Sequence record: PX423614.1 | Strand: one strand, 5' to 3' | DNA: 64,000 nucleotides | DNA from: a phage | Shown: positions 1 to 64,000 of the stretch, in pieces | Layout of the letters: every line of letters starts with the position of its first letter | Numbering within the stretch: position 1 is the first letter of the stretch | Notes under the pieces: model-generated | Told to the model about the DNA's origin: nothing | The model's database searches: none | The model's input: only the letters and a program-made list of their open reading frames with translations | Position numbers and translations under genes: made by a program

Positions 1-60
1 TTTTAAGAGCAGGTTATCCACAGATATTGGGTGATATCTATTTAATTGGCCTTAAAGCTT

Positions 61-86
61 GGCTCTCTTATGAGAGTCCTTTTTTA
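61..86 (+). terminator. hairpin plus T-tract, putative rho-independent terminator
   Basis: GGCTCTC-TTAT-GAGAGTCC imperfect stem-loop followed by TTTTTT. Confidence 0.3.
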
Positions 87-106
87 AGTTCAAAGAAGAG
101 GTTGTA

Positions 107-274
107 TGGATAATAAGTTGAAAGCTAAATTCTTATTGGCAGCAATCTTTATTTGCTTAGCCACTGTGGGGTTTGTCAGGATGTACTCTTTTGCATCTTG
201 CGAGTTAAGCAAGAATAACAGAGGGTCTTACAACTGGCTAACCAATCAATGTGACAAACAGGAGAAGTTATGAA
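107..274 (+). CDS. small hypothetical membrane/secreted protein (55 aa)
   Basis: ATG at 107 preceded by GAAGAGG; hydrophobic N-terminus KFLLAAIFICLATVGFV; stop overlaps next start (ATGA); below the 60-aa ORF track cutoff. Confidence 0.3.
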
Positions 275-632
275 CCTACGCCCCATTAAAGGCCATGTGA
301 ACCTGTCTACGCTTCATAAAGTAGCAAATGATTTAGGTGGTATGGATGAGGAAGATCTGAAACAGCAACTGCTTTGGATTTCTCATGGTATCAAGGCGGC
401 AAAGGCCAAAATGGCTCGTGCACAAGGTAAACTAAAAGCGAATAAATATCTTATTCGCCGTCGTAATACCTTACCTCAGGATGTGGTAAGTTTAGCTTTA
501 TCAGGATATAAAGCAGCAGAGGTAGAGCTTCAGGAAGCAGAGTTTGAAAAAATGCGCTTCCAAGAGAACTATCGAAACTTCCGTAGTATTGACTACATTC
601 GCAAATCTCTGAGCCTTTTGGTAGCAGAGTAA
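270..632 (+). CDS. hypothetical early protein (120 aa)
   Basis: ORF track; first long ORF of the + block, tightly followed by next gene. Confidence 0.55.
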   Translation: MNLRPIKGHVNLSTLHKVANDLGGMDEEDLKQQLLWISHGIKAAKAKMARAQGKLKANKYLIRRRNTLPQDVVSLALSGYKAAEVELQEAEFEKMRFQENYRNFRSIDYIRKSLSLLVAE

Positions 633-642
633 AGAGGTAAAA

Positions 643-1860
643 ATGTTCCCTGTAACACTTCAAAGCTGGAAAGAATCAGAAGACGTTGTAACTGTTTGGC
701 CTCCTTGTTATGGTTTCCTGAAAGCAGGTTACTATCAGGGTGGTGATTATGGTGAAGATGAAGACGGTGATCCTGACTACTACTGCACATACGACAGCAA
801 CTACGGCTGGAATATCCGCATTAAGGTGTGGAGTAAAAATATGATGGTTCGTCAAGGCACTGCCGAAGAGAACGTTCTCGAAAACATGATGCCTATGTCC
901 GAAATCAAGTACATCTGGAACTCTGGTACACACCTTCCCGCTTATGGTGTAAAACGCTATGGTGATAAAGAGCCTATTGCCACTCAATATTTCCGTGAAG
1001 GGGTGGAGAATGGAGACCCTCGTCCACCTTCCCACGTAGAAACATGGGCAGAAGAAAACAACCGTCCTGATATTACTGATCGCGCTGTAATGGAAGCTTT
1101 TGAAGCATTCATGGATAAAGATTCTGACTCATGTCTGGTGTGGCATGAAGCAGGATTCATGGGTGTTTGTACTGATGGTTGTCCTGCTGATCGCGCTCTG
1201 TTCTATCTGATGCTGAATCGCACATTCTATACAGATGATGAAAAATCTGCTGTGTATGAAATGTTGAACAAGATGTATAAGAAGGGCTGGTCTCCTTTAG
1301 CCTCTCTTGCATTCAGCCGACTGATCAACTCTTCAGTGGATGTGTTCGGTAACGAACGTGTTGCTTTAACAGGGAATGATTATGATTCCTGTATCTTCCA
1401 AGCATCTCTGTATACAGTGGGTGTTGGCAGTACAATGGTTGAACCTCGCCAGACCAAGTGGCGACAGTGTGAATACACCGAAGGTGAAGGGCATCTTCGT
1501 GATGAAGACTTCCCCAGTCTGCTCTACCGTAGTGAAGGTGTGCGAGACTGTCGAGTGAATAACTCAATGTTCTTACCAATCCTTCTTCCTCAGTATTGCA
1601 ATCTGCCGAATGGTGAACGTCCGGTCATCACAGAGAAGTCACTCTTGGTTGAATTTATCCGAGAAGTGGCTGAATCTGAAACATCTTTTGATAAAATTGT
1701 GTTCGGTTATAACTGGAACAATGAAACAGCTTCAGCTCGAAGCTACAACACGTATAACATTATCAGTAGTATGTCCAATGGACTGACAGGTAGTAATTAT
1801 ACAGTACGTCCCTCAGAAGAGTGGGAAACCATTATGGAAAAATTATTCTTTAATAAATAG
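643..1860 (+). CDS. hypothetical protein (405 aa), first gene of candidate modification cluster
   Basis: ORF track; RBS-like AAAGAGG upstream; no motif recognised by eye. Confidence 0.6.
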   Translation: MFPVTLQSWKESEDVVTVWPPCYGFLKAGYYQGGDYGEDEDGDPDYYCTYDSNYGWNIRIKVWSKNMMVRQGTAEENVLENMMPMSEIKYIWNSGTHLPAYGVKRYGDKEPIATQYFREGVENGDPRPPSHVETWAEENNRPDITDRAVMEAFEAFMDKDSDSCLVWHEAGFMGVCTDGCPADRALFYLMLNRTFYTDDEKSAVYEMLNKMYKKGWSPLASLAFSRLINSSVDVFGNERVALTGNDYDSCIFQASLYTVGVGSTMVEPRQTKWRQCEYTEGEGHLRDEDFPSLLYRSEGVRDCRVNNSMFLPILLPQYCNLPNGERPVITEKSLLVEFIREVAESETSFDKIVFGYNWNNETASARSYNTYNIISSMSNGLTGSNYTVRPSEEWETIMEKLFFNK

Positions 1861-1868
1861 AGGCGAAT

Positions 1869-2819
1869 ATGTCAATCTCCGCATCGATTGCTCCGGTAAC
1901 ACCGGCAGAGGATTTCGGTGAGTCAGTGTTCAAAGGAAGAGCTTGCTTTGGTACTTTTAACTGTATGCACATGTATTCTGTTACAGACATTAACGGTGAA
2001 AGTCGTAACCGAACAAGCCTTCGTGATAGAACTTCAGAAATTGAAGTTATTAACTTCTGGCCTCACAATTTTTATGGCGTACCAGCTAAAGATATCGAAA
2101 GAGCTTTGGTTGAAGCAACAGACATTTTTAACTCAATGTCTTGCTATAAAGATATGTTCTCTGTCACTTCGGTGAACTCTATTGCCGTGAACCTTCGAAA
2201 CCATCCAGCAGACAAGGTGTTTACTGGACTAATGACCATCCGTAGCTATTTGGATGGTGATTTTAATGGAATGGAGTTCCTTCAGGAAGGCGTACAAGAC
2301 AAGGAAGAGTTGCTTAAGCGACAACGAATCGGTTTAGCTCTACGCCTAGCTGGTTTAAGTCGTAACTTCTTTGGTCGCTGGTGTTATAGTAATGACGTAG
2401 ACTCAACTGATGAGTCAGCAGCGACTTATTTTGATGGTGACATGAGTGCAATTGCATTTCTGCCACTAATTTGCACCACTGATGAATTTTCTGAAAACGT
2501 ATGGGTTCAGAATGTGTTCGGTGTTGATGATAACCGAGATGGTTATGTACGAAACCATAATGATGGAGTTCTCCGTCGTATGGCACGTCGTCGTGACCAA
2601 GACCCTGACCATTACGAGAGTATGAGTGAATGGTTACGTCTCTGGTCAACTTGTGCAGGTCACAAGAGAGAAGTATTAGATCAGCGTATGGATAGAATTA
2701 CTGTTCGTAGTTTTATTGAACGTCTGATGCAAGCAGTACCTTCCTCAATGACACCAGAAGAAGCTGGTGCCCGTGTTGTTTCCCTTTTTGATGAACTCGT
2801 GGAGTATTACAATGACTAA
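1869..2819 (+). CDS. hypothetical protein (316 aa)
   Basis: ORF track; stop TAA overlaps the next ATG (ATGACTAA). Confidence 0.6.
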   Translation: MSISASIAPVTPAEDFGESVFKGRACFGTFNCMHMYSVTDINGESRNRTSLRDRTSEIEVINFWPHNFYGVPAKDIERALVEATDIFNSMSCYKDMFSVTSVNSIAVNLRNHPADKVFTGLMTIRSYLDGDFNGMEFLQEGVQDKEELLKRQRIGLALRLAGLSRNFFGRWCYSNDVDSTDESAATYFDGDMSAIAFLPLICTTDEFSENVWVQNVFGVDDNRDGYVRNHNDGVLRRMARRRDQDPDHYESMSEWLRLWSTCAGHKREVLDQRMDRITVRSFIERLMQAVPSSMTPEEAGARVVSLFDELVEYYND

Positions 2820-3618
2820 GCGCGCTTTCCTTATTGGCTCTGACCCTGAAATGTTTGTTCGTACTGCTTCCGGTATTATCACCTCTGTGGCTGGTAAGCT
2901 GGGCTGTTCTAAAGATAATAAAATTGATCTGGCTCCTGATGTTCGTCTTCAAGAAGACAACGTTCTGGCTGAGTTTGATATTAACCCACAGAAAGGGTTT
3001 GAAGCGTTTGATGATAATATTCAGCGTGGTATTGATCTGACTAACAAAGTTCTCAATGAACGTGGCATGGAGGCAGCACTTGGGATTAGCTCTCATGTGT
3101 TCACTTCAGAAGAACTTGAATCATTCCACCCGTCAGCTTTTGTATTTGGCTGTACTCCTGATTTCAATGCCTTCACTGGACAAAAGAACCCTTCACCAGT
3201 CGCAACTGATAAGGGTTTGCGTACTGCTGGGGGTCATGTGCACCTTGGTGTCTCCGGGACTTTAGAGATTACTCGACAAACTCAAATGATGTTGGGTGTG
3301 TTGTGTGATTACTTCCTGTCCTTGCCAGCTGTGATCATGGATAAAGACACTCGTCGTAAAGAGTTGTACGGAAAGGCTTCTGCCATTCGCTACAAAGATT
3401 ACGGTATTGAATATCGTTCTCTTTCTAACTTCTGGATTGGTGATAAGTCCACTCGCAAGTTTGTTTATGAGCAAGTGGATAAGGTTGTTCAGGGTTGTGA
3501 TATGGAAGTGTTGATGTCACTTCACTCTCGCCTTCCAATTGAAAAGCTTCACAACATCATCAACAGCAACGATGTTAAAGAAGCGGATAAATTCTCCTCT
3601 AAACTCCAGATTGTATAA
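2812..3618 (+). CDS. hypothetical protein, possibly divergent amidoligase-like
   Basis: ATG at 2812 (MTKRAFLIGSDPEMF) overlapping upstream stop; GSDPE and GGHVHLG motifs loosely reminiscent of carboxylate-amine ligases; product assignment weak. Confidence 0.55.
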   Translation: MTKRAFLIGSDPEMFVRTASGIITSVAGKLGCSKDNKIDLAPDVRLQEDNVLAEFDINPQKGFEAFDDNIQRGIDLTNKVLNERGMEAALGISSHVFTSEELESFHPSAFVFGCTPDFNAFTGQKNPSPVATDKGLRTAGGHVHLGVSGTLEITRQTQMMLGVLCDYFLSLPAVIMDKDTRRKELYGKASAIRYKDYGIEYRSLSNFWIGDKSTRKFVYEQVDKVVQGCDMEVLMSLHSRLPIEKLHNIINSNDVKEADKFSSKLQIV

Positions 3619-3627
3619 GGTGATATT

Positions 3628-4254
3628 GTGAGCTTGTTAAGAGATTTTCAACACTATTATTGTGGAACATGGATTGCTCAGCGATCACCTGATGGTAAAA
3701 ACCTCCCTCTATATGTGCTTGATGTTCGTCAGCAAGGTAACTTTGATATCGACGACTATTCACACGACGCTGAAATGTCTTTAGTGTTTGAGGCGGAACG
3801 CTGGACTAAAAACTCTGAAGGTCAGTTTGAACGTCAGGTTGTTAGTAATATCCCAGTGTTTGATCACAGCCTCATTCTGGAGTCTCCAGATGTAGGATAC
3901 CTTCAGCATGGTAATAACATGGTGAGCTGGACCCATATCAACCCTGTTCGTCAGCGAGCTAAAGGCTTGATGGGGAATAAACTTCGTGGTGCTCCGCCTT
4001 CTCTCGGACGTTCGATTCCGGGTGATTTGGTGTACAACCTGTTTAATCCAGAGTTTGAAGGGTTGGTTACTCGTTTCATCTATATCAATCCTGTCGATGG
4101 AAAAGTTTATTACAAAGGAGCTTACGTTGGAAACGTGCTTCTTGAAGCTGGTTATGGCGACAATGGTCGTCAATCTTTAAACCTTCTGGAGAAGTTCAAG
4201 CATATTTCTTCAGACCTGTCATCATATAATGTAGAGTTGGTGGAATCATTATGA
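3628..4254 (+). CDS. hypothetical protein (208 aa, GTG start)
   Basis: ORF track; stop overlaps next start (ATGA at 4251). Confidence 0.5.
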   Translation: MSLLRDFQHYYCGTWIAQRSPDGKNLPLYVLDVRQQGNFDIDDYSHDAEMSLVFEAERWTKNSEGQFERQVVSNIPVFDHSLILESPDVGYLQHGNNMVSWTHINPVRQRAKGLMGNKLRGAPPSLGRSIPGDLVYNLFNPEFEGLVTRFIYINPVDGKVYYKGAYVGNVLLEAGYGDNGRQSLNLLEKFKHISSDLSSYNVELVESL

Positions 4255-5351
4255 CAACCGTAGCACAAGTTTTTGGATACCGTAACCCTCGCTTATCTGA
4301 ACCGCATCCAAGTATTGCTTTTCAGTGTGGTGTTGGTATTGAGTTAGAAGTCGAAGGTACAACTGACATTGACGCTGATATGTGGGTTTGTACTGAAGAT
4401 GGCTCTCTTCGTGATGGTTGTGAATTAGTATGTGCACGACCTTACAACGGTGAAGAACTACTTCGTGCTATTAACAATCTGAGTGAAGCAGTACAGGATT
4501 CCGGAGCCGAGGGAACTTGGCGCTGCTCCACTCACGTTCATATGGATATGCGTGACGCTGATAGTAATATCCTTAAGAAAGTTATTCTTGGATGGACGTT
4601 CTATGAAAAGATGATGTTCAAATGTTCTGGATACCATCGCTATCGTAGCAACTTCTGTCCAGCTTTTGCTGTCGTTCAAGCACAAGTTATGAATGCTTCG
4701 TCAGCGTTCAACCGAGACGGGGAAGCTTTCTTCCACTCTCTTGTTAATAGCTGGGATAAATATACCTCCCTTAATCTTTTGCCTCTATCTCAATTTGGTT
4801 CTGTTGAGTTCCGTATCTCAGAGCCGAAGTGGAAAAAGAGCCAACTTCTGAATCTGGTCAACCGCTTCTTGGTTCTCAAGAAACTGGCTGTTGAATATGC
4901 AGATTTAGACAATGAAGCTTATGTTGAGAAGTTGAATGAGCTGCGCTTCGCTCCTATGATTCAACATCTACCCCTAGACTATACTCCAAGAGACAGCGAT
5001 CTCACTGAAGGGTATCGTCTTGCTCGTGATATTCTCTTCTGTCGTGAGCAATCTGTAACTTTGGTTGGTCGTGTTCGTGTGCAACAGACTGGCCCTGATG
5101 GTGAAGTCCTTATCAACTTACGTGATATGAATGACTTCTATGGTTTCTTGGGATATGTGCGCGGTAATGCCAACAGTGTCTACGAAGAGATCATGACCTA
5201 CTACACCCCTCAGATTGAAAGCACTCGAATCGCAACGGTTCGTGAAATTCGTCACATATTTGCATTGATGCGTGAATCAGGTAGCAGTGATGATAACGTC
5301 ACTGGTTATATTCCAGACCATCTGGAAATGCAATTAGAACGACTGCTGTAA
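4251..5351 (+). CDS. putative amidoligase (COOH-NH2 ligase, glutamine-synthetase-like superfamily)
   Basis: N-terminal GVGIELEVEG, EDGSLRDGCELV and CSTHVHMD motifs resemble the phage/bacterial amidoligase family; assignment from memory of family signatures. Confidence 0.5.
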   Translation: MTTVAQVFGYRNPRLSEPHPSIAFQCGVGIELEVEGTTDIDADMWVCTEDGSLRDGCELVCARPYNGEELLRAINNLSEAVQDSGAEGTWRCSTHVHMDMRDADSNILKKVILGWTFYEKMMFKCSGYHRYRSNFCPAFAVVQAQVMNASSAFNRDGEAFFHSLVNSWDKYTSLNLLPLSQFGSVEFRISEPKWKKSQLLNLVNRFLVLKKLAVEYADLDNEAYVEKLNELRFAPMIQHLPLDYTPRDSDLTEGYRLARDILFCREQSVTLVGRVRVQQTGPDGEVLINLRDMNDFYGFLGYVRGNANSVYEEIMTYYTPQIESTRIATVREIRHIFALMRESGSSDDNVTGYIPDHLEMQLERLL

Positions 5352-5428
5352 CACAACGGGCGCTCTTATACAGGGCGCATTTAAAGGTTAATTAGATGAA
5401 AGGGTTTACCCTTCAGGTGGATTAGAAA

Positions 5429-7462
5429 ATTTGTGGTATCGTATTAGCTGGCGGCAACATGACCTCAGCAGATTTGGACATTTTCAACCAACTTCTGTAT
5501 GCTGGTGTTTTCCGTGGACAGCACTCAACTGGTGTGTTTGGTCAGCGTAAAGGTGAAAAGCAAGTCTTCTCTTATAAAGAAGCTCTTCCTTCTTATGCTT
5601 TTATGCTCCAGACAGAATATACAAATATTACCAAAGGGCTTACGAACTACGTAGTTCCTCCTTCGTGGATTGTTGGTCACAGCCGACATGCCACTCGTGG
5701 GGCTGTCAATGCTCGAAATGCTCACCCATTTACTCACGGGGATATTACTCTGGTTCATAATGGAACCCTGTTAGATCAAGATCTCCTTCCTGACAGTAAG
5801 CGTTTCGAAGTTGATAGTGAAAACATCTGCCACTCAATTAACACCATTGGAGCAGCAGAGACTATCCAAAAACTGGATGGTGCATTCACTTTGATTTGGC
5901 ATGATGCTAAAGACAACACGCTTCACATTATCCGTAATGATGAGCGTCCTTTCCACCTAGCCCGCTGTGGTTTGGATTGGTTTGGAGCTTCTGAAGAAGC
6001 TATGCTTATGTGGATTTTAGAGCGTTCTAAGTCCCATAAGAACCGTATCAATGACCACTTCGAATGTAAAGTGGGAACTGAGTATATCTTTGATGTGTCT
6101 AACAGTCGTATGACTCTGGTTCAAGAGGTGGAGCACACGCTTCCGGTTTTTACGGTAACGAGTCGCTGGGGCGGCTATTACTCGAACTCCTCTCTTTATC
6201 AGAACCAACAGACAAACAAATCAAGCAGCAGCACAAGCGACATTTACGGAAACAAAGACGACAAGCCCGGCGTGACAAGCGGAGACATTCGTCGTCGTAA
6301 AGCGATTGAAGACCAGAACAAACTGGCTGCCGATCGTGGTCTTCCTTATCGTCGTGATGGTCGTGTGGATATTATTCCTCATGAGTTCCATGCTTATAAC
6401 AACACAGATCGTGGTAAGATGGTTGGTTACATCTACGATGATAAAGCTCAAGAGTATGTCGAAGGGGATGTTCACAACGTAGCCAAAGATGAATATCTTA
6501 AGGCTCTTGAAAACCCAAAGGTAGTATATCGCGGGACGATTGCTTGTATCTCCGAAGTGGACAGTATGATTCGCCTCGTACTAACTTCAGGGCTGTTTGT
6601 TGATGCTACAGATAAGGAGCCTCAAAGCACTACTGCTGATTTTGATGATGATATCCCTTTTGATGCAGAGGACTCCTTCATCACTAAGAATGGTGTAGAA
6701 GTCACTCGTAAGTTCTGGGAATCTCACTCTCATGGTGACTGTGGTGGTTGTGATAAGCACATTGACTGGAAAGATGCTCGTAAGGCTGTGTTTGCTTATC
6801 AGGCATACTGGCATCCAGAATGCTTCGAAGCGTTATCTAAAACCTCTGAAGAGGAAGAAGATGTGCCTTTGGGTGTATGTGCTATCTGTGGTGAAGTCAA
6901 GACTGATTTCGAGTTTGACAACGAAATGAGTAAACTTCGTGGTGAAGACGTTTGTTATATCTGCTCCAAAGAAATCAAAGATAAAGTAAAGAATGTTACT
7001 CTATCTGAAGGTTATATTTGGACTAAAGCAGTAGACACAACCAACCCACGTCGTCCTGAAGTAGCTGTTCGTGTTGATGAACGTATGCTTAGCCGTATGA
7101 TTGTAATGGTCAGCTCAGCAAAACGTTCAGGGGATATTACACTTGCAGATGTTCCTAATTCGTATTTGGAAAAACGTGGTGGTGATACTTATGCCATCTC
7201 TGTTTATGGTCCAAAGAATTCCCCAAAGGAGGTACCCGCTGAGAAAGCGGAGACATTTCCAGAAAAGTCAACCTCTCTCCGAAAAACAGTTGTCAGTTAT
7301 GATGGACAACGAACAGCTGAGTTTACAAAAGCCCTCTGGACTTCAATTGGGTTTTGTGCAGTCTGTTATAAACAAATTCCGTGGCGTGATGCAGAAACTT
7401 GCTCACTGAACAAAGAAAACAGGGTGATCTGTAATTCAGATTACTGTAAAGGTAAACACTAA
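5429..7462 (+). CDS. class II (Ntn) glutamine amidotransferase with C-terminal multi-CxxC zinc-ribbon extension; probable ATT start
   Basis: In-frame CGIV immediately upstream of the ATG at 5459 (TAG-AAA-ATT-TGT-GGT-ATC-GTA); AGGTGG RBS 8 nt before ATT 5429; HSRHATRG...NAHPF...HNGTL motifs typical of PurF/GlmS/AsnB-type GATase; C-terminal CGGC/CAIC/CYIC/CAVC pairs. Confidence 0.7.
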   Translation: MCGIVLAGGNMTSADLDIFNQLLYAGVFRGQHSTGVFGQRKGEKQVFSYKEALPSYAFMLQTEYTNITKGLTNYVVPPSWIVGHSRHATRGAVNARNAHPFTHGDITLVHNGTLLDQDLLPDSKRFEVDSENICHSINTIGAAETIQKLDGAFTLIWHDAKDNTLHIIRNDERPFHLARCGLDWFGASEEAMLMWILERSKSHKNRINDHFECKVGTEYIFDVSNSRMTLVQEVEHTLPVFTVTSRWGGYYSNSSLYQNQQTNKSSSSTSDIYGNKDDKPGVTSGDIRRRKAIEDQNKLAADRGLPYRRDGRVDIIPHEFHAYNNTDRGKMVGYIYDDKAQEYVEGDVHNVAKDEYLKALENPKVVYRGTIACISEVDSMIRLVLTSGLFVDATDKEPQSTTADFDDDIPFDAEDSFITKNGVEVTRKFWESHSHGDCGGCDKHIDWKDARKAVFAYQAYWHPECFEALSKTSEEEEDVPLGVCAICGEVKTDFEFDNEMSKLRGEDVCYICSKEIKDKVKNVTLSEGYIWTKAVDTTNPRRPEVAVRVDERMLSRMIVMVSSAKRSGDITLADVPNSYLEKRGGDTYAISVYGPKNSPKEVPAEKAETFPEKSTSLRKTVVSYDGQRTAEFTKALWTSIGFCAVCYKQIPWRDAETCSLNKENRVICNSDYCKGKH

Positions 7463-7473
7463 GAGGTATAGTT

Positions 7474-7707
7474 ATGGAAGTTCGTAAACTGATGTTGGAT
7501 AACGTGGTAACTACCCGCCGTATTCCGATGACAAGCACAGGATGTGATAACCTCCGAGCAATTCAGAAGTGGATGCAAGAAGGTATTGGGAAGCTGGTTG
7601 ACTCTCCAGTAGAAATCCCTTTTCCAACCGTTATCAATAACGTGTTGGCTGACTATGTTAAAATGAAGGGGATTAAAGTTGAGCCTCATGTCAAGCAAGG
7701 GAGCTAA
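7474..7707 (+). CDS. hypothetical small protein (77 aa)
   Basis: ORF track; RBS-like AAGAGG upstream. Confidence 0.4.
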   Translation: MEVRKLMLDNVVTTRRIPMTSTGCDNLRAIQKWMQEGIGKLVDSPVEIPFPTVINNVLADYVKMKGIKVEPHVKQGS

Positions 7708-7909
7708 GCCTCACCTGACAATGCTGGAGTATCAACAACTCCGACTTCAACAACTGGTAACGGAGCAGCGAAAGCTGTATCCGTTTGCTTTTAACTTAAT
7801 CGACTCTCCAAGCGATGCCCAAGAAGACGAAATGTTCGCTGAGTATTGGGCAATCGAAGCTAAAATTCAATCCTGTCGTAACGAAATTCTTAAACTAAAA
7901 GGTATCTAA
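7679..7909 (+). CDS. hypothetical small protein (76 aa or shorter)
   Basis: ORF track; overlaps previous ORF, true start may be internal. Confidence 0.35.
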   Translation: MSLMSSKGAKPHLTMLEYQQLRLQQLVTEQRKLYPFAFNLIDSPSDAQEDEMFAEYWAIEAKIQSCRNEILKLKGI

Positions 7910-7911
7910 AA

Positions 7912-9147
7912 ATGACTACTCGTATCCGTGTTCTTCCGTATGGCCCGTCTGATTCTGTTAACGCTCTGGTATCTGCTATCAGTGATACTATCCGTGATGA
8001 ACGCATCAATGCTAACGTGATGGGGCTTCTTTCAGAGAATAGCCGCTGGCGTTCTCGTGAAGGTGATGTGGTTGTTAACTACGGGAACCGTCGCTATCCT
8101 GAATCATTCTTTGGTTCTGCAACCGTCCTTAACCGTACCGCAGCCTTATATATGGCAGCGAACAAACGTCGTGCTTTCAGTGTGATGGACCAAGCAGGTG
8201 TTAAAACTGTGGAATACACAGATGTTCAAGAGACTGCTCAGGAGTGGTCAAACACTGGTAATATTGTGTATGAGCGCCATGAGCTGACTGGTCACTCTGG
8301 TTCGGGCATTGTTGTTGTAGAACCGGGTGATTCAATTGGTCAAGCTGAACTGTACACCAAAGGTATTCAAGGCCCACGTCGTGAATGGCGTGTCCATGTG
8401 TTCAAAGGTGTAATCACCTATGTTCAGAAGAAGATTCGTCGCAATGGTTATCGCGAAGACCCTAACTATCGTGAAGATATTCGTAATCACCACACTGGCT
8501 GGGTTTACTCAAGCTCCTTCACAGATGCTCCGAATGACGCCTCTCTGATCAATGCAGTGAAAGCTGTTGAATCAATGGGTCTGGATTTCGGTGCAGTTGA
8601 TATTATCACCAAAGGTCAAGAAGCGTGGGTACTGGAAGTTAATACAGCACCGGGCCTGACTGGTACAACTCTGGATACTTACCGTCATAACATTCTTGAG
8701 TTTGTTAAAGCTCAAAACCCTCTCTATACTCCTCAGTATAAAGTGGTTTACCAGACTCCGATTGAAGATGGAGACGGTGAGTTGGTGGATGATATTGAAA
8801 GTGCTGATGATGAAAACTTTGCACTGGAAGGACAAGTAGCACAGCCGATTGATTCAGTTGATGTGGTTCCTGAAGAAATGCAACTGGAAGGTCAGATGAA
8901 TACTCAAACTATTCGTAATGCACCTACTGGCTACACTTTGTCTCGTGGCTACTGGATTGCAAATATCCGTCATGTCCACAACAACCTGCAACCGAATGCA
9001 ATGTCTGCCAATGTCATCCTGTTCTGTGATGGTCGTAACTTCTACCGCAGTGGTTGGAACGTTCCGGTCAATCCAGTCCAGATTCATAACCCTCGCAAGT
9101 TAGAGTCTGTCAATGTTGAAGGTAGCGAAGTAGCAGTAACTCTGTAA
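7912..9147 (+). CDS. ATP-grasp family ligase (RimK/glutathione-synthetase-like)
   Basis: C-terminal half shows GxDxxxxxG...WVLEVNTAPGL, the characteristic ATP-grasp E-V-N-x-x-PG region, plus basic-loop region RREWRVHVFKG. Confidence 0.6.
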   Translation: MTTRIRVLPYGPSDSVNALVSAISDTIRDERINANVMGLLSENSRWRSREGDVVVNYGNRRYPESFFGSATVLNRTAALYMAANKRRAFSVMDQAGVKTVEYTDVQETAQEWSNTGNIVYERHELTGHSGSGIVVVEPGDSIGQAELYTKGIQGPRREWRVHVFKGVITYVQKKIRRNGYREDPNYREDIRNHHTGWVYSSSFTDAPNDASLINAVKAVESMGLDFGAVDIITKGQEAWVLEVNTAPGLTGTTLDTYRHNILEFVKAQNPLYTPQYKVVYQTPIEDGDGELVDDIESADDENFALEGQVAQPIDSVDVVPEEMQLEGQMNTQTIRNAPTGYTLSRGYWIANIRHVHNNLQPNAMSANVILFCDGRNFYRSGWNVPVNPVQIHNPRKLESVNVEGSEVAVTL

Positions 9148-9173
9148 TTAAATTAAACAAAAAGGAATTTGTA

Positions 9174-9416
9174 ATGTTGTCTATCGAAGATTTGATCAGC
9201 CGTGGAATGACCGAAGAAAAAGAGCCTCTGATTGTAGGCTCTCGTAAAGCTATCAACCAACTCTGTGAAGAGTTCGGTATCACAAATAAGAGAATGATTG
9301 GTAATCAGTTCTCTGCAATCATCACCTTCCTCAAACGAGGTGATAAATGTTCAATGGAATGTGCTGAGCGTATCATCGCAATTGCACAAGCAGATAAGGG
9401 AGTAACAAGTCTGTGA
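9174..9416 (+). CDS. hypothetical small protein (80 aa)
   Basis: ORF track. Confidence 0.4.
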   Translation: MLSIEDLISRGMTEEKEPLIVGSRKAINQLCEEFGITNKRMIGNQFSAIITFLKRGDKCSMECAERIIAIAQADKGVTSL

Positions 9417-9598
9417 ATAAATACACAATCATGTTTCGTACAATGTCAGCAGAAGGAAATATTCAATCTCTGGACATTCAAGCAGATCGCTTTGAATCAC
9501 TTGGAACAAGTGTTAACTTCTTCCGAGGTACAGAGCTAGTGGGTACATTCCAATCTGATGTGTTGACTGGTGTGATCAAACACTTCGAAGTAGAATAA
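9413..9598 (+). CDS. hypothetical small protein (61 aa)
   Basis: ORF track; start overlaps previous stop. Confidence 0.35.
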   Translation: MNKYTIMFRTMSAEGNIQSLDIQADRFESLGTSVNFFRGTELVGTFQSDVLTGVIKHFEVE

Positions 9599-9655
9599 TT
9601 TGCTTTAGCCTCTTCGAAAGAGGAGGCTAGTTCGAATTTAACTAGAGGTTGTAAA

Positions 9656-10072
9656 ATGGTTAATAATAAACTGGATATGTTTAAAAGTCGTATCTTAGAT
9701 GTAGAGTATTCCAAAAACCTCTTTGAGAAGCACAAGAAAGAGGCAAAGGAAGAGTTAGAAAGTCTTCTGAAAGATGAAGAGATTCCTCTCTTTGATCGTT
9801 GGTGCTTGTTTCTGGAACACGGTGACTTATTTCCTGTAGCTTCAAGTGTAATTAGTAGAGCTGTTACAAGTGCAGTGGAAGGTTTTTATGACTTGGAAAG
9901 ATACCGAACTTATATCTTCTCTGATATTTTTGAAGAATACTGGTTTGGTGAAAAAGAGTCAATTTCTGATGAAACCAAGAAAGCCATTAAGGGATGTTTT
10001 GAAGAATTCCCTGAAAAGCCAATCCGATCAATCATCTTCTCTGGATATTCTGGTTTCCAACATGATTGGTAA
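9656..10072 (+). CDS. hypothetical protein (138 aa)
   Basis: ORF track; RBS-like AGAGG upstream. Confidence 0.5.
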   Translation: MVNNKLDMFKSRILDVEYSKNLFEKHKKEAKEELESLLKDEEIPLFDRWCLFLEHGDLFPVASSVISRAVTSAVEGFYDLERYRTYIFSDIFEEYWFGEKESISDETKKAIKGCFEEFPEKPIRSIIFSGYSGFQHDW

Positions 10073-10078
10073 GCAGCC

Positions 10079-10276
10079 ATGAAAAAGATTCTATTTTTCC
10101 TCTCCTTATTCAGTGTGTCAGCGATCGCCGCTGATGAATGCATCTCTAAAGATTCAGGGAGAGGTCAAATCATAACTCAATGCGGCAGCCATGTAACAGT
10201 TGTCGATTCTATAACTCAAACAGTTCTCGTGTGTAACGGGACTTCTTGTACAAAAGAAATTTTAAACAAAAGGTAA
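10079..10276 (+). CDS. small secreted cysteine-rich protein (65 aa)
   Basis: N-terminal signal-like MKKILFFLSLFSVSAIAA; six Cys in mature part. Confidence 0.45.
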   Translation: MKKILFFLSLFSVSAIAADECISKDSGRGQIITQCGSHVTVVDSITQTVLVCNGTSCTKEILNKR

Positions 10277-10280
10277 TGTA

Positions 10281-10712
10281 ATGTCTGATAAAGTATTAGT
10301 TGCAACGTATGGTTCTCTTCGTAAAGGTCAACACAACCACGCTATCAATGCTCGTGCAGGTGGTGTGTCTATTGGTGAAGGGTGGACAGTAAACAACTGT
10401 AACCTGTATCAGTATTGCACAGCATACTTCCCAAGTGTATCTTTGGAGCATGACAGCAATGGTAAGCCTGTTCGTGTAGAAGTCTTTGAAACAACCCAAG
10501 CTGGTCTGGAAGGTCCGTATGACGGTCTGGAAGGTCATCGTGGTAATGATAACCCATACACCTTTTACAAGCGTACACTGATTCCAGTATTATTGGACAG
10601 CGGTGAAACTGTGGAAGCGTGGATTTATCACATCGACGAAGAACAAGATGTTCTGGTTGAATCTGGTGACTGGACAGCATATCTGGCAGGTGAGAAGGAT
10701 GACAGTAACTGA
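10281..10712 (+). CDS. gamma-glutamyl cyclotransferase-like (AIG2/GGCT fold) protein
   Basis: N-terminal YGSLRKGQHNH matches the YGSL-x-x-G-x-x-NH signature of GGCT/AIG2-like enzymes. Confidence 0.5.
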   Translation: MSDKVLVATYGSLRKGQHNHAINARAGGVSIGEGWTVNNCNLYQYCTAYFPSVSLEHDSNGKPVRVEVFETTQAGLEGPYDGLEGHRGNDNPYTFYKRTLIPVLLDSGETVEAWIYHIDEEQDVLVESGDWTAYLAGEKDDSN

Positions 10713-10905
10713 CAGGCAGAAGTTAAGAAAGCTGGAATCTGACTACTTGAAGATGCGGTGGAAGATTAATCGTTATGAAAAGTTTGTCAGTATGCTCACA
10801 CCTGATAAGCACTCTGAAGAATTTATTCACAGAACAAAGCAAACCTTGCAGGGTTTTAGAAACTTGCAAGATGATGTGTGGGAAGAAATACGATCGTTTT
10901 ACTAA
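10699..10905 (+). CDS. hypothetical small protein (68 aa)
   Basis: ATG at 10699 preceded by GAGAAGG; in frame with track ORF 10603..10905. Confidence 0.35.
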   Translation: MTVTDRQKLRKLESDYLKMRWKINRYEKFVSMLTPDKHSEEFIHRTKQTLQGFRNLQDDVWEEIRSFY

Positions 10906-10940
10906 GAAGATTGCTCAAGGAATTCCAAGGAGGATAGAGC

Positions 10941-12731
10941 ATGTCAAAGATCATTTTGGGAGACACAGGCTGTAAAGAGTGTATCTCTCATGGTCGTGAT
11001 AAGACCCGCAATCACATGATTCTCTTCCGAAATGAAGAGTCCGGTGAGGAGTGGGGTTCATGTAACAGATGTGGTGCGTATGAAATCTTCGAGAAAGGAA
11101 TGACGCCCACTCCTAATGAAAAGAAAGAGCTGTCCCCTGAAGAACTCCGAGAAGTCTTAGACGATTGCTTAGAGCTTCCTCAGGGAGAGTTGACCCGTCG
11201 CTTAATTCCTAAAGCTGTATCTGAACGCTATGGATGCCGTATTGGTTTAAGTCAAACAGACGGTCAAACTCCTGACAGCTACTTCTTCCCTCGCGAACGT
11301 GATGGGAATATTGTTGGATATGAAGTAAAACTTCTAGACAGCAAGAAATTCTATTATGTAGGTAATGTGAAAGAAGCCGACTTATTTGGTATGGCTCAAG
11401 CACAACGTGGCGATGTTTACAATAAGAAGCTCTTCATCTTTGAAGACCCACTCTCTTGTATGTCTGGATTCCACGTACTTACTGCGTTCACAAACGCAAC
11501 TAATATCAAACCTGCTTGTGTCTCTCTTCCGTTCGGTGCAGGTTCAATCTCTTCTGTGTTGTCAAGAAATCGTGATTTTATTAATGGTTTCGAGGAGATT
11601 GTACTCTGCATGGACAATGATGATGCAGGCGAGATTGCATTGACTAAAGGTCGTTCTCTGTACCCACATGTCAAGTTTGCAAGAATTCCAAAAGGTACGT
11701 TTACTTACAACGGACAGGAAAAGGAAATCAAAGATGCAAACGACATGTTACTGGCAGGGAGAGGTCAAGAGCTTTTCAATAATCTGAAGTATTCAGCTAA
11801 GCGGGAATCTCCTGCTGGAGCTGTTACAGTTTTTGATTGTCTTGAAGACGCTCTGAAGAAAGCGGAATGGGGTATCCCTTATCCGTGGAAAACTCTCAAT
11901 GACATGACCTTTGGTATTCGTTGGGGGGAGATGGTTGCAATCGGCGGTGGTGTTGGTTCAGGTAAAACCTTAATCGCACACGAACTGGTAGCATGGCTTT
12001 GCCTTGAGCATGGTTTTAATGGTGGTGGCTTCTTCTTGGAAGAGAAGGTAGGCATGTCTGTTAAGAACATTGCTGGCAAGTCTGCATCTGTTCCATTTCA
12101 CCGACCGGATGTTGAGTATGAAGAAAGTCAGCTACGAGATGAAGCACTTCGATACGCTGATAAGTTTTTCTTGTACGACAACTTTGGACAGAATGAGTGG
12201 GAAGACATTAAGCAGTGTATTCGCTTTTGGGTAGTTGAGAATCAATGTAAGTTTATCATCCTTGATAACATCACTGCATTGGTATCTCACTTAACTCCAT
12301 CCGAAGTGAATACAGAAATCAGTAAGATTGCTTCAGAGCTTGCTGGTATGTGTAAGGAATTAGACTTCACTGCTTTTGTGTTATCTCACTTGAATGCTCC
12401 GGCGGGCGGTGCCCCTCACGAAGAAGGTGGTCAGGTTAAAGAAGTACAGTTTACTGGCTCACGTTCATTAATGCGCTGGTGTCAATGTATTATCGGTTTC
12501 GAACGTAATAAACAAGCGGATGGGTTAGGTAAAAACTTGTCAATCATACGTCTGCTCAAAGAGCGTAACTATGGACAGACGGGGGTTTGCTATACCAAAT
12601 ATATTAACGAAACAGGTCGTCTTGTAGAACGAGAAGATCATGAAGTTGATGAAGATAATCCGTTTACAGTCACCAACGGAGAAGATGCAGCTTCCTTACT
12701 TTCACAAGAAGGGGAGGCACGTCCGTGGTAA
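10941..12731 (+). CDS. DNA primase/helicase (T7 gp4-like: zinc finger, TOPRIM, SF4 DnaB-like helicase)
   Basis: N-terminal CxxC...CxxC zinc finger; central TOPRIM-like acidic motifs (EDPLS, DND); Walker [10 protein letters not shown]; RBS AAGGAGG upstream. Confidence 0.85.
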
Positions 12732-13273
12732 AGAAACTGTATGCGTTTGATATTGAAGGTGATAACCTCTATGACGGTATTCAGAATGTCTGGTGTATAT
12801 GGATATTTGATGTACTGTCTGGAGAACGGTGGGGGTATCGCCCTCACCAAATTGAAGAAGCACTACACAAACTGAAAGAAGCTGATGTAGTAATAGGTCA
12901 CAATATTATTGATTTTGACCTTCCTGCTTTGTTTAAATTCTACTCTCATGTGATACCTTTTCGTTTTAATGTCTTTGATACCCTGTGCCTGAGTCGATAC
13001 CTCAAGCCTGACCGTATTGGTGACAGTCCAGAATACCCCAAAGGCGACCCTAGACATGGCCCTCGCGGTCATGGCCTCAAGCAATGGGGCGAATTTCTGG
13101 GAGAGCTGAAGGGTGATTATGGCGAACAGGAAGAAGCATGGGATGCATTCACTGAAGACATGTTCACATATTGTGAGCAAGACGTTAACTTGACAGTTAA
13201 GGTTTACATGTGTCTTTGCCAAATGGCAGGATTTGATTATAGAAATCCCCCATCTCTCAACTGGAAAATGTAG
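12725..13273 (+). CDS. family A DNA polymerase 3'-5' exonuclease domain, encoded as a separate gene
   Basis: Exo I FDIEGDNL, Exo [13 protein letters not shown], Exo III YCEQD motifs; 182 aa with its own stop. Confidence 0.7.
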
Positions 13274-13275
13274 AA

Positions 13276-14748
13276 ATGATTAAGATTCCATTGTCTGAAT
13301 TGAACCTTCAAGAAGGAGAAGCCCTCAGTGTAGGGCTTGACCTGATTCGTAATTTGATCAGAGATAACGTAGTCCCTGATGGCATCTATCCTGTTATTGC
13401 AGGTGGTGCTATCCGTGATACGTTCTTCCAAAATAGAACTCCGAATGATGTTGATATCTTCCTAGTTCAAGGAGGGTTTCGTTGGAACACTCGTCAGGAA
13501 AACAGCCCTGCTAACGTAGGTAATGCTGCACTTTTCCTTGACAACTTCTTATCTTGGACAGAAAGTAAGGGGCTTCAGGTTACATCTCGACTAATTCAGC
13601 CTGTTAACGGGACAACCTATGCTGAAGCGCTTTTCACTTTCCAAGAGATTCTGGAAATTGAGATTGATCAAGTTAAAATCCAGATGATGATTAATCTACC
13701 TTTGGATATGGATACTTTAAGCCGTCGCTTCCCTATGATCTGTCAAGGGTTTATGACTCTTGGTAATCTGTATGTGTCAAACGAAGGTTTGTTTGCAATG
13801 TCATACACTCGTGACATTCCTGTGGTATCTAGTCGTGAAATGAAGTACGTTCACAAGAAGTGGCCTGAAGCAACTGTTGCAGTTTATAGCAGTTCTACCG
13901 AATATATGCACCTTGCAATGGGAGCTTTCGGTGAGCCAGAAGTTCACCTGATTAGTGATTTAGTTGGACCTATGGCTGGTGTAAATTTATATCAGAATCA
14001 GCGTCGTCATTATACCCTGAAGATGATGGAAACTATATTAAACATTCCTCAGGAAAGGGGTCGTAGTTATCTGGACGAGGAAGTTAACCTACAGACAGAA
14101 TGGTCTAGTGGATTAACCACTATAGGTGCTGAAGCAATCACGCAGCCTTGGACTCCGGGAACTAACAGACGAGATCTTCAAGCTTTTAATGAAGAAACTT
14201 CTCGAACAGTTCGAGGAGGTGTTGTAGGGTATAACGTACAACCTCATGAAAGACCTCGTGACACTTTCACTGGCAGTTTTGGTAGTGCACGCTCTTCTGG
14301 AGTGGATACTCGTACATGGCATGTCCAAGGAGGAACTGCTCGTCCTATTCCCTCTCCGTCAATGGATGATTTGCAGCGTTCTCGTCGTTCATGGGAAACA
14401 GTAAGCTCTGTTGTTCAGGGTCTACGTGCTAGAGATATTGAACGTGTAGAAGTTGGTGATTTGCCAACCCCTACAGAAGATCGAGTATCAGCTATAGCGG
14501 CTCGTGAAGCTGCTCATATTGGTTTTGCATCATTAACTAATGACGCTAACGAAGCTCCTCGACCTGTTGGTCGTCGTAATGGTCTAGCTCACTCTGACAC
14601 TGCACTTGGTGCAGAACTACGAGCAGCAGCTCGTGAGCTATCTGGTGAGCTTCACAACAACCTAGCAGGTGTTACACTATCTCGTGAAACAGCTCGTAAT
14701 ATGATTAATAATTTGGCATCATCTGTACAAGGAAACAGAAACTCATGA
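13276..14748 (+). CDS. Pol-beta-superfamily nucleotidyltransferase (CCA-adding/poly(A)-polymerase-like head) with disordered R/S/G-rich C-terminus
   Basis: AGGAIRD-x13-DVDIF fits the G[GS]-x9-13-DxD nucleotidyltransferase motif; C-terminal ~200 aa low complexity. Confidence 0.5.
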   Translation: MIKIPLSELNLQEGEALSVGLDLIRNLIRDNVVPDGIYPVIAGGAIRDTFFQNRTPNDVDIFLVQGGFRWNTRQENSPANVGNAALFLDNFLSWTESKGLQVTSRLIQPVNGTTYAEALFTFQEILEIEIDQVKIQMMINLPLDMDTLSRRFPMICQGFMTLGNLYVSNEGLFAMSYTRDIPVVSSREMKYVHKKWPEATVAVYSSSTEYMHLAMGAFGEPEVHLISDLVGPMAGVNLYQNQRRHYTLKMMETILNIPQERGRSYLDEEVNLQTEWSSGLTTIGAEAITQPWTPGTNRRDLQAFNEETSRTVRGGVVGYNVQPHERPRDTFTGSFGSARSSGVDTRTWHVQGGTARPIPSPSMDDLQRSRRSWETVSSVVQGLRARDIERVEVGDLPTPTEDRVSAIAAREAAHIGFASLTNDANEAPRPVGRRNGLAHSDTALGAELRAAARELSGELHNNLAGVTLSRETARNMINNLASSVQGNRNS

Positions 14749-15278
14749 GTCTTTTAGGTTCTCAAGAATTACACAGCGTTATCGATAATGGCTTTTTAGA
14801 TGCGGAGCATAAATATGTTAACGCTGCTAGCGTGGATATCCGTATTGGTGATACTATCCTTGTTGAAGAACAGGCTGATGGTATTGTTGACATTGATGCT
14901 AAAGAAAACCTCAAGTGGAAAGAAGTGAAAATCCCTGAAGATGGCATTGTCATTACTCCGGGACAGTTCTTCTTAGCTCACTCTATGGAAGAATTTAACC
15001 TTCCAGACAATATTTCAAGTCTGTTTGTACTCCGCTCCTCAATGGCTCGTTGTGGTTTAAACCACTTACATGCTGGGTGGGCTGATGCAGGGTTTAACAG
15101 CAGTAAGCTAACCTTTGAGTTCCATAACGTTACCCACAATCACAGCTTACGAGTTCGTGCTGGGATGCGTGTTGGTCAAATGGTTATGTTTGAACACTCT
15201 CACGCTGGTGATGATTCCTATGCAGTGAAGGGTCGTTATAATAACTCTGATGGGGTTGTTGCTTCTAAAGGCGTATAA
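14745..15278 (+). CDS. dcd: dCTP deaminase / dUTPase-family protein
   Basis: SVDIRIGD, LRSSMARCGL, GWADAGFN and GMRVGQMV resemble Dcd motifs (VDVRLG, GRSSLARLGL). Confidence 0.7.
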   Translation: MSLLGSQELHSVIDNGFLDAEHKYVNAASVDIRIGDTILVEEQADGIVDIDAKENLKWKEVKIPEDGIVITPGQFFLAHSMEEFNLPDNISSLFVLRSSMARCGLNHLHAGWADAGFNSSKLTFEFHNVTHNHSLRVRAGMRVGQMVMFEHSHAGDDSYAVKGRYNNSDGVVASKGV

Positions 15279-15281
15279 TTG

Positions 15282-15494
15282 ATGGAGTTTGGAACAATGA
15301 AAAGACGTTGGGTAGTCCGCGTTCACTGGAGCAGTGGTACAGAATCAATGGGTATCAGAAACACTCGTCAAGAAGCTCGCGCTCATAAGAAGTTCTTATT
15401 AAGCTGCGAAAGTACTATTGACAAGATCACTATCCACAAAGCTCAGGACTTTAAATCAGGTCGTTTCTATATCAGCGGAAAGGTACATTACTAA
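15282..15494 (+). CDS. small basic protein, paralogue family A member 1
   Basis: W-x-V-x-V-x-W...TRQEAR...KITIHK...KVHY shared with three other ORFs. Confidence 0.5.
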   Translation: MEFGTMKRRWVVRVHWSSGTESMGIRNTRQEARAHKKFLLSCESTIDKITIHKAQDFKSGRFYISGKVHY

Positions 15495-15700
15495 TGGCTA
15501 AATTATGGGCAGTTCGTGTTAAATGGGCTAACAAAGATCTTGGTGGTGATTGTCTTAAACTGTTTGACACACGACAAGAAGCTCGTCTTGCTAAGAAAGC
15601 TACAAAAGCTTTAGGTCTCGCTGAAAAAGTAGAGATTCATCGTTGGTTTCAAAATGATAATAACAGTGCAGGATCCTTGACTAGCAAGGTTCATTACTAG
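15494..15700 (+). CDS. small basic protein, paralogue family A member 2
   Basis: Same pattern (WAVRVKW...TRQEAR...KVEIHR...KVHY); start overlaps upstream stop (TAATG). Confidence 0.5.
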   Translation: MAKLWAVRVKWANKDLGGDCLKLFDTRQEARLAKKATKALGLAEKVEIHRWFQNDNNSAGSLTSKVHY

Positions 15701-15770
15701 TTGGTAGTAGATATGATAACTCTCAAATGTATATACAGTATAAGAATATTGTATGAAACAGGAGAGAGTT

Positions 15771-16100
15771 ATGTTAGATTTGAGTAAAGTGGCCCCGCCA
15801 TCTGAAGAGATTAGCAAAGCTAAAGTTATGCAGCAGTTCTATCATCGTGATATGCTTGGTCGTTATATCAAGAATCGTGATGTTGTTGCATGGTCTATTG
15901 GAAATCAAGGTTATCTTCTCAAAGTGTTGCAAGTTACTGGCTCAACAGCCAAGCGAGTCAAAGTCTATGACCCTGAAATGGGGCGTTCTAAATCAGTAGA
16001 CCCTCAGAATTGCATTGTTATCACACAACAGGTCATGGATAACATTGCTCGTAATGTAGCTAATTCAACTAACTTAGAAGGGGATGCACCTAATGCATAA
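15771..16100 (+). CDS. hypothetical protein (109 aa)
   Basis: ATG at 15771 with RBS AGGAGAG; within track ORF 15753..16100. Confidence 0.5.
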   Translation: MLDLSKVAPPSEEISKAKVMQQFYHRDMLGRYIKNRDVVAWSIGNQGYLLKVLQVTGSTAKRVKVYDPEMGRSKSVDPQNCIVITQQVMDNIARNVANSTNLEGDAPNA

Positions 16101-16659
16101 TAATGTCTTCGACTTACCTGAACTAACACGAGTGGGTTCTAGCAACCCATTCTCTACTACTGACTCTTCTATCTCTCGTCTTGAGGGAATGAATAAACTG
16201 ATTAGCGGTAACAGCTTAGAACACATCTTGTGTGGTGTGCAAGCTAACCTTGAACTTCTACACATCAAAGCAAAGAACTACCACTGGAACGTCTCTGGAG
16301 CTGGTTTCCAAGGTGTTCATGGTATGTTCGATGAGTTAGAAGATTATGCTCGTGAGGCAGGCGACCGAATAGCAGAGCGTATGCGCTTTCACTGTGTTAA
16401 AGTGGATGCTACTGCTAGTAACTATTTAGGTCATGCTTGGTTCCGAGAAGGTAACGCTGATCTCGACATGGACGGTATGCTTTCCGACATGTGCATGACT
16501 CTGATGTGTATCATTGAAAAGATGGACGAGTTTGATTCAGACTTGTGCACTTATCCAGTTGACCAGAGTATGCTTCAAGAAATTAATGAAGGTCTTGGCA
16601 AGTTCTGCTACTTCGTCAAGAGCAACATGTCCCACTCCAGTGGTGACGTGTCTTACTAA
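16093..16659 (+). CDS. Dps-like ferritin-fold protein
   Basis: NLELLHIKAKNYHWNVSGAGFQGVHGMFDELEDYAREAGDRIAERM matches the Dps signature H-x-YHWNV-G-x-F-x-x-H...FEE...D-x-x-AERI. Confidence 0.6.
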   Translation: MHNNVFDLPELTRVGSSNPFSTTDSSISRLEGMNKLISGNSLEHILCGVQANLELLHIKAKNYHWNVSGAGFQGVHGMFDELEDYAREAGDRIAERMRFHCVKVDATASNYLGHAWFREGNADLDMDGMLSDMCMTLMCIIEKMDEFDSDLCTYPVDQSMLQEINEGLGKFCYFVKSNMSHSSGDVSY

Positions 16660-16722
16660 TCAAACCTCCGCCCTGTCTCTTTGTTTAAGAGGTGGGGCGA
16701 ACTTCTTTATAAGGATATGAGT

Positions 16723-16902
16723 ATGTTTTCAGCAATCGTATGGTCTGTATGGGCAATTCTTGTTGGTGGTATCGTTTATCTGGCTCAGAAGCAGATGCTT
16801 AAAGAGAATCCGAATGATGCTAAACCTATTAAACATGGCAGCATTGCTCTGGTAATTTTCTCTGTTGTTATTCCTTTCCTTCTCCACCTGTTGACTGCAT
16901 AA
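16723..16902 (+). CDS. small two-TM membrane protein (paralogue B1)
   Basis: ATG 16723 with AAGGA RBS; two hydrophobic segments flanking KENPNDAKPIKHG. Confidence 0.5.
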   Translation: MFSAIVWSVWAILVGGIVYLAQKQMLKENPNDAKPIKHGSIALVIFSVVIPFLLHLLTA

Positions 16903-16911
16903 GGGTTTGAT

Positions 16912-17100
16912 ATGATTTCACTGATTGTGTGGGCCGTGTGGTCGTTAATAGTTGGTACTGTTATATATATATAAAGCTCGAAATTTAGCAATTAAAGAAA
17001 ACCCAGCAGAAGAGGATGTTAAAGCTATCAAGCTAGGTAGTGTTGTTCTGGTACATTTTGCTATAACACTACCTCTTGTTATTATTCTTTGTATGCTATA
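16912..17100 (+). pseudogene. interrupted paralogue of the 16723 membrane protein; reading frame broken at a (TA)6 tract
   Basis: MISLIVWAVWSLIVGTVIYI then TAA inside TATATATATATA (16962-16973); downstream +1-shifted frame encodes KARNLAIKENPAEEDVKAIKLGSVVLVHFAITLPLVIILCML, homologous to the upstream gene. Confidence 0.45.
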
Positions 17101-17291
17101 AGGAATCCAAAGAGTGAAACTAAACCTACCTGAAGAATTACAAGCACATGCCATTATCGTTAGTGGCTGTGTGATGGGTCTTGGTCAGACAAAGAAGATT
17201 GCTCATGACTTAGCAAAAGGTCAGTATAAATCTTTTATTGTTGTTCCTGCTACCCAGCGTCATATCAACCTGTTTATTAACAAGGAATAGA

Positions 17292-17567
17292 ATGAGTAAA
17301 GTAATTAAGTTTTATAGTAATTCATGTGCTCCGTGTGCAGCTATGGCTCCTGTGTTTAAGAAGGTTGTGGCTGACTATAGTGTAGAAGTTGAAGAAGTAA
17401 ATATCTCTGAAGGTGATGGTCGAGAGCGAGCCGTTGAATATGGTGTTCGCAGTATCCCAGCCTTTGTCGTCCCTGATAAGAACAGTGGTGCTCATTATAG
17501 TTTATCAGGTATGCAAACTGAATCTAATCTCCGTGCATTTTTAGACACGGCTCTGAAAGGTATTTAA
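17292..17567 (+). CDS. thioredoxin-like protein
   Basis: CAPC active-site motif in thioredoxin context (KFYSNSCAPCAAMAPVF...IPAFVV); RBS AAGGAA upstream. Confidence 0.7.
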   Translation: MSKVIKFYSNSCAPCAAMAPVFKKVVADYSVEVEEVNISEGDGRERAVEYGVRSIPAFVVPDKNSGAHYSLSGMQTESNLRAFLDTALKGI

Positions 17568-17568
17568 T

Positions 17569-17784
17569 ATGGAAAAGAAACCTTGGATTACTTTTTGGGT
17601 AGTTAAGTGGTTTAATTTTGATAGCACAATCCCTAGCCTCTCCTCGTACACAACACGGAGAGAGGCTCGCCGCTTTAAGCGAGCTTTAAAAATTGCTAAC
17701 ACTGGTGCTTCTAAGATCACAATCCAGAAAGGGATTGAAACAGAAAGTGGAAGCAATCTGATTTATAAAAAGATTTACTATTAA
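17569..17784 (+). CDS. small basic protein, paralogue family A member 3
   Basis: WVVKW...TRREARRFKRALK...KITIQK...KIYY. Confidence 0.5.
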   Translation: MEKKPWITFWVVKWFNFDSTIPSLSSYTTRREARRFKRALKIANTGASKITIQKGIETESGSNLIYKKIYY

Positions 17785-17799
17785 AGAATAGGTGCTATT

Positions 17800-18012
17800 A
17801 TGACTCAAGGAAAAGATGTGTATTTTTGGGCTGTTGTTTCTGAATATCCAGAGATGGAGTATCCAAGGGTTAACACGTGTGCTACTCGTAAAACTGCACG
17901 ATGCACTAAACGTGCCCTCAAGAAGATGGGTCGTGATTCGAAGATTTCAATCCACCGTGCATATATGACAGCAGCGGGTTTCATTGTAGTAACACCAAAA
18001 GTTTATTATTAA
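17800..18012 (+). CDS. small basic protein, paralogue family A member 4
   Basis: FWAVV...TRKTARCTKRALK...KISIHR...KVYY. Confidence 0.5.
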   Translation: MTQGKDVYFWAVVSEYPEMEYPRVNTCATRKTARCTKRALKKMGRDSKISIHRAYMTAAGFIVVTPKVYY

Positions 18013-18026
18013 GGAAGAGTTCAAGG

Positions 18027-18677
18027 ATGAATGAACAATTACAAGCAACACTAATTGAAGCAATGGGAAATGACAAAACCGTTGTTAACGCAGCTCGGGT
18101 TTCTTTTGGAGTCACTCGTGAAGGAGAGTTAAATGAACGTGATGAACGCCTTATCAAATTCCTTGCCAGAGAAAAACACTGTACACCATTCCGTCATCCG
18201 ACAATTAGCTTCCGATGCAAAGCGCCAATCGCAATTGCGAGGCAGCTGGGCAAGCATCAAGTTGGATTCTCGTGGAACGAAATGTCCCGGCGGTATAAAG
18301 ATGGAGCAGTTGAACTCTTCATCCCTAAAGAGATTTTTGAAAGACCTTCGGACCTCCATGCAGGTGCGGGGAATCTCCTCACCACAGGAGCACAAAACTC
18401 TGCACTAGTCCTGATTAATCGGGCATATGAAACAGCTCTTGAGTCATATGATGAGTTGATTAAGTTCATCGCTCCAGAGCAAGCTCGATTCGTACTACCT
18501 CAGGGAATGATCACTGAGTGGGTGTGGACAGGCTCTTTATATGGTTGGTCAGAGTTGTGTCGTCAGCGACTGTCCGACCATGCTCAGTATGAAGTACGAG
18601 TGTTCGCATCAACGGTCGATGAAGAGCTTCGTAAACTTTTCCCAATCTCATGGGACGCACTACGTGAAGCCCACTAA
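18027..18677 (+). CDS. thyX: ThyX-like flavin-dependent thymidylate synthase family protein with variant signature
   Basis: HCTPFRHPTISF and KHQ-x8-S...RRY resemble the ThyX H-x-S-P-F-EH and RHR-x7-8-S motifs, but RHR is replaced by KHQ. Confidence 0.5.
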   Translation: MNEQLQATLIEAMGNDKTVVNAARVSFGVTREGELNERDERLIKFLAREKHCTPFRHPTISFRCKAPIAIARQLGKHQVGFSWNEMSRRYKDGAVELFIPKEIFERPSDLHAGAGNLLTTGAQNSALVLINRAYETALESYDELIKFIAPEQARFVLPQGMITEWVWTGSLYGWSELCRQRLSDHAQYEVRVFASTVDEELRKLFPISWDALREAH

Positions 18678-18849
18678 AGTGTGTAGCTTCTGTCAAAAGC
18701 AGAAGCTTCTTATCAATTTCAAGCTGAACGAGGAAACAGGTTTGGGTCATGCTTTTTGTCATGATTGCAGGTACTACCTTGAACAGAAGCAACACATAAA
18801 CTGGTTGCATTACTACAAACCTAACACCTACAAGCACAAGGTTATCTAA
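18664..18849 (+). CDS. small Cys-rich (zinc-ribbon-like) protein, possible GTG start
   Basis: In-frame GTG at 18664 after the ThyX-like stop; CSFCQK...CHDC pairs. Confidence 0.25.
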   Translation: MKPTKVCSFCQKQKLLINFKLNEETGLGHAFCHDCRYYLEQKQHINWLHYYKPNTYKHKVI

Positions 18850-19329
18850 ATGAAAGCTATTTTTGAAGGAAGAGAATATGATGTTCCTGAGTGGACCAAA
18901 TACATAGCCCGCGATTGTGATAATCAGGTTTGGGCATATGGAAATACACGACCTATGTTTAATGAAAACACTGGCAGTTGGTCTAATATGTCAAAACTAC
19001 CGGGATATATTCGGTTGCTTGGTTCTTCTAGGCGTCCTGTAGGTTTCGCTGCTGACTCTCTTGTTGAGGTCGGTGTTGAAAAAGGGGTAGACAAGCCAGA
19101 AACAATTTGGGTATTGTCTTCGAGTACTCCAATCAAAGGGAGTCGTGGGATTTCCTTCTACGTTGAGCCTGTCGCTTACTTCAAAAAGAAGCCAACCACC
19201 AACTCTCTGATGTTAAAGAACATTCCTTATTCCCAAGTTGCTACTCTGTTAGATAATGGAACAGTGCTTGTTGAGAATAATGGGACAAATCAAATCTTTT
19301 ATGATTTAGAAGAAAGGGTTTTGGAATGA
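18850..19329 (+). CDS. hypothetical protein (159 aa)
   Basis: ORF track. Confidence 0.5.
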   Translation: MKAIFEGREYDVPEWTKYIARDCDNQVWAYGNTRPMFNENTGSWSNMSKLPGYIRLLGSSRRPVGFAADSLVEVGVEKGVDKPETIWVLSSSTPIKGSRGISFYVEPVAYFKKKPTTNSLMLKNIPYSQVATLLDNGTVLVENNGTNQIFYDLEERVLE

Positions 19330-19646
19330 TCAACAATAATACATTTAGGACTGGTAACGGAAATGAAATCAGTCCTGCTGAAGTGATTAAACGACACAGA
19401 ACACAGATGCTTATCCACTCCTATTTGTATTATTGGTTGGATGACCCAATCTGGTCTGACGATAAGTGGCAACAAGTGGCTGATGACTTAACCACCTTGC
19501 AAGAGATGTATCCTGAGCCTATTGGATTCTTCGATTCAGAGTTCAATGGATGGAATGGCTCCACTGGTATGCATCTTCCTCATGACGAGCGTATAGCTTG
19601 TATGGCTACTGAAGTATACCGTTTACATAAGGACAAATCAATCTGA
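19326..19646 (+). CDS. hypothetical protein (106 aa)
   Basis: ORF track; ATGA overlap with upstream gene. Confidence 0.5.
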   Translation: MINNNTFRTGNGNEISPAEVIKRHRTQMLIHSYLYYWLDDPIWSDDKWQQVADDLTTLQEMYPEPIGFFDSEFNGWNGSTGMHLPHDERIACMATEVYRLHKDKSI

Positions 19647-19824
19647 AATGTTTTAAATGTGAATCAACTCTTCTCCATTTGGACTCGAAAGTAATACGGG
19701 AGCTTGCCAAAGGCTCCCCGACTAAAGGGAAGAATAAGAAGTTTGTCGAAATTAAGGTTATAGGTATCCATTGCTCAGAGTGTAAATCCTGTAGCTTCTT
19801 ATATGAAGAACACGGAGGTAGGAA

Positions 19825-20562
19825 ATGAGTCGTAGAGAATCTCGGAAAGCATCACGGAGAGAATTACGTCGTGAAGCTCTCGTCACCAAGAAAGGAAAGC
19901 GGGAATTTGAAGAAGTAGTTCTTGCTAAGCCGGTAGTACCTCAGAACCAATTCCAGAGTGAGCTGCTTGATGCAATTAAAACCAAACAGGTTGTATTCAC
20001 AGATGCTCCTGCTGGTTGTGGTAAGACCTTCGTAATTACTTCTACAGTAATTGATGCTCTGAAGAGTGGGAAGATTGAGAAGATTATCCTAAGCCGGCCT
20101 GCTGTTGGTATGGGTAATAGTCTTGGATTACTTCCCGGTGGGCTTCGTGAGAAGTTTGAACCATACCTAATGCCAATCGTTGATGTTATTACTCAGCGCT
20201 ACGGTAAAGGTTTCTACGAATGTCAAGTAGGTAATGGTAATATTGAGTTCGTACCTCTGGAATATCTACGTGGTCGCTCGTTCAACGATGCTGTCGTGAT
20301 TGTTGATGAGTTCCAGAACACTACTCCTGATGAAGCATATTCAATCATGACACGTCTTGGTGAAACCTCTCAGATGTTCTGCATGGGGGACACTAACCAG
20401 CACGACATGCGTGGTGAGAGCGGTCTTGATTGGGCTACTGATTTCATCTACCGTCACCAGTTATTTGAGTTTGCCGCTCTAGTAGATGGCGAATCAGATG
20501 ATATTGTTCGTTCAGGTTTCTGTAAAGCTATTGTTAAAGCAATGGAATCTGAAAAATCATAA
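19825..20562 (+). CDS. phoH: PhoH-like ATPase
   Basis: Walker A APAGCGKTF, Walker B VIVDEFQN, conserved PhoH region LSRPAVGMGNSLGLLPG; RBS GGAGGTAGG. Confidence 0.75.
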   Translation: MSRRESRKASRRELRREALVTKKGKREFEEVVLAKPVVPQNQFQSELLDAIKTKQVVFTDAPAGCGKTFVITSTVIDALKSGKIEKIILSRPAVGMGNSLGLLPGGLREKFEPYLMPIVDVITQRYGKGFYECQVGNGNIEFVPLEYLRGRSFNDAVVIVDEFQNTTPDEAYSIMTRLGETSQMFCMGDTNQHDMRGESGLDWATDFIYRHQLFEFAALVDGESDDIVRSGFCKAIVKAMESEKS

Positions 20563-20609
20563 ACATAATGTATACTCCTTAGTGTACACTGATATGTTAA
20601 GGAGTTGTG

Positions 20610-20924
20610 ATGACCGATAAGGCGAAACGTGATTATGCACAAGAACGAAGAACTGCAATCGCAAGGGGTGAGACCGGCGTTGGTAGCAAGAGCGGAGATG
20701 CTCAGCGCCACCGTGCACGTCGCATCGTTGAAAAGCGCGATGGAAAAGCTGCTGTCCGAGGTAAAGATGTTGGACACAAACGATCAATCAAGTCGGGAGG
20801 TTCTAATGCGTCAAGTAACTTACGTGTTGAATCAGTCTCTCGAAATCGCTCGAACGGCGGCAAAAGTGGAGATCGTGCTGGAAAATCAGCAGGCGGTCGC
20901 AAAGGAGCTTTAAGCTCAAGTTGA
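20610..20924 (+). CDS. small basic Gly/Ser/Arg-rich protein
   Basis: Strong RBS AAGGAG then GTGATG; followed directly by terminator; an alternative-frame ORF 20629..20913 overlaps. Confidence 0.4.
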   Translation: MTDKAKRDYAQERRTAIARGETGVGSKSGDAQRHRARRIVEKRDGKAAVRGKDVGHKRSIKSGGSNASSNLRVESVSRNRSNGGKSGDRAGKSAGGRKGALSSS

Positions 20925-20928
20925 TATA

Positions 20929-20960
20929 AGGCTACCCATTTCGGGTGGCCTTTTCTTTTA
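20929..20960 (+). terminator. rho-independent terminator
   Basis: AGGCTACCC / GGGTGGCCT stem (one G-U), 5-nt loop, then TTTTCTTTT. Confidence 0.6.
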
Positions 20961-20980
20961 TAGAACCTAAGGTAATAAAT

Positions 20981-21232
20981 ATGTCTAAAGTAACTTATAT
21001 CACTGTAACTGATTTCCTCCCTTCTCTGAACACAACTGAGAGCTATACTTTTCCTGTAGAAAATGTTACAAGCTCTGTTGAAATGATTAAGTTTAATCAA
21101 ACAACAGCTCGTACTAACGTGGCTCTTCGTGGTCCTGATGGCAAGTTCATCTCCTTCCGTGATAAGGTTGTTCCTAAGCGTATTGCTAAATCTATTGAAA
21201 ATCTGAAACCTTTCCCTAACTTTGGTGCATAA
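20981..21232 (+). CDS. small protein, paralogue family C member 1
   Basis: RBS AAGG then ATG 20981; C-terminal TTARTNVALRGPDGKFISFRD...NLKPFP shared with next ORF. Confidence 0.5.
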   Translation: MSKVTYITVTDFLPSLNTTESYTFPVENVTSSVEMIKFNQTTARTNVALRGPDGKFISFRDKVVPKRIAKSIENLKPFPNFGA

Positions 21233-21233
21233 T

Positions 21234-21491
21234 ATGAAGATTAGCTTAATCCAAATTCGTGATCATCTCTTTAATGGTGACGCTCAGACTCATGACTACA
21301 AGGTTAATCAAGGACAACACCCTACCAATCACCTGATTGGAGGGATTTCTTTATTACCTAATAAAACAGCACGGACTAATGTAATGATTCGTGGTAAGGA
21401 TGGTAAATTCCTCTCTTATCGTGACCCTGAAATCTGTGCTATTGTTCGTACAGCCATGAACAACCTAAAACCATTCCCGACAGTGGAGTAA
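21234..21491 (+). CDS. small protein, paralogue family C member 2
   Basis: KTARTNVMIRGKDGKFLSYRD...NLKPFP; start overlaps previous stop. Confidence 0.5.
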   Translation: MKISLIQIRDHLFNGDAQTHDYKVNQGQHPTNHLIGGISLLPNKTARTNVMIRGKDGKFLSYRDPEICAIVRTAMNNLKPFPTVE

Positions 21492-21494
21492 GTT

Positions 21495-21848
21495 ATGCCA
21501 GTACCTCAACGCCTAGAACGTCACTGCGTTCTCAAATGGGATAATATTCATGATAACCTCTCTATTCAAGAGTTTCGTCAGTTTATCGAATTGACAGCGA
21601 AGATTAACCGAAACCAACCAGCTCGAAACTTTGTGGTGGTTAGCGATAAGTATCCAGAGCTGTATGAGCAGGTGTGGGGGATGAAACTAGCACAGGTTCA
21701 GAGGAATAGTAATGAACGGAGAGAAGCTCGTAGACAGCGAGCAGAAGATGTTCCAGCAGTCTTTTATGTGGATGAATTGGCTGATTCATATGAAGCTTTA
21801 GATATTGTTGAAGACAACCAAGCATTCACAGATTTAATATACCAATAA
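21495..21848 (+). CDS. hypothetical protein (117 aa)
   Basis: ORF track. Confidence 0.5.
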   Translation: MPVPQRLERHCVLKWDNIHDNLSIQEFRQFIELTAKINRNQPARNFVVVSDKYPELYEQVWGMKLAQVQRNSNERREARRQRAEDVPAVFYVDELADSYEALDIVEDNQAFTDLIYQ

Positions 21849-21861
21849 CTATAAGGAGTGG

Positions 21862-23556
21862 GTGATGGATAACCCTGATAAGTTACCTTTCATAACGGAG
21901 ATGACAGTCGCTGATATAATCTCAAAACAGGCGAAGCATGGAGTCAACTTCAACAGAAGAAACGCTCGGTGGTTTGTTCACCTTCTCAAAGAGATTATTG
22001 TCAATATTGATAAAGAACTGATTCCTCTCCTCCCCAAAATGCGGGTGGATGGTTCAACTTATTCCAAACCTTTTAAGAAGTCCGGTGCTTTACAGAAGTG
22101 GCCTCAACTCTATTGTGATAGGGTTGGTCTTAAAAGAGAAGATATCGGTGGGGCGTTTACTTGCGTTGAGTATGTAGACTTTGACCCATCAAAAGATGCA
22201 CGTATCAAAGAAGCCTTGATGGATGAAGGTTTTATACCTCCAGAGTGGAATTATTCTAAGAAACCTTGGAATACTTTTGAAATTCGTAAAGCTATGAAGA
22301 AGTATGGTACATACTCTGCATGGTATTCTGCTTGGATTCGAGGTAACGCTAAAGAGAAACAGACAGCAGAGATGATAGATGCTGATATCCGAAGGTTTTT
22401 GGATAAACACTTCCGTTATCATACTGTCAATTATATGAAAGCCTATGTCAGCGGTTTAGGTCTTAACCCTAACAGGAAGAAGCCTGTAACCTTTGATGAA
22501 ATCAAAAAAGTTTTGGCTACATCAAACAAGTGGCCTACAGCCCCTACAAACCTTGAGGAGACTCTTGAAGAGGGGCTTGGGGGTGAGCTAGGGGGTGTAG
22601 GAAGTTTGCTTAAGAGACGCGTTGTAGCGGCTCACAGGCTAGGTTTGATTAGCGGGCTTATCGACAAGGAACGTAAAGATGGTAAGTTGTCCGCCGAAGC
22701 TAATAGCTGCGCTACTCCGACATTTCGTTTTAAACATCGCATTGTTGTTAATATTCCTTCTCGCGGTTTGTTTGGTCACGAGTGCCGCAGTCTTTTTCAA
22801 TCTGACTATTCCTCAGACGATAGTCATAACCATCCTTTCATCATTACCAACCATATCCCTGATGGGTGTTACGTACGAAAGGGTACTAACATTATCTATG
22901 AAATGGGAAAACCGGGCAAGAAAGACAAACCAATAGGTGCTTATAAATTTTATGTACCTGCTGGTCGTGAAGTCTTCTTAGGTTATGATGGCTCTGGTCT
23001 TGAGCTGAGGATGCTCGCTCACTACCTTATCAAAGAGTGTCGTGAGATGCTCGCTGAAGCAGAGCGGGAAAACAACCCAGCTAAGAAACGGGAAGCTGAA
23101 CGCGGTCTAGCTTCTGCTGTTATGTACAGAGATATTCTTTTAGAAGGAGATATTCACTCACATAACCAAAAACTTGCTGGCCTTCCTACTCGTGATAATG
23201 CTAAAACATTTATCTACGCATTCAACTACGGAGCTGGTGACGCTAAGTTAGGAAGCATCGTAGGTGGTGGCTCTGACGAAGGGGCTATCATGAGAGCAAG
23301 ATTCTTAGCAGAGAATCCTTGTATTGCAATCCTTATTGAACGTATGACAGAGAAAGCACAAAGTGGATATATCTACGGTGTGGATGGACGTCGTATTACA
23401 ATGAGAAGAGATGCAACTGGAAAGGTTATGGTCCATAAAGCCTTAAATACGCTCCTACAGAGCGCTGGGGCGATTGTTATGAAGTATGCAATGCTATTCC
23501 TCAATAAATGGATTGAGCGTGATGGTGTTCGTTGTGCGAAGGTTATCGACATGCAT
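21862..23556 (+). CDS. family A DNA polymerase, polymerase domain, exon 1 (ends within motif C)
   Basis: Motif A YDGSGLELR, motif B RDNAKTFIYAFNYGAG; track ORF continues to a stop at 23577, but reading stops being polymerase-like after ...AKVIDMH. Confidence 0.65.
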
Positions 23557-24164
23557 AAACTTTCATTGTGCATGTAAAAGTTGGTGAACTCGGTGAAACC
23601 CTACCATTAAGTTGGGGGCAATACCGAGCTAAGCTATTAGGAGATGATATGGCTAAGAAAACTCTTGTTTTGGAAACAACCGAAACAGGGTGTATCATCC
23701 CTATCTCACACAAACTTAACAAAGATGGTTATTTCAGAAAAGTAATAGATGGCAAATGGGTCATGTATCATAGATATGTTTGGGAAGAATCTTTTGGTTC
23801 TATTCCTGATGGTTATGAAATAAATCACAAATGCAAGAATAGGGCTTGTTCCAATCTTGAGCACTTAGAAATGATTGAAGGTTCAGAACATGCAATAGAA
23901 TCAAACACTGGAAGAAATGGAGATAGACAAGAAGCTGCAAGGCTTTATTGGCTAGAAACAGAATGCTCTGGTGTACATCTTGCAGAGAAGTTTGGTGTGA
24001 GCTTCGGAATCGGTTGTAGATGGATTCGGAAGTGGAAAGTGTAGAGACTATCCTAAGGGAGTAGGGGGTTAACAGGGAAACCCTCGAAGCGCCAACAACA
24101 GCAAATTAGCTATGCTGTTATGATATAGTCCGATACCCGAAGTAATTTGGGAATAACATAAATG
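23557..24164 (+). mobile_element. putative group I intron carrying an HNH homing endonuclease ORF, inserted at polymerase motif C
   Basis: Upstream exon ends with T (cat), insert ends with G, downstream codons GAT GAA restore ...VIDMH|DEGQF (HDE motif C); an HNH ORF lies inside. Confidence 0.5.
23649..24044 (+). CDS. HNH homing endonuclease
   Basis: RBS AGGAG before ATG 23649; YEINHKCKNRACSNLEHLE HNH motif. Confidence 0.65.
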   Translation: MAKKTLVLETTETGCIIPISHKLNKDGYFRKVIDGKWVMYHRYVWEESFGSIPDGYEINHKCKNRACSNLEHLEMIEGSEHAIESNTGRNGDRQEAARLYWLETECSGVHLAEKFGVSFGIGCRWIRKWKV

Positions 24165-24317
24165 GATGAAGGCCAGTTCACTGTACATCGTGATGATGTT
24201 AATATTCTGCGCACTCTCACTGAAGAGTGTGTCCGTAAAGCAGGGGAATACCTCAAGATGGAATGTCCTCTTGCATCAGATTGTAAGATTGGGCTTAACT
24301 GGAATCATACTCACTAA
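24165..24317 (+). CDS. DNA polymerase C-terminal exon (motif C to C-terminus)
   Basis: DEGQFTVHRDD...CPLASDCKIGLNWNHTH resembles the T7 DNA polymerase C-terminus (...LDTEGKMGPNWAICH) as recalled from memory; 51 codons, below the ORF track cutoff. Confidence 0.55.
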   Translation, partial: DEGQFTVHRDDVNILRTLTEECVRKAGEYLKMECPLASDCKIGLNWNHTH

Positions 24318-24628
24318 TGATTGATATCAAAACTGAAGTTAAATATAATCCCAAGCTCAATTTTGATGCTTGGGCAAAACTGATTCTTGATATACCTCTC
24401 CAAGATGTGGGTTACACACAAGTAACCTGCACAGCAGAAATTCCTACTCATGGGTTACGTCCGTGGAAAGGCGTATCAGTTGTAGATGTGATAAAAGAGA
24501 TGGTTAAAAGATGTGCCACTCAGTACGGAGGTGCATTAGAAGGTCGTCATTTCTACTACACCCGTAAGCAGGAGTCAACACAATACGAAACTTTCATTGA
24601 AGTTAACCTCTTTGTGGTGGAGAAGTAG
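24317..24628 (+). CDS. hypothetical protein (103 aa)
   Basis: ORF track; start overlaps polymerase stop. Confidence 0.45.
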   Translation: MIDIKTEVKYNPKLNFDAWAKLILDIPLQDVGYTQVTCTAEIPTHGLRPWKGVSVVDVIKEMVKRCATQYGGALEGRHFYYTRKQESTQYETFIEVNLFVVEK

Positions 24629-24709
24629 TGACTAGTTCAGTGGAAGAGTTGAATGGTATTACGAAATGAACTAGTCTTATTGATTAGTTCTTTTTAAGGA
24701 GACAAGGAA

Positions 24710-24844
24710 GTGGAAGAAGTAAAAAGTTCTGAATGGTGCTTGAAGCAACAAAAGCTCGCACAGGATGAAGGTCGTTTTGAAGACGCTAAAGCTTATGGTG
24801 AATTATTTCAAACATGGGTAGAACGAGAGGAGAAAGCTAAATGA
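24710..24844 (+). CDS. hypothetical small protein (44 aa, GTG start)
   Basis: RBS AAGGAG, GTG 24710; short ORF not in track. Confidence 0.2.
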   Translation: MEEVKSSEWCLKQQKLAQDEGRFEDAKAYGELFQTWVEREEKAK

Positions 24845-25008
24845 TGGACCTGATTCGTAAACCCGCCCCAAAGTGGAACATCTATTACCAAGATTCCACT
24901 GGTAAATTTCATAACCAACTGGTTTATACTGATGAAGAGCGCGATGAAGTCGTTGCTCAGATTGAAGCAGATGGTGGTACAGTTCTCAAAATCTACGAAA
25001 GGAATTAA
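24841..25008 (+). CDS. hypothetical small protein (55 aa)
   Basis: ATGA overlap with previous ORF; MMDLIRKPAPKWNIYYQD... Confidence 0.3.
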   Translation: MMDLIRKPAPKWNIYYQDSTGKFHNQLVYTDEERDEVVAQIEADGGTVLKIYERN

Positions 25009-25010
25009 TA

Positions 25011-25253
25011 GTGACTCTAACCTCTAAAGAATTAAAAGAAACTCTGGAAACAACCGAAGGTAAACAACATCTCCTTGCACAGATTCACTCTATGGGTAAG
25101 GATACCTTACGTCAAGCTTTGTATGAACTGACTACTGCTGTTATCCAGATTGAAGCTAACGCTGAAGAAAGTTTGATTAAGTTAGAAGCTGCTAATGCAG
25201 AAATCAATGGATTGAAGGTTCGTATTATCGAGCTGGAAACACAAAATAAATAA
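25011..25253 (+). CDS. hypothetical coiled-coil protein (80 aa)
   Basis: ORF track; followed by terminator. Confidence 0.4.
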   Translation: MTLTSKELKETLETTEGKQHLLAQIHSMGKDTLRQALYELTTAVIQIEANAEESLIKLEAANAEINGLKVRIIELETQNK

Positions 25254-25278
25254 GCTACCTTCGGGTGGCTTTTCTTGT
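25253..25278 (+). terminator. rho-independent terminator with UUCG tetraloop
   Basis: AGCTACC-TTCG-GGTGGCT followed by TTTCTTGT. Confidence 0.65.
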
Positions 25279-25291
25279 CTAAGGAGCTGGT

Positions 25292-25684
25292 ATGAAGATT
25301 GGCTTAGATTATGACGACACTTTTACAGCGGACAAAGAGATGTGGACACATATCATAGGACTTATGAAGTCCCGTGGTCATGATGTTCGTATCGTGACTT
25401 ACCGATTCGCTGAACCTAATGGGTATACAAATGAAGAACTACTGGCAGATGCAGCAAGTCTAGATATTCCTGTTATCTTTTGCAACGGTGTTCAGAAGGA
25501 TTCCGTCACTCAGAGCTTGGGTTTCTTTGTGGATGTTTGGATTGATGACTTCCCTGTAGGTATCCCTAAAATGGACCACCTAGATGGTATGCTGAAGGGC
25601 GTAAGGCTTAATGACCTTAGAGCAGCACCTCCGGTAGAAATAGCCTCTCCTGTATACTCTGAAGAGCCTCTGGTGATACGATGA
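25292..25684 (+). CDS. HAD-superfamily phosphatase-like protein (possible 5'-deoxynucleotidase)
   Basis: N-terminal IGLDYDDTF matches HAD motif I DxDx[TV]; RBS AAGGAG. Confidence 0.45.
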   Translation: MKIGLDYDDTFTADKEMWTHIIGLMKSRGHDVRIVTYRFAEPNGYTNEELLADAASLDIPVIFCNGVQKDSVTQSLGFFVDVWIDDFPVGIPKMDHLDGMLKGVRLNDLRAAPPVEIASPVYSEEPLVIR

Positions 25685-25860
25685 AGAAGTTTCTAATCTG
25701 GTCTATTGTAATTGCTCTGTTTCTTTGGGTGATGGATGCTCTTGGAGATTACAGTAAAGAAGATTGCGAGACTCGAATCTCAAAAGAGTTTAAATCAGAG
25801 ACCAAGTGGGTTGATGGTCGCTGTTATGTTGAAGGTTGGAGTCGTACTACAACTCGTTAA
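25682..25860 (+). CDS. small membrane protein (59 aa)
   Basis: ATGA overlap; hydrophobic segment LIWSIVIALFLWVM. Confidence 0.3.
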
Positions 25861-25871
25861 TAAGGATTAAA

Positions 25872-26096
25872 ATGATTTACGTTCACACCTATAAGATTGG
25901 AAAGAAAATAGTTGACCGAATTCACTATGATGAAGCGGAAGCTCAGGCTTCTCTAGCGGTTCTTGGTGGCAAGGTTAAGAATTACATAGAGGCTGATAAA
26001 CCGACTAAGGGCGTCCCTATTCTAGAGTATCTCGGGACAAACAACCCAGTAACAGCGATGACTGTTATCAACAGTAAACAAAGGGAGTTGCTATAA
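25872..26096 (+). CDS. hypothetical small protein
   Basis: ATG 25872 with AAGGA RBS; inside track ORF 25836..26096. Confidence 0.4.
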   Translation: MIYVHTYKIGKKIVDRIHYDEAEAQASLAVLGGKVKNYIEADKPTKGVPILEYLGTNNPVTAMTVINSKQRELL

Positions 26097-26299
26097 TGTC
26101 TAATGAATATATTATTAAAAATGATGCGACAGGTTTGTTTCAATTTATCACAGATGCGACAGATTATGGGCAACTTATCAACTTTGTAGAGCTTGCAAAG
26201 CTCAAGGAAGAAATTGATGCTTTATATGCCGATGAGCAATCTCGTCTCTTACAAGAATCCTTGAGTGGAGATTATATCTGCGATGGTTGCACTATCTAA
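26096..26299 (+). CDS. hypothetical small protein (67 aa)
   Basis: ORF track; start overlaps upstream stop. Confidence 0.4.
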   Translation: MSNEYIIKNDATGLFQFITDATDYGQLINFVELAKLKEEIDALYADEQSRLLQESLSGDYICDGCTI

Positions 26300-26450
26300 A
26301 CGGTATAAAGTCTGGCTAGACGAAGGGGCTGAGTATTCTGAGGGTTTTGGCTGGAGAGTTATTTTAGAAACAGACGATAGGGAGGAGGCTGAAACGAAAG
26401 CTGAATCCTTCAACTACTCATATTACGAGGACACATACGAGAATGGCTGA
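26265..26450 (+). CDS. hypothetical small acidic protein (61 aa)
   Basis: ORF track; overlaps neighbours. Confidence 0.3.
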   Translation: MEIISAMVALSKRYKVWLDEGAEYSEGFGWRVILETDDREEAETKAESFNYSYYEDTYENG

Positions 26451-27063
26451 AGTTTATTTTGCAGGTGATGGTCACCTAGGCCATCGTAACATCTGTAAAT
26501 TTAGGAAGAAGTTTAGTAGTATTGAAGAACATGATAAAGCTATCTTAGCAGCGTTTGATCATGTTACTAAACGCGATAAAACTTTCTTTACAGGTGACTG
26601 GGTGTTTGAGAAGTATGCACTTGATATTATCGCTGAAGTAAAGGGAGAGAAACATCTTGTCTTAGGGAACCATGACAGATTAGAACTTCTCCCTGATATG
26701 ATGAAAGTCTTTAGACACATCAGTGGTGATTATAAATACAAAGAATTTTGGGTAACTCATATTCCTATTCACTCTGATGAAATGAGAGGGAAGTATAATA
26801 TCTATGCTCATACTCATAATTCTACTATTAGAGATTGGAGATACTTTTGTACTTCAATGGAACAAATTGATTACAGAGCTGTGTCTCTGCAAGAAATTAG
26901 AAAAGAATTAGAAAGTAGGAAAGATTGGGTAGCTTCTTTATTACAAAAAGATTATCCAGTTACTGATAAAGTACAAGAGATGTTAAGCAAACAAGCAGAA
27001 TCTAACTTACCTTATCAGAGAACAGTAGAACAAACCAGTTTTAAAGGTCTTTTAGAATGGTAG
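26443..27063 (+). CDS. calcineurin-like metallophosphoesterase (Ser/Thr phosphatase-like)
   Basis: GDGHLGH, GDWV, GNHD and HTH motifs in canonical order. Confidence 0.65.
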   Translation: MAEVYFAGDGHLGHRNICKFRKKFSSIEEHDKAILAAFDHVTKRDKTFFTGDWVFEKYALDIIAEVKGEKHLVLGNHDRLELLPDMMKVFRHISGDYKYKEFWVTHIPIHSDEMRGKYNIYAHTHNSTIRDWRYFCTSMEQIDYRAVSLQEIRKELESRKDWVASLLQKDYPVTDKVQEMLSKQAESNLPYQRTVEQTSFKGLLEW

Positions 27064-27396
27064 AAGTTATTGTTTTAAGTTAAGTTTTCTTTTGATTTTA
27101 ATAGAGAATCAAAGTCCTAGGAGTCCTCAACCTAAATCAAGGATTTCCTTAATTCTCTATTTTTATCTCGCAGGTGTCTCCTGCCCTTCGGTACTTGCAA
27201 GGGTTACAATGATTGCCCAATATACAAGCCTGCAATAGCTTTACTAGCTATACCATATATACATTACTACTTGTCATTATCTACTACCAAAAAGGTTATA
27301 GTATAATAGAACCTTATCTGTATAAGTGTAATGTATATAGTATACAAACCGCTCAAAGAGAGCAACAATCTTAAATCTATATAAGGAAATATTAAT
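27064..27396. promoter_or_regulatory. long AT-rich noncoding region with inverted repeats and promoter-like elements (candidate promoter cluster / origin)
   Basis: 333-bp gap in otherwise tightly packed genome; TAGAGAAT...ATTCTCTA inverted repeat; perfect TATAAT at 27302-27307; two copies of the AATGTATATA-type motif in opposite orientation (27256-27266, 27328-27339). Confidence 0.4.
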
Positions 27397-28137
27397 ATGT
27401 CTATGATCCCTGAACTGTCTGTATCCCGTAAATCCAACTACGATGTAATCCCTGATGGTGAGTACGAAGCACGTATTGTTCGTGTTGTAGGTTTGGGTGT
27501 TCACAATCGTGACCCTTGGATTGACCCTAAAACCAAAGCAGTTACTCCTAAGAACCCAGCTTTCCGTATGGACTTAGCTTTTGAGCTGATTGGCGTAGAT
27601 GCAACAGGGACTGATAATGAAGGCAAACCTCTGGACCCTCGTCCTGCTTGCCAGTTTAAATCTTTTGATGTAAACCCACGAGCTAAGAACTCTGGTATTC
27701 TAAATCTGATTAAAATGATCGACCCAAGTGTTCAAGCACTGAAAGGTGATTTGGGTTGGTTTAAAGATATGCTGTTAGGTCAGCCTGTTAACATTCTGGT
27801 TAACTCTTACACCAATAAAGCTGGTGAGAAGAAAAACTCCATTAAAAGCATCACTCCAATCCCGACTAAATATCGTGACGCGGTAGGTGCTCCTCGTAGT
27901 GAGTTGATCTTCTTCGAACCATATGCTGAGACTGATGCTAACTTAGCTGCTTATCAAGCAATCTTCCCATTCCAACGTAACCTCTTGACTCAAGCTAATG
28001 ATGCTAAGAACATTCCTCTGGCTGGTCGTGAAGTTACCAAAGCTTCTGACACTGAACAGAAGGACGCAACTCCGAGTATCCCTACTATTAATGAAGAGCC
28101 GCAGTCTACCTTTGAAGAGGACGACTCTCCATTCTAA
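27397..28137 (+). CDS. putative single-stranded DNA-binding protein (T7 gp2.5-like)
   Basis: Acidic C-terminal tail ending in Phe (EEPQSTFEEDDSPF), as recalled for gp2.5; sits with replisome genes; fold not verified. Confidence 0.45.
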   Translation: MSMIPELSVSRKSNYDVIPDGEYEARIVRVVGLGVHNRDPWIDPKTKAVTPKNPAFRMDLAFELIGVDATGTDNEGKPLDPRPACQFKSFDVNPRAKNSGILNLIKMIDPSVQALKGDLGWFKDMLLGQPVNILVNSYTNKAGEKKNSIKSITPIPTKYRDAVGAPRSELIFFEPYAETDANLAAYQAIFPFQRNLLTQANDAKNIPLAGREVTKASDTEQKDATPSIPTINEEPQSTFEEDDSPF

Positions 28138-28159
28138 GAATCTCTCCTTGTAATAGCTT

Positions 28160-28182
28160 AGCCACCTTCGGGTGGCTTTTTT
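28160..28182 (+). terminator. rho-independent terminator with UUCG tetraloop
   Basis: AGCCACC-TTCG-GGTGGCT followed by TTTTTT. Confidence 0.7.
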
Positions 28183-28195
28183 CGTTGGAGTTAAA

Positions 28196-28543
28196 ATGGA
28201 AAACCTTAAACACACTATAGGTTTTATAGTCTTCATAGCTCTTGTTTTCTTTGGAGGTGTTAGGTTCGAGCAACTTCGAAATGACAGTAAAGCTCTTGAC
28301 CAAGAGAAGAAACAACAAGAGATAGAGATTGAGAGAGCTAAGGCTGCTGATGAAGTGGCTCAGAGAGTTCTGACTGGTTTATCAAACTGGAAGAAGAACA
28401 CGGAAACTATTTACAAAGAGATGCATTATGAAAAAACTAAGCCAGTTTTTTACAATGTGTGTGCTAGCGATGAGTATGTCAGCTTGTTCAACGAGCGACA
28501 ACAGCAGGCAGTTAGTGCCCTTACCAACAAACCTAAAAACTGA
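28196..28543 (+). CDS. putative i-spanin (Rz-like; N-terminal TM plus periplasmic coiled coil)
   Basis: RBS GGAG then ATG 28196; TM segment IGFIVFIALVFFGG; coiled-coil QEKKQQEIEIERAKAADE; overlapped by lipoprotein ORF. Confidence 0.45.
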   Translation: MENLKHTIGFIVFIALVFFGGVRFEQLRNDSKALDQEKKQQEIEIERAKAADEVAQRVLTGLSNWKKNTETIYKEMHYEKTKPVFYNVCASDEYVSLFNERQQQAVSALTNKPKN

Positions 28544-28688
28544 GTGTGATGTAGACCTCCCTTTACTTCAGAGTGGACAGGGAGTAGCACTTGCAACAAC
28601 ACTTGAGTGGTATCAGGATAATTATATAACCTGTGCTGCTAATCACAATGGTTTACTTAAAGCTCTCAAAGAGAGAGGGATACAATGA
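28428..28688 (+). CDS. putative o-spanin (Rz1-like lipoprotein) overlapping the i-spanin 3' end
   Basis: Signal sequence ending in lipobox-like MSAC; Pro-containing mature region; out-of-frame overlap with previous gene. Confidence 0.4.
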   Translation: MKKLSQFFTMCVLAMSMSACSTSDNSRQLVPLPTNLKTECDVDLPLLQSGQGVALATTLEWYQDNYITCAANHNGLLKALKERGIQ

Positions 28689-28909
28689 TAAGAGCAGAAC
28701 TTACAATACCAGAAGGCGTTACTCAACTTCATGCAGTATGGGAATACAACAATCAAGTTTGGGGACGAACCTTTAAGTTCTTTGTAGATGGAGATCAATC
28801 CTATTGGGCCTATTATGACTCTGAAGAAGATATGTGGATTAAGGTAAGTGGTATTCAGACAGCCATTCCTTGTCCTGACACAGCAATGTATCTATTCTGT
28901 GTAGCCTAA
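28685..28909 (+). CDS. hypothetical small protein (74 aa)
   Basis: ORF track; ATGA overlap. Confidence 0.4.
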   Translation: MIRAELTIPEGVTQLHAVWEYNNQVWGRTFKFFVDGDQSYWAYYDSEEDMWIKVSGIQTAIPCPDTAMYLFCVA

Positions 28910-28933
28910 CATAAAGTAAGTTAAGGACGACTT

Positions 28934-29584
28934 ATGAAGAAGAAGACAACACCCACACGCTATCGTATTCATGGCATTCCTATTAAATATTATCCAACCT
29001 TCGATGAATTTTATCGAGAGAACTGGAAAGTTGTGCATAAGTATTTTATGTATGACATTAAAGATTATCACGAGGCAGAGGATGTTGCTCAGGAAGTGTT
29101 ACTGAACGCTTGGCGTTTTGTATTTGCAAAGCAAGAAGAACTTCTGCTCACTGATGAAAAAGATATTGAGCACATGACTTATCGTGTCAAGAATATCATC
29201 TGGTCGATTCGTTCTAATCGTCAGACAGTTGGAGACCGACGTATCTACTCTATTCCAGAAGCTGATATGTTTAGACCTCCTGAGATGAATTCATGGGAAA
29301 GTCCTTTAGAGATTGCGATGGATAAGCATGATTCTACTGGAGACCCGTTCTTGGAATCTAGAATCTTTTTCTTCTTCCAAGACCTGAGTGACATTATGGA
29401 AAACCGTAAGATGGCAAGCATGTTCTCAATGCTCTTTCTCGGCATCCCACATGATCACATCCAGCAAGAGTTGGGAATTTCACACGGAACCTTCTATCGT
29501 CGTTATTCAGAGAATCGTGATCTGTATGAAGCGGTAGTAGAGAAGCACTTTGATAAAGAAGATCTTCAAGGGATGATTCAATAA
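28934..29584 (+). CDS. putative ECF-like sigma factor
   Basis: [17 protein letters not shown] resembles sigma-70 region 2; C-terminal [13 protein letters not shown] resembles region 4 HTH. Confidence 0.45.
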
Positions 29585-30180
29585 TGAGTAAACCATTAGT
29601 AGTAATTCTGAATGGACCACCGGGTTGTGGTAAAGATACAATCGCTAATTCTTGGTTAGAGAAAACACTTGGTAACACCGAGTTTAGGCCGCATGTAAAG
29701 GCTTTTAAGGAGCCTATGTATCGAGTGGCTGCTGCTGCATTAGGTCTACCTCTTTATGAGTTCATGGAGCTGTACAACGACCGTGAGTGGAAAGAACATA
29801 GCCGTCCTGAATGGGACGGTAAGTCAGTTCGAGACTTGATGATTGCAACTAGTGAGAACTATCTGAAGCCCATGTTTGGTGAGACCTGCATGGGTAAACT
29901 TGCTGTTAGCAGTATTCAACAACGCACCCCAACACAGAATGATGTTATTGTATTCTCTGACGGTGGGTTTAAAGCAGAAGTTGAAGAACTGGAAAAACAT
30001 TTCCATGTTCGAGTAGTTCAGATTCTCCGAGATGGATGCTCCTTTGAAGGGGACTCCCGTTCTTATATCGAAGGAATAAACCTACCAACCTACCTCCTCT
30101 TTAATGACCGTTCTGTAGAAGAGGCAGTGGAGGATTTGGAGTGGATTATTGAGGGGACACGGAGAGGTCTCTATGTCTGA
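29584..30180 (+). CDS. P-loop nucleotide/nucleoside kinase (dNMP kinase-like)
   Basis: Walker A ILNGPPGCGKDT near N-terminus; size and position like phage dNMP kinases. Confidence 0.6.
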   Translation: MSKPLVVILNGPPGCGKDTIANSWLEKTLGNTEFRPHVKAFKEPMYRVAAAALGLPLYEFMELYNDREWKEHSRPEWDGKSVRDLMIATSENYLKPMFGETCMGKLAVSSIQQRTPTQNDVIVFSDGGFKAEVEELEKHFHVRVVQILRDGCSFEGDSRSYIEGINLPTYLLFNDRSVEEAVEDLEWIIEGTRRGLYV

Positions 30181-30994
30181 TGTAGTCTATCCTGAAGTAG
30201 CAATTGTGGATGCAGATGTTCTACGGTATGAAGTTGGTGCTCTTACACAAGAGCATCCATTCCTAGATACAGGTCGTGTTCCGGTTGATTATGGATTCTT
30301 AATTGAACGTCTCCAACACAAAATTGATGTAATCATTGCAAGGTCAGGTTGTGAGAAAATAATCTTTTACTTCAGTGAAGGTGGTAATTTTCGGTTTGAT
30401 ATTGCTAAGCAGCAAGGTTATAAAGCTAATCGACCACCGGGAGAAAGACCTCACCACTGGCAAAATGTTAGTGACTACATTAAAGAGAATTACGAATACG
30501 TAGAAGTTTTTGGGAGAGAGGCAGATGATGCCTTAGCTGAAAGACAGAGACGTGATAAGAACACTATCATTTGCACCCGTGATAAAGACTTGTTAATCAC
30601 TCCCGGATGGCATTACCGTTGGGCTTGCGGGGAGAGACAGAAAGAGGTACCTCCTCATTATGTATCAGAGGAAGTAGCATGGCAGAACTTCTTCTACCAG
30701 ATGCTGATCGGGGATAGCACAGATAATATTCCCGGATGTGGTGAGAAGGTTGAAATGATGTGGGGTGGCAATCTAGTAATGCGTCGTAAAGGCATTGGTA
30801 GTAAGGCTGCAATCAAACTTATTGAGAAGGTATTCGATAAGTGGACTCTTTATCATATTATACGAATGGAATACTATAAAAGGTTCGAGGAAGAAGCAGA
30901 AGATAAGATGTTAGAAAACGCTCGATTGCTCTTCGTTGGACAAGCTGAAGGTGACCTCTTTGATTGGTCATGGTTAGATAAAACTTGGGAATAA
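30173..30994 (+). CDS. 5'-3' exonuclease / flap endonuclease (T7 gp6-like)
   Basis: ATG 30173 overlapping upstream stop; acidic clusters and YKANR motif typical of FEN-type 5' nucleases. Confidence 0.65.
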   Translation: MSDVVYPEVAIVDADVLRYEVGALTQEHPFLDTGRVPVDYGFLIERLQHKIDVIIARSGCEKIIFYFSEGGNFRFDIAKQQGYKANRPPGERPHHWQNVSDYIKENYEYVEVFGREADDALAERQRRDKNTIICTRDKDLLITPGWHYRWACGERQKEVPPHYVSEEVAWQNFFYQMLIGDSTDNIPGCGEKVEMMWGGNLVMRRKGIGSKAAIKLIEKVFDKWTLYHIIRMEYYKRFEEEAEDKMLENARLLFVGQAEGDLFDWSWLDKTWE

Positions 30995-31004
30995 GGATAT
31001 TATA

Positions 31005-31196
31005 ATGGGTAAATTTGACTATCGTTCGTATGATGAAAACTCCTCTACTCGTGAATCTCGTAAAGATCAAAAGATTAAGCACCAAGCATTTGATCGTCGC
31101 ACAGGTCGTATCCCTCGTGCTGATAAAGAATCACACCGAGTCAATAAACGCATTTGGGAAGACGCTGATATGGATGTAGGTTATGGCGAAAGCTGA
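31005..31196 (+). CDS. hypothetical small basic protein (63 aa)
   Basis: ORF track. Confidence 0.4.
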   Translation: MGKFDYRSYDENSSTRESRKDQKIKHQAFDRRTGRIPRADKESHRVNKRIWEDADMDVGYGES

Positions 31197-31587
31197 GAAG
31201 ACAAGATGCTCTGGTCAGTGGACTGAAGCACGTTATAACTCCTTCATTAAGTCAGGGATTCGTTCTCTGACTAGGAAATGGAAACCTATGTTTGATTCTC
31301 TCAAAGAAGCTCAGACAGAACGTAAAATCAACCCTAAAACTGGCAAACTGGCAATGCACTATAAGTGTGCTATGTGTGGTAATGATTCTCCTCTTAAAGA
31401 CGTAGCAGTAGACCATATAGAGCCTATTGTTCCAGTGGACCATGAAGCTACTTGGGATGAAATCATCGAGAGGGCTTTAGTTGAGAAAGATGGTTTTCAA
31501 GTCTTATGCAAAGAGCCTTGCCATAAGATAAAAACTAAGGAAGAGAATGATGCAAGACGCGAATTTAAAAAATCTAGAGACTCCTGA
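31183..31587 (+). CDS. HNH endonuclease
   Basis: CAMCGN...DHIEPIVPVDHEATWDE...LCKEPCHKIKT HNH-like zinc/His-Me finger. Confidence 0.55.
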   Translation: MAKAEKTRCSGQWTEARYNSFIKSGIRSLTRKWKPMFDSLKEAQTERKINPKTGKLAMHYKCAMCGNDSPLKDVAVDHIEPIVPVDHEATWDEIIERALVEKDGFQVLCKEPCHKIKTKEENDARREFKKSRDS

Positions 31588-31849
31588 AGAAAGAGAAGTC
31601 TTTGAATCTATGAACAAGGAAAACACACATGATCAAGTATCTACGAAACAAGTTCTTCGCTTTAGCTATCGTAATTGGAGAGGCGAAGTTGCAGACCGCT
31701 CCGTTATTCCTTTACGAACCTCAGTTGCTTCTTCCCGTTATCATAATGGGGGCAAACCTTGTTGGATAATGACCGCTTGGGACAACGACAAGAACGACAT
31801 TCGAGAGTTCAAACTCTCTGATATTATTAAGTATTATGATTTAATCTAG
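31547..31849 (+). CDS. hypothetical protein (100 aa)
   Basis: ORF track; last gene of + block. Confidence 0.4.
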   Translation: MMQDANLKNLETPEEREVFESMNKENTHDQVSTKQVLRFSYRNWRGEVADRSVIPLRTSVASSRYHNGGKPCWIMTAWDNDKNDIREFKLSDIIKYYDLI

Positions 31850-32029
31850 GAGATTTTATGATTGAAGAAGAAAATTGGGATGTATGACGAATTTGATGGA
31901 TTCTAGTAGCCTTGGGTTTTCTCTTTGTTCTAATAGTTCCTATTAAGAGTAAGGACACACCCCTACTGTACAGTAGATATGGCAAGAGAAGTGATAAAGG
32001 TTTGATATAAAACGTCGAACCTGTATCTA

Positions 32030-32079
32030 GAAATAAAGAAGCCCCCTTCCTTTTTACAGGTTGGGGGCTTTTCTTGTTT
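32030..32079. terminator. bidirectional rho-independent terminator between convergent gene blocks
   Basis: AAGCCCCC...GGGGGCTT stem with inner CCT/AGG pairs, T-rich runs on both sides; immediately 3' of the 1481-aa gene stop (32078-32080). Confidence 0.6.
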
Positions 32080-35000
32080 ACTCCTTAGCTCGAACTCTAA
32101 CACGAAGTTTAGCTTGACGCTTACTTCTCTCCAACTTGTCAGACAGAGAACCACGTTTGACTTTCAACTCTCCCTCGTCATTATACTTCTCCAAGAACTG
32201 TAAATACTCTTGTCGAGTAGTTGTCTTGTAAGAAGGAATCTTAGCATTAGGATTCGCTTCAATCACACGTCTAATCTTAGCTACATCATCCCTCCCTAAA
32301 AGTTTCCCTTTAGCTTGTTCTGCTGTAGAACCAAAGATTTTCTCAAGTGCTCGAGATTTGTTACCACCTGCTGAAGCAGCACCAAGTTTCGCAATAGCAG
32401 AATAATCATCAGCACTAAACCAAGCCACTGGATTATCTCCATAACGTTTCTTGTTCTCAGCAGCAGTCTGTAGAGCACGCACAAATCGACGGTTGTTACC
32501 AGCCTTATCTGCACCATGAACCCTATCTAGAACCTCTGCAACACTCGCCAACTCCTGCAAGTCTTTCCCTTCAATAAAAGCTTTCTCTGCTTTGTTAGCA
32601 AAGTCATCTTCCTGCTTCTTAATACTTTCAAGAATATCAGAGTTAGCCTGAGATCTTTCATCCTCAGGTAGAGCCGAACGAATCTTCTCCATTTCTTTCT
32701 CTTCATCTAAAAGTTTCTTAAAGTCAGAATCAACTTTACGAGCATCTTCGATAGCTTTTGATGTTTCTGCATCAAGGTCAGAAGCTTTCCCATCTGCATC
32801 ACCAGTTGCCTTAGCAATCTCTCTTTCGATTGGAGTAGCTGTTTCATACTTCTTAACAAACTTCTCTACGTCAGATTCGATACGAGCACGAGCATTCTGA
32901 TGTTCCACTGGAGTCATAGGTTTCTCTAACAAAGCATACCGATTGTCCATATAAGAACCAGCATACGCTTCAGCATCCTCCCTAGAAACCCCCTTCTCTT
33001 CCAGAGTATTGACTAAACGCTTATGAATGTCATCACGTTGACGTTGAACTGCCATTAGGTCATTCTCTCGTTCCTGAGCTTCTTTCAGAGCCTTATCTCT
33101 CTTCACTCTAGAATCAATATCAAACCTACGGTTCATTTCCTCAGCCTGTTCATACATCCTATTCCACTTAGCCTCACGAGCATCTTCCTCTGCTTCGGTC
33201 AAACGACGTTTGCGATCGAGATAATCACTCTCAGCGTTGTGAATACGTTCAATAATACTACGGAAACGCTCTGGTGGTACTGGAGAGTTTTTATCGTGGT
33301 GAGCAGCAAGCTGTTTCAAAGTACGACCTTCCTGAGCTTCTCTGACACTTTCAGGCAATTCTTTGAACATCTTCTCCATCTCGGATTTCTGAGCCGCTAT
33401 AGCTTCCAAGGACTGCTTTTCAGCTTCCATAGCTGCCTTGGCATCATTACGAGCCTTAGCTCTGTTACGGAGCGTCTCAAGACGTTCTTGACGTGCTTGC
33501 AAGTGTTTAGCCGCTGCTTCGTATTGAGAGTTCTTGTTAGCCTTGTTGAACATGTTAACTTCTCGGTTATAGGTATTAATAAACCCATCCCACACATCCT
33601 TCATTTGACCAACTTCCAAAGCCTCAACCCTTCCAGCTTTCTCTGAAGATTTAAACTTACTCTCCACAAAGTCTTCCATGATCTTACGCATAGCATCTTT
33701 CTGAGCAGGACGTAAAGGTTCTGCATCAAGCAGTGTACCAATTTCATCCTGAAGCTCTTTCTTCTGATCTACCAGTTTAGGAGCATCTTTCTTGTCAAAC
33801 GCTTTATTCTCTTCCAGAGCCTCTCGATAGAGACGGTCAAATTCATCATCTCTCTGTTTCTGATATAAACGTTCAGCTCTTCGTTTCAGTGAATCTAGGC
33901 TTGTGACGTTTCCACCCAAACCCTTCTCTTCAGCACGTAAAGCCTTAGTAGCAATATCAGAAGGCAATCCACGCTCTTTTACCCAATCAGCAAAAGAAGA
34001 ACGAACATGTTGAGACTTAGCAGAAGCAATACCTTGCTGTGAAGCTAGCTGGTTTCTAGCCATCTCTTCATGACGCTGTGTGTTGTTTGCTTGGTCTTCC
34101 TGACGGATACGACGCATAAGCTCTTTAGGGTCTCCTTTATAAGAAAGGAAGTTTTCCGCAGTAGCTTTAGCTTTAGCAGCAGCCGAATACAAAGAACGAG
34201 CAAATCGGTCAGCACGATCTTTTGTTGCCTGACGGGCAGCAGTTGACATGGAAGCCAGACGCTCTACACCGAGTGATGGTTTAACAGGCTCAGGAGCCTT
34301 CTCAGGAGCTTTAGGCGCACGAGCAGGTAATGGCTCAGGTTTCTCTTGAGGTTCCTCTACGGTCTTCTCAGGAGCTTCTTTGGCACGTTCTGCTTCCTCT
34401 GCTTCTTGACGTTTCTTCGCTTCTGCTACAGCCCTGCGCTGAGCTACTAGCTCTCTCGCTGTCAATGCTTCTTGCTGTGGTTCAGGTTCTGGAGTAGTGC
34501 TTTCTTGAGCCTGAGCAGCTTCCGCTTCTTGACGTCTAAGTTCTGCTTGTTGTAGAGCACGTCTTTGAGCAACTAAATCTCTTGCCGTAAGAGGTGTTTC
34601 AGTAGGAGCTGGAGAGGAAGGAATTTCTTCCGTCACAGTAGTAGCAGAAGGCTCCTCACGAACCGGTTCGGAAGGGGCATCATTTTGGGTACGGAATTTG
34701 ATGTCTTCTGTGGTTGGTTCTTCTTCCATTTTTGCTCTTGCTTCTTCGGCTTGAGTTCTAGCTCGTTGTACTTCTAAATCCGCTCTAGCCAAAGAACGAA
34801 TAGCTTCACTATTAGCTGACTGTTGTTTCTCTCGTTGAGCACGAGCACGGTCAGAAGTGAAACGATTAAGCACATACTTAGCCGCACCAAGAGGATTCTT
34901 AACCAAGACAGGAGCTGGAGCTTCACGGAAACCATCATCAGTCAGAGAGGTCCAACCGCGATCTTGGTTGCTCATGAACTTAGCCGTGTTATTTAAAGTG

Positions 35001-36523
35001 AAAGCATCTTGAATAGGATTAAACCCTTCAGGCATACCTTTCAGTTTCTTCAACCCACCAATAGCCTTCTTCATCTCTGGAGAAACATTCTCAGAGAGTT
35101 TTTGCAACTGAGTAGCTTTATCAATAAAGTTATTTAGATCTTCACCATCACGAGCTTTGAAACGATTTGCTTCACTGTAGAAGGTCTTGTAGGCATCAAT
35201 AAAGTCACGGTCAGCTTGTGTACGATTCTTAATGTCAATAGCACTACCGGTAAAGTCACCACTCGCTCGGAGAGCTACTAACTCTCGGTCTAGGTTGTCT
35301 AGAACATCAGTAAGAGCTTTGGTGTTGTCTTTAGTGTAGTCAGCCATCGCATCTTTCATTGCTACAGCTTGTTTCTGGTTATACTCATTGTCAGCAAAAG
35401 CTTTACCTTGAGTCTTCTTAGGAGAAGCTAAAGGATTGAGACCGGGAACGTTAGAACTGTCTTTCTGAACAGTAGCAGCCTTCTCTGCACGACTTTGGTC
35501 TGTATTTAAGATGCGCTGAACAGCAGGAGAATCCATAGCAACTGCATCAGTGATACGGAAACCGTTTTCATCTAGAAGATTTAAAGCAGAAGCAGCATTA
35601 GCATTCTCAGCTTTAGAGTAGGCTTCACGAAGTTCATCAGCATTAGCAGCTTTACGAATCACTTCATCTTCAGCAGCAATGTCAGTTTTAACATGCTCAG
35701 GAGTACGGTCAAATACTTGAGGGCTAGAACGACTTATCAATCCATGAACCCCACCAATTGCCCCACCATAAGCAGCACCAAGTGCACCCTCTTCAATAGC
35801 CCCTTCTAAGACATTAGCGAGAGTAGTATCATCCCCATGTTTGTTCTGAGCTTCAGCAGCACCTACAATAGCACCACCCTTAGCACCCGCAACTGCGTTG
35901 GAAGCTACGCTCTGTCCTACACGACCAAGAGTCGTAGAAGCTGTACCAGTCATACCCGGAAGGATTTTCTGAGCAGCGTAGTTAGCGCCACCAACAAGAG
36001 CAGCATCCAGAACTGATTTGTCTTCATCTTCTTTTGGAGTTTGGTCAGCATATGCACGACCTGTTTCACGAGCCGCAATAACAGCAGCAGCAACAGCAGG
36101 GTTTGCAACTGTCAAACCAATATCAGCAGCAACTCCAGCATACTGACCAGCTGTTTTACCAAAACCATCTTCTATCTTAGATAAGCGCTCTTCCAACAAT
36201 TGCTTGGAGTTCTCTTGAATACGCTTACCGTAGCTTGTTTCTGAACCAGTTAAGTTTTCACCAATCTCTACCAGCCCACCTATACCTCTAGCAGCACTAG
36301 CTGCAATGTTAGCACCACCAGATTGAAGAGCGTTAGACACACCTTGAGCAAACTCCCCAATAGCACCTCGTTCTTCTTGTTGTGGTTGCTCTTGTGGTTG
36401 AGTCTCAGGAATAGTGCCCCCTGCTGCCTTGTATTGTTCTCTCATTTGAGCCTGTTGCTCTGGAGAGGCATTCAGATACGCAGGAGCTTTGGAAGCTTCT
36501 TCCCACGATTTTAAATTAGCCAT
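32078..36523 (-). CDS. large alpha-helical virion protein (1481 aa), likely internal/ejection or tape-measure-like protein
   Basis: Very long ORF rich in Ala/Glu/Lys/Gln with coiled-coil character; last gene of structural block. Confidence 0.7.
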   Translation of the reverse strand: MANLKSWEEASKAPAYLNASPEQQAQMREQYKAAGGTIPETQPQEQPQQEERGAIGEFAQGVSNALQSGGANIAASAARGIGGLVEIGENLTGSETSYGKRIQENSKQLLEERLSKIEDGFGKTAGQYAGVAADIGLTVANPAVAAAVIAARETGRAYADQTPKEDEDKSVLDAALVGGANYAAQKILPGMTGTASTTLGRVGQSVASNAVAGAKGGAIVGAAEAQNKHGDDTTLANVLEGAIEEGALGAAYGGAIGGVHGLISRSSPQVFDRTPEHVKTDIAAEDEVIRKAANADELREAYSKAENANAASALNLLDENGFRITDAVAMDSPAVQRILNTDQSRAEKAATVQKDSSNVPGLNPLASPKKTQGKAFADNEYNQKQAVAMKDAMADYTKDNTKALTDVLDNLDRELVALRASGDFTGSAIDIKNRTQADRDFIDAYKTFYSEANRFKARDGEDLNNFIDKATQLQKLSENVSPEMKKAIGGLKKLKGMPEGFNPIQDAFTLNNTAKFMSNQDRGWTSLTDDGFREAPAPVLVKNPLGAAKYVLNRFTSDRARAQREKQQSANSEAIRSLARADLEVQRARTQAEEARAKMEEEPTTEDIKFRTQNDAPSEPVREEPSATTVTEEIPSSPAPTETPLTARDLVAQRRALQQAELRRQEAEAAQAQESTTPEPEPQQEALTARELVAQRRAVAEAKKRQEAEEAERAKEAPEKTVEEPQEKPEPLPARAPKAPEKAPEPVKPSLGVERLASMSTAARQATKDRADRFARSLYSAAAKAKATAENFLSYKGDPKELMRRIRQEDQANNTQRHEEMARNQLASQQGIASAKSQHVRSSFADWVKERGLPSDIATKALRAEEKGLGGNVTSLDSLKRRAERLYQKQRDDEFDRLYREALEENKAFDKKDAPKLVDQKKELQDEIGTLLDAEPLRPAQKDAMRKIMEDFVESKFKSSEKAGRVEALEVGQMKDVWDGFINTYNREVNMFNKANKNSQYEAAAKHLQARQERLETLRNRAKARNDAKAAMEAEKQSLEAIAAQKSEMEKMFKELPESVREAQEGRTLKQLAAHHDKNSPVPPERFRSIIERIHNAESDYLDRKRRLTEAEEDAREAKWNRMYEQAEEMNRRFDIDSRVKRDKALKEAQERENDLMAVQRQRDDIHKRLVNTLEEKGVSREDAEAYAGSYMDNRYALLEKPMTPVEHQNARARIESDVEKFVKKYETATPIEREIAKATGDADGKASDLDAETSKAIEDARKVDSDFKKLLDEEKEMEKIRSALPEDERSQANSDILESIKKQEDDFANKAEKAFIEGKDLQELASVAEVLDRVHGADKAGNNRRFVRALQTAAENKKRYGDNPVAWFSADDYSAIAKLGAASAGGNKSRALEKIFGSTAEQAKGKLLGRDDVAKIRRVIEANPNAKIPSYKTTTRQEYLQFLEKYNDEGELKVKRGSLSDKLERSKRQAKLRVRVRAKE

Positions 36524-36593
36524 AACGTCTCCTTATAAATAAAAATGTCCTACCTCCTATATACATTATAAGAGATAGGACTTAGGTCTTAGA

Positions 36594-38261
36594 TTACTGG
36601 AACATCCAACTCGTATCTGCCGCTGAAGAAGAAAGAGCACCTGTTAAGCGAGGATTTGTAGTATCTCCACCAACAGCTGCTTCGGCTTCATTCTCAAACG
36701 TACCGAATGGGTCATAGAAACCAGCAGAGGGGATAGCACGGTTGACAAGAGCTGTAGCTCTTTTCTTATCCATACCAGAACCGATATATGCCTCAATTGT
36801 TGCTTTCTTAGCATCCTTCACACCTTTCTCAGCGGAAGTAGCACCAACAGTTGCCTGCTTACGAGCATACGACAGAGCAGCATCAGAAGGACGATAGCCT
36901 GCTTTAAGGGACCAAGTATTACCAACCTTAACAAAGATTGACGGGTCTTCTGCAAAGTGAGCCAAGTCATCAGCTTGGAGAGAGCGGTTAGCACCAATTT
37001 CTGCCCTTGCGGAGTTCATGATAGCCTGCATGTAAGCAGAACGAGCAGTTTGATAATCCTTATCTTTAACAGCTTTGTCAGCTAAATCCAAGTCTTTATG
37101 AGACTGATTAAACAGACCCGCTTTTTCTGCCCACTGCTTAGCAACGGTACCTTCTGCTGTGTTCTGAGCCAGACGAACTTCTTTAGGGTTGAAAGTAAAG
37201 CTCTGAGCAGCTTTCTCTGCACGCTCTGCTTTAACTTGATCACGATATCCAATAAGTTCTTTCTGTTTCTCGAACTGAGCATTAGCACGTTCTTCAGCAG
37301 CACGACGAGTTTCAGCAGCACGTTCCCGCATCGAATTCTCTTGAATCTGTTGACGTCTATCCCACTCACGATTGGCACGTTCTTCATCCTGAGCAGCAAG
37401 AGCCATTTTCTCCTGAGGACTCATCTGACGCATCTTGAGAAGAGAAGGATCTCCCGAAGCAATTGCAGCAGCAACTGAATCTTGAGAGTAGCCTTGTTCT
37501 AACAGAGCATCACGGTTGGCTTCTAGTTGTTGTTTAGTTTCATCCTGAGCAGCTAAGCCAGAACCAATCTGGAAAGCTTCAATAGGGGATTTACCTGACA
37601 TAATAGAAAGACCAACACCCATTAAGCCAGTGTAGAAACTAGACTTCTGGTAGAACGGTTGCTTCTGAAGCTCATTCCAAGCTTGTGCTGGATCTTTAGC
37701 TTTAGCTACTTCCATAATATCATTATTAATACGTTCTTGGTCTTTAGCACGAGTTGCACCAGCCATACCTTCAGGAGCTGGATTACTATTAGCTAGAGTG
37801 TTAATAACATTCTGAGCCTGTTCCACTTGAACTGGAGAGAACTCTTTATCTGTTTCTTCCAGAGGTTTACGAGGAGGAGTAACAGGAAGCGGGTCACTAG
37901 GCATCAACCCAGCAGCTTGTAGACCCTCATCAGAGGATAGATCTGGGTTATTTATAGCAGGAGCTGGTTCGCCAATATCAATACCCTGAAGGCTTGTAGG
38001 AGTCCCTTGATTCTCTGCTTCCATAAGGCGCTGTCTAAATCCCGGATTTAACATAGCTTCTTGGTCTTCTTGAGCATTGGCAACAAGAGAAGACAAACCT
38101 ACAGGAGAAGCAGGAGGTCTCCGGTTATACATAGAAACATCAGCAGCTGGATAAGCAGGTCTTGCCATGTATGGAGAGGCCGAAGCGGCCCCTTGTTTAA
38201 CACCATAAATCTGATTTCTTGGGTCTTGACTGCGAAGATACGCATAAGAAGTTTGTTGCAT
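36594..38261 (-). CDS. virion structural protein (555 aa)
   Basis: ORF track; within structural operon. Confidence 0.6.
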   Translation of the reverse strand: MQQTSYAYLRSQDPRNQIYGVKQGAASASPYMARPAYPAADVSMYNRRPPASPVGLSSLVANAQEDQEAMLNPGFRQRLMEAENQGTPTSLQGIDIGEPAPAINNPDLSSDEGLQAAGLMPSDPLPVTPPRKPLEETDKEFSPVQVEQAQNVINTLANSNPAPEGMAGATRAKDQERINNDIMEVAKAKDPAQAWNELQKQPFYQKSSFYTGLMGVGLSIMSGKSPIEAFQIGSGLAAQDETKQQLEANRDALLEQGYSQDSVAAAIASGDPSLLKMRQMSPQEKMALAAQDEERANREWDRRQQIQENSMRERAAETRRAAEERANAQFEKQKELIGYRDQVKAERAEKAAQSFTFNPKEVRLAQNTAEGTVAKQWAEKAGLFNQSHKDLDLADKAVKDKDYQTARSAYMQAIMNSARAEIGANRSLQADDLAHFAEDPSIFVKVGNTWSLKAGYRPSDAALSYARKQATVGATSAEKGVKDAKKATIEAYIGSGMDKKRATALVNRAIPSAGFYDPFGTFENEAEAAVGGDTTNPRLTGALSSSAADTSWMFQ

Positions 38262-38275
38262 AATTATTCTCCTAA

Positions 38276-39244
38276 TTAAGAGCTAGCTAAGCCACCGATA
38301 ACACCGCCAGCTAAAGCACCCCAAGGGCCAAAAGCTGAACCAGCAGCAGCACCACTAGCAGCACCACCTAGGAAGCCTCCGCTACCACCAGATGTTTTAG
38401 TAGTTGTGGTTGTCCCTAAAGCTCCATTAAGAACCCCGGCAGCACCTAGTTGATTGTTAATATCCTGCCAACCCCAATTAGCAGCATTCTGAGCATTCTC
38501 ATAAGCATTGTTCAAATCAGACTGCTGTTGTTGCTGCTGTTGCAGTCCTGCATTCCACTGATTCATCATTTGCTGTTGTGATAACTGACCAGCTTGGTTT
38601 CCTAGATTAGCAAGATTGGAGCCAATGTTAGATAAACCACCCAAAGCAGATGCTTGTGTTTGTCTATTACCAGAAAGAATGTTCTGTGCTTGAGTTAGAG
38701 CGGAGTCATAAGCACTATTAGTAATATTGGTTGCTGTGTTCTGCATCTGGTTCAGAGCATCACCTTGAGCAAAAGATTTAGCCATACGTGCACCAGAACC
38801 TTGCTGACCAGCAAACTGCTGAGAAATTTGAGGAAGTGCATTCCTAGCCAAACTCTGTTGGGTTTGTTCATTATTCGCTGCAATAGCTGCTTGCACAGCC
38901 TCATCGTCATAGAGCTGGCCTGCAAGAGCACCAATCTGTTCTCCAGTGATTTGACCAGAGTTTGCAAGGTTGTTGTATCCAGAGTATGCGTTATCTAGAT
39001 ACCCTAAACCAGATTGGGCAGCATCCATGTATTGAGAAGAAAGTGCACCTAATGCACCAGATTGTGATAGATTGTTCAGAGCCTCTTGCTGGTTTTGATT
39101 AAGTCCAACATTTTCTCGATACACATAATCGCCTGAACTAGTGTTATTAACCTGATTGACCAACTGATCAATATAGGATTGAATGTAGTCAGGTCTTGTC
39201 ATTTTAGAAGTAGTCTTGCTACTCCCACCACCAAATAAAGCCAT
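38276..39244 (-). CDS. N/Q/G-rich virion protein, paralogue of 39254..40306
   Basis: Shared N-terminus M(A/S)LFG..., Asn/Gln/Gly-rich, poly-Q run, Gly/Ala-rich C-terminus. Confidence 0.6.
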   Translation of the reverse strand: MALFGGGSSKTTSKMTRPDYIQSYIDQLVNQVNNTSSGDYVYRENVGLNQNQQEALNNLSQSGALGALSSQYMDAAQSGLGYLDNAYSGYNNLANSGQITGEQIGALAGQLYDDEAVQAAIAANNEQTQQSLARNALPQISQQFAGQQGSGARMAKSFAQGDALNQMQNTATNITNSAYDSALTQAQNILSGNRQTQASALGGLSNIGSNLANLGNQAGQLSQQQMMNQWNAGLQQQQQQQSDLNNAYENAQNAANWGWQDINNQLGAAGVLNGALGTTTTTKTSGGSGGFLGGAASGAAAGSAFGPWGALAGGVIGGLASS

Positions 39245-39253
39245 AGCTCCTCC

Positions 39254-40306
39254 TTAATTTGCTCCAAAGGCTCCTAGAACACCACCTAAGATATTACTCC
39301 CTGCGGTAGATAACCAGTTGCTCTGACCGTTCTGTTGAGACAGGTTTGAGCCACCAATCATAGGACCAGCCATCCCAGCTTGACCTCCAGAAGCATTGTA
39401 CGAATTCCAAGCATTAGTAGTTTGCTGGTTAGGGGTAAAAGCACCTAGACGACCAGCAATACCAAGACCAGTAACCCCAGCACCAAGGATTTGTTGTGAA
39501 GCATTAGGGGCAGCACCTCTATTAGTAATAGTGTACCCAGCCATTGGACTTACTGAGTTTAATACATTAAGCTGATTGTTAAGCTGATTCCAACCATACT
39601 GCTGACTGCCAATATCATTCTCCCAATTGTTGTTAGCTTGGAGTTGATCTTGCTGCTGTTGAAGGTTTCCAGCAGTGAGCTGATTCTGTATTGCCTGTTG
39701 ACCAGCTTGCACCCCAGCAGCTCCTAGGTTCAGATTCTGATTTGCTAAACCAGACTGAGCATTGAGCAAACCTTGCTGATAAGAGTTGTTATTCAGAAGA
39801 TTACTAACACCCATATTTTTACCCTGAATAGAGCGAGAGAGGTTAGTATTCGCTGAAGAAAGAGCAGCACCTTGAGCAGCAGCGCGTCTCAGAGAGCCTG
39901 AGTCAGAGCCATTGCCAAGAGATACATTAGCAGCAGCTTTGCCTGTAGACTTAGCTAGTGCAGAGTTATTTAATCCAGAACTAAAGTTATTAACATCTTG
40001 AGCAGAGATACCACCTTTATTGACTAGGTTTTGGTATTTCTGAGCCAACTCATTCATCTGGTCTAGCCCTTGTTGAGTCCGAGGGGTATACATCTGACTG
40101 AGTTGGTTAAGTGTGTTAGAGTTTGCTAAATTAGAAAGAGCTGCCGTTTGGCCTTCATTGAAGCCCGCTATATTGCGACTGATGAACCCTTGGTCATTTT
40201 GATTCATAGCTTGGGCATTGGCTACAATCTGTTTCAGAAGAGCATCAACCTGAGAAGACGGAGCTACCGTAGTCTTAGATTTAGGAGCAGAACCGAAAAG
40301 AGACAT
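39254..40306 (-). CDS. N/Q/G-rich virion protein, paralogue of 38276..39244
   Basis: MSLFGSAPKSKTT... similar composition and N-terminus. Confidence 0.6.
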   Translation of the reverse strand: MSLFGSAPKSKTTVAPSSQVDALLKQIVANAQAMNQNDQGFISRNIAGFNEGQTAALSNLANSNTLNQLSQMYTPRTQQGLDQMNELAQKYQNLVNKGGISAQDVNNFSSGLNNSALAKSTGKAAANVSLGNGSDSGSLRRAAAQGAALSSANTNLSRSIQGKNMGVSNLLNNNSYQQGLLNAQSGLANQNLNLGAAGVQAGQQAIQNQLTAGNLQQQQDQLQANNNWENDIGSQQYGWNQLNNQLNVLNSVSPMAGYTITNRGAAPNASQQILGAGVTGLGIAGRLGAFTPNQQTTNAWNSYNASGGQAGMAGPMIGGSNLSQQNGQSNWLSTAGSNILGGVLGAFGAN

Positions 40307-40315
40307 ATGTCCTCC

Positions 40316-41113
40316 TTATCTGTAAATGTCAGTACCTATGCTAGACAGACGTCTCAGCACAGCTTGTGTTTGTGGACTATATCGAGAACCTGCTTGAGTA
40401 GGGGCATGTGCTCTCTGTACAGTTTGAGAGTTAGGCTGTTTTCCTGCAAGCATAGAAGCAGCTGCCAACACAGCATTACCAAAGTTCTGTTGAGGTTTTT
40501 GATCTTCTCCAGACTGTTGTTCATCAGAGTAAAACTCAACAGGACGACCACCCAAAGCCCCAGCCTTGCTTGCAGCCATCTCTGCTTGAGTGGGAGCATT
40601 TGCAGCACCTTCTCTGGCCAATGTGTTAGGGTCAAACTGGTCCACAGGTTGTACTGCTTTCAAAGCACCTACAGGATTAGCCACTTGTGCCGCTGCTGTG
40701 TTCTTATCAAAGAATGGTAGGAACAGCTTATTATTCATTGAATCTAAAGCTTGAGGTGTAAACCCTTTCTTACCAGCAAACATTTGCTTAGCACCACCAG
40801 TCCCTTCTGAATATCCCACCAAAGCCTTCCTCACATCACCGTCAAAAGCTTTCAGGTTATCTCTTAAATATCTAGCACCCATGTCAATATTCTTTGCAGG
40901 GTCTAACCTATCTTCAAGTTTATATCCATAATCTTTAGCCAACCCCTTACTGATTTGCATTAAACCTACTGGCCCTGTACCAGATTCAGCAGAAGGTCTT
41001 CCACTAGACTCTCTCTGAATAACTGCGTGAATGAGAGCAGCAGGAATGCCATATTTCTTAGAAGCTTGCTGAACCAAAGGGTCAAGCTCCGACACTCCTA
41101 GTATCTTTGTCAT
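40316..41113 (-). CDS. lytic transglycosylase (SLT domain) virion-associated peptidoglycan hydrolase
   Basis: IHAVIQRESSGRPSAESGTGPVGLMQI matches SLT catalytic E-S...GLMQ motif. Confidence 0.7.
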   Translation of the reverse strand: MTKILGVSELDPLVQQASKKYGIPAALIHAVIQRESSGRPSAESGTGPVGLMQISKGLAKDYGYKLEDRLDPAKNIDMGARYLRDNLKAFDGDVRKALVGYSEGTGGAKQMFAGKKGFTPQALDSMNNKLFLPFFDKNTAAAQVANPVGALKAVQPVDQFDPNTLAREGAANAPTQAEMAASKAGALGGRPVEFYSDEQQSGEDQKPQQNFGNAVLAAASMLAGKQPNSQTVQRAHAPTQAGSRYSPQTQAVLRRLSSIGTDIYR

Positions 41114-41125
41114 AAAAACTCCTTA

Positions 41126-42157
41126 TCATAAACCTGCAAAAATCTTAGCAGCGTTGATTACAGGGATGGAGATATTAACAGCAGCATTAGAACCTAAGTC
41201 ATAGCTGTTAGACCATTGGAACATATATCTACCATATCCAGTTCCTATTGAAGATCCTGACATGGTATGAGAACGCATTTGTTGATAATACCAACCACCC
41301 CCACTTCCTCTAATAGCTCCAACTCCAGAAGACAGAGGAATCATAGGATAAGCTAAGCCAGTATCTCCACCTGCTGAGCCTACGAAAGTGTCTACTGTAA
41401 AAGGAGACCTATAAGTAGAGAATACGCACTGAGTAGTTCCGGGAGAGTATATATTTAAACCGCCGTTGTGTTCAGGAACCCCAGCACCATTACAAAATAC
41501 AGCAACCCTAGCAAACACAGAACCACCTTCATTAGTGTTGCCGTTGTTATAAGACCTGTTTTGATAAACTCGAATCACCCTATCTCCTGATGTATAAGAT
41601 AAACCAACACCACCATCAGACCAGTTAGCAAAAACTACAGCATTAGGCATATAGAAACCACCAATATCAGGTATCTGTAGAGCGTTGTTTATAGTTCCTT
41701 GCCAAGCCCAGATACATTGACCCACAACCCCAGCATCTGAGATAGAGAAGTAGTCAGCTGTATTAGAGAAGGTTATTCCATAGTTCCTATCAGCTCTTGG
41801 GTAGATTTGATATATATTGAAACCACAGTCAAACAAGGGGTTGCTTCCCGGATTTTGATTTAATGTAACCCTGAACGATGTGTTATTCTCTACATAAATA
41901 TTGTTGACACAATATACATCAGGAATTAAGTTAGGAGGAACCTCCCATTGCCAACAAAGAGATCCTGTTGGTACAATCACTATCTGACCACTCCCATCCC
42001 ACCCGCTAATAGGAAAAGACCTTCCAGCCCCATTAAAGTTAAAACTCCCACTTATTGAATTTTTTATTTGAGGAAAAGTACTTCCGCTATCAATAAAGAG
42101 AGGAGCCGGGGAAGCTGGTCCCGGTCCTACAGGTTGACACCATATTCCATAAGCCAT
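41126..42157 (-). CDS. tail-associated structural protein (343 aa)
   Basis: ORF track; Gly/Ser/Asn-rich beta-type composition. Confidence 0.55.
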   Translation of the reverse strand: MAYGIWCQPVGPGPASPAPLFIDSGSTFPQIKNSISGSFNFNGAGRSFPISGWDGSGQIVIVPTGSLCWQWEVPPNLIPDVYCVNNIYVENNTSFRVTLNQNPGSNPLFDCGFNIYQIYPRADRNYGITFSNTADYFSISDAGVVGQCIWAWQGTINNALQIPDIGGFYMPNAVVFANWSDGGVGLSYTSGDRVIRVYQNRSYNNGNTNEGGSVFARVAVFCNGAGVPEHNGGLNIYSPGTTQCVFSTYRSPFTVDTFVGSAGGDTGLAYPMIPLSSGVGAIRGSGGGWYYQQMRSHTMSGSSIGTGYGRYMFQWSNSYDLGSNAAVNISIPVINAAKIFAGL

Positions 42158-42158
42158 A

Positions 42159-43139
42159 TTACCAACTCCCTATCCTGATTCTCAGTGCACCACTCCCGTC
42201 ATAGAAATCGATTCTGTTCCCATTCATCCAGAGCTGTGCTCCACCTGTACCACCCATCACAAAATCCCCACCAACAGTAAGTCTCCAGTTTGAACCACTC
42301 ATAGAGCCAGCAGTGATCTTGTTAGCTGTAAGATTGGCAATCTGACCATCAGTAATCCACACGTTATCTATCTGAGCAAACTGGATACGAGCATTAGCAA
42401 TCTGAGCAGTTGTGATATTGACGTTCTTAATATCAGCAAACTCTATCTTAGCTCGACCTCCTTCAAATACAAAAGGTGTATTACCCGAGTTACCATCACC
42501 TACAACAAACTTATCAGCTGTAACTTGGAACTGACTATTCGTGCCGTTGTTAGTTAGTTTGACACCAGCATACCTACCGTTGACATTTGAGTTAATTCCC
42601 CACGTAGCTTCGTAGTCAGATAGCTTCATATAAGAAGATAGACTGCTGTTAATGTTGGAGATCTCTGTTTGAACTAAGCCAATTTCCTCTCCCTGCTGGT
42701 TTACGATTCCCTCAACAGATTGTATCTTAACCTCATTACCTTCTATAGAAGTTTTAAACCCTGCCATAGAACTTTCTAGCTTAACTGGCGGTTGTACTGA
42801 ATTATCCCAAATATCTTCAGTGGACAGATTGCCCATCTGTGTTTGAATATCAGCAATAGCTGTTTCGATCTCTGTAGTAATTCTGTTTTCAAGTTCATCA
42901 AATTGAAGATTCATTGCATTAAGAGCTTTAATCCTAACATCAATTTCTTCATGTATTTCATCAATGGCTTGAAACATCTGATTAGTTGCTGTACTAACTT
43001 TTTGTAGTTCATCATAGACGGCAACGTTGTAAGTTTCTGTATCCTGCACATTGTTTAGAAAACCAACATTGTACGGAAGTGTGGTGTTGTTTCTACCAGT
43101 ATTCTTTCGAAAACCTCCAGCACCCATAAGTACCTCCAA
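42159..43139 (-). CDS. tail fibre/tail tip-like protein (326 aa)
   Basis: N-terminal coiled coil then Gly/Asn-rich repeats (IANARIQFAQIDNVWITDGQIANL). Confidence 0.55.
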   Translation of the reverse strand: MEVLMGAGGFRKNTGRNNTTLPYNVGFLNNVQDTETYNVAVYDELQKVSTATNQMFQAIDEIHEEIDVRIKALNAMNLQFDELENRITTEIETAIADIQTQMGNLSTEDIWDNSVQPPVKLESSMAGFKTSIEGNEVKIQSVEGIVNQQGEEIGLVQTEISNINSSLSSYMKLSDYEATWGINSNVNGRYAGVKLTNNGTNSQFQVTADKFVVGDGNSGNTPFVFEGGRAKIEFADIKNVNITTAQIANARIQFAQIDNVWITDGQIANLTANKITAGSMSGSNWRLTVGGDFVMGGTGGAQLWMNGNRIDFYDGSGALRIRIGSW

Positions 43140-43140
43140 T

Positions 43141-43168
43141 TAAAAACAATAAAAGGGGCCGAAGCCCC
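43141..43168 (-). terminator. hairpin with UUCG tetraloop (on - strand) followed by T-rich tract
   Basis: GGGGC-CGAA-GCCCC palindrome; - strand reads GGGGC-UUCG-GCCCC then UUUUAUUGUUUUUA. Confidence 0.45.
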
Positions 43169-43174
43169 TATTTG

Positions 43175-46100
43175 TTATCTTCGACCGCCAACACTAAACT
43201 CTATGGTTAAACCATTCATAGAAGCATTACTGTTAACATCATTATCTATAACATTATAGAATAGGTATGGATGGTTCAGTCTCACGGATACATGACGATC
43301 TGAGCCTACCCTAAACTCTTTAGTTGAGTGATTGTGTCCATACTCGTTTGAGAATTGACTTCCACCGACTTCAAAAGTATAAGTACCTGTACCAGTAACT
43401 TGAGGTCTAAATCTATTAATATGTTTTTGATTCCACTCATTAGTGACATTATCAAAATCAATACCAGTTCTTTCTAACCTCATTTCTAAAGGTTTTTCTA
43501 TAATCCTATCATTGGTTCTATCATAGATGTAGTCCAGAGCACCAACATCCACTTGATAGAATCCCTTCAGGAAAGAGCCAACTATTGTAATCCTTTGACG
43601 GAAGTTATTAGCATCCTTTCTCCAGACTAATTGGTTAATAGAGGGATCATCCCAAGTGATCTCTTGAAAATCTGCCCAGATTGGACCTCTCTCAAGAACT
43701 GGTGGATCGACTAACCCAATACACTGAGCATATGGTATTGTACGGAAAGACCAAGTGTCAAACTCATAATTCCAAACAGCGGCTTTATTACAAGCAAAAC
43801 TCTCTTTAGGCTCTCCCGGACCTACATATAAAACCCAAACCTCTTTCTTGTCTTGGTGTAGGTGAACTCTAGTAGCTAGAGGGTTTACTAGACAGATCTC
43901 ATTAATGAGAAGATTCTTGACTCGGTTAGATGCTATAGATTTTTTAGATGCACCATTATGTAAGATCACATCATTTTGAGTTACTACGAAGTGTCCACCT
44001 TCGACTTCAACTGCACACTCAGGAGCAAGTATGCCAGAGTCATTAAACAGTTTCTTAAACATAAGGGGCTGATATGTGTTATTGGTTGGAGAACCAATGT
44101 AGGTTTCGAACTCCGTGTAAACAAAAAGGTAATCTTTCAGAGGAAGTACATCAATCAAGCTTCCGTTAGAATCTGCTAAATCTATATACCCAGCGTACCC
44201 ATTTTCCAAAGCCTCAGTTTGACCAACAATGTTTGCTGATAGGTCTGAAGTTGTTAAACGATCATAAGCATAATCATCCCAAAGAGATGGAGCTTTGTTT
44301 TCGTTAGCGAAATTCGACCACCGAAGTCTTAGAGGGTAGTGAGTAGTTACACCAGATGCATTAGATTCCCTCATATTCAGAGCAAAAAGTCTGTTGTTGA
44401 ATGCACGAATACGCTCACACTTCCAGTTAAATTTCTTAACAGAAGGGTTGCCATCATTATCAACGACTGTTTGCTCACCCCATCCCGGAAGATCTACGAA
44501 ATACTCAGATTCAAACTCTTTGACCTGTGGTGTTTCATAATGAGTGGTAGCCACTGCACAGTTAGAGATTATGGTGTGATACCAAGGATAGTCGTCAAAA
44601 GCATCATAATCTTTCTGAGTCATTTGACTAGCAGTACAAGTAACTTTGATCTCACCTTTACGAATAGCTGTCAGTTTTAGAGATTTCCCGGTAGTAGATG
44701 TGGTTGAAACATATCCTGCTTTGTCCACTGTCCACTGATAGAAATACTCTCCCTCAGGCAAAGCATTGGCTGTAATTACAATATCTTCCCCAACATCAAG
44801 AGAGGCATCGATGATATCTAGTGATAAAGATTGCAACGGAGTATCGCTGGACATGAGTGCAGCTCGTGCAAAACCTTCCATATCATTGACGTTTGAGTAA
44901 TCATAGAAGTTGTTACCTTCATACATTCCTGAGGTATCAACTCCAGATGGCTCATTAACAAAATATAAAACCTCTTCTGATTCGATAGGAACATTATTGG
45001 TTTCTTCTCGTATAGAATCTACTACAGGTTCTGATAAGGTCATTGCAGAAGTTCGCATCATTCTCCCAGCTAAATCAACCCTCACTGTACAGGTTGCTGA
45101 TCTATCACCCTCTTGAGTAACAGCTGTGATTTCAGTAAACCCAGCTAGTAACCCTGTTATTACCGCTTCTGTACTATTTCCAGAAACTGTGGCAATGGTA
45201 GGATTAGAGGAAGTCCAAGTTATGCTTTTATTGGGAGCATCTGAAGGATTAACCGTAGCAGTTAAAACATACTGAGTACCTCTGCTCATTTGAACGCTTG
45301 TCTGACTCAGAGTGATACTGTCTATCTGAGGTATAACAGTAACTTGACAAGAAGCACTCTTAGTTCCGTTATCAGCAGTTATTGTTACAGTACCCTCACC
45401 ATTAGCAGACAAAGTAGCTGTCAGTGTATTAGCATTAGGTGTTACAGACACAACAGAAGCATTACTAGAGACCCAAGTTACAGGAGTTTTTCCAGTAACA
45501 GCAGTTAGCGTTGTGTTACCACCTTTGCGGACAGTTATTGTATCCTGACTTAAGAAGATACCAGAATCACCATCTATGATGTTTACTGCAATCTGAGTAC
45601 TAATAGATTTATCAGCTGTTGATACAGTAACTACTAAATTCCCTTCTTTTTCATAAGACGTCAAGGTTGCAGTTTTAGAGTTCTCGGTGTCAGCTTCTAC
45701 TTTACCATAAGAAGAATTACTAACCTCCCAAACTAAAGCTGTGTTATTAGCATCTTCAGGAAGAATAGAAACTTCCAAGGTTTTAGTTTGATTGAAATTC
45801 ATTGAAATAGAAGTTTCTTTAGGAACAATCTGAGAAACAACCGGATATATCTTAATAGAAGCGGAAGCTCTTTTTGTGACAGTAGCAACCTTTCGGCTAA
45901 TATCTGTCAAACTTTCATCTGTTAGCTTGTATAGCTTTTTGTCTGTACCAACAATCAGAAAGCTATTACCTGCACTATAGTAGTCAAAAGGCATTGATAT
46001 AAAAGAAAGTGGTGTAATCTCTTTATCTTCTTCTACATAAGAAAGAGGGGCATTGCCCCCCGTCTTAAAAACTCTTTGCTCTACAAAGCGGGCATTGATA

Positions 46101-46192
46101 GCATTAGTGAAAGCATTAGGTGCTAAATCAGTTGGAGCTTGGTCAGCAATAACCCCTACAGCCCCTAAAGATTTTATTGGATAAAGCGCCAT
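43175..46192 (-). CDS. large structural protein with Ig-like (Big_2-type) domains (1005 aa)
   Basis: Several ~80-aa segments with the T-x-T-A / V-T-V pattern typical of bacterial Ig-like domains. Confidence 0.65.
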   Translation of the reverse strand: MALYPIKSLGAVGVIADQAPTDLAPNAFTNAINARFVEQRVFKTGGNAPLSYVEEDKEITPLSFISMPFDYYSAGNSFLIVGTDKKLYKLTDESLTDISRKVATVTKRASASIKIYPVVSQIVPKETSISMNFNQTKTLEVSILPEDANNTALVWEVSNSSYGKVEADTENSKTATLTSYEKEGNLVVTVSTADKSISTQIAVNIIDGDSGIFLSQDTITVRKGGNTTLTAVTGKTPVTWVSSNASVVSVTPNANTLTATLSANGEGTVTITADNGTKSASCQVTVIPQIDSITLSQTSVQMSRGTQYVLTATVNPSDAPNKSITWTSSNPTIATVSGNSTEAVITGLLAGFTEITAVTQEGDRSATCTVRVDLAGRMMRTSAMTLSEPVVDSIREETNNVPIESEEVLYFVNEPSGVDTSGMYEGNNFYDYSNVNDMEGFARAALMSSDTPLQSLSLDIIDASLDVGEDIVITANALPEGEYFYQWTVDKAGYVSTTSTTGKSLKLTAIRKGEIKVTCTASQMTQKDYDAFDDYPWYHTIISNCAVATTHYETPQVKEFESEYFVDLPGWGEQTVVDNDGNPSVKKFNWKCERIRAFNNRLFALNMRESNASGVTTHYPLRLRWSNFANENKAPSLWDDYAYDRLTTSDLSANIVGQTEALENGYAGYIDLADSNGSLIDVLPLKDYLFVYTEFETYIGSPTNNTYQPLMFKKLFNDSGILAPECAVEVEGGHFVVTQNDVILHNGASKKSIASNRVKNLLINEICLVNPLATRVHLHQDKKEVWVLYVGPGEPKESFACNKAAVWNYEFDTWSFRTIPYAQCIGLVDPPVLERGPIWADFQEITWDDPSINQLVWRKDANNFRQRITIVGSFLKGFYQVDVGALDYIYDRTNDRIIEKPLEMRLERTGIDFDNVTNEWNQKHINRFRPQVTGTGTYTFEVGGSQFSNEYGHNHSTKEFRVGSDRHVSVRLNHPYLFYNVIDNDVNSNASMNGLTIEFSVGGRR

Positions 46193-46201
46193 AGTTCCTC
46201 C

Positions 46202-47005
46202 TTAGCTAATACGTCTCCAGATATGCGCTGCTCTGAAAGGCGGCAAAGTGTTGATAGGTTGTCTCGATACATCATCACGTCCAAAACTAACAGAACCTGT
46301 AATCGAGTGAGAGTGAGTGTTAGTATCAGTTACCTGAGTATAACCACCACCCGGACTATACCAATTAGGACTGCTGTTGTGACCGCTAGCATCCCCACGA
46401 CCCATCGTGATATTATGTGAGTGAGAATAAGAACTAACTTGAAAACTGGAACCATTGATTGTAGTAAGAGGCATATTGTCAGCACGGATTGTGTTGAATA
46501 CTCGACCTCCTGTGCCACCTGCTTGGAATTCCACACGCTGGGCGTTAGGAACCGAACCGTCAGGGTTAACAACACCAGTACCCATAACAACACCAGTTAC
46601 TTTAGCCCAAGAACCGAAGCCAAGAGAGCTGGAGTCTCCCGGATTAATATCTTCTTCAGTGATGTAATAAGAACCAATACGGTATAGTTTATTTTGCATC
46701 CAATTCAACATGAAAGCTTCCATCTGACCTTTGGTTACAGCATCTTTATCACCAGTTCCCGGAGTTAAGTTTTTGATCATCAAACCTCCAACATCCATAG
46801 AATCTCCAGTAAAGGAGACCTTGTTTGCTAGGATGTTGAAAGAATCTGAGTCAAGTTGAACCGGCTCTGTGATGTTAGGGAAAGTGTTAATTAAGACTTG
46901 TTTGACCAGTCGTATCTGGGCAGCCCCTTCATAAAGATAGTCCCTATCCCGTGGGTATAGGGGGTTTAAATCGGTAGTAACTACCGCAGTTGTTTCGATA
47001 GCCAA
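46202..47005 (-). CDS. tail fibre-like protein (267 aa)
   Basis: Gly/Ser/Thr-rich with His-rich C-terminal region (SYSHSHNITMG...THSHSITG). Confidence 0.55.
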   Translation of the reverse strand: MAIETTAVVTTDLNPLYPRDRDYLYEGAAQIRLVKQVLINTFPNITEPVQLDSDSFNILANKVSFTGDSMDVGGLMIKNLTPGTGDKDAVTKGQMEAFMLNWMQNKLYRIGSYYITEEDINPGDSSSLGFGSWAKVTGVVMGTGVVNPDGSVPNAQRVEFQAGGTGGRVFNTIRADNMPLTTINGSSFQVSSYSHSHNITMGRGDASGHNSSPNWYSPGGGYTQVTDTNTHSHSITGSVSFGRDDVSRQPINTLPPFRAAHIWRRIS

Positions 47006-47017
47006 AAGGCACCTCCA

Positions 47018-47509
47018 TTAATATTTTCCTGTAGTGTATAGATTTGCTTCTGCAACCCTGCGATTGTGAAGTCCCGGACTCCGCTGCTTTACACCTTTAA
47101 CAGTTATCTTATCCCAACGTAAGAACTCTGAGTAAACATCACCCTTCACATCTCCGTTGATCACTTTCCTAAGTTTTGAAGCTGACAAAGCACCACCACC
47201 AACATTAAAGTTGAAAGAAGTGACAGCATCAAATTCATGAGCTAGCATAGGAACTCTTATGTTTTTCTGAGTAGCACGAACAGAGTCTTGTGTGTCTCTA
47301 TCTAGCAGAGCTAGACAATCCTCTATAGAATACGTTAATCCCTGTCTAACTGGATACCCATTCATATCGCGCGTAGCCCCAACACATATCGTCCAGATAC
47401 CTGCGGAATCTTGGTAAGCACGAGTTCTCATACCTTCATGCTTCATGATGAATTCCATCCCTTCTGGGCTTAAGCTCAGTTGTATCGGTGGCAATGCGAC
47501 ATTATCCAT
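47018..47509 (-). CDS. phage lysozyme (T4 E-type muramidase) candidate endolysin
   Basis: HEGMRTRAYQDSAGIWTICVGAT fits the E-x8-D-x5-T catalytic pattern of T4-type lysozymes. Confidence 0.65.
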   Translation of the reverse strand: MDNVALPPIQLSLSPEGMEFIMKHEGMRTRAYQDSAGIWTICVGATRDMNGYPVRQGLTYSIEDCLALLDRDTQDSVRATQKNIRVPMLAHEFDAVTSFNFNVGGGALSASKLRKVINGDVKGDVYSEFLRWDKITVKGVKQRSPGLHNRRVAEANLYTTGKY

Positions 47510-47539
47510 TTTTCACCTCCCTTTCTAGTTAGCCCTAAG

Positions 47540-47758
47540 TTACTGAAGCATGTTTCTCAGAGCACTAGAATCAGAGTCCGGACAAATAACCACAAGATTA
47601 TTTTGAATTGTACGCTGCTTACATGATGCACTTAACTTCTCAATTGGTGCAGGTTGTGTTACCAGAGGATGCACTGCGTTAACAGGAACAGCCACTGACA
47701 CAGCAAAACCGGTAGCAACACAAGCTAACCCATAACTGATTTGTTTCATCATTTTCAT
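47540..47758 (-). CDS. small secreted protein (72 aa)
   Basis: Signal-peptide-like N-terminus MKMMKQISYGLACVATGFAVSVAVPVNA. Confidence 0.5.
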   Translation of the reverse strand: MKMMKQISYGLACVATGFAVSVAVPVNAVHPLVTQPAPIEKLSASCKQRTIQNNLVVICPDSDSSALRNMLQ

Positions 47759-47852
47759 CTTCGTATCTCCTATGTGTATTCCTTTTGTGATATAGTAGTT
47801 TCATTACTTCTTGAACATACTTACTACTAAAGCCCCCAAAGGGGCTATTAGA

Positions 47853-50042
47853 CTACTTACTAGACTTAAGCTCTGACACCTCTTTCTTAAGATCTTCAAC
47901 CTGCTTCATAAGTTCAAGAATAGCTTCATGGTGCAACGCAGCAGCAACGCCCGTGGTGTTAACTGACTTTACGTTATCCAACACAGATCCGTCTCGCAGA
48001 GTGACTGGTGAAGCCTTTGTTTCTGATACAGCTTCAGGAAAATCCTTCTCTACGTCCTGTGCGATGAATCCGTACCCTGTTGAGCCATTGGTTTCCAGAA
48101 CCCATGAAACCCCCTTGATATTCTTCATCTTAGAGAGTGGGTCACTGATGCGCTCAATATTGCTTTTAACTCGTTCATCAGATGTACTTCTCCATTCTTG
48201 GCATCTTGCTATACCATCAGATCCAAATAAGTATGAGGCACTGCTACCAAGCCCATCATAGACGTTAATCTGCACGCGGTCCAATGCTGTTGTGCCACTT
48301 CTGACTCCGCCAAGTAACCAATTCCCGTCATACCAGTCGCCGCCAACGGAGTTTATATAACCTCCTTCCGGCACATTCGCGTAGTTTATCATCCTGATGG
48401 CGTTTCTTTCTGAAGCTGCGACCCCAACAGAGTTTAATGGTTGTACAATGACATCATTCGGTCTGACGTATGCGTCAATATGTAATGCGCCATCAGGCCG
48501 TAGTGTGCCAATCTGAGTCTCTGCGCTTGGGAAGTACAAAGTACCAGCTTGGTTGAATGACCATTCTTGCACCCCATTGGATACCACAGCGCCTTGTTCA
48601 GATGCCAACCCACCAATTCTCCCATATGCCTGAAGATATGCTTGATACCTTAGGCTTGTACCAATCTTATATTCAGATTTGACACTACCACCCCTGACAA
48701 CCGTTCCGGATGCAGGTTCTGTCGAGTCACTATTAATAACAGACCAAGAAGTATTAGCAGCAGTAAATCCACCGTGTGCACGGATAGTCCAAACACCAAT
48801 AAAGTTACGAGGTATGGCATTTGCAGTAATACCGTATCTACCATATGTTAGATCAGATTGACTTGCATCAAATCTAATATTAGTATACAGCCCGGCACCA
48901 CCAGAAACAGGCCACACACCTTGAGTTGAAGTTGTAGAGGTAAAAGCTCCATCAGTAGCTACTTGACCTTGAGAACTAGCTGCGGTAAGAAGAGTATGGG
49001 CAGTGTAGGCAACAATGTTAGGCAGTGCAGCATCATAAGCCAACCCATTATTAACAGAGTATCCTCCATCACCACGAGCAAACAATTCTTTAAGAGAGCC
49101 AGCCTGAACACCATTTCGGTCAGGCACACGGAAGGTTGTCGTACCGTTCCCTGTAGAGTATTTCCCTCTTTGCTGAGCATCAGCCAACCAAGCAGAATCG
49201 CTAATAGGTGTTAGTAATTGAGCATAAGCCCATAGGTCTGGATAGTCAGCACGATTGAGAAGCTGCCCGTCTGAAGGTACTTCAAAAGCTGGGATGAAAG
49301 CACGACTGTCACGTAGGTGAAAATCACCAATACCAAAGTTAGAAATACCACTCATGGTAGGACCACCAGAACCACCACCACTATTACGAAGCTGTCTCAG
49401 TGTCACTGCATCATAATCACCAACTGCATCAGGGACAGTTACTGGTTGAGTGAAAGTAACTTTCTGTGTGAGCTGTTTGATATCAGAGTTAATACCAGTA
49501 CGAGTTACACCAATGGTACGCCCTTTGGAATCTTTGACGTAGGAACCAATTGAAGCGAAAGGTAAATCCTCAACTTCTGGGCGATATCTTTTGGAGTATA
49601 CCGGGTATTTAGTTTCGACTCCAGAATCGTTCTGATCAACAACCTGAAGACGACCAGCAGAATGAATCTCAACCCCCTGAACAGAAGAAGCATAACTTCC
49701 AAGTTTGATGGTGTTCTCAGGGGTGACTTTAATCATATCTACCGATTCAACACCATTACCACCGCCAGAGCGAATAGGTGTGTCATTATTAACAAAGGGG
49801 TCATCTTTAAAAAGAGCATTTGTCATAATGGGATTGATAGCGTCGGTTACATATTGCTTAGTAGCCCCTTCTGCTTTCGTTTGATAGGTTGCTTCAGCGT
49901 CAGACTTCTGAAGATATTTTTCTGTTAAGTTGATAGCACCAGCGGCCCCATCTACAGTAGATACACCCACAACTGCGGCATCTCTAGTAACTACCACGTG
50001 AGGCATCATTATCCCAGATTTGGGCATTAATTCTCTAGACAT
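47853..50042 (-). CDS. tail fibre/tailspike with C-terminal intramolecular chaperone (peptidase S74-like) domain
   Basis: C-terminal DERVKSNIERISDPLSKMKNIKGVSWVLE...GFIAQDVEKDFPEAV resembles the autoproteolytic chaperone domain of endosialidase-type fibres. Confidence 0.65.
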   Translation of the reverse strand: MSRELMPKSGIMMPHVVVTRDAAVVGVSTVDGAAGAINLTEKYLQKSDAEATYQTKAEGATKQYVTDAINPIMTNALFKDDPFVNNDTPIRSGGGNGVESVDMIKVTPENTIKLGSYASSVQGVEIHSAGRLQVVDQNDSGVETKYPVYSKRYRPEVEDLPFASIGSYVKDSKGRTIGVTRTGINSDIKQLTQKVTFTQPVTVPDAVGDYDAVTLRQLRNSGGGSGGPTMSGISNFGIGDFHLRDSRAFIPAFEVPSDGQLLNRADYPDLWAYAQLLTPISDSAWLADAQQRGKYSTGNGTTTFRVPDRNGVQAGSLKELFARGDGGYSVNNGLAYDAALPNIVAYTAHTLLTAASSQGQVATDGAFTSTTSTQGVWPVSGGAGLYTNIRFDASQSDLTYGRYGITANAIPRNFIGVWTIRAHGGFTAANTSWSVINSDSTEPASGTVVRGGSVKSEYKIGTSLRYQAYLQAYGRIGGLASEQGAVVSNGVQEWSFNQAGTLYFPSAETQIGTLRPDGALHIDAYVRPNDVIVQPLNSVGVAASERNAIRMINYANVPEGGYINSVGGDWYDGNWLLGGVRSGTTALDRVQINVYDGLGSSASYLFGSDGIARCQEWRSTSDERVKSNIERISDPLSKMKNIKGVSWVLETNGSTGYGFIAQDVEKDFPEAVSETKASPVTLRDGSVLDNVKSVNTTGVAAALHHEAILELMKQVEDLKKEVSELKSSK

Positions 50043-50082
50043 TTAAATCTCCTTAAAGCTCCCCGAAGGGAGCATTGTTAAA

Positions 50083-52641
50083 TTACTCAGAAGGCATTTC
50101 AACACGAACTGAAATAAAAGCATCACTCGGGATATCAATAGGATCGCCGTCAGAGAAACCTTCTATCTCATTTCTAGCAAAAACCGGAGAGGTTGGATGG
50201 GTTCTGTGATAGGTTTTAACTAAAATAGAACCATCTTCTTTAATCTCATAGTCCAACCAAATCCTAGGTTGTTTGTTGCGGTCAGTAGGAATTTCAAAGC
50301 CGCCGTCAATGCCTCCCCATTTTGCATCTGCGTTTAAGCCAAGGCAACCGGTAATCAAGTACTCACCAACACTTTGCCGAATGACATTAACCCCCTCAGA
50401 TTCCTCGTTCGTCTCATATCGACCGTTGGAGTAAATATGAACTACCGGAGATGCCGCTTTGATAAATCCGTTTACATCAACAGTGGTGTTTTTGTTTGTA
50501 AAACAATGGACATATTTTGTTGTTCCGTCTGCAATCCTTATTGCGTAAGTTATACGACCATAGTCTGAGGCTTCGCCATTAGACCCTGCATATGATACAC
50601 CGTGGGCAACCCAGAAGTTAGTATCCTCTGGCTGCATATACCAGTAGCAGTTAAACATGTCTAAAGTAAACAGTCCATTCCCGGAGGCATGTTGGACGCG
50701 ATTACCAGAACCACCCACACCTGTGTTTGATGGAGTGGTACTTAGCGCTCCAATATTGAACCTTGCACCAGCAGCATCCCCAGCACCTGTCCCACCGTTA
50801 GCAATAGGGACGTTATCTAGAGTAGAAACACTCCCGAGACCTAAGTTGGAACGAGCACCAGCAGCAGTAGTTGCTCCAGTACCTCCATTAGCTACGGGTA
50901 TATTGTTTAGCGTGGACACTGAACCCAAACCGAGATTGCTTCGTGCACCAGCAGCATCCTTAGCTCCCGTACCCCCTTGAGGAATACCAAGAGCAATAAA
51001 ACCGCCATCTGTTACGTTCTGGCACCCCCAAGAACCACCAGTGTTGTCAACATAAACACGACGGGCATAATCAGGAGAATATATCAAAGTCTGCGAATTG
51101 TCTTGTTGAAATCTTTCAAGATTCAGGTTTGCCCTAGCTTCAGATGGGGTTTTCCCTCCTGTACCGCCTTGAGCGATAGAGAGAGCTGTAGTGAGTCCTG
51201 TCAGGGATGTTATATCAGAGTTTGCACCAGAAGAAGCTGCTCCCAAGATAGATCTGGAGATGTTCACATTACCAGTAATATCATCAGGAGCTTGGTTATT
51301 TACAGTAACAACATAAGGTTTCTGAGCCTGTACAGACCCATTGTACTGAGAGTCTTTATCAGAATCTGGTGCTCTTATTGCCTCCCCTCCAGTCCAATCA
51401 GGGAGTCGAATGTTGATAAAATTAGTAGAATCCGCATCGGTAATACCGTCTGCTAACTTACCCCAAGAGAAGTACTGTTTAGCCCCCGCTTGCCATTCAG
51501 TTTCTGAAACAACAGGGAGCTGTCCGCTGACAAGGGATGGGCCTAAATCTGAAGCAGATTCTTTTGATACCAGACGACCATCAGCAGGAAGAACTCCTGG
51601 GTAGGAGATATTCTTAGATGGATCGTAAGGGAACATTACCATTTCACCAAGATACAAAGACGGGTTACCTGTTGGAATCGTGATATCGATATTACCGCTT
51701 GAGTCTGGAGAACGAGAGTTAACGGTAAGGATTCTACCTTCAGTTTTAACAGGAGTTAGTGTTTTATTAGCAGCAACAGTATAGAACTCATACTTAGTAG
51801 CTTCCCAAACCAAAACCTTCTCACCAACTTGACGGTATTGAGCATCAGCATCAGCTTCTGCTTTTGATTGGTAGGTCTTGGTAGTTTTGTCAAACTTGTC
51901 ATTAATCTCTTGACGGCTATATTGAGCAACGTTCAGAACATTTCCTAAACCTACCGTCTCTTTGTTAAGTGTTAGAGCAACCTCTCCATCAAGAGCTGGA
52001 CCACCGTTAACAGAAACAGAACGAACAGACGGAATCAAGTTAGCAATGTTCTCTAGGGTAGTTTTGTGGACGGTATTGTCATCTTTGTCAACATAGAAAC
52101 CTAAATCCCCAAGCTCTGGAGTCCCAGAAGATACAGTTGACAGATCTGTTACAGAGCCATCTGCACCTTTTTCACCCTCAGGAATTCCCAGCTTAATCTC
52201 ACCAGTTTGGTTATCAAAAGAGCCAGTAGCTTGAGAACCCGGAGGCAGAGTAGTGACAGTAACCTTCATATCCATTAGAATATCCAATTGCTTCTGGACT
52301 TCTACAATCTTTTGATCAATAAGTGCAACTGAGTTATTGGCATCTGCAACAGCAGCATTTGTTTGAGCAATCAAATTCATTAAGCGAATGTCTTGAGCAG
52401 CAAAATCCTGCTTCAGGTCTTCAATATCTTCTCGGAGTAAAACACCTTGTTGGTATAAACGCTCCACCTGTGCAATCAGGTCATCAATTGTCCCAAATTT
52501 AGATTCTGCTAAAAGTGCCCAATATTTAGAATCAGCAGCATATTCCGCTGCTTGTTTATAGGCTCCAATAGAACCTTCTGTAGCACCAAACTGACCAACA
52601 TTATTAGGATTAGCTGGTGCTTGGCTGTTATAAACGATCAT
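50083..52641 (-). CDS. tail fibre protein with internal tandem repeats (852 aa)
   Basis: Repeated ARSNLGLGSVSTL-N-P-ANGGTGA units; Gly/Thr/Asn-rich. Confidence 0.65.
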   Translation of the reverse strand: MIVYNSQAPANPNNVGQFGATEGSIGAYKQAAEYAADSKYWALLAESKFGTIDDLIAQVERLYQQGVLLREDIEDLKQDFAAQDIRLMNLIAQTNAAVADANNSVALIDQKIVEVQKQLDILMDMKVTVTTLPPGSQATGSFDNQTGEIKLGIPEGEKGADGSVTDLSTVSSGTPELGDLGFYVDKDDNTVHKTTLENIANLIPSVRSVSVNGGPALDGEVALTLNKETVGLGNVLNVAQYSRQEINDKFDKTTKTYQSKAEADADAQYRQVGEKVLVWEATKYEFYTVAANKTLTPVKTEGRILTVNSRSPDSSGNIDITIPTGNPSLYLGEMVMFPYDPSKNISYPGVLPADGRLVSKESASDLGPSLVSGQLPVVSETEWQAGAKQYFSWGKLADGITDADSTNFINIRLPDWTGGEAIRAPDSDKDSQYNGSVQAQKPYVVTVNNQAPDDITGNVNISRSILGAASSGANSDITSLTGLTTALSIAQGGTGGKTPSEARANLNLERFQQDNSQTLIYSPDYARRVYVDNTGGSWGCQNVTDGGFIALGIPQGGTGAKDAAGARSNLGLGSVSTLNNIPVANGGTGATTAAGARSNLGLGSVSTLDNVPIANGGTGAGDAAGARFNIGALSTTPSNTGVGGSGNRVQHASGNGLFTLDMFNCYWYMQPEDTNFWVAHGVSYAGSNGEASDYGRITYAIRIADGTTKYVHCFTNKNTTVDVNGFIKAASPVVHIYSNGRYETNEESEGVNVIRQSVGEYLITGCLGLNADAKWGGIDGGFEIPTDRNKQPRIWLDYEIKEDGSILVKTYHRTHPTSPVFARNEIEGFSDGDPIDIPSDAFISVRVEMPSE

Positions 52642-52650
52642 AATCTCTCC

Positions 52651-53394
52651 TTAACTGTAGTGTTTGATTCCATACAACTCACGAGAGCTGTGAAGACGGT
52701 CAATAGTTCTAGGAATAACTAGAGGAGAGCCTGAGTATTCAGCTTTCTTACTCTGTTCAACTACCTCATCTAGAATAGCTTTCCCTAAAGCAGACCATTT
52801 CTGAACCCCATTATCATCTTGGACAAATAAGCTTGCATGACGTAATGTGAAATATAGAAGAAGCTCTGGAGCTATTGTTAAAATTGCACTTGTATCAGAA
52901 TCCTCATGAAACTCCGGAGGGTCTGCATAATAGCTAAGAATTACCGAATTCTCCGCTGGAATAAGAGGGCTTCCATCATCAGGATAGACCGGAGTGTCAG
53001 CGTTGATAGCTGGGTAGAACAGGAACCGACTTCCCAACCTAGTAAAACTCACTTCTCCCTGATTCCAGTTAGTTGGGTTTACTGAGTTATTTCTTTTCAG
53101 CCAATCTAACTCTTCTGGAGAAGTCACTCGGAACATATGTCCATTGCTTGCTCTCATCATCCATTGAGCTTCTAAATAGTCTGGTGGAATAAAAGCCACA
53201 CCATCTTTAATATCTAAGTATACTTCTTTTTCCAGAGGAGGAATTCGTAAGTTACGATAGATTTCTTTCTCTGCAAAGTTAATAAAGTTTGGAATCTGAT
53301 TAACAAATTCATCATCATCCCTGTCAGCCCAGAGGGACACAGCTTTCTTGAGCCATCCGTAGGTATTGATGGGATATTGGACGTCAGGCATCAT
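52651..53394 (-). CDS. virion structural protein (247 aa)
   Basis: ORF track; between HNH gene and fibre. Confidence 0.5.
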   Translation of the reverse strand: MMPDVQYPINTYGWLKKAVSLWADRDDDEFVNQIPNFINFAEKEIYRNLRIPPLEKEVYLDIKDGVAFIPPDYLEAQWMMRASNGHMFRVTSPEELDWLKRNNSVNPTNWNQGEVSFTRLGSRFLFYPAINADTPVYPDDGSPLIPAENSVILSYYADPPEFHEDSDTSAILTIAPELLLYFTLRHASLFVQDDNGVQKWSALGKAILDEVVEQSKKAEYSGSPLVIPRTIDRLHSSRELYGIKHYS

Positions 53395-53896
53395 AATAAA
53401 CCTCCTTCCAGTTTACGCCTTTAGTAATGAGAGATATTGTGCTTTTAGAGACCCTAAATTTTCTAGCTAAGGCTCTAGCTCCAAACTCTCTATCTCTCGG
53501 TTTGTAGTTCTCCAAACAAAAGAGAACTTGCTCTTTAGTGAGTTTGGAATTAGGGTTATCCTCAAGATTCCTTGGTGTTGAGAGTTTTGTTTCATAAGCA
53601 TGTACACAGTTTTCTTGTTGAGTACACCACTCTAAATTCTCAATCCTGTTGTCATCTTTTATTCCATTCTTATGGTTGATATACTCCTTCCCTTCTACTT
53701 TAGGAAGAAAGAGTTCAGCTATGACTCTATGCTCTAGGTAAGATTTCTTCTTGAAGGTTAACACACGATACCCCTTACTGTTAATACATCCAGCACGTTG
53801 ACCTTTCTGTTTATTGAATATGTTACTCATAGACCAGAAAAGATACCCTGTATTTGGGTCATATGTAAAAGCTCCTCTGAAATCTGGCATTGCCAT
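53384..53896 (-). CDS. HNH homing endonuclease, free-standing in the late operon
   Basis: YINHKNGIKDDNRIENLEWCTQQEN HNH motif. Confidence 0.65.
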   Translation of the reverse strand: MAMPDFRGAFTYDPNTGYLFWSMSNIFNKQKGQRAGCINSKGYRVLTFKKKSYLEHRVIAELFLPKVEGKEYINHKNGIKDDNRIENLEWCTQQENCVHAYETKLSTPRNLEDNPNSKLTKEQVLFCLENYKPRDREFGARALARKFRVSKSTISLITKGVNWKEVYYDA

Positions 53897-53959
53897 AACT
53901 TGTCCTCCTAGTTGTGTATAGACAAAGAGAATACATTACATATCTCCTTATAAGGGTCT

Positions 53960-53990
53960 TAAAATGAGAAAAGGCCACCCGAAGGCAGCC
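53960..53990 (-). terminator. hairpin with UUCG tetraloop plus T-tract (on - strand)
   Basis: - strand GGCUGCC-UUCG-GGUGGCC (two wobble pairs) followed by UUUUCUCAUUUU; directly 3' of the Ig-like ORF stop. Confidence 0.5.
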
Positions 53991-53996
53991 TTAGTT

Positions 53997-55628
53997 TTAA
54001 GCACCAGATTTAACGGTGTAGGTTTTGAACACTGTAGAACCTGGGTCAGTTCTCAGGGTTACTTTAGTATCTTCACTAGTGATAGCACCAGAGAGCGTAA
54101 TTGTTAAAGCATCACCAGAAATGGTAATACTCAATTTGTCTGCATCTGTGCCTTCTACATCATATACGATAGTTCCTAGTGGAGCACCTTGAGGAACAGA
54201 AGCTATGTTAAAAACTCCTGGTTGGCTTGGGTCTGAGATTGTCAAAGTATCACCAGCTACTGACCCATCAGACACTGCTGAAACAACTAAACCAGTAAGT
54301 TTAGGTATTACGTCTTCTATGGTAGAAGTTGCAGTTACTGAAGTCTGGGTTTTATGAGTAGCCTTAACAGTTACATTGTCATTCGCTGTATCTGACAAGG
54401 TTAACAAGCCAGAGGTAGCATTAACAGAACCGGCAGCAGTTGGAGTTACTACGAAATTATAGTTAGTAGCTGCGGAGTTAGTAACAGTAAACATTTCAGC
54501 AAACGTTACTGTACCTCCTGCGGATTTACCACCTACTATCTTGCCTGTAATTGTAGCTTTTGGCGATACACCTGTCAAATTGAACGTAGCAGTGACAGTT
54601 GTTTTAATTTTATGAGTAGCTTTGATACTCACATCACCAGTAGCTGTATCAGCCAGAGTTAACAACCCAGAAGCATTAACGGAACCAGCAGCTGTCGGAG
54701 TAACAACGAAGTTGTAGTCAGATGCCGCAGAGTTGGTTACTGTAAACATGTCAGCAAACGCAACCGTATCACCGCCTATCTTACCAGCAACAGCAGCTTT
54801 AGCTACGACAGTTGGAAGAGGAGTTACACCATTAATACTAGCAGTTGCAGTAATAGAAGTTACCGTCTTGTGAGTAGCTTTAACAGTTACGTTACCACTA
54901 GCTGTACCAGCTAAAGTGAGCTGACCAGCAGCATTCACTGTACCGGCAGCAGTAGGGGTTACTACAAAATTATAGTCACTAGCAGCTGAGCGTTGAACAG
55001 TAAACATATCTGTAAAAGCGACACTGTCTCCACCAGATTTTCCAGTAATAGCAGCTTTAGCCGCGATAGTTGGAGGCTGAGGGTTGACAACAACGTTAAT
55101 CACTTTAGTGACAGAAGGTTTAGTAGAAGATTTAACTGTAAGAGTAGTACTACCTGCTGCAACAGCAGTTACACGACCAGCAGTTGTTACCGTAGCCTTA
55201 GTCGGATCTGCAATTTCCCAAGTAACACCTTGAGGTGCACCAGCAGGAGATACAGAAGCAGTCAGATTGGTAGCATCTGGAACAGTTATGGTAAGAGTAT
55301 CACCAGTTAGACCACCACCAGTTACAGCAATGGAAGCTGGGTCAGGGATTGGAGCTTTAATTTCCGAGATAACGGCAGTACCTGATACATCTTTAAGAGT
55401 AGCAGTCACTGTAATATCAGCGGTTTGAGGCGAACCCGGAGCAGTGAACAGTCCAGAAACAGAAATGGCCCCACCACCGGCTACTGACCAATCGAAGCCT
55501 GTAGTAGATGTGGAGCCATCGCTTAGTTCTGCTTCAGCTGTAAACTGTTGGGTAGCCCCGGTCAGCAGACTAGCCACTGACGCGGGACTAACAGTTACGC
55601 TGTCAACTGTTACGCCTCCACCTTTCCC
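53997..55628 (-). CDS. Ig-like (Big_2-type) repeat extension, predicted to be expressed as a -1 frameshift fusion to the major capsid protein
   Basis: ~540 codons open in the -1 frame relative to the capsid gene, no plausible own start/RBS; tandem repeats of VTPTAAGSVNA...VKATHKT; slippery G GGA AAG at capsid codons 346-348. Confidence 0.55.
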   Translation of the reverse strand, partial: GKGGGVTVDSVTVSPASVASLLTGATQQFTAEAELSDGSTSTTGFDWSVAGGGAISVSGLFTAPGSPQTADITVTATLKDVSGTAVISEIKAPIPDPASIAVTGGGLTGDTLTITVPDATNLTASVSPAGAPQGVTWEIADPTKATVTTAGRVTAVAAGSTTLTVKSSTKPSVTKVINVVVNPQPPTIAAKAAITGKSGGDSVAFTDMFTVQRSAASDYNFVVTPTAAGTVNAAGQLTLAGTASGNVTVKATHKTVTSITATASINGVTPLPTVVAKAAVAGKIGGDTVAFADMFTVTNSAASDYNFVVTPTAAGSVNASGLLTLADTATGDVSIKATHKIKTTVTATFNLTGVSPKATITGKIVGGKSAGGTVTFAEMFTVTNSAATNYNFVVTPTAAGSVNATSGLLTLSDTANDNVTVKATHKTQTSVTATSTIEDVIPKLTGLVVSAVSDGSVAGDTLTISDPSQPGVFNIASVPQGAPLGTIVYDVEGTDADKLSITISGDALTITLSGAITSEDTKVTLRTDPGSTVFKTYTVKSGA

Positions 55629-56665
55629 GCAGCGGTGAACAATACACCAGAAGCATATGGGTTGCGGTGACGCAGACCAACTTCCATTTCGATCATCCAT
55701 TTCTCGTAAGAACCATCTTTCGCCAGTTCAGTACGTTTCGGAGCACGAAGAACCATCTGAGTCCAGTCAGAGCTGCGGAAGAAGTAAACTGCATCAGCAG
55801 GCATCCAACGGTTAACGATGATTTTATAGCTCTGACCCAGCGGGTCAGTGATGCTGTTAACTTCATAGATGAACTGTTTGGTGTTCTCAAAGATACGCTG
55901 ACGAGAACCAACAGAGTTTTCCTGAAGCTTAGCAAAGATGCTAGCGTGAGCAGGGTTAATCATGATGATGTCTGCTTCAGAACCGGCGGTATACAGTTGC
56001 AGAGTCATATCAAAGATATCAGCTTCATCAAAACCGATGTTCGTAGTCGGGTTAGAAGCATTCTGTGCAACTTTAACAGTTACTGCACCAGTATCTGGGT
56101 CAGCAGGACCATCTTCTTTCTTAACAACACCACCAGCAACACCGTTGTGTGCACACAGGAACTGGAAAGCACCAGTCTTACGAGCAGCTGAGGTGTCATT
56201 CTGACCTACAACAGCAGGATCAGTTGCAGAGTTGGTCAGATACTGGTCTGCCAGAATATCGGTACGAGCCTGACCGGACAGCAAGATTTTCTCGAGGTCA
56301 CGTTTAATCTCTTTACCTTTCTTCTCCAGCTGATACATCAGTTCACGACCACGACCGTAGTTAGCGGTGGTGTTAGCAGTATCAGAAACACGAACAACTT
56401 TACGCAGGATCTGAGTAACGTTGGACTTGATTACAGTCGGTTTCATTTCGCCGTCTTCAGCACGAGAGCCTTCGACGTGGGCGTTGTTAGCATCTACGCT
56501 CGCCAGAGCATCGGTCTGCCAGCTGAAAATAGTCTGATTGATAGACTCTTTACCAGTCATAGACACAAACGGAGTGTCTTGCGGAGACAGGACAGAAATC
56601 CAGTTAGCAAAAGAAAGTTTTTTACCATTCTGGTCGTAAGATACAAATAAAGTTGGATTTGCCAT
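55610..56665 (-). CDS. major capsid protein (351 aa)
   Basis: Directly downstream of acidic scaffold gene; strong RBS; product assigned by operon position, not by recognised motif. Confidence 0.55.
   Translation of the reverse strand: MANPTLFVSYDQNGKKLSFANWISVLSPQDTPFVSMTGKESINQTIFSWQTDALASVDANNAHVEGSRAEDGEMKPTVIKSNVTQILRKVVRVSDTANTTANYGRGRELMYQLEKKGKEIKRDLEKILLSGQARTDILADQYLTNSATDPAVVGQNDTSAARKTGAFQFLCAHNGVAGGVVKKEDGPADPDTGAVTVKVAQNASNPTTNIGFDEADIFDMTLQLYTAGSEADIIMINPAHASIFAKLQENSVGSRQRIFENTKQFIYEVNSITDPLGQSYKIIVNRWMPADAVYFFRSSDWTQMVLRAPKRTELAKDGSYEKWMIEMEVGLRHRNPYASGVLFTAAGKVEA
55622..55628 (-). other. -1 programmed ribosomal frameshift slippery heptamer G GGA AAG
   Basis: On - strand mRNA, GCG GGA AAG GTG GAG GCG TAA in capsid frame; slipping to GGG AAA G enters the Ig-like ORF (…GKGGGVTVDS…). 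Confidence 0.5.
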
Positions 56666-56705
56666 GTTATATTAGCTCCTATACTATTAAAAATAAATTT
56701 GTCGA

Positions 56706-57788
56706 TTAATCTACGAGATACTTAAATGCGTCTTCGTGACGAATACGACCCTCTGAGAATGCCTTGGCAACCTTAGCGTTGTCTGGCGTATTGGAAGAAC
56801 GAGACTTAGAAGCATCGGACTTCACAACCTTGCGTGGAGAGCCGGGACGTTTAATCTTAGCCATCACCTGCTGCTTACCTTTATCAAACTGGTATGCTTT
56901 GTGTAGAGCTAGGAAGATTGACGGACGGTTCTCTTTCAGCACTTCTTCTTCTGTAGCACCTAAGTCGATTGCGTACTGCATCAGGTTCTGATACAAGTTG
57001 TCATCCCAATTAGGAATCTCACGTTTAAGTACGCTTACACACTCAGTACATTTAGCTTGGAAGAGCTGTTGTTCTTTTGCTAGTGCTTCTTGCTTGATTT
57101 TAAGCTGAGCTTGTTCAAGCTGTTGGCGACGAGCTGTATATTTTTCTAAGAAACGTTTGTTTTCTACATAAGCTTGAGGATCTTCTTGTGCAAGTTTGTC
57201 CCAATCAAAACCGTTGTAATCTTCAATTACTCGGTCTGCTTCTAGGGCAGCTAGTTCTAATACATCCCCCAAGCCAGCAACACGCTCTTCAAAAGCTTCA
57301 ACATGACGCTGCAAAGTAGTCTCACGTTCGGACATTTCTGCACCAGTCAAATAGCCATTAGACAACTCTTCAATAGTCATCTCACGACCGTCAGGAAGGG
57401 TGATAACAGTTTCATAATCTACGTCAAAGACTTCACCTTCTTCGCCATCTTCATCACTGTTAGCAGCTTCATCGTGACCTGCTTCACCGGAATCATCTTC
57501 TTCATCTTCTTCATCAGAGAACTCAGACTCTTCCTCTTCTTCTTCGCCTTCCTCTTCACGATCTTCCCAACCATCTTCATCTTCGAACGCTAACGTATCG
57601 TCATCACCGAGAAGGTCGGAAGCATCAAGATCAAAAGTCTCAGACTGTTCTGGGAATTCATCATCGATGTTCACTTCTGGTTCACGTTCTGATTCTAATT
57701 GACTAAGCTCTTCTTTGAAGGAGCCTTTTAAGTCGTCTAGTTGGAGGAAAGATTTAAAATCGTTCGGGTCAATATAATCATTTGCCAT
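56706..57788 (-). CDS. scaffolding protein (acidic, 360 aa)
   Basis: Highly acidic with poly-Glu/Asp runs (EEGEEEEEESEFSDEEDEEDD); located between portal and capsid. Confidence 0.5.
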   Translation of the reverse strand: MANDYIDPNDFKSFLQLDDLKGSFKEELSQLESEREPEVNIDDEFPEQSETFDLDASDLLGDDDTLAFEDEDGWEDREEEGEEEEEESEFSDEEDEEDDSGEAGHDEAANSDEDGEEGEVFDVDYETVITLPDGREMTIEELSNGYLTGAEMSERETTLQRHVEAFEERVAGLGDVLELAALEADRVIEDYNGFDWDKLAQEDPQAYVENKRFLEKYTARRQQLEQAQLKIKQEALAKEQQLFQAKCTECVSVLKREIPNWDDNLYQNLMQYAIDLGATEEEVLKENRPSIFLALHKAYQFDKGKQQVMAKIKRPGSPRKVVKSDASKSRSSNTPDNAKVAKAFSEGRIRHEDAFKYLVD

Positions 57789-58024
57789 TAGGAATTATCT
57801 CCTGCATTATTGATAGCAGCTTTTATGACCTCTTTTAAGCTACCAACCATTTTATACTTTTGATAACATTCTTCGCGTTTCTTATTCTCATGAGCCTCGG
57901 TTAATACGATATCTCTCATGAGGGTTTCTTTTAATGCCTCTAATGCTGCGTCAAGAATGCCGTTGTGATTGAGAGCCGCCAAAGCGGCGGCGTGCTCTTT
58001 ATTGAATTGCTGTCTTGTATTCAT
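57788..58024 (-). CDS. hypothetical small protein (78 aa)
   Basis: ORF track. Confidence 0.4.
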   Translation of the reverse strand: MNTRQQFNKEHAAALAALNHNGILDAALEALKETLMRDIVLTEAHENKKREECYQKYKMVGSLKEVIKAAINNAGDNS

Positions 58025-58033
58025 TCAGTATCC

Positions 58034-60277
58034 TTATTTTCTACTACCAAGACGACGGTTAGGAATCCGTGAATCTTTGATTGAACTTTGCTGTTCTTTC
58101 TTAGTTTCATTTGCTTCTTTCTTTTGGAGTTCCAAAGTCTTATCTTGAATTTTAGCCTGATTTGCAACTTTCTCAACATCGACCTGATGATTAAGAGTCA
58201 TCTGCAACTCTTTAAGTACAGATTCATACTGACGGACCTGTTGCTGGAGCAGAGCCAACTTATGCTTGGCTTGTTCAAGTGTAGCACTGTTATCTTCTTT
58301 ACGGTTCTCCAAAGTCATCTGATCAGCAGCATTCTCTTGCTTAAATTGCAGTTCTTCTTGACGTAAGCTGAACTCATCCGCAGCTTTCTGCTGTTCAAAC
58401 GTAGTACGTTCACGCTGGTCGAATGCATCAGCAATCATCTTCTGAGAAGAAGCCTGTACGTTCTCAACCTGTGCTTTAGTCATCTCAAGCTGGAGGATTT
58501 CCATCGGAGTTGGCTCAGGAGGTTGATACTGTTCCAGAGGCATTAAGTATTTGTGGGTGTCTTTAATTCCCATCAACTCGAAGATCTGTGCAGTCATATA
58601 ACGATCTTGCTCCAGAGTAAACAGAGGTGCTAACTGAGCATCAGCAGCAATCAATTGCTTCAGGCTGATTAGTTTCTGGGCACGTTCTGATTTCTCGCTA
58701 GGAGAGATAGCTACAACAACTTGTAGATTATGACGAGCAGGTAGTTGTTTAGGATGAACCTGAACCATACCACGAGGGGTTTGTACTTGTAAAGGAACCT
58801 CACCATTTTCTCGGACTAAATTATAAATACCACGCATCAATTCAACCATACCGTTGTGAGCAATATTACGACAGACCATACGGAGACGGTTCTGAGCAGC
58901 ATTCATCATCAATCCAACAGTTGCATACGCGTTATCATTCTTAAACACATCAGGGTTAATGCCCATACCAAGTTTAGTAACACCAGTACGAGTTTCTTTC
59001 AACTCATCAGACATTCCCAGCAAGCCATCGATACCTTGAGGTAGGTTATGATACGGGAAGAGATCAATCGCATCCTGACGCTCCATTTCTACTACACCAC
59101 CCGGACGGTTGTCTAGCAAAGAACGACGGTCATATGCGCCTACGAGCGCCTTGTATCGACCATAGTTAGCGTTATTTACGTTATCAATATAACCTCGGAC
59201 CAAAGCGGTACGTAAATCCTGAATATCTTTAGTAATATCATAAACCGACTGTCCGTAGAATGAACCCGGGATAGGATAAGGGCAGAAAGTTACAAAAGGA
59301 ATGCTAGTTACTTCCTCACAAGAGAGAATATGCTCACCTGCTTGAATAACTTGGTAAAGTTTTGATTCTTTATTCTTATCAAGTACACCAGTACGGATAT
59401 AATGTTCATAAACCCATACCATACATGCAATGTCATCAGTGTCAACACCGATATCAGCATCAGTGTCCTGTCTCCAGTCAGTACGTGACCATGCAACGGT
59501 AGACTGAGTGGTGTCCATTGTGTCAGTCCAGTCATTAAAAGCTTCAATTTCATCTTTAGGGAAGCCCATAGCAACCAGATCTTCTTTAGATTTACGTGTG
59601 CGATGACAAAAATACTGAGCATCTGAAAAAGAGGTAGCATGTTCGTCAACAAAAATCTGTTCTGAAGGAACATATTCTACTTTAACACGTTTTACTGTTT
59701 GTTTGTAAGTTACTTTAACGTCCACTGTACCATCTTCATTGTCAGTGGTAAAAATTTCTAAATCTTGAAGCCCACCAGCTTCTAAACCTTGGACATATGC
59801 AGCCAAAGCTTCCGGAGGAACACCCTCTGCTTCTTCTGTTTGAGTAGAAGTTTGTTCATCCCAATAGTATTTAATAAAAGAGTTACGTGTAACCAGACAC
59901 TCTTGTGCCGCTGAAGAGATAATATTGTATCCCGGATTATCACGTAACAAAATTTGGTTGACAAGTTTAGTGGCTACGTCAGCAGCATCACTATCTTCTT
60001 GGTTATCGGCTACGAAAGTTACCGCTTCGTCACCAGAACAGAACACGTTAATGATATCTTGGAGTGTACCATTCACTGATTCCCATACTGTACGGTCTAC
60101 CCAACTAGAACTACCAGCAGTAACTGGAGCAGGAAGGTTCCCATAGAAGTATTCCCAAGCTTCACGAGCATAGCCTTTTACAGCTAAGTCTACATAACCC
60201 TGAGCATAGTTGAATCGACGTTGAAGGTCAACGCGTAATTCATCCAAAACATCTTCACTAAATTTCTTCTTAGCCAT
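58034..60277 (-). CDS. portal protein (747 aa)
   Basis: Large ORF immediately downstream of terminase large subunit and upstream of scaffold; assignment by position and size. Confidence 0.55.
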   Translation of the reverse strand: MAKKKFSEDVLDELRVDLQRRFNYAQGYVDLAVKGYAREAWEYFYGNLPAPVTAGSSSWVDRTVWESVNGTLQDIINVFCSGDEAVTFVADNQEDSDAADVATKLVNQILLRDNPGYNIISSAAQECLVTRNSFIKYYWDEQTSTQTEEAEGVPPEALAAYVQGLEAGGLQDLEIFTTDNEDGTVDVKVTYKQTVKRVKVEYVPSEQIFVDEHATSFSDAQYFCHRTRKSKEDLVAMGFPKDEIEAFNDWTDTMDTTQSTVAWSRTDWRQDTDADIGVDTDDIACMVWVYEHYIRTGVLDKNKESKLYQVIQAGEHILSCEEVTSIPFVTFCPYPIPGSFYGQSVYDITKDIQDLRTALVRGYIDNVNNANYGRYKALVGAYDRRSLLDNRPGGVVEMERQDAIDLFPYHNLPQGIDGLLGMSDELKETRTGVTKLGMGINPDVFKNDNAYATVGLMMNAAQNRLRMVCRNIAHNGMVELMRGIYNLVRENGEVPLQVQTPRGMVQVHPKQLPARHNLQVVVAISPSEKSERAQKLISLKQLIAADAQLAPLFTLEQDRYMTAQIFELMGIKDTHKYLMPLEQYQPPEPTPMEILQLEMTKAQVENVQASSQKMIADAFDQRERTTFEQQKAADEFSLRQEELQFKQENAADQMTLENRKEDNSATLEQAKHKLALLQQQVRQYESVLKELQMTLNHQVDVEKVANQAKIQDKTLELQKKEANETKKEQQSSIKDSRIPNRRLGSRK

Positions 60278-60342
60278 CTAATCTCTCCCTCGGTGATAGC
60301 TTGGAAGGAACTACTAAAGGGAGGACAAAGCCTCCCCTATTT

Positions 60343-61896
60343 TTAGTAGGTCTGATTCCATCTGTTAATATTGTCTTGATAAAGCGATGAACTACCATAA
60401 CTAGCATCATGCTTACTACGTCCACGATGTGTTACAGAACAAGCTGAATATCGCATAGCATCCATCAAGTCATCGTGTTCCTTAACAATCTTGCCAACCT
60501 TACGGTGATAGCGAGCTTTCTCTTCAAAGAGTTTAGCACACGAAGCAATGTTAAAGATTTTGAAACGACCTGACATCATACGTTCACGAATATCAGTAAT
60601 TCCTGGCTCTACAAAGAAGTTCTTCTTACCATCCATTCCAATCTTGTTGTAGAAGGTCTCACTCTGTACGTTAACTCCTGCATTCTTATAGAATTGAGCA
60701 ACAGATGAACCACTTCCCTTCTCAATGTTATCGGCATCATGAGGAAGAATAACTGGAATCCACTGACCACGACCATTAATAGCTGGTGCATGATACACCG
60801 GAGTAAATCCACCTTCTTTATAGCAGTCATAAACATAAATCGTATCAGTGTTAGCATCATATGCTGTCCAAACAGCGGCTGTCGGGTGATCGATACCAAT
60901 ATCAATAGCACAAACACGTTTCCACGTATCAGGTATCTCAAAGGGATCACACTTAATCATGTCATCTGATACATCATAAATTAAACCAGAACCAAGCAAC
61001 GGCATACCTTTTGAACGCATCTCTAACTGCCATGCTGGAATACCTTCAGTCATATCTTTAATATCTTGGTCAGTGATGTGTCCACCTAAATCTACGTGAG
61101 CATCCCACCAAGAAGCGTTCTGGAAATATAGAGAACCTGTGTTCTCGTCCCCTTCACCTTTCATAAACTTATCCACCAGCTCTGTTAAACCGTTCTCTGG
61201 TGTAGCTGTAATAGTAACTAAACCTTTAGTTGTAAGTGTACGTGTTACACACTGAGAGAAGATTGCCATAGATTCGTATGGATCTTCTTCGTCCAGCCAA
61301 ATGTAATCAACCGTAGCACCCATCAATGTATGTTCACCCTGTTGGGTAGAACGGAACTCCAGCGTACTTAGACCATCAAACTCGCCTCTCGCGTTTTGAT
61401 GTTTAATCTGTACAATCTGTAATTTGTTCCCATCTCGTTCTATTGTATCAATGACAATAGCATCACGAGGAATAACACCTGTTCCTATTAGATTCATATC
61501 TTTTCCGATAGGTGTTCCAAACAATTCCTTTTGCAATACCTTTCTTGTAGAGTCCCCTGTAATCCCTACTGCCCAAGCCAATATGGGTCGATTAAATCTA
61601 TATCCTGTCCACCAAGTTGGGTAGCGACCTGTGACATGACAAGCAAACTCGTATGCCTCGCTGTAAGATTTACCAACACGGTTAGCTGCACACAGGAATC
61701 GGAAGCGATGCTTCAACCCTGCTGCATAGAATTTCTTCTGAAAGTCGTAAGCTTTAAAAGCTAACATCTTATTATATTTTCTCCACTGGTCCCTTTCTTT
61801 TAACATATTGAGCAAAGCTTTCTTCTCCTCTACACTCAACTTGTCTCCAGTTAGAGCTTCATAAATTTCTTTATCTAACGACATATATTCCTCCAA
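60343..61896 (-). CDS. terL: terminase large subunit
   Basis: Walker A-like LCAANRVGKS in N-terminal ATPase region; acidic residues in C-terminal nuclease region; size ~517 aa. Confidence 0.7.
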   Translation of the reverse strand: MEEYMSLDKEIYEALTGDKLSVEEKKALLNMLKERDQWRKYNKMLAFKAYDFQKKFYAAGLKHRFRFLCAANRVGKSYSEAYEFACHVTGRYPTWWTGYRFNRPILAWAVGITGDSTRKVLQKELFGTPIGKDMNLIGTGVIPRDAIVIDTIERDGNKLQIVQIKHQNARGEFDGLSTLEFRSTQQGEHTLMGATVDYIWLDEEDPYESMAIFSQCVTRTLTTKGLVTITATPENGLTELVDKFMKGEGDENTGSLYFQNASWWDAHVDLGGHITDQDIKDMTEGIPAWQLEMRSKGMPLLGSGLIYDVSDDMIKCDPFEIPDTWKRVCAIDIGIDHPTAAVWTAYDANTDTIYVYDCYKEGGFTPVYHAPAINGRGQWIPVILPHDADNIEKGSGSSVAQFYKNAGVNVQSETFYNKIGMDGKKNFFVEPGITDIRERMMSGRFKIFNIASCAKLFEEKARYHRKVGKIVKEHDDLMDAMRYSACSVTHRGRSKHDASYGSSSLYQDNINRWNQTY

Positions 61897-61950
61897 TAAA
61901 ATAAAAAAGGGAGAGATCCCTCGCGAAAAGAACCTTCCCCTCTATTCCTA

Positions 61951-62418
61951 TTAACTCTCGTCCGCTTCCTCCTCCTTTTCAGCGTCCTCAGAGTCCTCTG
62001 GAGGTAGCACATCCACTTTCAGTGCACCAGTCAAGAAGTCTCGAATCTGTGCGTTCAGTGATTCTTCATTGATTACATTCTCTTCCTCAATCTTAACCTC
62101 AACAGAAGCTGCCTTAGGATATACCAGATCAGCGACTTTACTTGCAGCCTTGAATCTAAGATCAGGTGGAATATTTGGATCTTCATAAATCTGAATCAAC
62201 ACTTCATCAGGAGACAAATGACTAGCAGCAACACGATCGAGCATGAGCTGTGTCAATTTACCTCTACTACCTTTGGGACGTCCAAATTTATTACCTTTAG
62301 TGAACTTCCCTGTGCTTGGTTCCATGCCCTTGGATTCAAGTTCTTCCGTTACTCCGGGCAGTCTTCCTGTAATCTCAGCTACCTGTGCAGGCGTGAGTTC
62401 TCCTTTTTCTCCAAACAT
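61951..62418 (-). CDS. putative terminase small subunit
   Basis: Immediately upstream of terL; basic N-terminal GNKFGRPKGSRGK DNA-binding-like segment, acidic C-terminus. Confidence 0.35.
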   Translation of the reverse strand: MFGEKGELTPAQVAEITGRLPGVTEELESKGMEPSTGKFTKGNKFGRPKGSRGKLTQLMLDRVAASHLSPDEVLIQIYEDPNIPPDLRFKAASKVADLVYPKAASVEVKIEEENVINEESLNAQIRDFLTGALKVDVLPPEDSEDAEKEEEADES

Positions 62419-62483
62419 CTTATACTCCTTCTACATTATCGTTATAACAAAAAGCCTCCCACGAGAGGAGGCAACACCTTTTA

Positions 62484-63158
62484 TTAATCTACATCACCTA
62501 TGTGTAGGTTGAACAAAGTCTGGAGAGCTACAGTTTCACCTTCCCAGCTAACTGGAACAGATTTGTCATTCTCTACCTCAAAAGAAGAGGACGCCAAAAA
62601 TTTTTTGTATTCTTCAAGCTCGGGGTCCAGAGCTTGTTCACTAACATGCACCCACGTAACTACTTCATTACCTTCTTCATCAATTACTACATTACGAGAC
62701 CATTGCTCTTTTGAATTTAAATAGTTATTCAGAGCTTCATACTCGGCTTCTTCAATCATCTCAATCATCTCGCGGGCATAGTCCGGTAGGTGTGCATGTT
62801 TGTCGGATACATACGGAACAACTTCTAAATTGGAAGGAAGCTTACGTTTAACCTCTTTCGCTACAGTGAAATAATCTTTCACGTCTTTAGCTTCTGTACG
62901 AGGAATCAAACCTTCCCATAATTCACGGGTTGAAGGAGCATAACCATACACAGAATCATGAGCCAGTTGTTTTGCCATCTCAACTCGGGACTTACCTCCA
63001 GTAGTTTCATGAATACGGTTCAGATAGAAAGTGTCCTCTGATAAAGGACGGAGATTGCCATTATACGTAACTTCGCCTTTACATCCCATGTTCTCATAGA
63101 TTGCATTCAGTGTATTAGTTCCTGTCATATTATTCATCATTCTCTCCTTCAGCGCCAT
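62484..63158 (-). CDS. hypothetical protein (224 aa)
   Basis: ORF track. Confidence 0.5.
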   Translation of the reverse strand: MALKERMMNNMTGTNTLNAIYENMGCKGEVTYNGNLRPLSEDTFYLNRIHETTGGKSRVEMAKQLAHDSVYGYAPSTRELWEGLIPRTEAKDVKDYFTVAKEVKRKLPSNLEVVPYVSDKHAHLPDYAREMIEMIEEAEYEALNNYLNSKEQWSRNVVIDEEGNEVVTWVHVSEQALDPELEEYKKFLASSSFEVENDKSVPVSWEGETVALQTLFNLHIGDVD

Positions 63159-63393
63159 AGCGATAATCTTTATAAGTTTCAGCCTTGTAGGTTACAAAGC
63201 AACGCATGTACAACCAACCCAATGAACTCAGATCTATTGTCACATCAAAATCTTCATCGTCATCTAGGTCTACTAATCTACCCAAACAAGTTATTACTTC
63301 AGTGTCTCCAACTTCTTCAACTTTAAATGCACATTTCTCAGTGCGGAAGTAAGGAATCAACTCTGATAAAAAGTCTAGAAACATTTTATATCT
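63130..63393 (-). CDS. hypothetical protein (first gene of - block)
   Basis: Internal ATG at 63393 with RBS GAGGAG 8 nt upstream; track ORF extends to 63453. Confidence 0.45.
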   Translation of the reverse strand, partial: RYKMFLDFLSELIPYFRTEKCAFKVEEVGDTEVITCLGRLVDLDDDEDFDVTIDLSSLGWLYMRCFVTYKAETYKDYRYGAEGENDE

Positions 63394-63526
63394 CCTCTGA
63401 TAAAGGGAGGGGTCTTCACCCATAAAGGCGTACTCATCTAAAGGCCCACCCATCTAATCTCTGAAGTAAAGGGGACTCCATAAAGGCTACCCCACATTAA
63501 GGCATACCCATAAAGGCCATGTCATG

Positions 63527-63691
63527 TTAAGGCTTATCCACCCATTTACTATTCCTAACCTTACCACAGTCTGCGCATCTCCATGTACTCTTGTAATAAG
63601 CGTGTAACCGTTCATCACCTCTTGATATCCGGATTGGATAGTACTCGTGATTACATTTGAATTGCTTAATTAGTAACTTAATCTTCCACAT
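63527..63691 (-). CDS. small zinc-ribbon-like protein (54 aa)
   Basis: ATG at 63691 (- strand) with AAGGA upstream; C-x-H...C-x2-C arrangement; below ORF track cutoff. Confidence 0.2.
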   Translation of the reverse strand: MWKIKLLIKQFKCNHEYYPIRISRGDERLHAYYKSTWRCADCGKVRNSKWVDKP

Positions 63692-64000
63692 AAAATAGTT
63701 CCTTATTCTTATATATAAGAGTTTAAAATTTCAATTTGACCGAGTGGACCTAGCCTCTCCGAGCGCGTTTCCTAAAAAGGGGGAGTCCTCATTTAAATTG
63801 TGGATATTACCAATGCAATTGCCTTTAGGAAATCAACCAGCCTTTAAGCCCTAAGCCCTAGCTCCCTTGCTACCAGTGGCATACCTGCCCATAAATACCC
63901 TACCCATTAATATAAGCCATCTATTTAATACCCATGTATATCTAACCAGTATTCTCCCACCCGTATTTCTCTTACTCATGTTGAGAAGGGATGAAAGGCT

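What the first reader, a model, noticed from the sequence alone, without database searches (positions are those of the whole stretch)
2812..10712. Clustered amidoligase-like, class II glutamine amidotransferase, ATP-grasp and gamma-glutamyl-cyclotransferase-like genes: candidate amide-bond tagging or modification system
Four ATP/amide-bond enzymes sit in one co-oriented early block together with unknown ORFs and a small secreted Cys-rich protein. Amidoligase + GAT-II + ATP-grasp combinations were predicted computationally to build peptide-like tags or metabolites, and related enzymes have been tied to phage DNA base hypermodification. The sequence does not reveal the substrate, so the cluster's role in this phage is open.
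Basis: partly seen in the sequence, partly recalled or inferred. Interest (0 to 1): 0.8.

Follow-up and report, generated by a model that had tools for sequence, protein, structure and literature searches.

The report
Conserved phage amide-bond ligase cassette
This is a real block of phage genes, shared by over 300 phage genomes, that encodes three ATP-dependent amide-bond ligases, a glutamine-type amidohydrolase and a gamma-glutamyl-removing enzyme; it is already described in the literature as a predicted "peptide/peptidoglycan modification cassette", and what it acts on has never been tested.

Summary
Window 2812-10712 encodes five co-oriented enzymes, not four. They are a phiEco32-type COOH-NH2 ligase (PF14395), Amidoligase_2 (PF12224), a class II glutamine amidotransferase with a zinc ribbon, a RimK-clade ATP-grasp ligase and a GGACT/AIG2 cyclotransferase. 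Catalytic residues are invariant across lineages only 21-40% identical.

The window is a Gordonclarkvirinae (phiEco32-like) coliphage, about 99% identical to deposited genomes. The enzymes are inherited together in about 290-330 of 50,697 phage records. Gene order is conserved from LUZ24 to RIO-1, always beside the replication genes.

The cassette is already published (Iyer 2009; Hardies 2013; Duhaime 2017) as a hypothetical peptidoglycan or peptide modification system. I found no experiment on it.

What I add:
- The amidotransferase keeps its essential N-terminal Cys only if translation starts at ATT (5429), behind a leader identical across two genera.
- The real unit extends upstream to 643/1869.
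- A conserved non-enzyme partner (3628-4254) carries an invariant Lys-Gly in a disordered loop, which makes it a candidate acceptor.
- The secreted Cys-rich ORF and DUF7020 form a variable island, not part of the module.
- A link to DNA hypermodification is unsupported. Virion DNA of phage tf, which carries the cassette, is cut by five restriction enzymes.

Verdict: a real and well-defined cassette that is already known, with its substrate still open.

The parts
643..1860 (+). X1: 405-aa protein of unknown function. Gordonclarkvirinae-specific in sequence and a probable distant paralog of X2.
   Evidence: phrog_13063 E 4e-198. Homologs in SU7 and SU10. It shares the motif S-x-S-C ... P-A-D-x-x-F-x-x-L-M-x-x-R with X2, but hhalign probability is low. 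The proteins in the equivalent positions are clear paralogs in the Aeromonas and Proteus phages.
1869..2819 (+). X2: 316-aa protein with a novel fold. Its stop overlaps the L1 start by 8 nt.
2812..3618 (+). L1: phiEco32-type COOH-NH2 ligase type 2 (GCS2/GS-like carboxylate-amine ligase).
   Evidence: PF14395 E 2e-8; phrog_3815 E 1e-112. Invariant D11, E13, E54, H142, H144, E200 and R202 across 8 lineages. Found in 310 phage records.
3628..4254 (+). X3: 208-aa non-enzymatic partner with a GTG start, built of SH3/Tudor-like beta-barrels. An invariant Lys112-Gly113 sits in a disordered loop. Its stop overlaps the L2 start (ATGA).
4251..5351 (+). L2: Amidoligase_2 (GS-like carboxylate-amine ligase).
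   Evidence: PF12224 E 3e-8; phrog_7469 E 5e-142. Invariant E31, E33, E35, E58, H95, H97, E186 and R188. Found in 288 phage records. The 175 profile hits are named, where named, almost all after phages, and many lie on phage-sized contigs.
5379..5428 (+). Conserved leader of the amidotransferase gene: a hairpin (AAGGGTTTACCCTT), a Shine-Dalgarno sequence (GGTGGA) and an in-frame TAG.
   Evidence: 100% identical in five Gordonclarkvirinae from two genera. The flanking sequence is only 40-87% identical.
5429..7462 (+). Class II (Ntn) glutamine amidotransferase or amidohydrolase with an ATT start, an uncharacterised middle domain and C-terminal CxxC...CxxC zinc ribbons.
   Evidence: GATase_6 E 3e-14. 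With the ATT start the GlmS model aligns residue 2 to residue 2. C2, G3, R29, R86, T89, N97-F101, H110-N111-G112 and D129-S130 are invariant; C438, C441, C484 and C487 are (nearly) invariant. ATT is used in 5 Gordonclarkvirinae and ATG in Grimontviridae and LUZ24. tblastn alignments start at residue 1 in 56 of the 60 listed homologs, sampled across all 328 records.
7474..7707 (+). X4: 77-aa DUF7195 protein, a conserved small partner.
   Evidence: PF23825 E 3e-19. Homologs in SU10, the Proteus and Vibrio phages, and LUZ24 gp20.
7688..7909 (+). X5: small protein of about 74 aa, restricted to Gordonclarkvirinae. The mechanical ORF starts at TTG 7679; ATG 7688 is the more likely start.
   Evidence: phrog_13464 E 6e-42, aligning residues 4-76 to profile positions 2-74 of 74. 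The equivalent SU7 CDS is 74 aa.
7912..9147 (+). L3: RimK-clade ATP-grasp ligase (residues 1-270) plus an acidic linker and a C-terminal domain of unknown function.
   Evidence: phrog_2599 E 2e-169; NCBIfam MptN and RimK family. RimK structures E 2e-3. Invariant Gly-rich loop, K174, R191, N192, D230, E242 and N244. Found in 312 phage records.
9174..9598 (+). Two small overlapping ORFs (80 aa at 9174-9416 and 61 aa at 9413-9598), found only in Gordonclarkvirinae.
   Evidence: phrog_8339 and phrog_8591. Homologs only in SU7 and SU10 among the loci examined.
9599..10280 (+). Variable accessory island inside the cassette, not a module component: DUF7020 (9656-10072) and a 65-aa protein with a signal peptide and four Cys (10079-10276).
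   Evidence: PF22885 E 3e-20. No homolog in SU7, SU10 or any other locus. At least 80% of the island is covered in only 11 of 94 matching records.
10281..10712 (+). GGACT/AIG2-type gamma-glutamyl(amine) cyclotransferase.
   Evidence: PF06094 E 9e-16; phrog_2520 E 4e-41. Invariant Y10-G11-x-L13, D81, E84-G85, Y96 and R98.

Best explanation
This is the phiEco32/LUZ24/RIO-1-type phage amidoligase cassette. It is a set of cytoplasmic enzymes, encoded in the early/replication-gene region, that makes and trims gamma-glutamyl-type amide bonds on a substrate that has not been identified.

Shown here: five enzymes with intact catalytic motifs are inherited together with two or three non-enzymatic partners.

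Inferred from family chemistry:
1. The two GS-like ligases (L1, GCS2-like; L2, Amidoligase_2) each activate a carboxylate as an acyl-phosphate and join it to an amine.
2. The Ntn amidotransferase, always encoded next to L1 or L2, does one of two things. It hydrolyses glutamine to feed ammonia to a ligase (turning a carboxylate into a carboxamide), or it hydrolyses a gamma-glutamyl amide as EgtC does.
3. The RimK-clade ATP-grasp adds one or more amino acids, most likely glutamate, to a carboxylate.
4. The GGACT enzyme removes a gamma-glutamyl group from an amine as 5-oxoproline. This gives the pathway a built-in deprotection or recycling step.

My preferred acceptor is the invariant Lys112 in the flexible loop of the cassette's own X3 protein. 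X3 would then be a carrier or target protein, by analogy with LysW/LysX, RimK/S6 and PafA/Pup. I put this specific step at only about 0.25. A peptidoglycan precursor (the published guess) and small amines such as polyamines remain comparably likely.
For: - Family assignments.
- Catalytic and ligand-binding residues are invariant in homologs down to 21-30% identity: L1, L2, GAT, GGACT, ATP-grasp.
- Co-inheritance: 328, 310, 312 and 288 phage records, with near-identical counts for the main host genera (Pseudomonas, Escherichia, Proteus, Salmonella, Cronobacter).
- Conserved gene order L1-X3-L2-GAT-X4-ATPgrasp plus GGACT in LUZ24, SU10 and Proteus and Vibrio phages, and (with X4 not identified) in two metagenomic lineages. 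The Aeromonas record ends within the GAT gene. RIO-1, the V07 jumbo phage and DES1 carry the enzymes with rearrangements or partial sets.
- One lineage adds a Peptidase_C26 gamma-glutamyl hydrolase and a GGACT fusion. This points to gamma-glutamyl chemistry as the common thread.
- Overlapping stops and starts (X2/L1, X3/L2) suggest translational coupling.
- No enzyme has an N-terminal signal sequence (translations).
- SU10 proteomics detected the ATP-grasp, GAT, GGACT and L2 orthologs (PMC4281155).
- For X3 as acceptor: a non-enzyme beta-barrel fold, and Lys112-Gly113 invariant inside a disordered loop.
- The literature describes the same cassette (PMC5498523; PMC10580990).
Against: - No substrate, product or phenotype is known for any member. 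I found none in 10 full-text searches.
- The GAT could be either an ammonia donor or a hydrolase; sequence cannot tell these apart.
- X3 Lys112 could instead be a binding or interface residue. No mass-spectrometry evidence of an adduct exists.
- No acidic-tail or Pup-like tag protein was identified in the block.
- X2 and X1 remain without any function.
- The Pfam RimK hit is marginally below the gathering score.
Confidence: 0.6

Rival explanations
1. Peptidoglycan-precursor modification (the published hypothesis). The ligases add or alter amide linkages on the stem peptide of cytoplasmic UDP-MurNAc-peptide or lipid II, while the GAT and GGACT amidate or trim it. The changed cell wall would then block superinfecting phages.
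For: - Stated in PMC5498523 sec. 16, PMC10580990 and PMC11318856, citing Iyer 2009 and Hardies 2013.
- Weak NCBIfam similarity of the ATP-grasp to D-Ala-D-Ala ligases, E 6e-5.
- All phages carrying the full cassette infect Gram-negative Proteobacteria, which share one peptidoglycan chemotype.
- Precedent for a ligase plus a GATase amidating peptidoglycan precursors: MurT/GatD (own knowledge).
Against: - Never tested.
- None of the enzymes is a Mur-type ligase.
- No peptidoglycan-binding, membrane or export signal on any enzyme.
- The hypothesis does not explain the conserved non-enzymatic partners X3, X4 and X2.
- About 8 kb (10% of the genome) is a large investment for exclusion.
- Remodelling the sacculus within one lytic cycle would have to be fast.
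Confidence: 0.22
2. Small-amine (for example polyamine) or gamma-glutamyl metabolite handling. The ligases gamma-glutamylate free amines such as putrescine or spermidine, or they build a gamma-glutamyl peptide. The hydrolase and cyclotransferase release them again. This would tune pools that matter for DNA packaging and for polyamine-based host responses.
For: - The pairing of a GS-like ligase with a gamma-glutamyl hydrolase mirrors the Puu/Pau pathway (own knowledge).
- A Peptidase_C26 of the PuuD type (E 3e-22) was recruited into the cassette in one lineage.
- GGACT acts on gamma-glutamyl-amines (family knowledge).
- LUZ24 gp9 gave an unconfirmed yeast two-hybrid hit to PauA2, a gamma-glutamylpolyamine synthetase (PMC4635203).
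- Polyamines both aid and hinder Pseudomonas phage replication (PMC11898732).
Against: - L1 and L2 are not GlnA/PuuA-type enzymes.
- The cassette has no oxidase or dehydrogenase.
- The two-hybrid hit concerns a different gene and was not confirmed.
- A make-then-break cycle has no obvious net benefit.
- The hypothesis does not explain X3 or X4.
Confidence: 0.13
3. DNA base hypermodification. The cassette decorates phage DNA with an amide-linked group, which would explain the restriction resistance of Gordonclarkvirinae.
For: - Gordonclarkvirinae are reported to be remarkably resistant to restriction-modification systems, with no known modification pathway (PMC11990801 sec. 11).
- The cassette always sits next to the primase/helicase and polymerase genes.
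- The GAT carries zinc ribbons.
Against: - Virion DNA of cassette-bearing phage tf is cut by RsaI, HpaI, EcoRV, SmaI and HaeIII, was cloned, and was Sanger-sequenced directly (cassette presence in tf).
- No hydroxymethylase, base kinase, aGPT-Pplase, glycosylase or TGT-like enzyme is in the block.
- The window encodes ThyX and dCTP deaminase, which is an ordinary route to dTMP.
- The cassette also occurs in many phages with no reported restriction resistance.
- Its position beside the replication genes is explained by shared ancestry of the whole early region.
Confidence: 0.05

Closest known systems
Phage amidoligase or 'peptidoglycan modification' cassette of phiEco32, LUZ24 (gp14-gp22), RIO-1, 7-11, tf, PaP3 and CW02 (Iyer et al. 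2009; Hardies et al. 2013; Duhaime et al. 2017)
   Same: Same gene families and the same order, L1-X3-L2-GAT-X4-ATPgrasp plus GGACT, next to the primase/helicase gene. The window phage is a Gordonclarkvirinae member, about 99% identical to deposited genomes.
   Different: Only details differ. In Gordonclarkvirinae the GAT starts at ATT. The GAT is longer (677 aa against about 430-510 aa) and has extra zinc ribbons. The ATP-grasp has an extra C-terminal domain. There is an additional X1 and small ORFs, plus a variable island with DUF7020 and a secreted protein.
Pupylation (PafA ligase and Dop deamidase/depupylase)
   Different: No Pup-like tag and no proteasome link. L1 and L2 belong to other families (PF14395, PF12224). 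A protein substrate is not shown here.
RimK-family ATP-grasp ligases acting on proteins or carriers (RimK on ribosomal protein S6; LysX/ArgX on the LysW carrier; MptN, CofF)
   Same: The closest sequence relatives of the cassette's ATP-grasp. They add glutamate, or attach a substrate, to a carboxylate.
   Different: No partner with an acidic C-terminal tail was identified. The scores are far below the equivalog cut-offs. The phage enzyme carries extra C-terminal domains.
Gamma-glutamyl protecting-group logic in butirosin biosynthesis (BtrJ ATP-grasp and BtrG cyclotransferase) and EgtA/EgtC in ergothioneine biosynthesis (own knowledge)
   Same: A ligase installs a gamma-glutamyl group. A GGCT-fold enzyme or a class II GATase-fold hydrolase later removes it. 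There is a weak EgtC hit, E 6e-3.
   Different: The cassette has no ACP, PLP, methyltransferase or sulfoxide-synthase partners. The resemblance is by enzyme logic only.
Puu/Pau gamma-glutamyl-polyamine pathway
   Same: A GS-like ligase combined with a gamma-glutamyl hydrolase. A Peptidase_C26 is present in one cassette lineage.
   Different: The ligases are not GlnA-type, and the cassette has no oxidative steps.
Phage thymidine hypermodification pathways (5-hmdU synthesis, 5-HMUDK kinase, aGPT-Pplase; own knowledge)
   Same: They are phage-encoded, lie near replication genes, and can install amino-acid-derived groups.
   Different: None of the defining enzymes is present. DNA of a cassette-bearing phage is restrictable.

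Membership tests
[quoted passage not shown] | Profile match above the gathering score, and GS/GCS2-like metal and ATP motifs | tested here: met
   34.1 bits against a cut-off of 25. phrog_3815 E 1e-112. Invariant D11, E13, E54, H142, H144, E200 and R202.
Amidoligase_2 (PF12224) | Profile match above the gathering score, and the G-x-E-x-E-x-E, S-T-H-x-H and E-x-R motifs | tested here: met
   34.2 bits against a cut-off of 22. Invariant E31, E33, E35, E58, H95, H97, E186 and R188.
Class II (Ntn) glutamine amidotransferase | A catalytic Cys as the first residue after Met removal | tested here: met
   Met only with the ATT start at 5429. The in-frame sequence TAG-AAA-ATT-TGT-GGT gives (M)CGIV. Cys2-Gly3 is invariant in 10 lineages. 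Relatives use ATG-TGT-GG. The ATG start at 5459 used in several GenBank records removes the Cys.
Class II (Ntn) glutamine amidotransferase | Glutamine-binding and oxyanion residues (Arg, Thr, Asn-Gly and Asp equivalents of GlmS R73, T76, N98-G99 and D123) | tested here: met
   R86, T89, N111-G112 and D129 are invariant. GATase_6 E 3e-14. The GlmS model aligns from residue 2.
Class II (Ntn) glutamine amidotransferase | A fused acceptor (synthase) domain that receives the ammonia | tested here: not met
   The C-terminal 430 residues match no synthase domain. There are only zinc-ribbon motifs and a sub-threshold LIM hit. The protein may be a standalone hydrolase, or it may work with a separate ligase.
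ATP-grasp, RimK clade | Profile match, and the ATP-grasp Mg/ATP residues | tested here: inconclusive
   Pfam RimK 19.7 bits, below the cut-off of 21. NCBIfam MptN E 4e-9 and rimK_fam E 2e-6 are both far below their equivalog cut-offs. phrog_2599 E 2e-169. K174, D230, E242, N244 and the Gly-rich loop are invariant. The fold and clade are convincing, but the specific activity is not established.
GGACT/AIG2 gamma-glutamylamine cyclotransferase (PF06094) | Profile match, the YG(S/T)L substrate motif and the catalytic Glu | tested here: met
   59 bits against a cut-off of 22.8. Invariant Y10-G11-x-L13 and E84-G85.
Phage amidoligase cassette (Iyer 2009; Hardies 2013; Duhaime 2017) | Co-occurrence and synteny of two GS-like ligases, GAT-II, an ATP-grasp and GGCT in a phage early/replication region | tested here: met
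   (288-328 records for the four large enzymes; GGCT detected in 156). (gene order). (published description that names phiEco32).
Phage amidoligase cassette (Iyer 2009; Hardies 2013; Duhaime 2017) | Biochemical activity on peptidoglycan peptides, and superinfection exclusion | not testable with these tools
   No experimental report was found in 10 literature searches. This needs muropeptide analysis and genetics.
Phage DNA hypermodification system | A base-activating enzyme (hydroxymethylase, kinase, pyrophosphorylase or transglycosylase) and modified virion DNA | tested here: not met
   No such family appears among the block's ORFs. tf DNA is cut by five restriction enzymes. The nucleoside composition of this phage could not be tested.
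Protein-tagging or carrier system (Pup-like or LysW-like) | A dedicated protein carrying the modified residue, and a demonstrated adduct | tested here: inconclusive
   X3 is a conserved non-enzyme with Lys112-Gly113 invariant in a disordered loop. No adduct data exist, and no tag protein with a conserved acidic or Gln C-terminus was found.

The most novel reading that the evidence does not exclude
The cassette is a virus-encoded protein-modification system. Its ligases build a gamma-glutamyl or oligo-glutamyl-type adduct on the invariant loop lysine (Lys112) of the co-encoded X3 protein, or use X3 as an amino-group carrier. The Ntn amidohydrolase and GGACT act as editing or release enzymes. 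This would be a phage analogue of pupylation or of LysW-type carrier chemistry, and it would be present in more than 300 phages, including therapeutic LUZ24-like and Kuravirus phages.
Probability: 0.2. Interest if true: 0.8.

Novelty: already known. Interest (0 to 1): 0.4.

Why it matters
The cassette takes up about 10% of the genome in several phage groups used or proposed for therapy (LUZ24-like Bruynoghevirus, Kuravirus/Suseptimavirus) and in marine podoviruses. Its catalytic residues are under strong purifying selection. Even so, its substrate has stayed unknown since it was first predicted in 2009.

Solving it would assign function to seven to nine genes in hundreds of phages. It could also reveal a new kind of virus-driven amide-bond chemistry, whether protein tagging, cell-wall editing or amine metabolism.

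The practical gains from this analysis are:
- a corrected gene model (the ATT start that restores the catalytic Cys);
- clear module boundaries;
- removal of non-members (the secreted protein and DUF7020);
- a specific, cheap test (mass spectrometry of X3 Lys112), which is now feasible because BASEL phages Bas86-88 carry the cassette and grow on E. coli K-12.

Tried and rejected
- PDB sequence searches for L1, L2, the GAT domain and GGACT found nothing. Only the ATP-grasp hit RimK, and weakly.
- hhalign of X2 against L1 and L2 was negative. hhalign of L1 against L2 also failed, which shows the test has low power.
- X1 against X2 gave a suggestive shared motif but a probability of 0.3%.
- The afdb50 fold library was unavailable.
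- NCBIfam gave no hits for L1, L2, X1-X3 or GGACT.
- Rfam and the tRNA scan of the region were empty.
- Sigma-70 promoter-like sites were not above the shuffled expectation, and the terminator scan was barely above it.
- The leader RNA fold was not significant, z = -1.0.
- Iyer et al. 2009 and Savalia et al. 2008 could not be retrieved, so their content is cited only through papers that summarise them.
- Literature searches for an experimental function, or for a DNA-modification link, found nothing.
- I considered the idea that the enzymes are decayed remnants and rejected it, because all catalytic motifs are invariant across distant lineages.
- I considered the secreted four-Cys protein as a product or partner and rejected it, because it lies in a variable island.

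Full report
**Identity of the window.** The 7.9-kb region is 97-99% identical to Escherichia phages vB_EcoP-101114UKE3, 4E8, IME267, Bas86/87 and SU7. It is 89% identical to ECBP2, and about 74% identical to Kuravirus relatives over the part that aligns. The SU7 record places it in Gordonclarkvirinae, genus Suseptimavirus. These are the phiEco32-like podoviruses with elongated heads. All genes from 1 to about 32 kb lie on the + strand, and GC skew is positive up to that point.

**Check of the observation.**
- 2812-3618: a phiEco32-type COOH-NH2 ligase type 2 (PF14395).
- 4251-5351: Amidoligase_2 (PF12224).
- 5459-7462: a class II glutamine amidotransferase domain (GATase_6/7/4).
- 7912-9147: a RimK-clade ATP-grasp. 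Pfam is just under threshold, but PHROG is E 2e-169, NCBIfam MptN/RimK is E 4e-9 and RimK in the PDB is E 2e-3.
- 10281-10712: GGACT/AIG2.

So there are five enzymes, three of them ATP-dependent ligases. Between them lie conserved proteins of unknown function: X3 (3628-4254), DUF7195 (7474-7707) and several small ORFs.

**Gene model of the amidotransferase.** The ATG at 5459, used in the SU7, ECBP2 and O18-011 records, yields a protein without the N-terminal Cys. Every Ntn amidotransferase needs that Cys. Upstream and in frame, directly after a TAG, the sequence reads AAA ATT TGT GGT ATC GTA, which translates as I-C-G-I-V, and a GGTGGA Shine-Dalgarno sequence precedes it.

Three lines of evidence support the ATT start.
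- tblastn alignments begin at residue 1 in 56 of the 60 listed homologs, sampled across all 328 records.
- Grimontviridae and LUZ24 have ATG TGT GG at the same position.
- SU10 has no downstream ATG, and its GenBank CDS is annotated from the ATT.

With this start, the GlmS model aligns residue 2 to residue 2. The 50 nt before the ATT are identical in five phages from two genera, whereas flanking sequence is 40-87% identical. ATT initiation is known for E. coli infC and pcnB (own knowledge). It implies low or IF3-sensitive expression.

**Catalytic competence.** I aligned homologs from eight to ten lineages, with identities down to 21-30%. The expected residues are invariant in every enzyme.
- L1: D11, E13, E54, H142, H144, E200, R202.
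- L2: E31, E33, E35, E58, H95, H97, E186, R188.
- GAT: C2, G3, R86, T89, N111-G112, D129, plus a nearly invariant C-terminal CxxC...CxxC zinc ribbon.
- GGACT: the YGxL motif and E84-G85.
- ATP-grasp: the Gly-rich loop, K174, D230, E242, N244.

These are working enzymes, not remnants. None has a signal peptide, so they act in the cytoplasm.

**Distribution and boundaries.** tblastn against 50,697 phage records found each large enzyme in a similar number of records:

| Protein | Records |
|---|---|
| GAT | 328 |
| L1 | 310 |
| ATP-grasp | 312 |
| L2 | 288 |

The counts for the main host genera are nearly the same in all four searches: about 120 Pseudomonas, about 94 Escherichia, 9-11 Aeromonas, 8 Proteus, 7 Salmonella and 6 Cronobacter. 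Vibrio gives 22 records for three of the proteins but only 10 for L2. GGACT (156 records) and X3 (116 records) are shorter and more divergent. Iterative HMMs still recover them in LUZ24 and RIO-1.

Gene order is conserved in:
- LUZ24 gp14-gp24;
- SU10;
- Proteus 3H10_20;
- Vibrio SJSY21;
- Aeromonas LAh_8, where the record ends within the GAT gene;
- two metagenomic phage lineages.

RIO-1 carries all five enzymes in a different order. The jumbo Vibrio phage V07 and Xanthomonas DES1 carry most of them. In the lineages whose flanks were available, the block lies in the same region as the primase/helicase and polymerase genes.

One metagenomic lineage adds a Peptidase_C26 gamma-glutamyl hydrolase and a GGACT fusion. 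Among the 120 listed hits of the L2 profile in 5.8 billion proteins, the few that carry a source name are nearly all named after phages, and many lie on phage-sized contigs.

DUF7020 and the secreted four-Cys ORF are absent from SU7, SU10 and all other loci. They occur in only 11 of 94 relatives, so they form an accessory island.

The most conserved sequence in X3, R-x-x-x-K-G, lies in a disordered loop (residues 107-128). Lys112-Gly113 are invariant across 20 homologs of 21-40% identity. The family has only 86 cluster representatives among 1.84 billion proteins, nearly all of them standalone.

X2 (1869-2819; model pLDDT 79.5) has no PDB counterpart. It matches only uncharacterised proteins of other cassette-bearing phages. 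X1 probably shares a motif with X2.

**What is already known.** Duhaime et al. [quoted passage not shown] They list it as conserved in RIO-1, phiEco32, 7-11, PA11, tf, MR299-2, LUZ24, PaP3 and CW02, and they hypothesise that it alters the cell surface to prevent superinfection. Other papers repeat this attribution to Iyer et al. 2009.

SU10 proteomics detected the ATP-grasp, GAT, GGACT and L2 orthologs. I found no biochemical or genetic test of the cassette.

**Mechanism.** These steps follow from family chemistry and are inferred, not shown. Two GS-like ligases and one ATP-grasp each form an amide bond through an acyl-phosphate. The Ntn enzyme either supplies ammonia or hydrolyses a gamma-glutamyl amide. 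GGACT releases an amine from a gamma-glutamyl-amine as 5-oxoproline.

The recurring theme is gamma-glutamyl-amine chemistry, and the recruited C26 hydrolase reinforces it. The acceptor remains open. I favour the X3 loop lysine, but only slightly (about 0.25). Peptidoglycan precursors (about 0.22) and small amines or polyamines (about 0.13) are the alternatives. For polyamines the only extra hint is an unconfirmed LUZ24 gp9-PauA2 two-hybrid hit.

DNA hypermodification is unlikely (about 0.05):
- tf virion DNA is cut by five restriction enzymes;
- no base-activating enzyme is present in the block;
- the window encodes ThyX and dCTP deaminase.

The restriction resistance reported for Gordonclarkvirinae therefore remains unexplained by this block.

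**Verdict.** The cassette is a real, sharply defined and strongly conserved unit. It is already described in the literature and annotated in near-identical genomes. The DNA-hypermodification link and the secreted-protein component are not supported.

Noticed in passing
window 5379-5449: The amidotransferase gene starts at a non-canonical ATT codon (5429). A leader of about 50 nt (hairpin plus GGTGGA) precedes it and is 100% identical across Kuravirus and Suseptimavirus, while flanking DNA is 40-87% identical. Three of the five GenBank records checked annotate a downstream start that deletes the catalytic Cys.
   Followed up: yes
window 9599-10280: A variable island inside the cassette encodes DUF7020 and a 65-aa protein with a signal peptide and four Cys. 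It is present in only 11 of 94 related genomes. SU10 has an unrelated 69-aa ORF at this spot.
   Followed up: yes
window 13276-15278 and 18027-18677: A CCA-adding-enzyme-like nucleotidyltransferase, a dCTP deaminase (PF22769 E 2e-34) and a ThyX thymidylate synthase (PF02511 E 1e-42) sit among the replication genes. dCTP deaminase plus ThyX looks like an ordinary dTMP supply. This weakens the published suggestion that these phages use dU instead of T, and leaves their restriction resistance unexplained.
   Followed up: partly
L001 3514-3984 (SU7); UFV-P2 ORF24 (PMC3890496): HNH homing endonucleases are inserted at different points of the cassette in relatives: between X2 and L1 in SU7, and between L2 and GAT in UFV-P2. 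Both insertions are absent from the window.
   Followed up: no
L010 3285-5197 and L011 5616-7528: A metagenomic phage lineage carries the cassette with two additions next to L1: a Peptidase_C26 gamma-glutamyl hydrolase (E 3e-22), and a 369-aa GGACT with an unknown 240-aa N-terminal domain.
   Followed up: partly
window 12725-13273, 21862-23577, 23568-24044: The family A DNA polymerase is split. The exonuclease subunit gene follows the primase/helicase gene. The polymerase gene lies about 8.5 kb downstream and is followed directly by an HNH endonuclease gene.
   Followed up: no
window 643-2819: X1 and X2 share a motif (S-x-S-C ... P-A-D-x-x-F-x-x-L-M-x-x-R). Their positional equivalents in Aeromonas and Proteus phages are clear paralogs. 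This fast-evolving, phage-only protein family travels with the conserved enzymes.
   Followed up: partly
window 61-78: A terminator-like hairpin (GGCTCTCTTATGAGAGTC followed by a T-run) lies just upstream of the co-oriented block. It may mark the start of the transcription unit.
   Followed up: no
window ~32000; 32078-36523 (- strand): GC skew changes sign at about 32 kb, where gene orientation switches. A 1481-aa ORF on the minus strand begins the opposite (late) arm.
   Followed up: no
L007 (LUZ24), literature: LUZ24 early protein gp9, encoded upstream of the cassette, gave an unconfirmed yeast two-hybrid interaction with host PauA2, a gamma-glutamylpolyamine synthetase (PMC4635203). This is a possible lead linking these phages to gamma-glutamyl-amine metabolism.
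   Followed up: no

What the first reader, a model, noticed from the sequence alone, without database searches (positions are those of the whole stretch)
5423..5470. Glutamine amidotransferase appears to start at ATT so that the catalytic Cys is residue 2
The only ATG (5459) is preceded in frame by TGT-GGT-ATC-GTA (C-G-I-V), the canonical N-terminus of Ntn amidotransferases where Cys1 is the nucleophile. The frame is closed by TAG just upstream (5423-5425), leaving ATT (5429) as the codon before Cys, with AGGTGG 8 nt upstream. Starting at the ATG would remove the catalytic Cys.
Basis: seen in the sequence. Interest (0 to 1): 0.6.

Follow-up and report, generated by a model that had tools for sequence, protein, structure and literature searches.

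The report
Phage amidotransferase gene starting at ATT
A coliphage glutamine amidotransferase gene almost certainly starts at the rare codon ATT so that its catalytic cysteine becomes the first residue; some database records already annotate this, most cut the cysteine off, and the same ATT/ATC start, preceded by a small RNA hairpin, recurs in many related phage genes.

Summary
In detail: TAG 5423-5425, AAA, ATT 5429-5431, TGT (Cys) 5432-5434, first in-frame ATG at 5459, and AGGTGG 5415-5420 eight bases before ATT. The Cys-Gly pair is invariant in the family and aligns with Cys1 of E. coli GlmS. Most homologues read ATG-TGY at this position. Orthologues such as phiEco32 lack the ATG at 5459 but keep ATT-TGT. 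The codons between ATT and 5459 change almost only synonymously.

This is not new for this gene. The phiEco32 (phi32_83), SU10_085 and Bas87_0079 records already start the CDS at this ATT, while most of the 99 related phage records, including several RefSeq ones, start downstream and lose Cys1.

Two things go beyond the finding:
- Among 125 distinct leaders of this phage enzyme family, 19 use ATT and 3 use ATC directly before Cys, with repeated ATG/ATT switches between close relatives.
- 18 of these 22 have a small hairpin abutting the Shine-Dalgarno sequence, against 7 of 95 ATG leaders.

The start is an ordinary kind of rare event, like AUU initiation in infC and pcnB. The recurrent hairpin-SD-AUU module is a moderately interesting, untested lead.

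The parts
5360..5378 (+). Hairpin A (GCGCUCU / loop UAUAC / AGGGCGC) just after the amidoligase stop codon. It looks like a terminator but has no U-tract.
   Evidence: RNA fold. phiEco32, NJ01 and KBNP1711 have a different stem sequence (GUGCCUCU...AGGGGCAC) that can still pair.
5396..5425 (+). Nine-codon upstream ORF (MKGFTLQVD*) in frame with the amidotransferase. Its TAG stop closes the frame. It is probably incidental.
   Evidence: It is kept in Aeromonas phage BUCT695 with two amino-acid changes and no Shine-Dalgarno sequence. Its ATG is CTG in relative L202.
5397..5415 (+). Hairpin B (UGAA-GGG / loop UUUA / CCCUUCA), whose 3' arm ends at the first base of the Shine-Dalgarno sequence.
   Evidence: Folds (-5.6 kcal/mol). 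It is invariant in Gordonclarkvirinae. BUCT695 has only a loop change and L202 has an altered stem that still pairs. A hairpin in the same position occurs in 18 of 22 ATT/ATC leaders.
5415..5420 (+). Shine-Dalgarno sequence AGGTGG, 8 nt before ATT.
   Evidence: Duplex with the 16S 3' end is -5.9 kcal/mol, and the spacing matches most other ATT leaders.
5429..5431 (+). ATT, the inferred start codon (read as fMet by initiator tRNA).
   Evidence: Annotated as the start in phiEco32, SU10 and Bas87.
5432..5434 (+). TGT, the catalytic Cys (Cys1 of the mature enzyme once the initiator Met is removed).
   Evidence: Invariant C1-G2. Aligns to Cys1 of GlmS 1jxa. Position 2 of the PHROG 4736 profile.
5459..5461 (+). 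ATG used as the start in most public annotations. It is most likely an internal Met (residue 11).
   Evidence: Searches show it used as the start in IME267, SU7 and HC-25922. It is absent (CTG/CTC) in phiEco32, NJ01 and KBNP1711.
5429..7462 (+). Corrected CDS of 677 codons plus stop: class II (Ntn) glutaminase domain (about aa 2-235) followed by a long C-terminal region with CxxC pairs.
   Evidence: Pfam GATase_6/7, PHROG 4736 covering residues 2-514, AlphaFold model pLDDT 88.5, Foldseek match to the GlmS glutaminase domain 1xff with TM 0.72.

Best explanation
The amidotransferase gene is translated from AUU at 5429, directed by the AGGUGG Shine-Dalgarno sequence 8 nt upstream.

**Inferred from established knowledge:** the AUU is read by initiator fMet-tRNA. 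Deformylase and methionine aminopeptidase then remove the Met, which they can do when residue 2 is Cys. This exposes Cys as residue 1, the N-terminal nucleophile that every class II (Ntn) glutamine amidotransferase needs.

**Shown here:** the weak start codon is a maintained feature rather than damage.
- It is kept across three genera of Gordonclarkvirinae and in an Aeromonas phage.
- The same ATT or ATC start recurs in many separate lineages of this phage enzyme family.
- It usually comes with a small hairpin that ends exactly at the Shine-Dalgarno sequence and a fixed spacer.

**Inferred, not shown:** AUU sets a low or IF3-sensitive level of a potentially wasteful glutaminase inside a polycistronic early transcript. 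The abutting hairpin keeps the Shine-Dalgarno sequence exposed, or stabilises the 30S complex, so that the poor codon can still be used.
For: **Sequence anatomy**
- The layout is as described.
- TAG is a normal stop for six other long ORFs in the window, and no tRNA gene is present.

**Catalytic requirement**
- C1, G2, R28, G29, H83, R85, T88, N110, G111 and D128 are invariant in 31 homologues.
- The family profile matches GlmS from its Cys1 (E 7e-18).
- The structure model matches GlmS, PurF and AsnB glutaminase domains.

**Orthologues**
- ATT-TGT and the 50-nt leader are invariant while the flanks diverge. The 84-nt stretch is at least 95% identical in 97 of 99 records, whereas 73 of 97 records are only 60-80% identical over 2.5 kb.
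- ATG 5459 is missing in phiEco32, NJ01 and KBNP1711.
- Among the six aligned phages, the first eight codons after ATT show eight distinct synonymous variants and one amino-acid change.

**Family-wide pattern**
- 125 unique leaders divide into 95 ATG, 19 ATT, 3 ATC, 4 GTG, 2 TTG and 2 with neither a start nor an Ile codon before the Cys (1 TGC, preceded by ATG; 1 CAT).
- The only codons before Cys that are not canonical starts, apart from those two, are the near-cognate Ile codons.
- Five database proteins with apparent propeptides all have ATT-Cys with a Shine-Dalgarno sequence 5-8 nt upstream.
- In L202 a TAA stop directly precedes ATT.
- Five clusters at 70% or more amino-acid identity hold both ATG and ATT members.

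**Leader architecture of ATT/ATC starts**
- A hairpin abuts the Shine-Dalgarno sequence in 18 of 22 ATT/ATC leaders against 7 of 95 ATG leaders (Fisher 4e-12).
- With intergenic distance of 30 nt or more, the counts are 13 of 16 against 2 of 20 (2e-5).
- The ATT/ATC leader is more structured in 12 of 14 independent sister contrasts (p 0.006).
- About 14 different stem sequences are seen.

**Annotation and expression**
- phiEco32, SU10 and Bas87 annotate the ATT start.
- The SU10 orthologue was detected by mass spectrometry among the early gene products (PMC4281155).

**Literature**
- AUU gave 6-8 times less reporter than AUG or GUG.
- infC has the same stop, 3 nt, AUU geometry (PMC3592434).
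Against: - No N-terminal protein sequence, toeprint or ribosome-profiling data exist for this gene or any orthologue that I could find. The phiEco32 genome paper was not available to read.
- The window's own Shine-Dalgarno match is only moderate (-5.9 kcal/mol).
- The leader fold is not significant against shuffles on its own (z -1.4).
- The stronger Shine-Dalgarno sequence in ATT leaders is not significant in phylogenetically independent contrasts (9 of 13).
- The trees used are crude neighbour-joining trees.
- The hairpin statistics use a definition chosen after seeing the data.
- The regulatory purpose (low level, IF3 sensing, 30S stabilisation) is untested inference.
Confidence: 0.88

Rival explanations
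1. Translation starts at ATG 5459, as most public records annotate. The product then lacks Cys1 and is a non-catalytic or differently acting protein.
For: ATG 5459 is the first canonical start. It is used in the IME267 (RefSeq), SU7 and HC-25922 records, and SU7 marks a 4-nt ribosome-binding site before it.
Against: - The ATG is absent in phiEco32, NJ01 and KBNP1711, which have CTG or CTC at that codon.
- The nine codons upstream of it are conserved as protein, with synonymous changes.
- All other catalytic residues are intact, which makes little sense without Cys1.
- Homologues start M-C-G.
Confidence: 0.03
2. Translation starts at ATG 5396 and reads through the TAG at 5423. This gives a 12-residue propeptide that is cut off autocatalytically before Cys, as with the 11-residue propeptide of B. 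subtilis PurF.
For: The upstream ORF is in frame, has a weak AAAGG 8 nt before its ATG, and is kept intact in BUCT695. Some Ntn amidotransferases do use propeptides (established knowledge).
Against: - TAG terminates six other long ORFs in the window, and no suppressor tRNA is encoded.
- BUCT695 has no Shine-Dalgarno sequence before the upstream ATG, and both of its changes in the uORF alter the peptide.
- L202 has CTG instead of that ATG and a TAA directly before ATT.
- Other ATT lineages have no in-frame upstream start at all.
- The Shine-Dalgarno sequence sits at the right distance for ATT, not for a read-through product.
Confidence: 0.02
3. AUU is the start, but it is reached mainly by ribosomes that have just terminated at the uORF stop (UAG, 3 nt, AUU). 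This is termination-reinitiation coupling rather than free 30S binding.
For: The stop, 3 nt, AUU geometry equals that of thrS-infC, where reinitiation and de novo initiation contribute about equally (PMC3592434). In L120 the upstream amidoligase stop lies 1 nt before ATT and there is no hairpin.
Against: - The uORF start is partly buried in hairpin B.
- It lacks a Shine-Dalgarno sequence in BUCT695.
- It is missing in L202.
- Most other ATT leaders have no comparable uORF.
Confidence: 0.07

Closest known systems
phiEco32 gene 83 (phi32_83, YP_001671828.1) and its orthologues SU10_085 and Bas87_0079
   Same: It is the same gene with the same leader, and the deposited CDS starts at the same ATT directly before TGT.
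   Different: Those are annotations without an experiment that I could find. The phages closest to this window (IME267, SU7, HC-25922) and most other records start at a downstream codon.
E. coli infC (IF3) and pcnB, the classical AUU-initiated genes
   Same: Both have an AUU start conserved among relatives, a Shine-Dalgarno-directed start, and lower output than AUG. infC also has a stop codon 3 nt before AUU (PMC3592434; PMC5499595).
   Different: In infC the AUU serves autoregulation by its own product, IF3. Here the product is an enzyme, the gene is viral, and the start position is pinned by the need for Cys at residue 2. A hairpin abutting the Shine-Dalgarno sequence is typical here but, to my knowledge, is not part of the infC or pcnB sites.
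Class II (Ntn) glutamine amidotransferases GlmS, PurF and AsnB
   Same: The fold, Cys1 nucleophile, Asn-Gly oxyanion hole and Arg/Asp glutamine-binding residues all match. The Met-Cys start with Met removal is shared.
   Different: This protein has no sugar isomerase, PRTase or synthetase domain. Instead it has a roughly 440-residue C-terminal region with CxxC pairs and no confident Pfam match. The 'glucosamine-6-phosphate aminotransferase' label in databases is not justified. B. subtilis PurF exposes Cys1 by propeptide cleavage, which is excluded here.
Phage phiEco32-type amidoligase / COOH-NH2 ligase / ATP-grasp gene cluster (Pfam PF14395 'Phage phiEco32-like COOH.NH2 ligase-type 2')
   Same: The gene order is COOH-NH2 ligase, unknown, Amidoligase_2, amidotransferase, DUF7195, ATP-grasp. 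The same neighbours occur in BUCT695 and in metagenomic loci.
   Different: The biochemical product of the cluster is unknown, and nothing here addresses it.

Membership tests
Class II (Ntn) glutamine amidotransferase | Cys as the first residue of the mature protein (N-terminal nucleophile) | tested here: met
   Cys-Gly is invariant and aligns to Cys1 of GlmS. It is residue 2 of the ORF only if ATT 5429 is the start. The mature N-terminus itself was not observed.
Class II (Ntn) glutamine amidotransferase | Oxyanion-hole Asn-Gly and glutamine-binding Arg/Thr/Asp motifs | tested here: met
   R28, H83-x-R85-x-A-T88-x-G, H109-N110-G111 and D128-S129 are invariant in 31 sequences. They align with the GlmS motifs.
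Class II (Ntn) glutamine amidotransferase | Four-layer alpha-beta-beta-alpha Ntn fold | tested here: met
   AlphaFold2 model pLDDT 88.5. Foldseek top hits are the GlmS glutaminase domain (TM 0.72), PurF, AsnB and EgtC.
Class II (Ntn) glutamine amidotransferase | Glutaminase activity coupled to an acceptor reaction | not testable with these tools
   This needs an enzyme assay. The acceptor domain or partner is unknown.
Glucosamine-6-phosphate synthase (GlmS), as labelled in several records | C-terminal SIS sugar-isomerase domains | tested here: not met
   Pfam finds only GATase domains and a sub-threshold LIM hit. PDB matches are confined to the glutaminase domain.
Genes initiated at AUU/AUC (infC/pcnB type) | No canonical start can give the functional protein, and the near-cognate codon sits at the required position | tested here: met
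   A stop lies two codons before Cys, with no ATG, GTG or TTG between them. This also holds in L058, L070, L105, L029, L164, L166, L168, L181 and L202.
Genes initiated at AUU/AUC (infC/pcnB type) | Shine-Dalgarno sequence at working distance from the non-canonical codon | tested here: met
   AGGTGG has an 8-nt spacer. 16 of 22 ATT/ATC leaders share the same spacing.
Genes initiated at AUU/AUC (infC/pcnB type) | Conservation of the non-canonical codon among orthologues | tested here: met
   The ATT is kept in every relative whose sequence I read (window, IME267, SU7, HC-25922, ECBP2, KBNP1711, NJ01, phiEco32, SU10, Bas87, one IMG/VR contig and Aeromonas phage BUCT695). The 84-nt stretch around it is at least 95% identical in 97 of 99 phage records, but the codon was not read in each of them.
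Genes initiated at AUU/AUC (infC/pcnB type) | Experimentally mapped N-terminus or initiation site, and IF3 sensitivity | not testable with these tools
   No data were found. SU10 proteomics reports the protein but no N-terminal peptide in the text I could read.
Propeptide-processed Ntn amidotransferases (B. subtilis PurF type) | In-frame upstream start codon giving a propeptide | tested here: not met
   The frame is closed by TAG 5423-5425. TAG is an ordinary stop in this phage.

The most novel reading that the evidence does not exclude
The hairpin, Shine-Dalgarno, 7-8 nt spacer, AUU/AUC arrangement is a dedicated translation-initiation module and not a set of accidents. Phages repeatedly swap it in for an ATG start that usually abuts or overlaps the upstream gene. 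The hairpin stacks on or presents the Shine-Dalgarno helix so that a stable 30S complex can accept a poor codon. This would make output of the glutaminase low and dependent on the state of IF3 and the translation apparatus during infection.
Probability: 0.3. Interest if true: 0.6.

Novelty: new member of a known kind. Interest (0 to 1): 0.4.

Why it matters
**Practical value.** Most public records of this phage group describe an enzyme without its catalytic residue. This includes the RefSeq entries for IME267 and KBNP1711, which I read directly. Five metagenomic gene calls invent false propeptides. Anyone who clones the annotated ORF would get a dead protein. A simple rule would fix these records: in class II amidotransferases, take the codon before the conserved Cys-Gly as the start, even if it is ATT or ATC.

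**Scientific value.** Natural AUU/AUC starts are very rare; E. coli has two accepted cases. Here one enzyme family offers about twenty independent leaders. Close ATG/ATT sister pairs are available for comparison, and the ATT leaders share a hairpin. This is a ready-made natural data set for asking how weak start codons are made usable and why they are kept. The interest is moderate, not a new kind of mechanism.

Tried and rejected
- **TAG recoding or suppression.** Rejected. TAG ends six other long ORFs, and no tRNA gene is in the window.
- **Functional upstream ORF (peptide or coupling).** Weakly supported only. It has no Shine-Dalgarno sequence in BUCT695, its ATG is lost in L202, and both of its substitutions change the peptide.
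- **A promoter directly upstream.** The sigma-70 scan found nothing before the gene. The SU10 promoter table lists none there. The phiEco32 sigma consensus tAATGTAtA (PMC8948821) is absent.
- **Single-sequence PDB search with the N-terminal domain.** It found nothing. The family profile was needed.
- **The phiEco32 genome paper.** It could not be read, so I do not know whether the authors commented on the ATT.
- **Genome-contig scan.** The first attempt with the 31-sequence alignment failed for lack of a conserved stretch. The second gave only four loci, mostly fragments that look like phage DNA in bacterial assemblies.
- **Stronger Shine-Dalgarno sequence as compensation for AUU.** It was significant in the pooled comparison but not in independent contrasts, so I do not rely on it.
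- **Covariation counting on the hairpin.** Not attempted across lineages. An alignment would have to be built from the predicted hairpins, which would be circular.
Full report
**Identity of the window.** The region is 99.7% identical to Escherichia phage IME267. It belongs to the phiEco32-like podophages (Gordonclarkvirinae: Suseptimavirus, Kuravirus, Nieuwekanaalvirus). The gene lies in a conserved cluster: COOH-NH2 ligase (2767-3618), unknown (3628-4254), Amidoligase_2 (4251-5351), the amidotransferase, DUF7195 (7474-7707) and an ATP-grasp protein (7912-9147).

**The observation.** The sequence reads TAG(5423) AAA ATT(5429) TGT(5432) GGT ATC GTA TTA GCT GGC GGC AAC ATG(5459).
- AGGTGG occupies 5415-5420, leaving eight bases before ATT.
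- No canonical start lies between the stop and the Cys codon.

**Is the Cys needed?** The evidence says yes.
- Pfam finds class II amidotransferase domains.
- In an alignment of 31 homologues, Cys1 and Gly2 are invariant. So are R28, G29, H83, R85, T88, N110, G111 and D128, which are the residues that bind glutamine and form the oxyanion hole in GlmS and PurF.
- A profile of the family matches E. coli GlmS from its first mature residue, Cys1 (E 7e-18), and also matches PurF and AsnB.
- An AlphaFold2 model of residues 2-234 (pLDDT 88.5) superposes on the GlmS glutaminase domain (TM 0.72).
- A full catalytic set with the nucleophile cut off would be hard to explain.

**Where does translation start?** Four lines of evidence point to ATT.
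- *Homologues.* Most begin M-C-G-[IL]-V, with ATG directly before the Cys codon.
- *Orthologues.* phiEco32, NJ01 and KBNP1711 have CTG or CTC where the window has ATG 5459, yet keep ATT-TGT. The downstream ATG therefore cannot be the conserved start.
- *Substitution pattern.* Among the six aligned phages, the eight codons after ATT show eight distinct synonymous variants (GGT/GGC, GTA/GTC, TTA/TTG, GCT/GCA, GGC/GGG/GGT, GGC/GGA/GGT) and one amino-acid change. This is the signature of translated sequence.
- *Conservation of the leader.* The 84 bases 5375-5458 are at least 95% identical in 97 of 99 phage records, while the surrounding 2.5 kb is only 60-80% identical in most of them. The core is even kept (88%) in Aeromonas phage BUCT695, a member of another family whose flanks do not align.

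**Rivals.**
- *Read-through of TAG from the upstream ATG.* This would give a propeptide like that of B. subtilis PurF. However, TAG ends six other long ORFs here and no tRNA is encoded. The upstream ATG has no Shine-Dalgarno sequence in BUCT695. It is CTG in relative L202, where a TAA stands directly before ATT.
- *Termination-reinitiation from that small ORF.* This remains possible as a contribution. The stop, 3 nt, AUU geometry equals that of thrS-infC (PMC3592434). But the same observations speak against it being essential.

**Already annotated.**
- The original phiEco32 record starts phi32_83 at this ATT.
- So do SU10_085 and Bas87_0079.
- Among 60 listed records, nine have a CDS over the leader, five have no annotation, and 46 have no CDS there.
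- The records I read that start downstream and lose the catalytic Cys are the RefSeq entries for IME267, KBNP1711 and BUCT695 and the GenBank entries for SU7 and HC-25922.
- The SU10 protein was detected by mass spectrometry among the early gene products, but I saw no N-terminal peptide (PMC4281155).
- I could not read the phiEco32 paper.

**Beyond the finding: the family.** I collected loci from IMG/VR, metagenomes, genomes and the protein database.
- Among 125 distinct leaders, the codon before Cys is ATG in 95, ATT in 19, ATC in 3, GTG in 4, TTG in 2, and two odd cases.
- Apart from those two, every codon there that is not a canonical start is an Ile codon one base from ATG.
- Five database proteins that seemed to carry propeptides all have ATT-Cys with a Shine-Dalgarno sequence 5-8 nt upstream. 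Their called starts lie in or before that Shine-Dalgarno sequence.
- Five clusters at 70% or more identity hold both ATG and ATT members, for example L070 and L158 at 85% identity. Their leaders are unrelated, so leader and start codon change together.
- A crude parsimony count gives up to 18 changes.

**Leader architecture.**
- In 18 of 22 ATT/ATC leaders, a 4-7 bp hairpin ends within two bases of the Shine-Dalgarno sequence. This holds for 7 of 95 ATG leaders (Fisher 4e-12).
- The stems differ in sequence, with about 14 versions. The spacer is nearly constant.
- There is a confounder: ATG starts mostly abut or overlap the upstream gene, while ATT starts mostly follow a longer gap. With gaps of 30 nt or more, the contrast remains (13 of 16 against 2 of 20; p 2e-5).
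- In 14 independent sister pairs, the ATT/ATC leader is more structured in 12 (p 0.006). The hairpin is present in 10 against 0.
- A stronger Shine-Dalgarno sequence in ATT leaders did not survive that control.
- In the window, the hairpin is 5397-5415 (-5.6 kcal/mol). On its own it is unremarkable. Its weight comes from the comparison across lineages.

**Mechanism.**
- *Shown:* the anatomy, the conservation, the catalytic need for Cys1, and the recurrence.
- *Inferred from established knowledge:* AUU is read by initiator tRNA as fMet, and the Met is removed because Cys is a permitted second residue.
- *Inferred:* the weak codon is kept because a low or IF3-dependent level of the glutaminase is useful. 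AUU gave 6-8 times less reporter than AUG or GUG (PMC3592434), and it is the target of IF3 control in infC (PMC5499595). A single T to G change would restore ATG, yet it has not fixed in three genera.
- The start position cannot move, because Cys must be residue 2. The start codon itself is therefore one of the few places where expression can be tuned.
- The role of the hairpin (exposing the Shine-Dalgarno sequence, or stabilising 30S binding) is a hypothesis.

**Verdict.** The finding is real and correctly interpreted. It is an instance of a known rare mechanism and is already present in a minority of database records. The recurrent hairpin-SD-AUU pattern is the part worth following up.

Noticed in passing
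window 5360-5378: A hairpin (GCGCUCU/AGGGCGC) lies right after the amidoligase stop codon. phiEco32, NJ01 and KBNP1711 have a different stem (GUGCCUCU/AGGGGCAC) that still pairs, so the structure appears conserved. It has no U-tract, so it is not a classical terminator. One record (phage 4E8) annotates a terminator in this region.
   Followed up: partly
window 5381-5395; L113 2505-2521; L038-L043 upstream of the gene: The motif TTTAAAGGTTAATTAG before the leader resembles TTTAAATGTAATATTAG in Aeromonas phage BUCT695 and TTTAAATGTAAAATAG in 7-11-like contigs that use ATG. Its function is unknown. It does not match the published phiEco32 or 7-11 phage-sigma promoter consensus.
   Followed up: partly
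L011-L112, L121-L200 (family loci): ATG-type homologues mostly overlap or abut the upstream gene (distances of -13, -1, 0 and +1 nt are common), which suggests translational coupling. ATT/ATC types usually follow an intergenic gap of 24 nt or more.
   Followed up: partly
L120 609-615: In this ATT-start relative the upstream amidoligase stop TAA lies 1 nt before ATT and there is no hairpin. Here coupling may replace the hairpin.
   Followed up: no
L014 / L063: One lineage reads ATG TGC TGT (Met-Cys-Cys). After Met removal, one extra Cys would therefore precede the conserved Cys-Gly.
   Followed up: no
window 6200-7459: The C-terminal 440 or so residues have several CxxC pairs (probable zinc ribbons) and no confident Pfam family. 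Homologues have shorter, variable C-termini that also end in CxxC...CxxC. The database name 'L-glutamine-D-fructose-6-phosphate aminotransferase' is unsupported.
   Followed up: partly
L202, L203 (Herbiconiux daphne scaffolds), L201 (Peptococcaceae MAG): Short contigs in bacterial assemblies carry close relatives (61-87% identity) of this coliphage gene. They are probably phage DNA in the assemblies rather than host genes.
   Followed up: no
P0004, P0016, P0017, P0026, P0032 (L115-L120): Gene callers extended these homologues upstream to GTG or ATG codons that lie in or before the Shine-Dalgarno sequence, which created false N-terminal extensions.
   Followed up: yes
window 2767-3618 and 3628-4254: Both neighbouring ORFs are listed with GVG-type starts (GTG) by the mechanical ORF finder. 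Their true starts were not checked.
   Followed up: no

Follow-up and report, generated by a model that had tools for sequence, protein, structure and literature searches.

Class II amidotransferases are two-domain enzymes, in which a fused synthase domain receives ammonia channeled in cis. A gene in the 64,000-nucleotide stretch of phage DNA analyzed here (sequence record PX423614.1; hereafter the window) raises the question of what such an enzyme does with a long, cysteine-studded C-terminal extension in place of a recognizable synthase. The phage is a phiEco32-like E. coli podophage of the Gordonclarkvirinae, and the gene is the orthologue of phiEco32 gp83. Its extent can be read in two ways:

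5459..7462, + strand: open reading frame from the first ATG, as in the program listing
5429..7462, + strand: full amidotransferase gene with an ATT start, 677 aa, with ICGIVLAGGN encoded ahead of the first ATG at 5459

Comparison with homologues indicates that translation very probably begins at ATT 5429. The in-frame ATT-TGT stands straight after TAG-AAA, and the gene opens ATT-TGT-GGT-ATC-GTA, or (M)CGIV; most homologues begin MCG(I/L)V (among the 120 matches listed), and the annotations of phiEco32 gp83 and Bas87_0079 both use the corresponding ATT. Only with this start does the catalytic Cys directly follow the initiator Met; a start at the first ATG would delete the nucleophile. Residue numbers below follow the ATT start.

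The N-terminal domain is readily classified:

5429..6169, + strand: class II (Ntn) glutamine amidotransferase / gamma-glutamyl hydrolase domain, residues 1-247, from Pfam, Foldseek and invariant residues

It matches Pfam GATase_6 (E 2.6e-14) and, by Foldseek, the glutaminase domain of GlmS (1xff, E 1e-12) as well as PurF, AsnB and EgtC (matches to 1xff, 1ao0, 6gq3 and 4zfj, E 1e-12 to 1e-9). The four-layer alpha-beta-beta-alpha Ntn fold and its conserved Arg, Asn-Gly and Asp are present, and C2, R29-G30, G83-H84-x-R86, T89, H110-N111-G112 and D129 are invariant in homologues; by analogy with GlmS, R86, N111-G112 and D129 presumably bind glutamine. The domain thus appears to hold every residue needed to bind free glutamine or a gamma-glutamyl group and to attack the amide with its N-terminal Cys. 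Fold, N-terminal Cys, Arg, Asn-Gly oxyanion pair and Asp are shared with the glutaminase domains of GlmS, PurF, AsnB and GltS. In contrast to those enzymes, the phage protein lacks SIS, PRTase and Asn-synthetase domains and any other kind of synthase domain, its C-terminal 430 residues consisting of an OB barrel, linker and zinc units; past residue ~247, searches of Pfam, NCBIfam, PADLOC and PDB sequences returned no synthase or acceptor domain, nor anything else above threshold. The NCBIfam models of GlmS, PurF, AsnB and EgtC reach only 16-41 bits, where their cut-offs are 219-418. The label "L-glutamine-D-fructose-6-phosphate aminotransferase" (GlmS) given in databases is unjustified: the two GlmS scores, 41.4 and 33.7 bits, fall far below the respective cut-offs, 381 and 418, the models align to residues 2-194 only, and Pfam finds no SIS domain in the protein, where GlmS would have two at its C-terminus. 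Several GenBank records use this label. Both the misleading annotation and the start call that removes the catalytic cysteine are corrected here. EgtC, of the ergothioneine pathway, offers a parallel, since its Ntn glutaminase-like domain likewise has no synthase fused to it (Foldseek E 1e-9), and its pathway includes a GCS2-type gamma-glutamyl ligase, just as the phage locus encodes GCS2-like ligases and a gamma-glutamyl cyclotransferase. EgtC is, however, a single domain of ~230 residues without an OB/zinc scaffold, and the phage protein scores 16 against an NCBIfam EgtC cut-off of 219.

The genomic setting is that of a phage peptide-ligase cassette:

2767..5351 upstream and 7474..10712 downstream, + strand: cassette flanks of the amidotransferase gene
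2767-3618, + strand: COOH-NH2 ligase type 2 (Pfam PF14395)
3628-4254, + strand: phrog_4877 protein (PHROGs)
4251-5351, + strand: Amidoligase_2 (Pfam PF12224)
7474-7707, + strand: DUF7195
7679-7909, + strand: phrog_13464 (PHROGs)
7912-9147, + strand: RimK-like ATP-grasp
10281-10712, + strand: GGACT gamma-glutamyl cyclotransferase-like

Such cassettes have been known from genomics since 2009 and occur in phiEco32-like, LUZ24-like, 7-11-like and marine RIO-1-like podophages; these groups include phages used or considered for therapy. The phiEco32-type cassette was reportedly described by Iyer et al. in Mol Biosyst that year. Co-linear COOH-NH2 ligase type 2, Amidoligase_2, GAT-II, ATP-grasp and GGACT genes are found in the window and in eight related loci. 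The gene studied here is the amidotransferase of this cassette (PF14395 is named "Phage phiEco32-like COOH.NH2 ligase-type 2"), and every partner family is there, in synteny. Salmonella phage SE131, a Vibrio phage, a contig binned to Bacteroidales and contigs from metagenomes share the gene order ligase, ~200-aa protein, amidoligase, amidotransferase, DUF7195, ATP-grasp. In 8/8 related loci the first annotated family downstream of the amidotransferase is DUF7195, adjacent in seven and lying past frameshifted zinc-region ORFs in the other (L010). The published cassette descriptions examined, a set outside which the 2009 paper falls, mention neither the OB barrel nor the three zinc units nor the SSB-like motif described below. 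What the literature suggests for the cassette, as a proposal only, is modification of peptidoglycan or of peptides (PMC5498523, PMC10580990).

With the end of the amidotransferase domain near residue 247, the extension begins near nt ~6170 and runs for ~430 residues, considerably more than the ~250 residues from nt 6700 initially assigned to it. In the structural model it is predicted to comprise a disordered linker, a helix and OB barrel, an acidic linker, two zinc units, a clade-specific insert and a third zinc unit:

6170..6277, + strand: Ser/Asn/Gln-rich disordered linker, residues 248-283 (pLDDT <50 for 248-281; length varies in the family)
6278..6604, + strand: helix (284-302) and five-stranded OB-fold barrel (310-392), acidic
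6605..6673, + strand: acidic disordered linker, residues 393-415 (pLDDT <50; net charge -8), containing DFDDDIPF
6638-6661, + strand: DFDDDIPF, residues 404-411, eight residues identical to E. coli SSB 171-178 (its C-terminal tip)
6674..6847, + strand: Zn unit 1, residues 416-473 (putative ligands C438, C441, H462, C465; conserved W430, I445; columns kept in 90/92)
6848..7006, + strand: Zn unit 2, residues 474-526 (putative ligands C484, C487, C509, C512, then a long helix; columns kept in 88-89/92)
7007..7228, + strand: clade-specific basic alpha/beta insert, residues 527-600 (in only ~30/92 homologues; pLDDT >90; pI 9.5; dN/dS 0.07)
7280..7462, + strand: Zn unit 3, residues 618-677 (putative ligands C643, C646, C668, C673; conserved W637, I650-P651-W652; columns kept in 82-85/92)

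The AlphaFold model has pLDDT 86-89 overall and >90 in the zinc units, so that the prospect raised at the outset of a disordered, dispensable extension is not borne out; the inter-domain geometry is of low confidence (pTM 0.38-0.46). All parts of the extension are under purifying selection, with dN/dS of 0.05-0.11 in the folded parts against 0.07 in the catalytic domain. The family numbers at least 247 proteins at E <= 0.001, and no curated family covers the extension: Pfam, NCBIfam and PADLOC, applied to fragments and aligned family members, gave only sub-threshold generic zinc-finger matches. Searched with phmmer, residues 414-677 matched just four family members and a spurious Calx-beta repeat protein (P0121) among 1.84 billion representatives, and a BFVD structure search gave nothing beyond family members and weak, generic matches to OB folds.

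The cysteine pairs themselves are as the initial annotation listed them, all in one open reading frame (CGGC at nt 6740, CAIC at 6878, CYIC at 6953, CAVC at 7355 and the C-terminal CNSDYC at 7430), and four CxxC motifs compare with a mean of 0.41 in the shuffled protein (P(>=4) = 4.5e-4). An additional pair escaped notice, HPEC (H462/C465), which completes the first site. Three four-ligand sites result: C438/C441/H462/C465 (CCHC), C484/C487/C509/C512 (CCCC) and C643/C646/C668/C673 (CCCC). Four Cys/His ligands per site are conserved across the family, the 12 columns holding Cys (or Cys/His at one of them) in 82-90 of 92 aligned homologues of 29-64% identity. That one column, 462, has Cys in 65 and His in 25, an alternation expected of a metal ligand, and CNSDYC stands in unit 3 where most homologues have CxxC. 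C658, by comparison, is conserved in only 37/92 and is not a kept column. Together with the high pLDDT and strong purifying selection, these patterns support the proposed zinc-type binding: the pairs are almost certainly structural metal sites, with Zn the most likely metal.

The fold is another matter, as the pairs had been described as zinc-ribbon-like. In a zinc ribbon, two beta-hairpin knuckles on a three-stranded sheet would supply both ligand pairs; DSSP strings of the model place each second ligand pair (H462/C465, C509/C512, C668/C673) at the start of a helix instead. Each site is accordingly modeled as a CxxC knuckle facing a helix N-terminus, a treble-clef or LIM-like arrangement, and the sole sequence hints are sub-threshold LIM matches, unit 1 among them (best Pfam E 0.0025; 16.9-18.5 bits against a gathering cut-off of 22.9). 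A PDB profile match to a PINCH LIM domain (E 1.7e-6) covers unit 2 together with the end of unit 1 and is register-shifted. The units appear to share with LIM and treble-clef fingers their C2HC and C2C2 sites, each with knuckle and helix N-terminus, but they do not form a LIM domain, in which the fingers lie 2 residues apart; units 1 and 2 are separated by 18, and units 1 and 3 carry an additional N-terminal beta-beta-alpha(Trp) element and an Ile-Pro-Phe/Trp motif. By hhalign, unit 3 is a paralogue of unit 1 (prob 98.8%, E 9e-17), and no relation of unit 2 to either is detected. The number of units differs among relatives, unit 3 (basic, pI 8.9; dN/dS 0.05) being missing in ~7 of the 92 homologues. 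In L010, an apparently natural split into a GATase+OB protein and a separate 167-aa zinc protein is probably a frameshift near an A-run, since linker-like sequence continues in the second frame, and it was not used as evidence.

The domain between the two linkers is modeled as an OB fold, a closed barrel of five strands in which a helix follows strand 3 and precedes strand 4. Its net charge is -6 (family median -4), and its conserved positions are Y323 (89/92), Y343 (74/91), E345 (78/91) and H349 (78/91); as a candidate nucleic-acid-binding face it would offer conserved aromatics and no conserved basic residues. The acidic linker that follows carries the SSB-like motif within the peptide ADFDDDIPFDAED. 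The motif has a chance probability of about 2e-4 in shuffles and is kept in 20/25 clade members while its flanks vary. It is confined to one clade, in contrast to the family-wide zinc/OB architecture. In bacterial SSB and the phage protein alike, an acidic disordered segment with DFDDDIPF comes after an OB barrel, but the phage motif is internal (404-411 of 677, with an Asp following), whereas the SSB tip lies at the free C-terminus. Homology of the barrel to SSB was rejected: hhalign aligns the eight-residue motif alone, and the barrel is acidic and without sequence similarity to SSB. The motif would thus be mimicry at most, and not membership of the SSB family. No phage SSB with a matching tail was found in the window.

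Taken as a whole, this anatomy may well describe a non-catalytic docking scaffold for partners or substrate. The gene would encode the glutamine-hydrolyzing or gamma-glutamyl-cleaving component of a cassette of two COOH-NH2 ligases, a RimK-like ATP-grasp ligase, a GGACT cyclotransferase and small proteins. Its synthase domain would have been replaced by an OB barrel, an acidic flexible linker with a short linear motif, and a four-ligand metal (most likely zinc) treble-clef array made of two paralogous units flanking a third, plus the clade-specific insert. Zinc units and barrel would hold the glutaminase beside a separately encoded acceptor enzyme or a macromolecular substrate of the cassette, so that ammonia delivery (or gamma-glutamyl removal) would take place in trans. 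A zinc-studded scaffold in place of the synthase half would imply just such delivery to separate ligases, or action on a macromolecule, and the paralogy of units 1 and 3 and the variable unit number are as expected of a modular adaptor. The initial suggestion that the cysteine-rich modules bind nucleic acid or partner proteins and thereby target the enzyme is plausible on sequence grounds. Of its two branches, partner or substrate docking is favored because throughout the family the barrel and units 1 and 2 are acidic (median pI 4.4-4.9), and what the zinc units conserve (Trp, Ile-Pro-Phe/Trp, Asp/Glu-Ala) is not basic. Weighing against docking, OB folds and Cys4 fingers count among the classic binders of nucleic acid as well, unit 3 and the insert are basic, and E345, H349, Y323 and Y343 could form a ligand or even catalytic site on the barrel. 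The three zinc sites, this Tyr/Glu/His patch and the exact SSB-tail motif provide handles for a partner and substrate search.

The other branch is unlikely. In it, the amidotransferase would be recruited to DNA (or tRNA/RNA) at the replication fork by its barrel, its basic unit 3 and insert (pI about 9) and its SSB-tail motif, and the cassette would there make or trim a base or end modification that contains an amide. The barrel's closest structural neighbors are nucleic-acid-binding OB/S1 domains (DNA ligase OB, Rpb7, Rrp4, SSBs), and primase-helicase, exonuclease, nucleotidyltransferase and dCTP deaminase genes adjoin the cassette. The Gordonclarkvirinae are reported to resist restriction to a remarkable degree and to have no known pathway for DNA modification (PMC11990801), and in viromes amidoligase and amidotransferase genes without an assigned role co-occur with thymidine hypermodification genes (PMC8989533). 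Yet the acidic barrel and units 1 and 2, with their aromatic and acidic conserved residues, fit poorly; 5-hmdU kinase, aGPT-Pplase and hydroxymethylase are absent from the annotation of the closely related Bas87 genome; the SSB-like motif lacks the family-wide distribution of the architecture; and the literature proposal for the cassette points to peptidoglycan or peptides. DFDDDIPF is the SSB interaction hub motif (PMC5872125), and a bolder version holds that barrel, acidic linker and DFDDDIPF(D) mimic the host SSB tail and plug amidotransferase and ligase cassette into the replication-fork SSB network, where the cassette would covalently modify DNA or replisome proteins, or titrate host SSB partners. 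We consider this very improbable; if true, such modification could be the missing explanation of restriction resistance in the Gordonclarkvirinae.

Nor is it probable, and rather less so than nucleic-acid targeting, that the extension is a new kind of acceptor domain, with a site on the barrel and/or zinc units taking ammonia within one polypeptide. To our knowledge, all characterized class II amidotransferases have their acceptor domain in cis, and the strongly conserved polar/aromatic cluster on the barrel would suit such a site; against this, family and structure searches detected neither a nucleotide-binding motif or fold nor any other catalytic one, long disordered linkers set the domains apart, and the neighboring genes encode three separate ATP-dependent ligases, which are more obvious acceptors. 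As to the metal, zinc is assigned from sequence patterns, and the alternative is rubredoxin-like iron or a redox or regulatory switch. The CxxC...CxxC knuckle pairs are indistinguishable by sequence from rubredoxin-type sites, and single members give scattered sub-threshold rubredoxin and Fe-S family matches. The CCHC site of this clade is, however, typical of zinc and not of rubredoxin, the predicted knuckle and helix N-terminus geometry is that of a zinc treble clef, and the weak matches are mainly to LIM, leaving iron the most improbable of these readings.

The gene is preceded by a conserved leader:

5381..5428, + strand: conserved leader, motif TTAAAGGTTAATTAG, identical in phiEco32 despite differing flanks
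ATG 5396 to TAG 5423-5425, + strand: leader mini-ORF
5400-5404 and 5409-5413, + strand: leader hairpin, AAGGG-TTTA-CCCTT
5415-5421, + strand: Shine-Dalgarno AGGTGGA, within the leader

Two compensatory changes occur in the hairpin in relatives with 42-43% protein identity; because its folding energy is no better than that of shuffles, support for the hairpin is covariation in only three sequences. A repeated promoter was rejected as the nature of the motif, its repeats not exceeding chance, and so was a cleaved propeptide MKGFTLQVD, as substitutions alter the peptide yet keep the RNA pairing. In some relatives MKGFTLQVD is read through. In phage SU10, proteomics shows that the amidotransferase protein is made during infection (PMC4281155).

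The amidotransferase gene, orthologous to phiEco32 gp83, and its upstream region comprise the following features:

5381-5431: ATT start, preceded by a leader with a conserved mini-ORF (MKGFTLQVD*), a hairpin, and a strong Shine-Dalgarno sequence
5459-7462, plus strand: ORF as listed from the first ATG, 667 aa

In frame and directly 5′ of the listed ORF, TAG AAA ATT TGT GGT ATC GTA reads (I/M)-C-G-I-V, and MCG(I/L)V is the N-terminus of most of the 120 homologues listed. In class II amidotransferases, this cysteine is the N-terminal nucleophile. The in-frame motif, the homologue N-termini, a Shine-Dalgarno sequence (AGGTGGA) located 7 nt 5′ of the ATT, and the annotated use of ATT as start in phiEco32 gp83 and Bas87_0079 indicate that the true start is very probably ATT 5429, giving a 677-aa protein; residues are therefore numbered from this codon, and ATG-based numbers are 10 lower. 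The catalytic cysteine is lost if translation begins at the first ATG (5459), the start chosen in several GenBank records (e.g., ECBP2) and in the 667-aa cluster P0001.

The 48-nt leader is identical between the window and phiEco32, and its flanks diverge. In three relatives (42-43% protein identity), ATT or TTG occupies the start-adjacent codon position and TAG is replaced by TAT, which led gene callers to choose an upstream ATG. A role for MKGFTLQVD as a propeptide was rejected, since two compensatory changes in relatives (AAGAG/CTCTT and GGGC/GCCC) within the hairpin AAGGG-TTTA-CCCTT alter the putative peptide and keep the pairing. The conserved element of the leader appears to be an RNA structure beside the Shine-Dalgarno sequence, a reading based on few sequences because the predicted stability of the hairpin is unremarkable.

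[quoted passage not shown] These identities assign the window to a phiEco32-like E. coli podophage of the C3 morphotype (Gordonclarkvirinae). In GenBank, the gene's product is variously named "hypothetical protein," "glutamine amidotransferase," or "L-glutamine-D-fructose-6-phosphate aminotransferase." The last, GlmS-type name is an over-annotation, because models of GlmS, PurF, AsnB, and EgtC align to the N-terminal domain alone, with scores of 16-41 bits where the cut-offs are 219-418. The amidotransferase has been detected in SU10-infected material (PMC4281155).

The four CxxC pairs and the C-terminal CNSDYC reported in the initial annotation are present (CGGC at nt 6740, CAIC at 6878, CYIC at 6953, CAVC at 7355, and CNSDYC at 7430) and exceed chance, with four CxxC found versus 0.41 expected in composition-preserving shuffles (P = 4.5e-4). 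CNSDYC is the CxxC of most relatives, expanded by two residues. From twelve ligand columns conserved in an alignment of 92 sequences that share 29-64% identity with the query, the cysteines are predicted to define three four-ligand sites, namely, CCHC, CCCC, and CCCC. At column 462, 65 sequences have Cys and 25 have His, an exchange that stays within metal-binding residues and thus fits a metal ligand; C658 is poorly kept (37/92). The extension carrying these sites, initially put at about 250 residues, actually spans ~430. An AlphaFold2 run with the same alignment gives the following anatomy:

Residues 1-247: Ntn glutaminase domain; Foldseek matches to GlmS (1xff, E 1e-12), and to PurF, AsnB, and EgtC
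Residues 248-283: disordered linker (pLDDT <50)
Residues 284-302: helix in the model
Residues 310-392: OB barrel
Residues 393-415: acidic disordered linker (pLDDT <50; net charge -8)
Residues 404-411 (nt 6638-6661): DFDDDIPF motif within the acidic linker
Residues 416-473: Zn unit 1; ligands C438, C441, H/C462, and C465 kept in 90/92
Residues 474-526: Zn unit 2, with a long helix at its end; ligands C484, C487, C509, and C512 kept in 88-89/92
Residues 527-600: small alpha/beta insert of 74 residues, in ~30/92 homologues
Residues 601-617: linker (pLDDT <50 for 601-615)
Residues 618-677: Zn unit 3; ligands C643, C646, C668, and C673 kept in 82-85/92

The full chain has a mean pLDDT of 86.4 and residues 282-677 one of 89.2, folded parts lying mostly above 90; as pTM is low (0.46 and 0.38, respectively), the single domains are modeled confidently and their relative placement is not. 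Within each Zn unit, the first CxxC occupies a tight turn flanked by two bridge residues and the second pair starts a helix (DSSP), so that the modeled arrangement is treble-clef and the earlier label of a zinc ribbon, with its two hairpins, does not hold. This geometry fits the sole sequence hints, namely, sub-threshold Pfam LIM matches (16.9-18.5 bits vs. a cut-off of 22.9) and a profile match, shifted in register, to a LIM domain of PINCH (E 1.7e-6). Units 1 and 3 are paralogous (hhalign probability 98.8%, E 9e-17), with the consensus G..(V/F)T.K.W....C..C...IP(F/W)..A........C..C; hhalign found no relationship between them and unit 2. Past residue ~247, nothing above threshold was found in Pfam, NCBIfam, PADLOC, or PDB sequences, and the C-terminal module was not found outside the amidotransferase family in a single-sequence search and a fold search dominated by the OB barrel, both of limited power. 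The gene, its glutaminase domain, and the cassette were known already from comparative genomics; new here are the OB barrel, the three predicted treble-clef metal sites, the paralogy of two units, and the clade-specific insert, an architecture absent, as is the DFDDDIPF motif, from curated families and the searched literature (Iyer et al. 2009 lying outside its scope).

The order GATase-linker-helix-OB-linker-Zn1-Zn2-(insert)-Zn3 is family-wide. The insert is restricted to the enterobacterial clade, the homologue subgroup that includes this gene; Zn3 is absent from ~7 sequences, and extra units occur in some distant members. P0099, P0118, P0119, and P0120 carry additional Zn units, including more W..C..C..IPF copies, and P0099 and P0118 share a distinct unit with the motif CxxCGxxHSVY(I/V)RTGNM...W. 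In the metagenomic relative L010 (9150-9736), the GATase-OB and three-Zn parts lie in separate frames; a natural gene split was rejected in favor of a probable frameshift, given an A-run near the break and linker-like sequence continuing in the second frame. Computed against ECBP2 at a dS of about 0.45-0.9, dN/dS is 0.07 for the GATase domain, 0.05 for helix plus OB, 0.06 for Zn1, 0.11 for Zn2, 0.07 for the insert, and 0.05 for Zn3. Constraint on the extension equals that on the catalytic domain. Rather than a disordered, dispensable tail, which would have counted against the initial annotation, the computations find confident folded units under dN/dS of 0.05-0.11.

The surrounding cassette, of the phiEco32 peptide-ligase type, runs in the window from two unknown proteins through COOH-NH2 ligase type 2 (Pfam PF14395, a family named for phiEco32), a ~200-aa protein, Amidoligase_2, and this amidotransferase to DUF7195, a small protein, and a RimK-like ATP-grasp ligase; a GGACT gamma-glutamyl-cyclotransferase-like protein comes later, followed by primase-helicase, exonuclease, nucleotidyltransferase, and dCTP deaminase. 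Salmonella phage SE131, Vibrio phage SJSY21, a Bacteroidales-binned contig, and several metagenomic contigs share the core order. The literature traces the cassette to Iyer et al. 2009 and repeatedly proposes a role in peptidoglycan or peptide modification (PMC5498523, PMC10580990, PMC6256558). DUF7195 lies immediately 3′ of the amidotransferase in 7/8 related loci, and in L010 after the frameshifted zinc-region ORFs; its product is a candidate partner or substrate. These proteins measure 73-85 aa (window 7474-7707; loci L003-L010), and a VEIPFPT motif occurs in those of the window and L010, the two sequences compared.

Invariant in the Ntn domain across the 92 sequences are C2, R86, T89, N111-G112, and D129. 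Their GlmS and PurF equivalents form the oxyanion hole and hold the alpha-amino and alpha-carboxylate of a glutamine or gamma-glutamyl moiety; by this analogy, the domain would hydrolyze glutamine or, like EgtC, a gamma-glutamyl amide. Because a synthase domain in cis is lacking and three ATP-dependent ligases adjoin, the simplest reading, to which we give an even chance, is that the OB/Zn region serves as a docking scaffold that would position the glutaminase beside a partner enzyme or macromolecular substrate. The variable number and duplication of the Zn units, the flexible linkers, and the predicted LIM-like geometry, of a protein-binding type, all support docking.

The main rival, that the extension binds nucleic acid and thereby targets the enzyme, seems rather unlikely. 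Zn3 and the insert are basic (pI about 9), but acidic values prevail across the family for the OB barrel, Zn1, and Zn2 (median pI 4.4-4.9), and although the structural neighbors of the barrel favor nucleic acid, conservation falls on aromatic or acidic residues and on no basic ones. The proximity of replication genes, a published account of these phages resisting restriction with no modification pathway known for them (PMC11990801), and the amidoligases and amidotransferases of unknown role beside thymidine-hypermodification genes in viromes (PMC8989533) would accord with such targeting; known hypermodification enzymes are, however, absent from the Bas87 annotation. That the extension is a new kind of cis acceptor domain is improbable, and iron or redox metal sites have a very slight chance of being correct.

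DFDDDIPF matches the final eight residues of E. coli SSB (1eqq_A) at every position. Such a motif arises in 2e-4 of shuffles and in none of the other real ORFs of the window. The pattern D[DE]1-3[ILVM]PF is kept in 20/25 enterobacterial-clade members and one other, usually with Asp or Glu next, within a linker that varies in length and sequence among homologues. Against 5,426 E. coli genomes, the only match for blastn of the motif stretch was the 24 nt that encode the tail in plasmid ssb genes; its E of 8 is not significant by itself, but the match confirms the residue identity. In SSB, DDDIPF acts as the hub for binding to many proteins of replication and repair (PMC5872125, PMC3632105). As in SSB, an OB barrel and then a disordered segment precede the motif; unlike in SSB, the motif is internal and so lacks the free carboxylate recognized by SSB partners, and the barrel has no sequence similarity to SSB. 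Mimicry of the host SSB tail is possible; that it plugs the amidotransferase and cassette into the SSB network, for modification of DNA or replisome proteins or titration of SSB partners, is highly improbable.

Elsewhere in the window, an 80-aa ORF (9174-9416) directly 3′ of the ATP-grasp gene stands where phiEco32 has gp79, the host RNA polymerase inhibitor. At 13276-15278, the nucleotidyltransferase (490 aa) and dCTP deaminase adjoin replication genes; the BASEL paper speculates that the two may give these restriction-resistant phages an unknown DNA modification. GC skew changes sign near ~32000 (+0.17 to -0.23), consistent with a switch between convergently or divergently transcribed genome arms.
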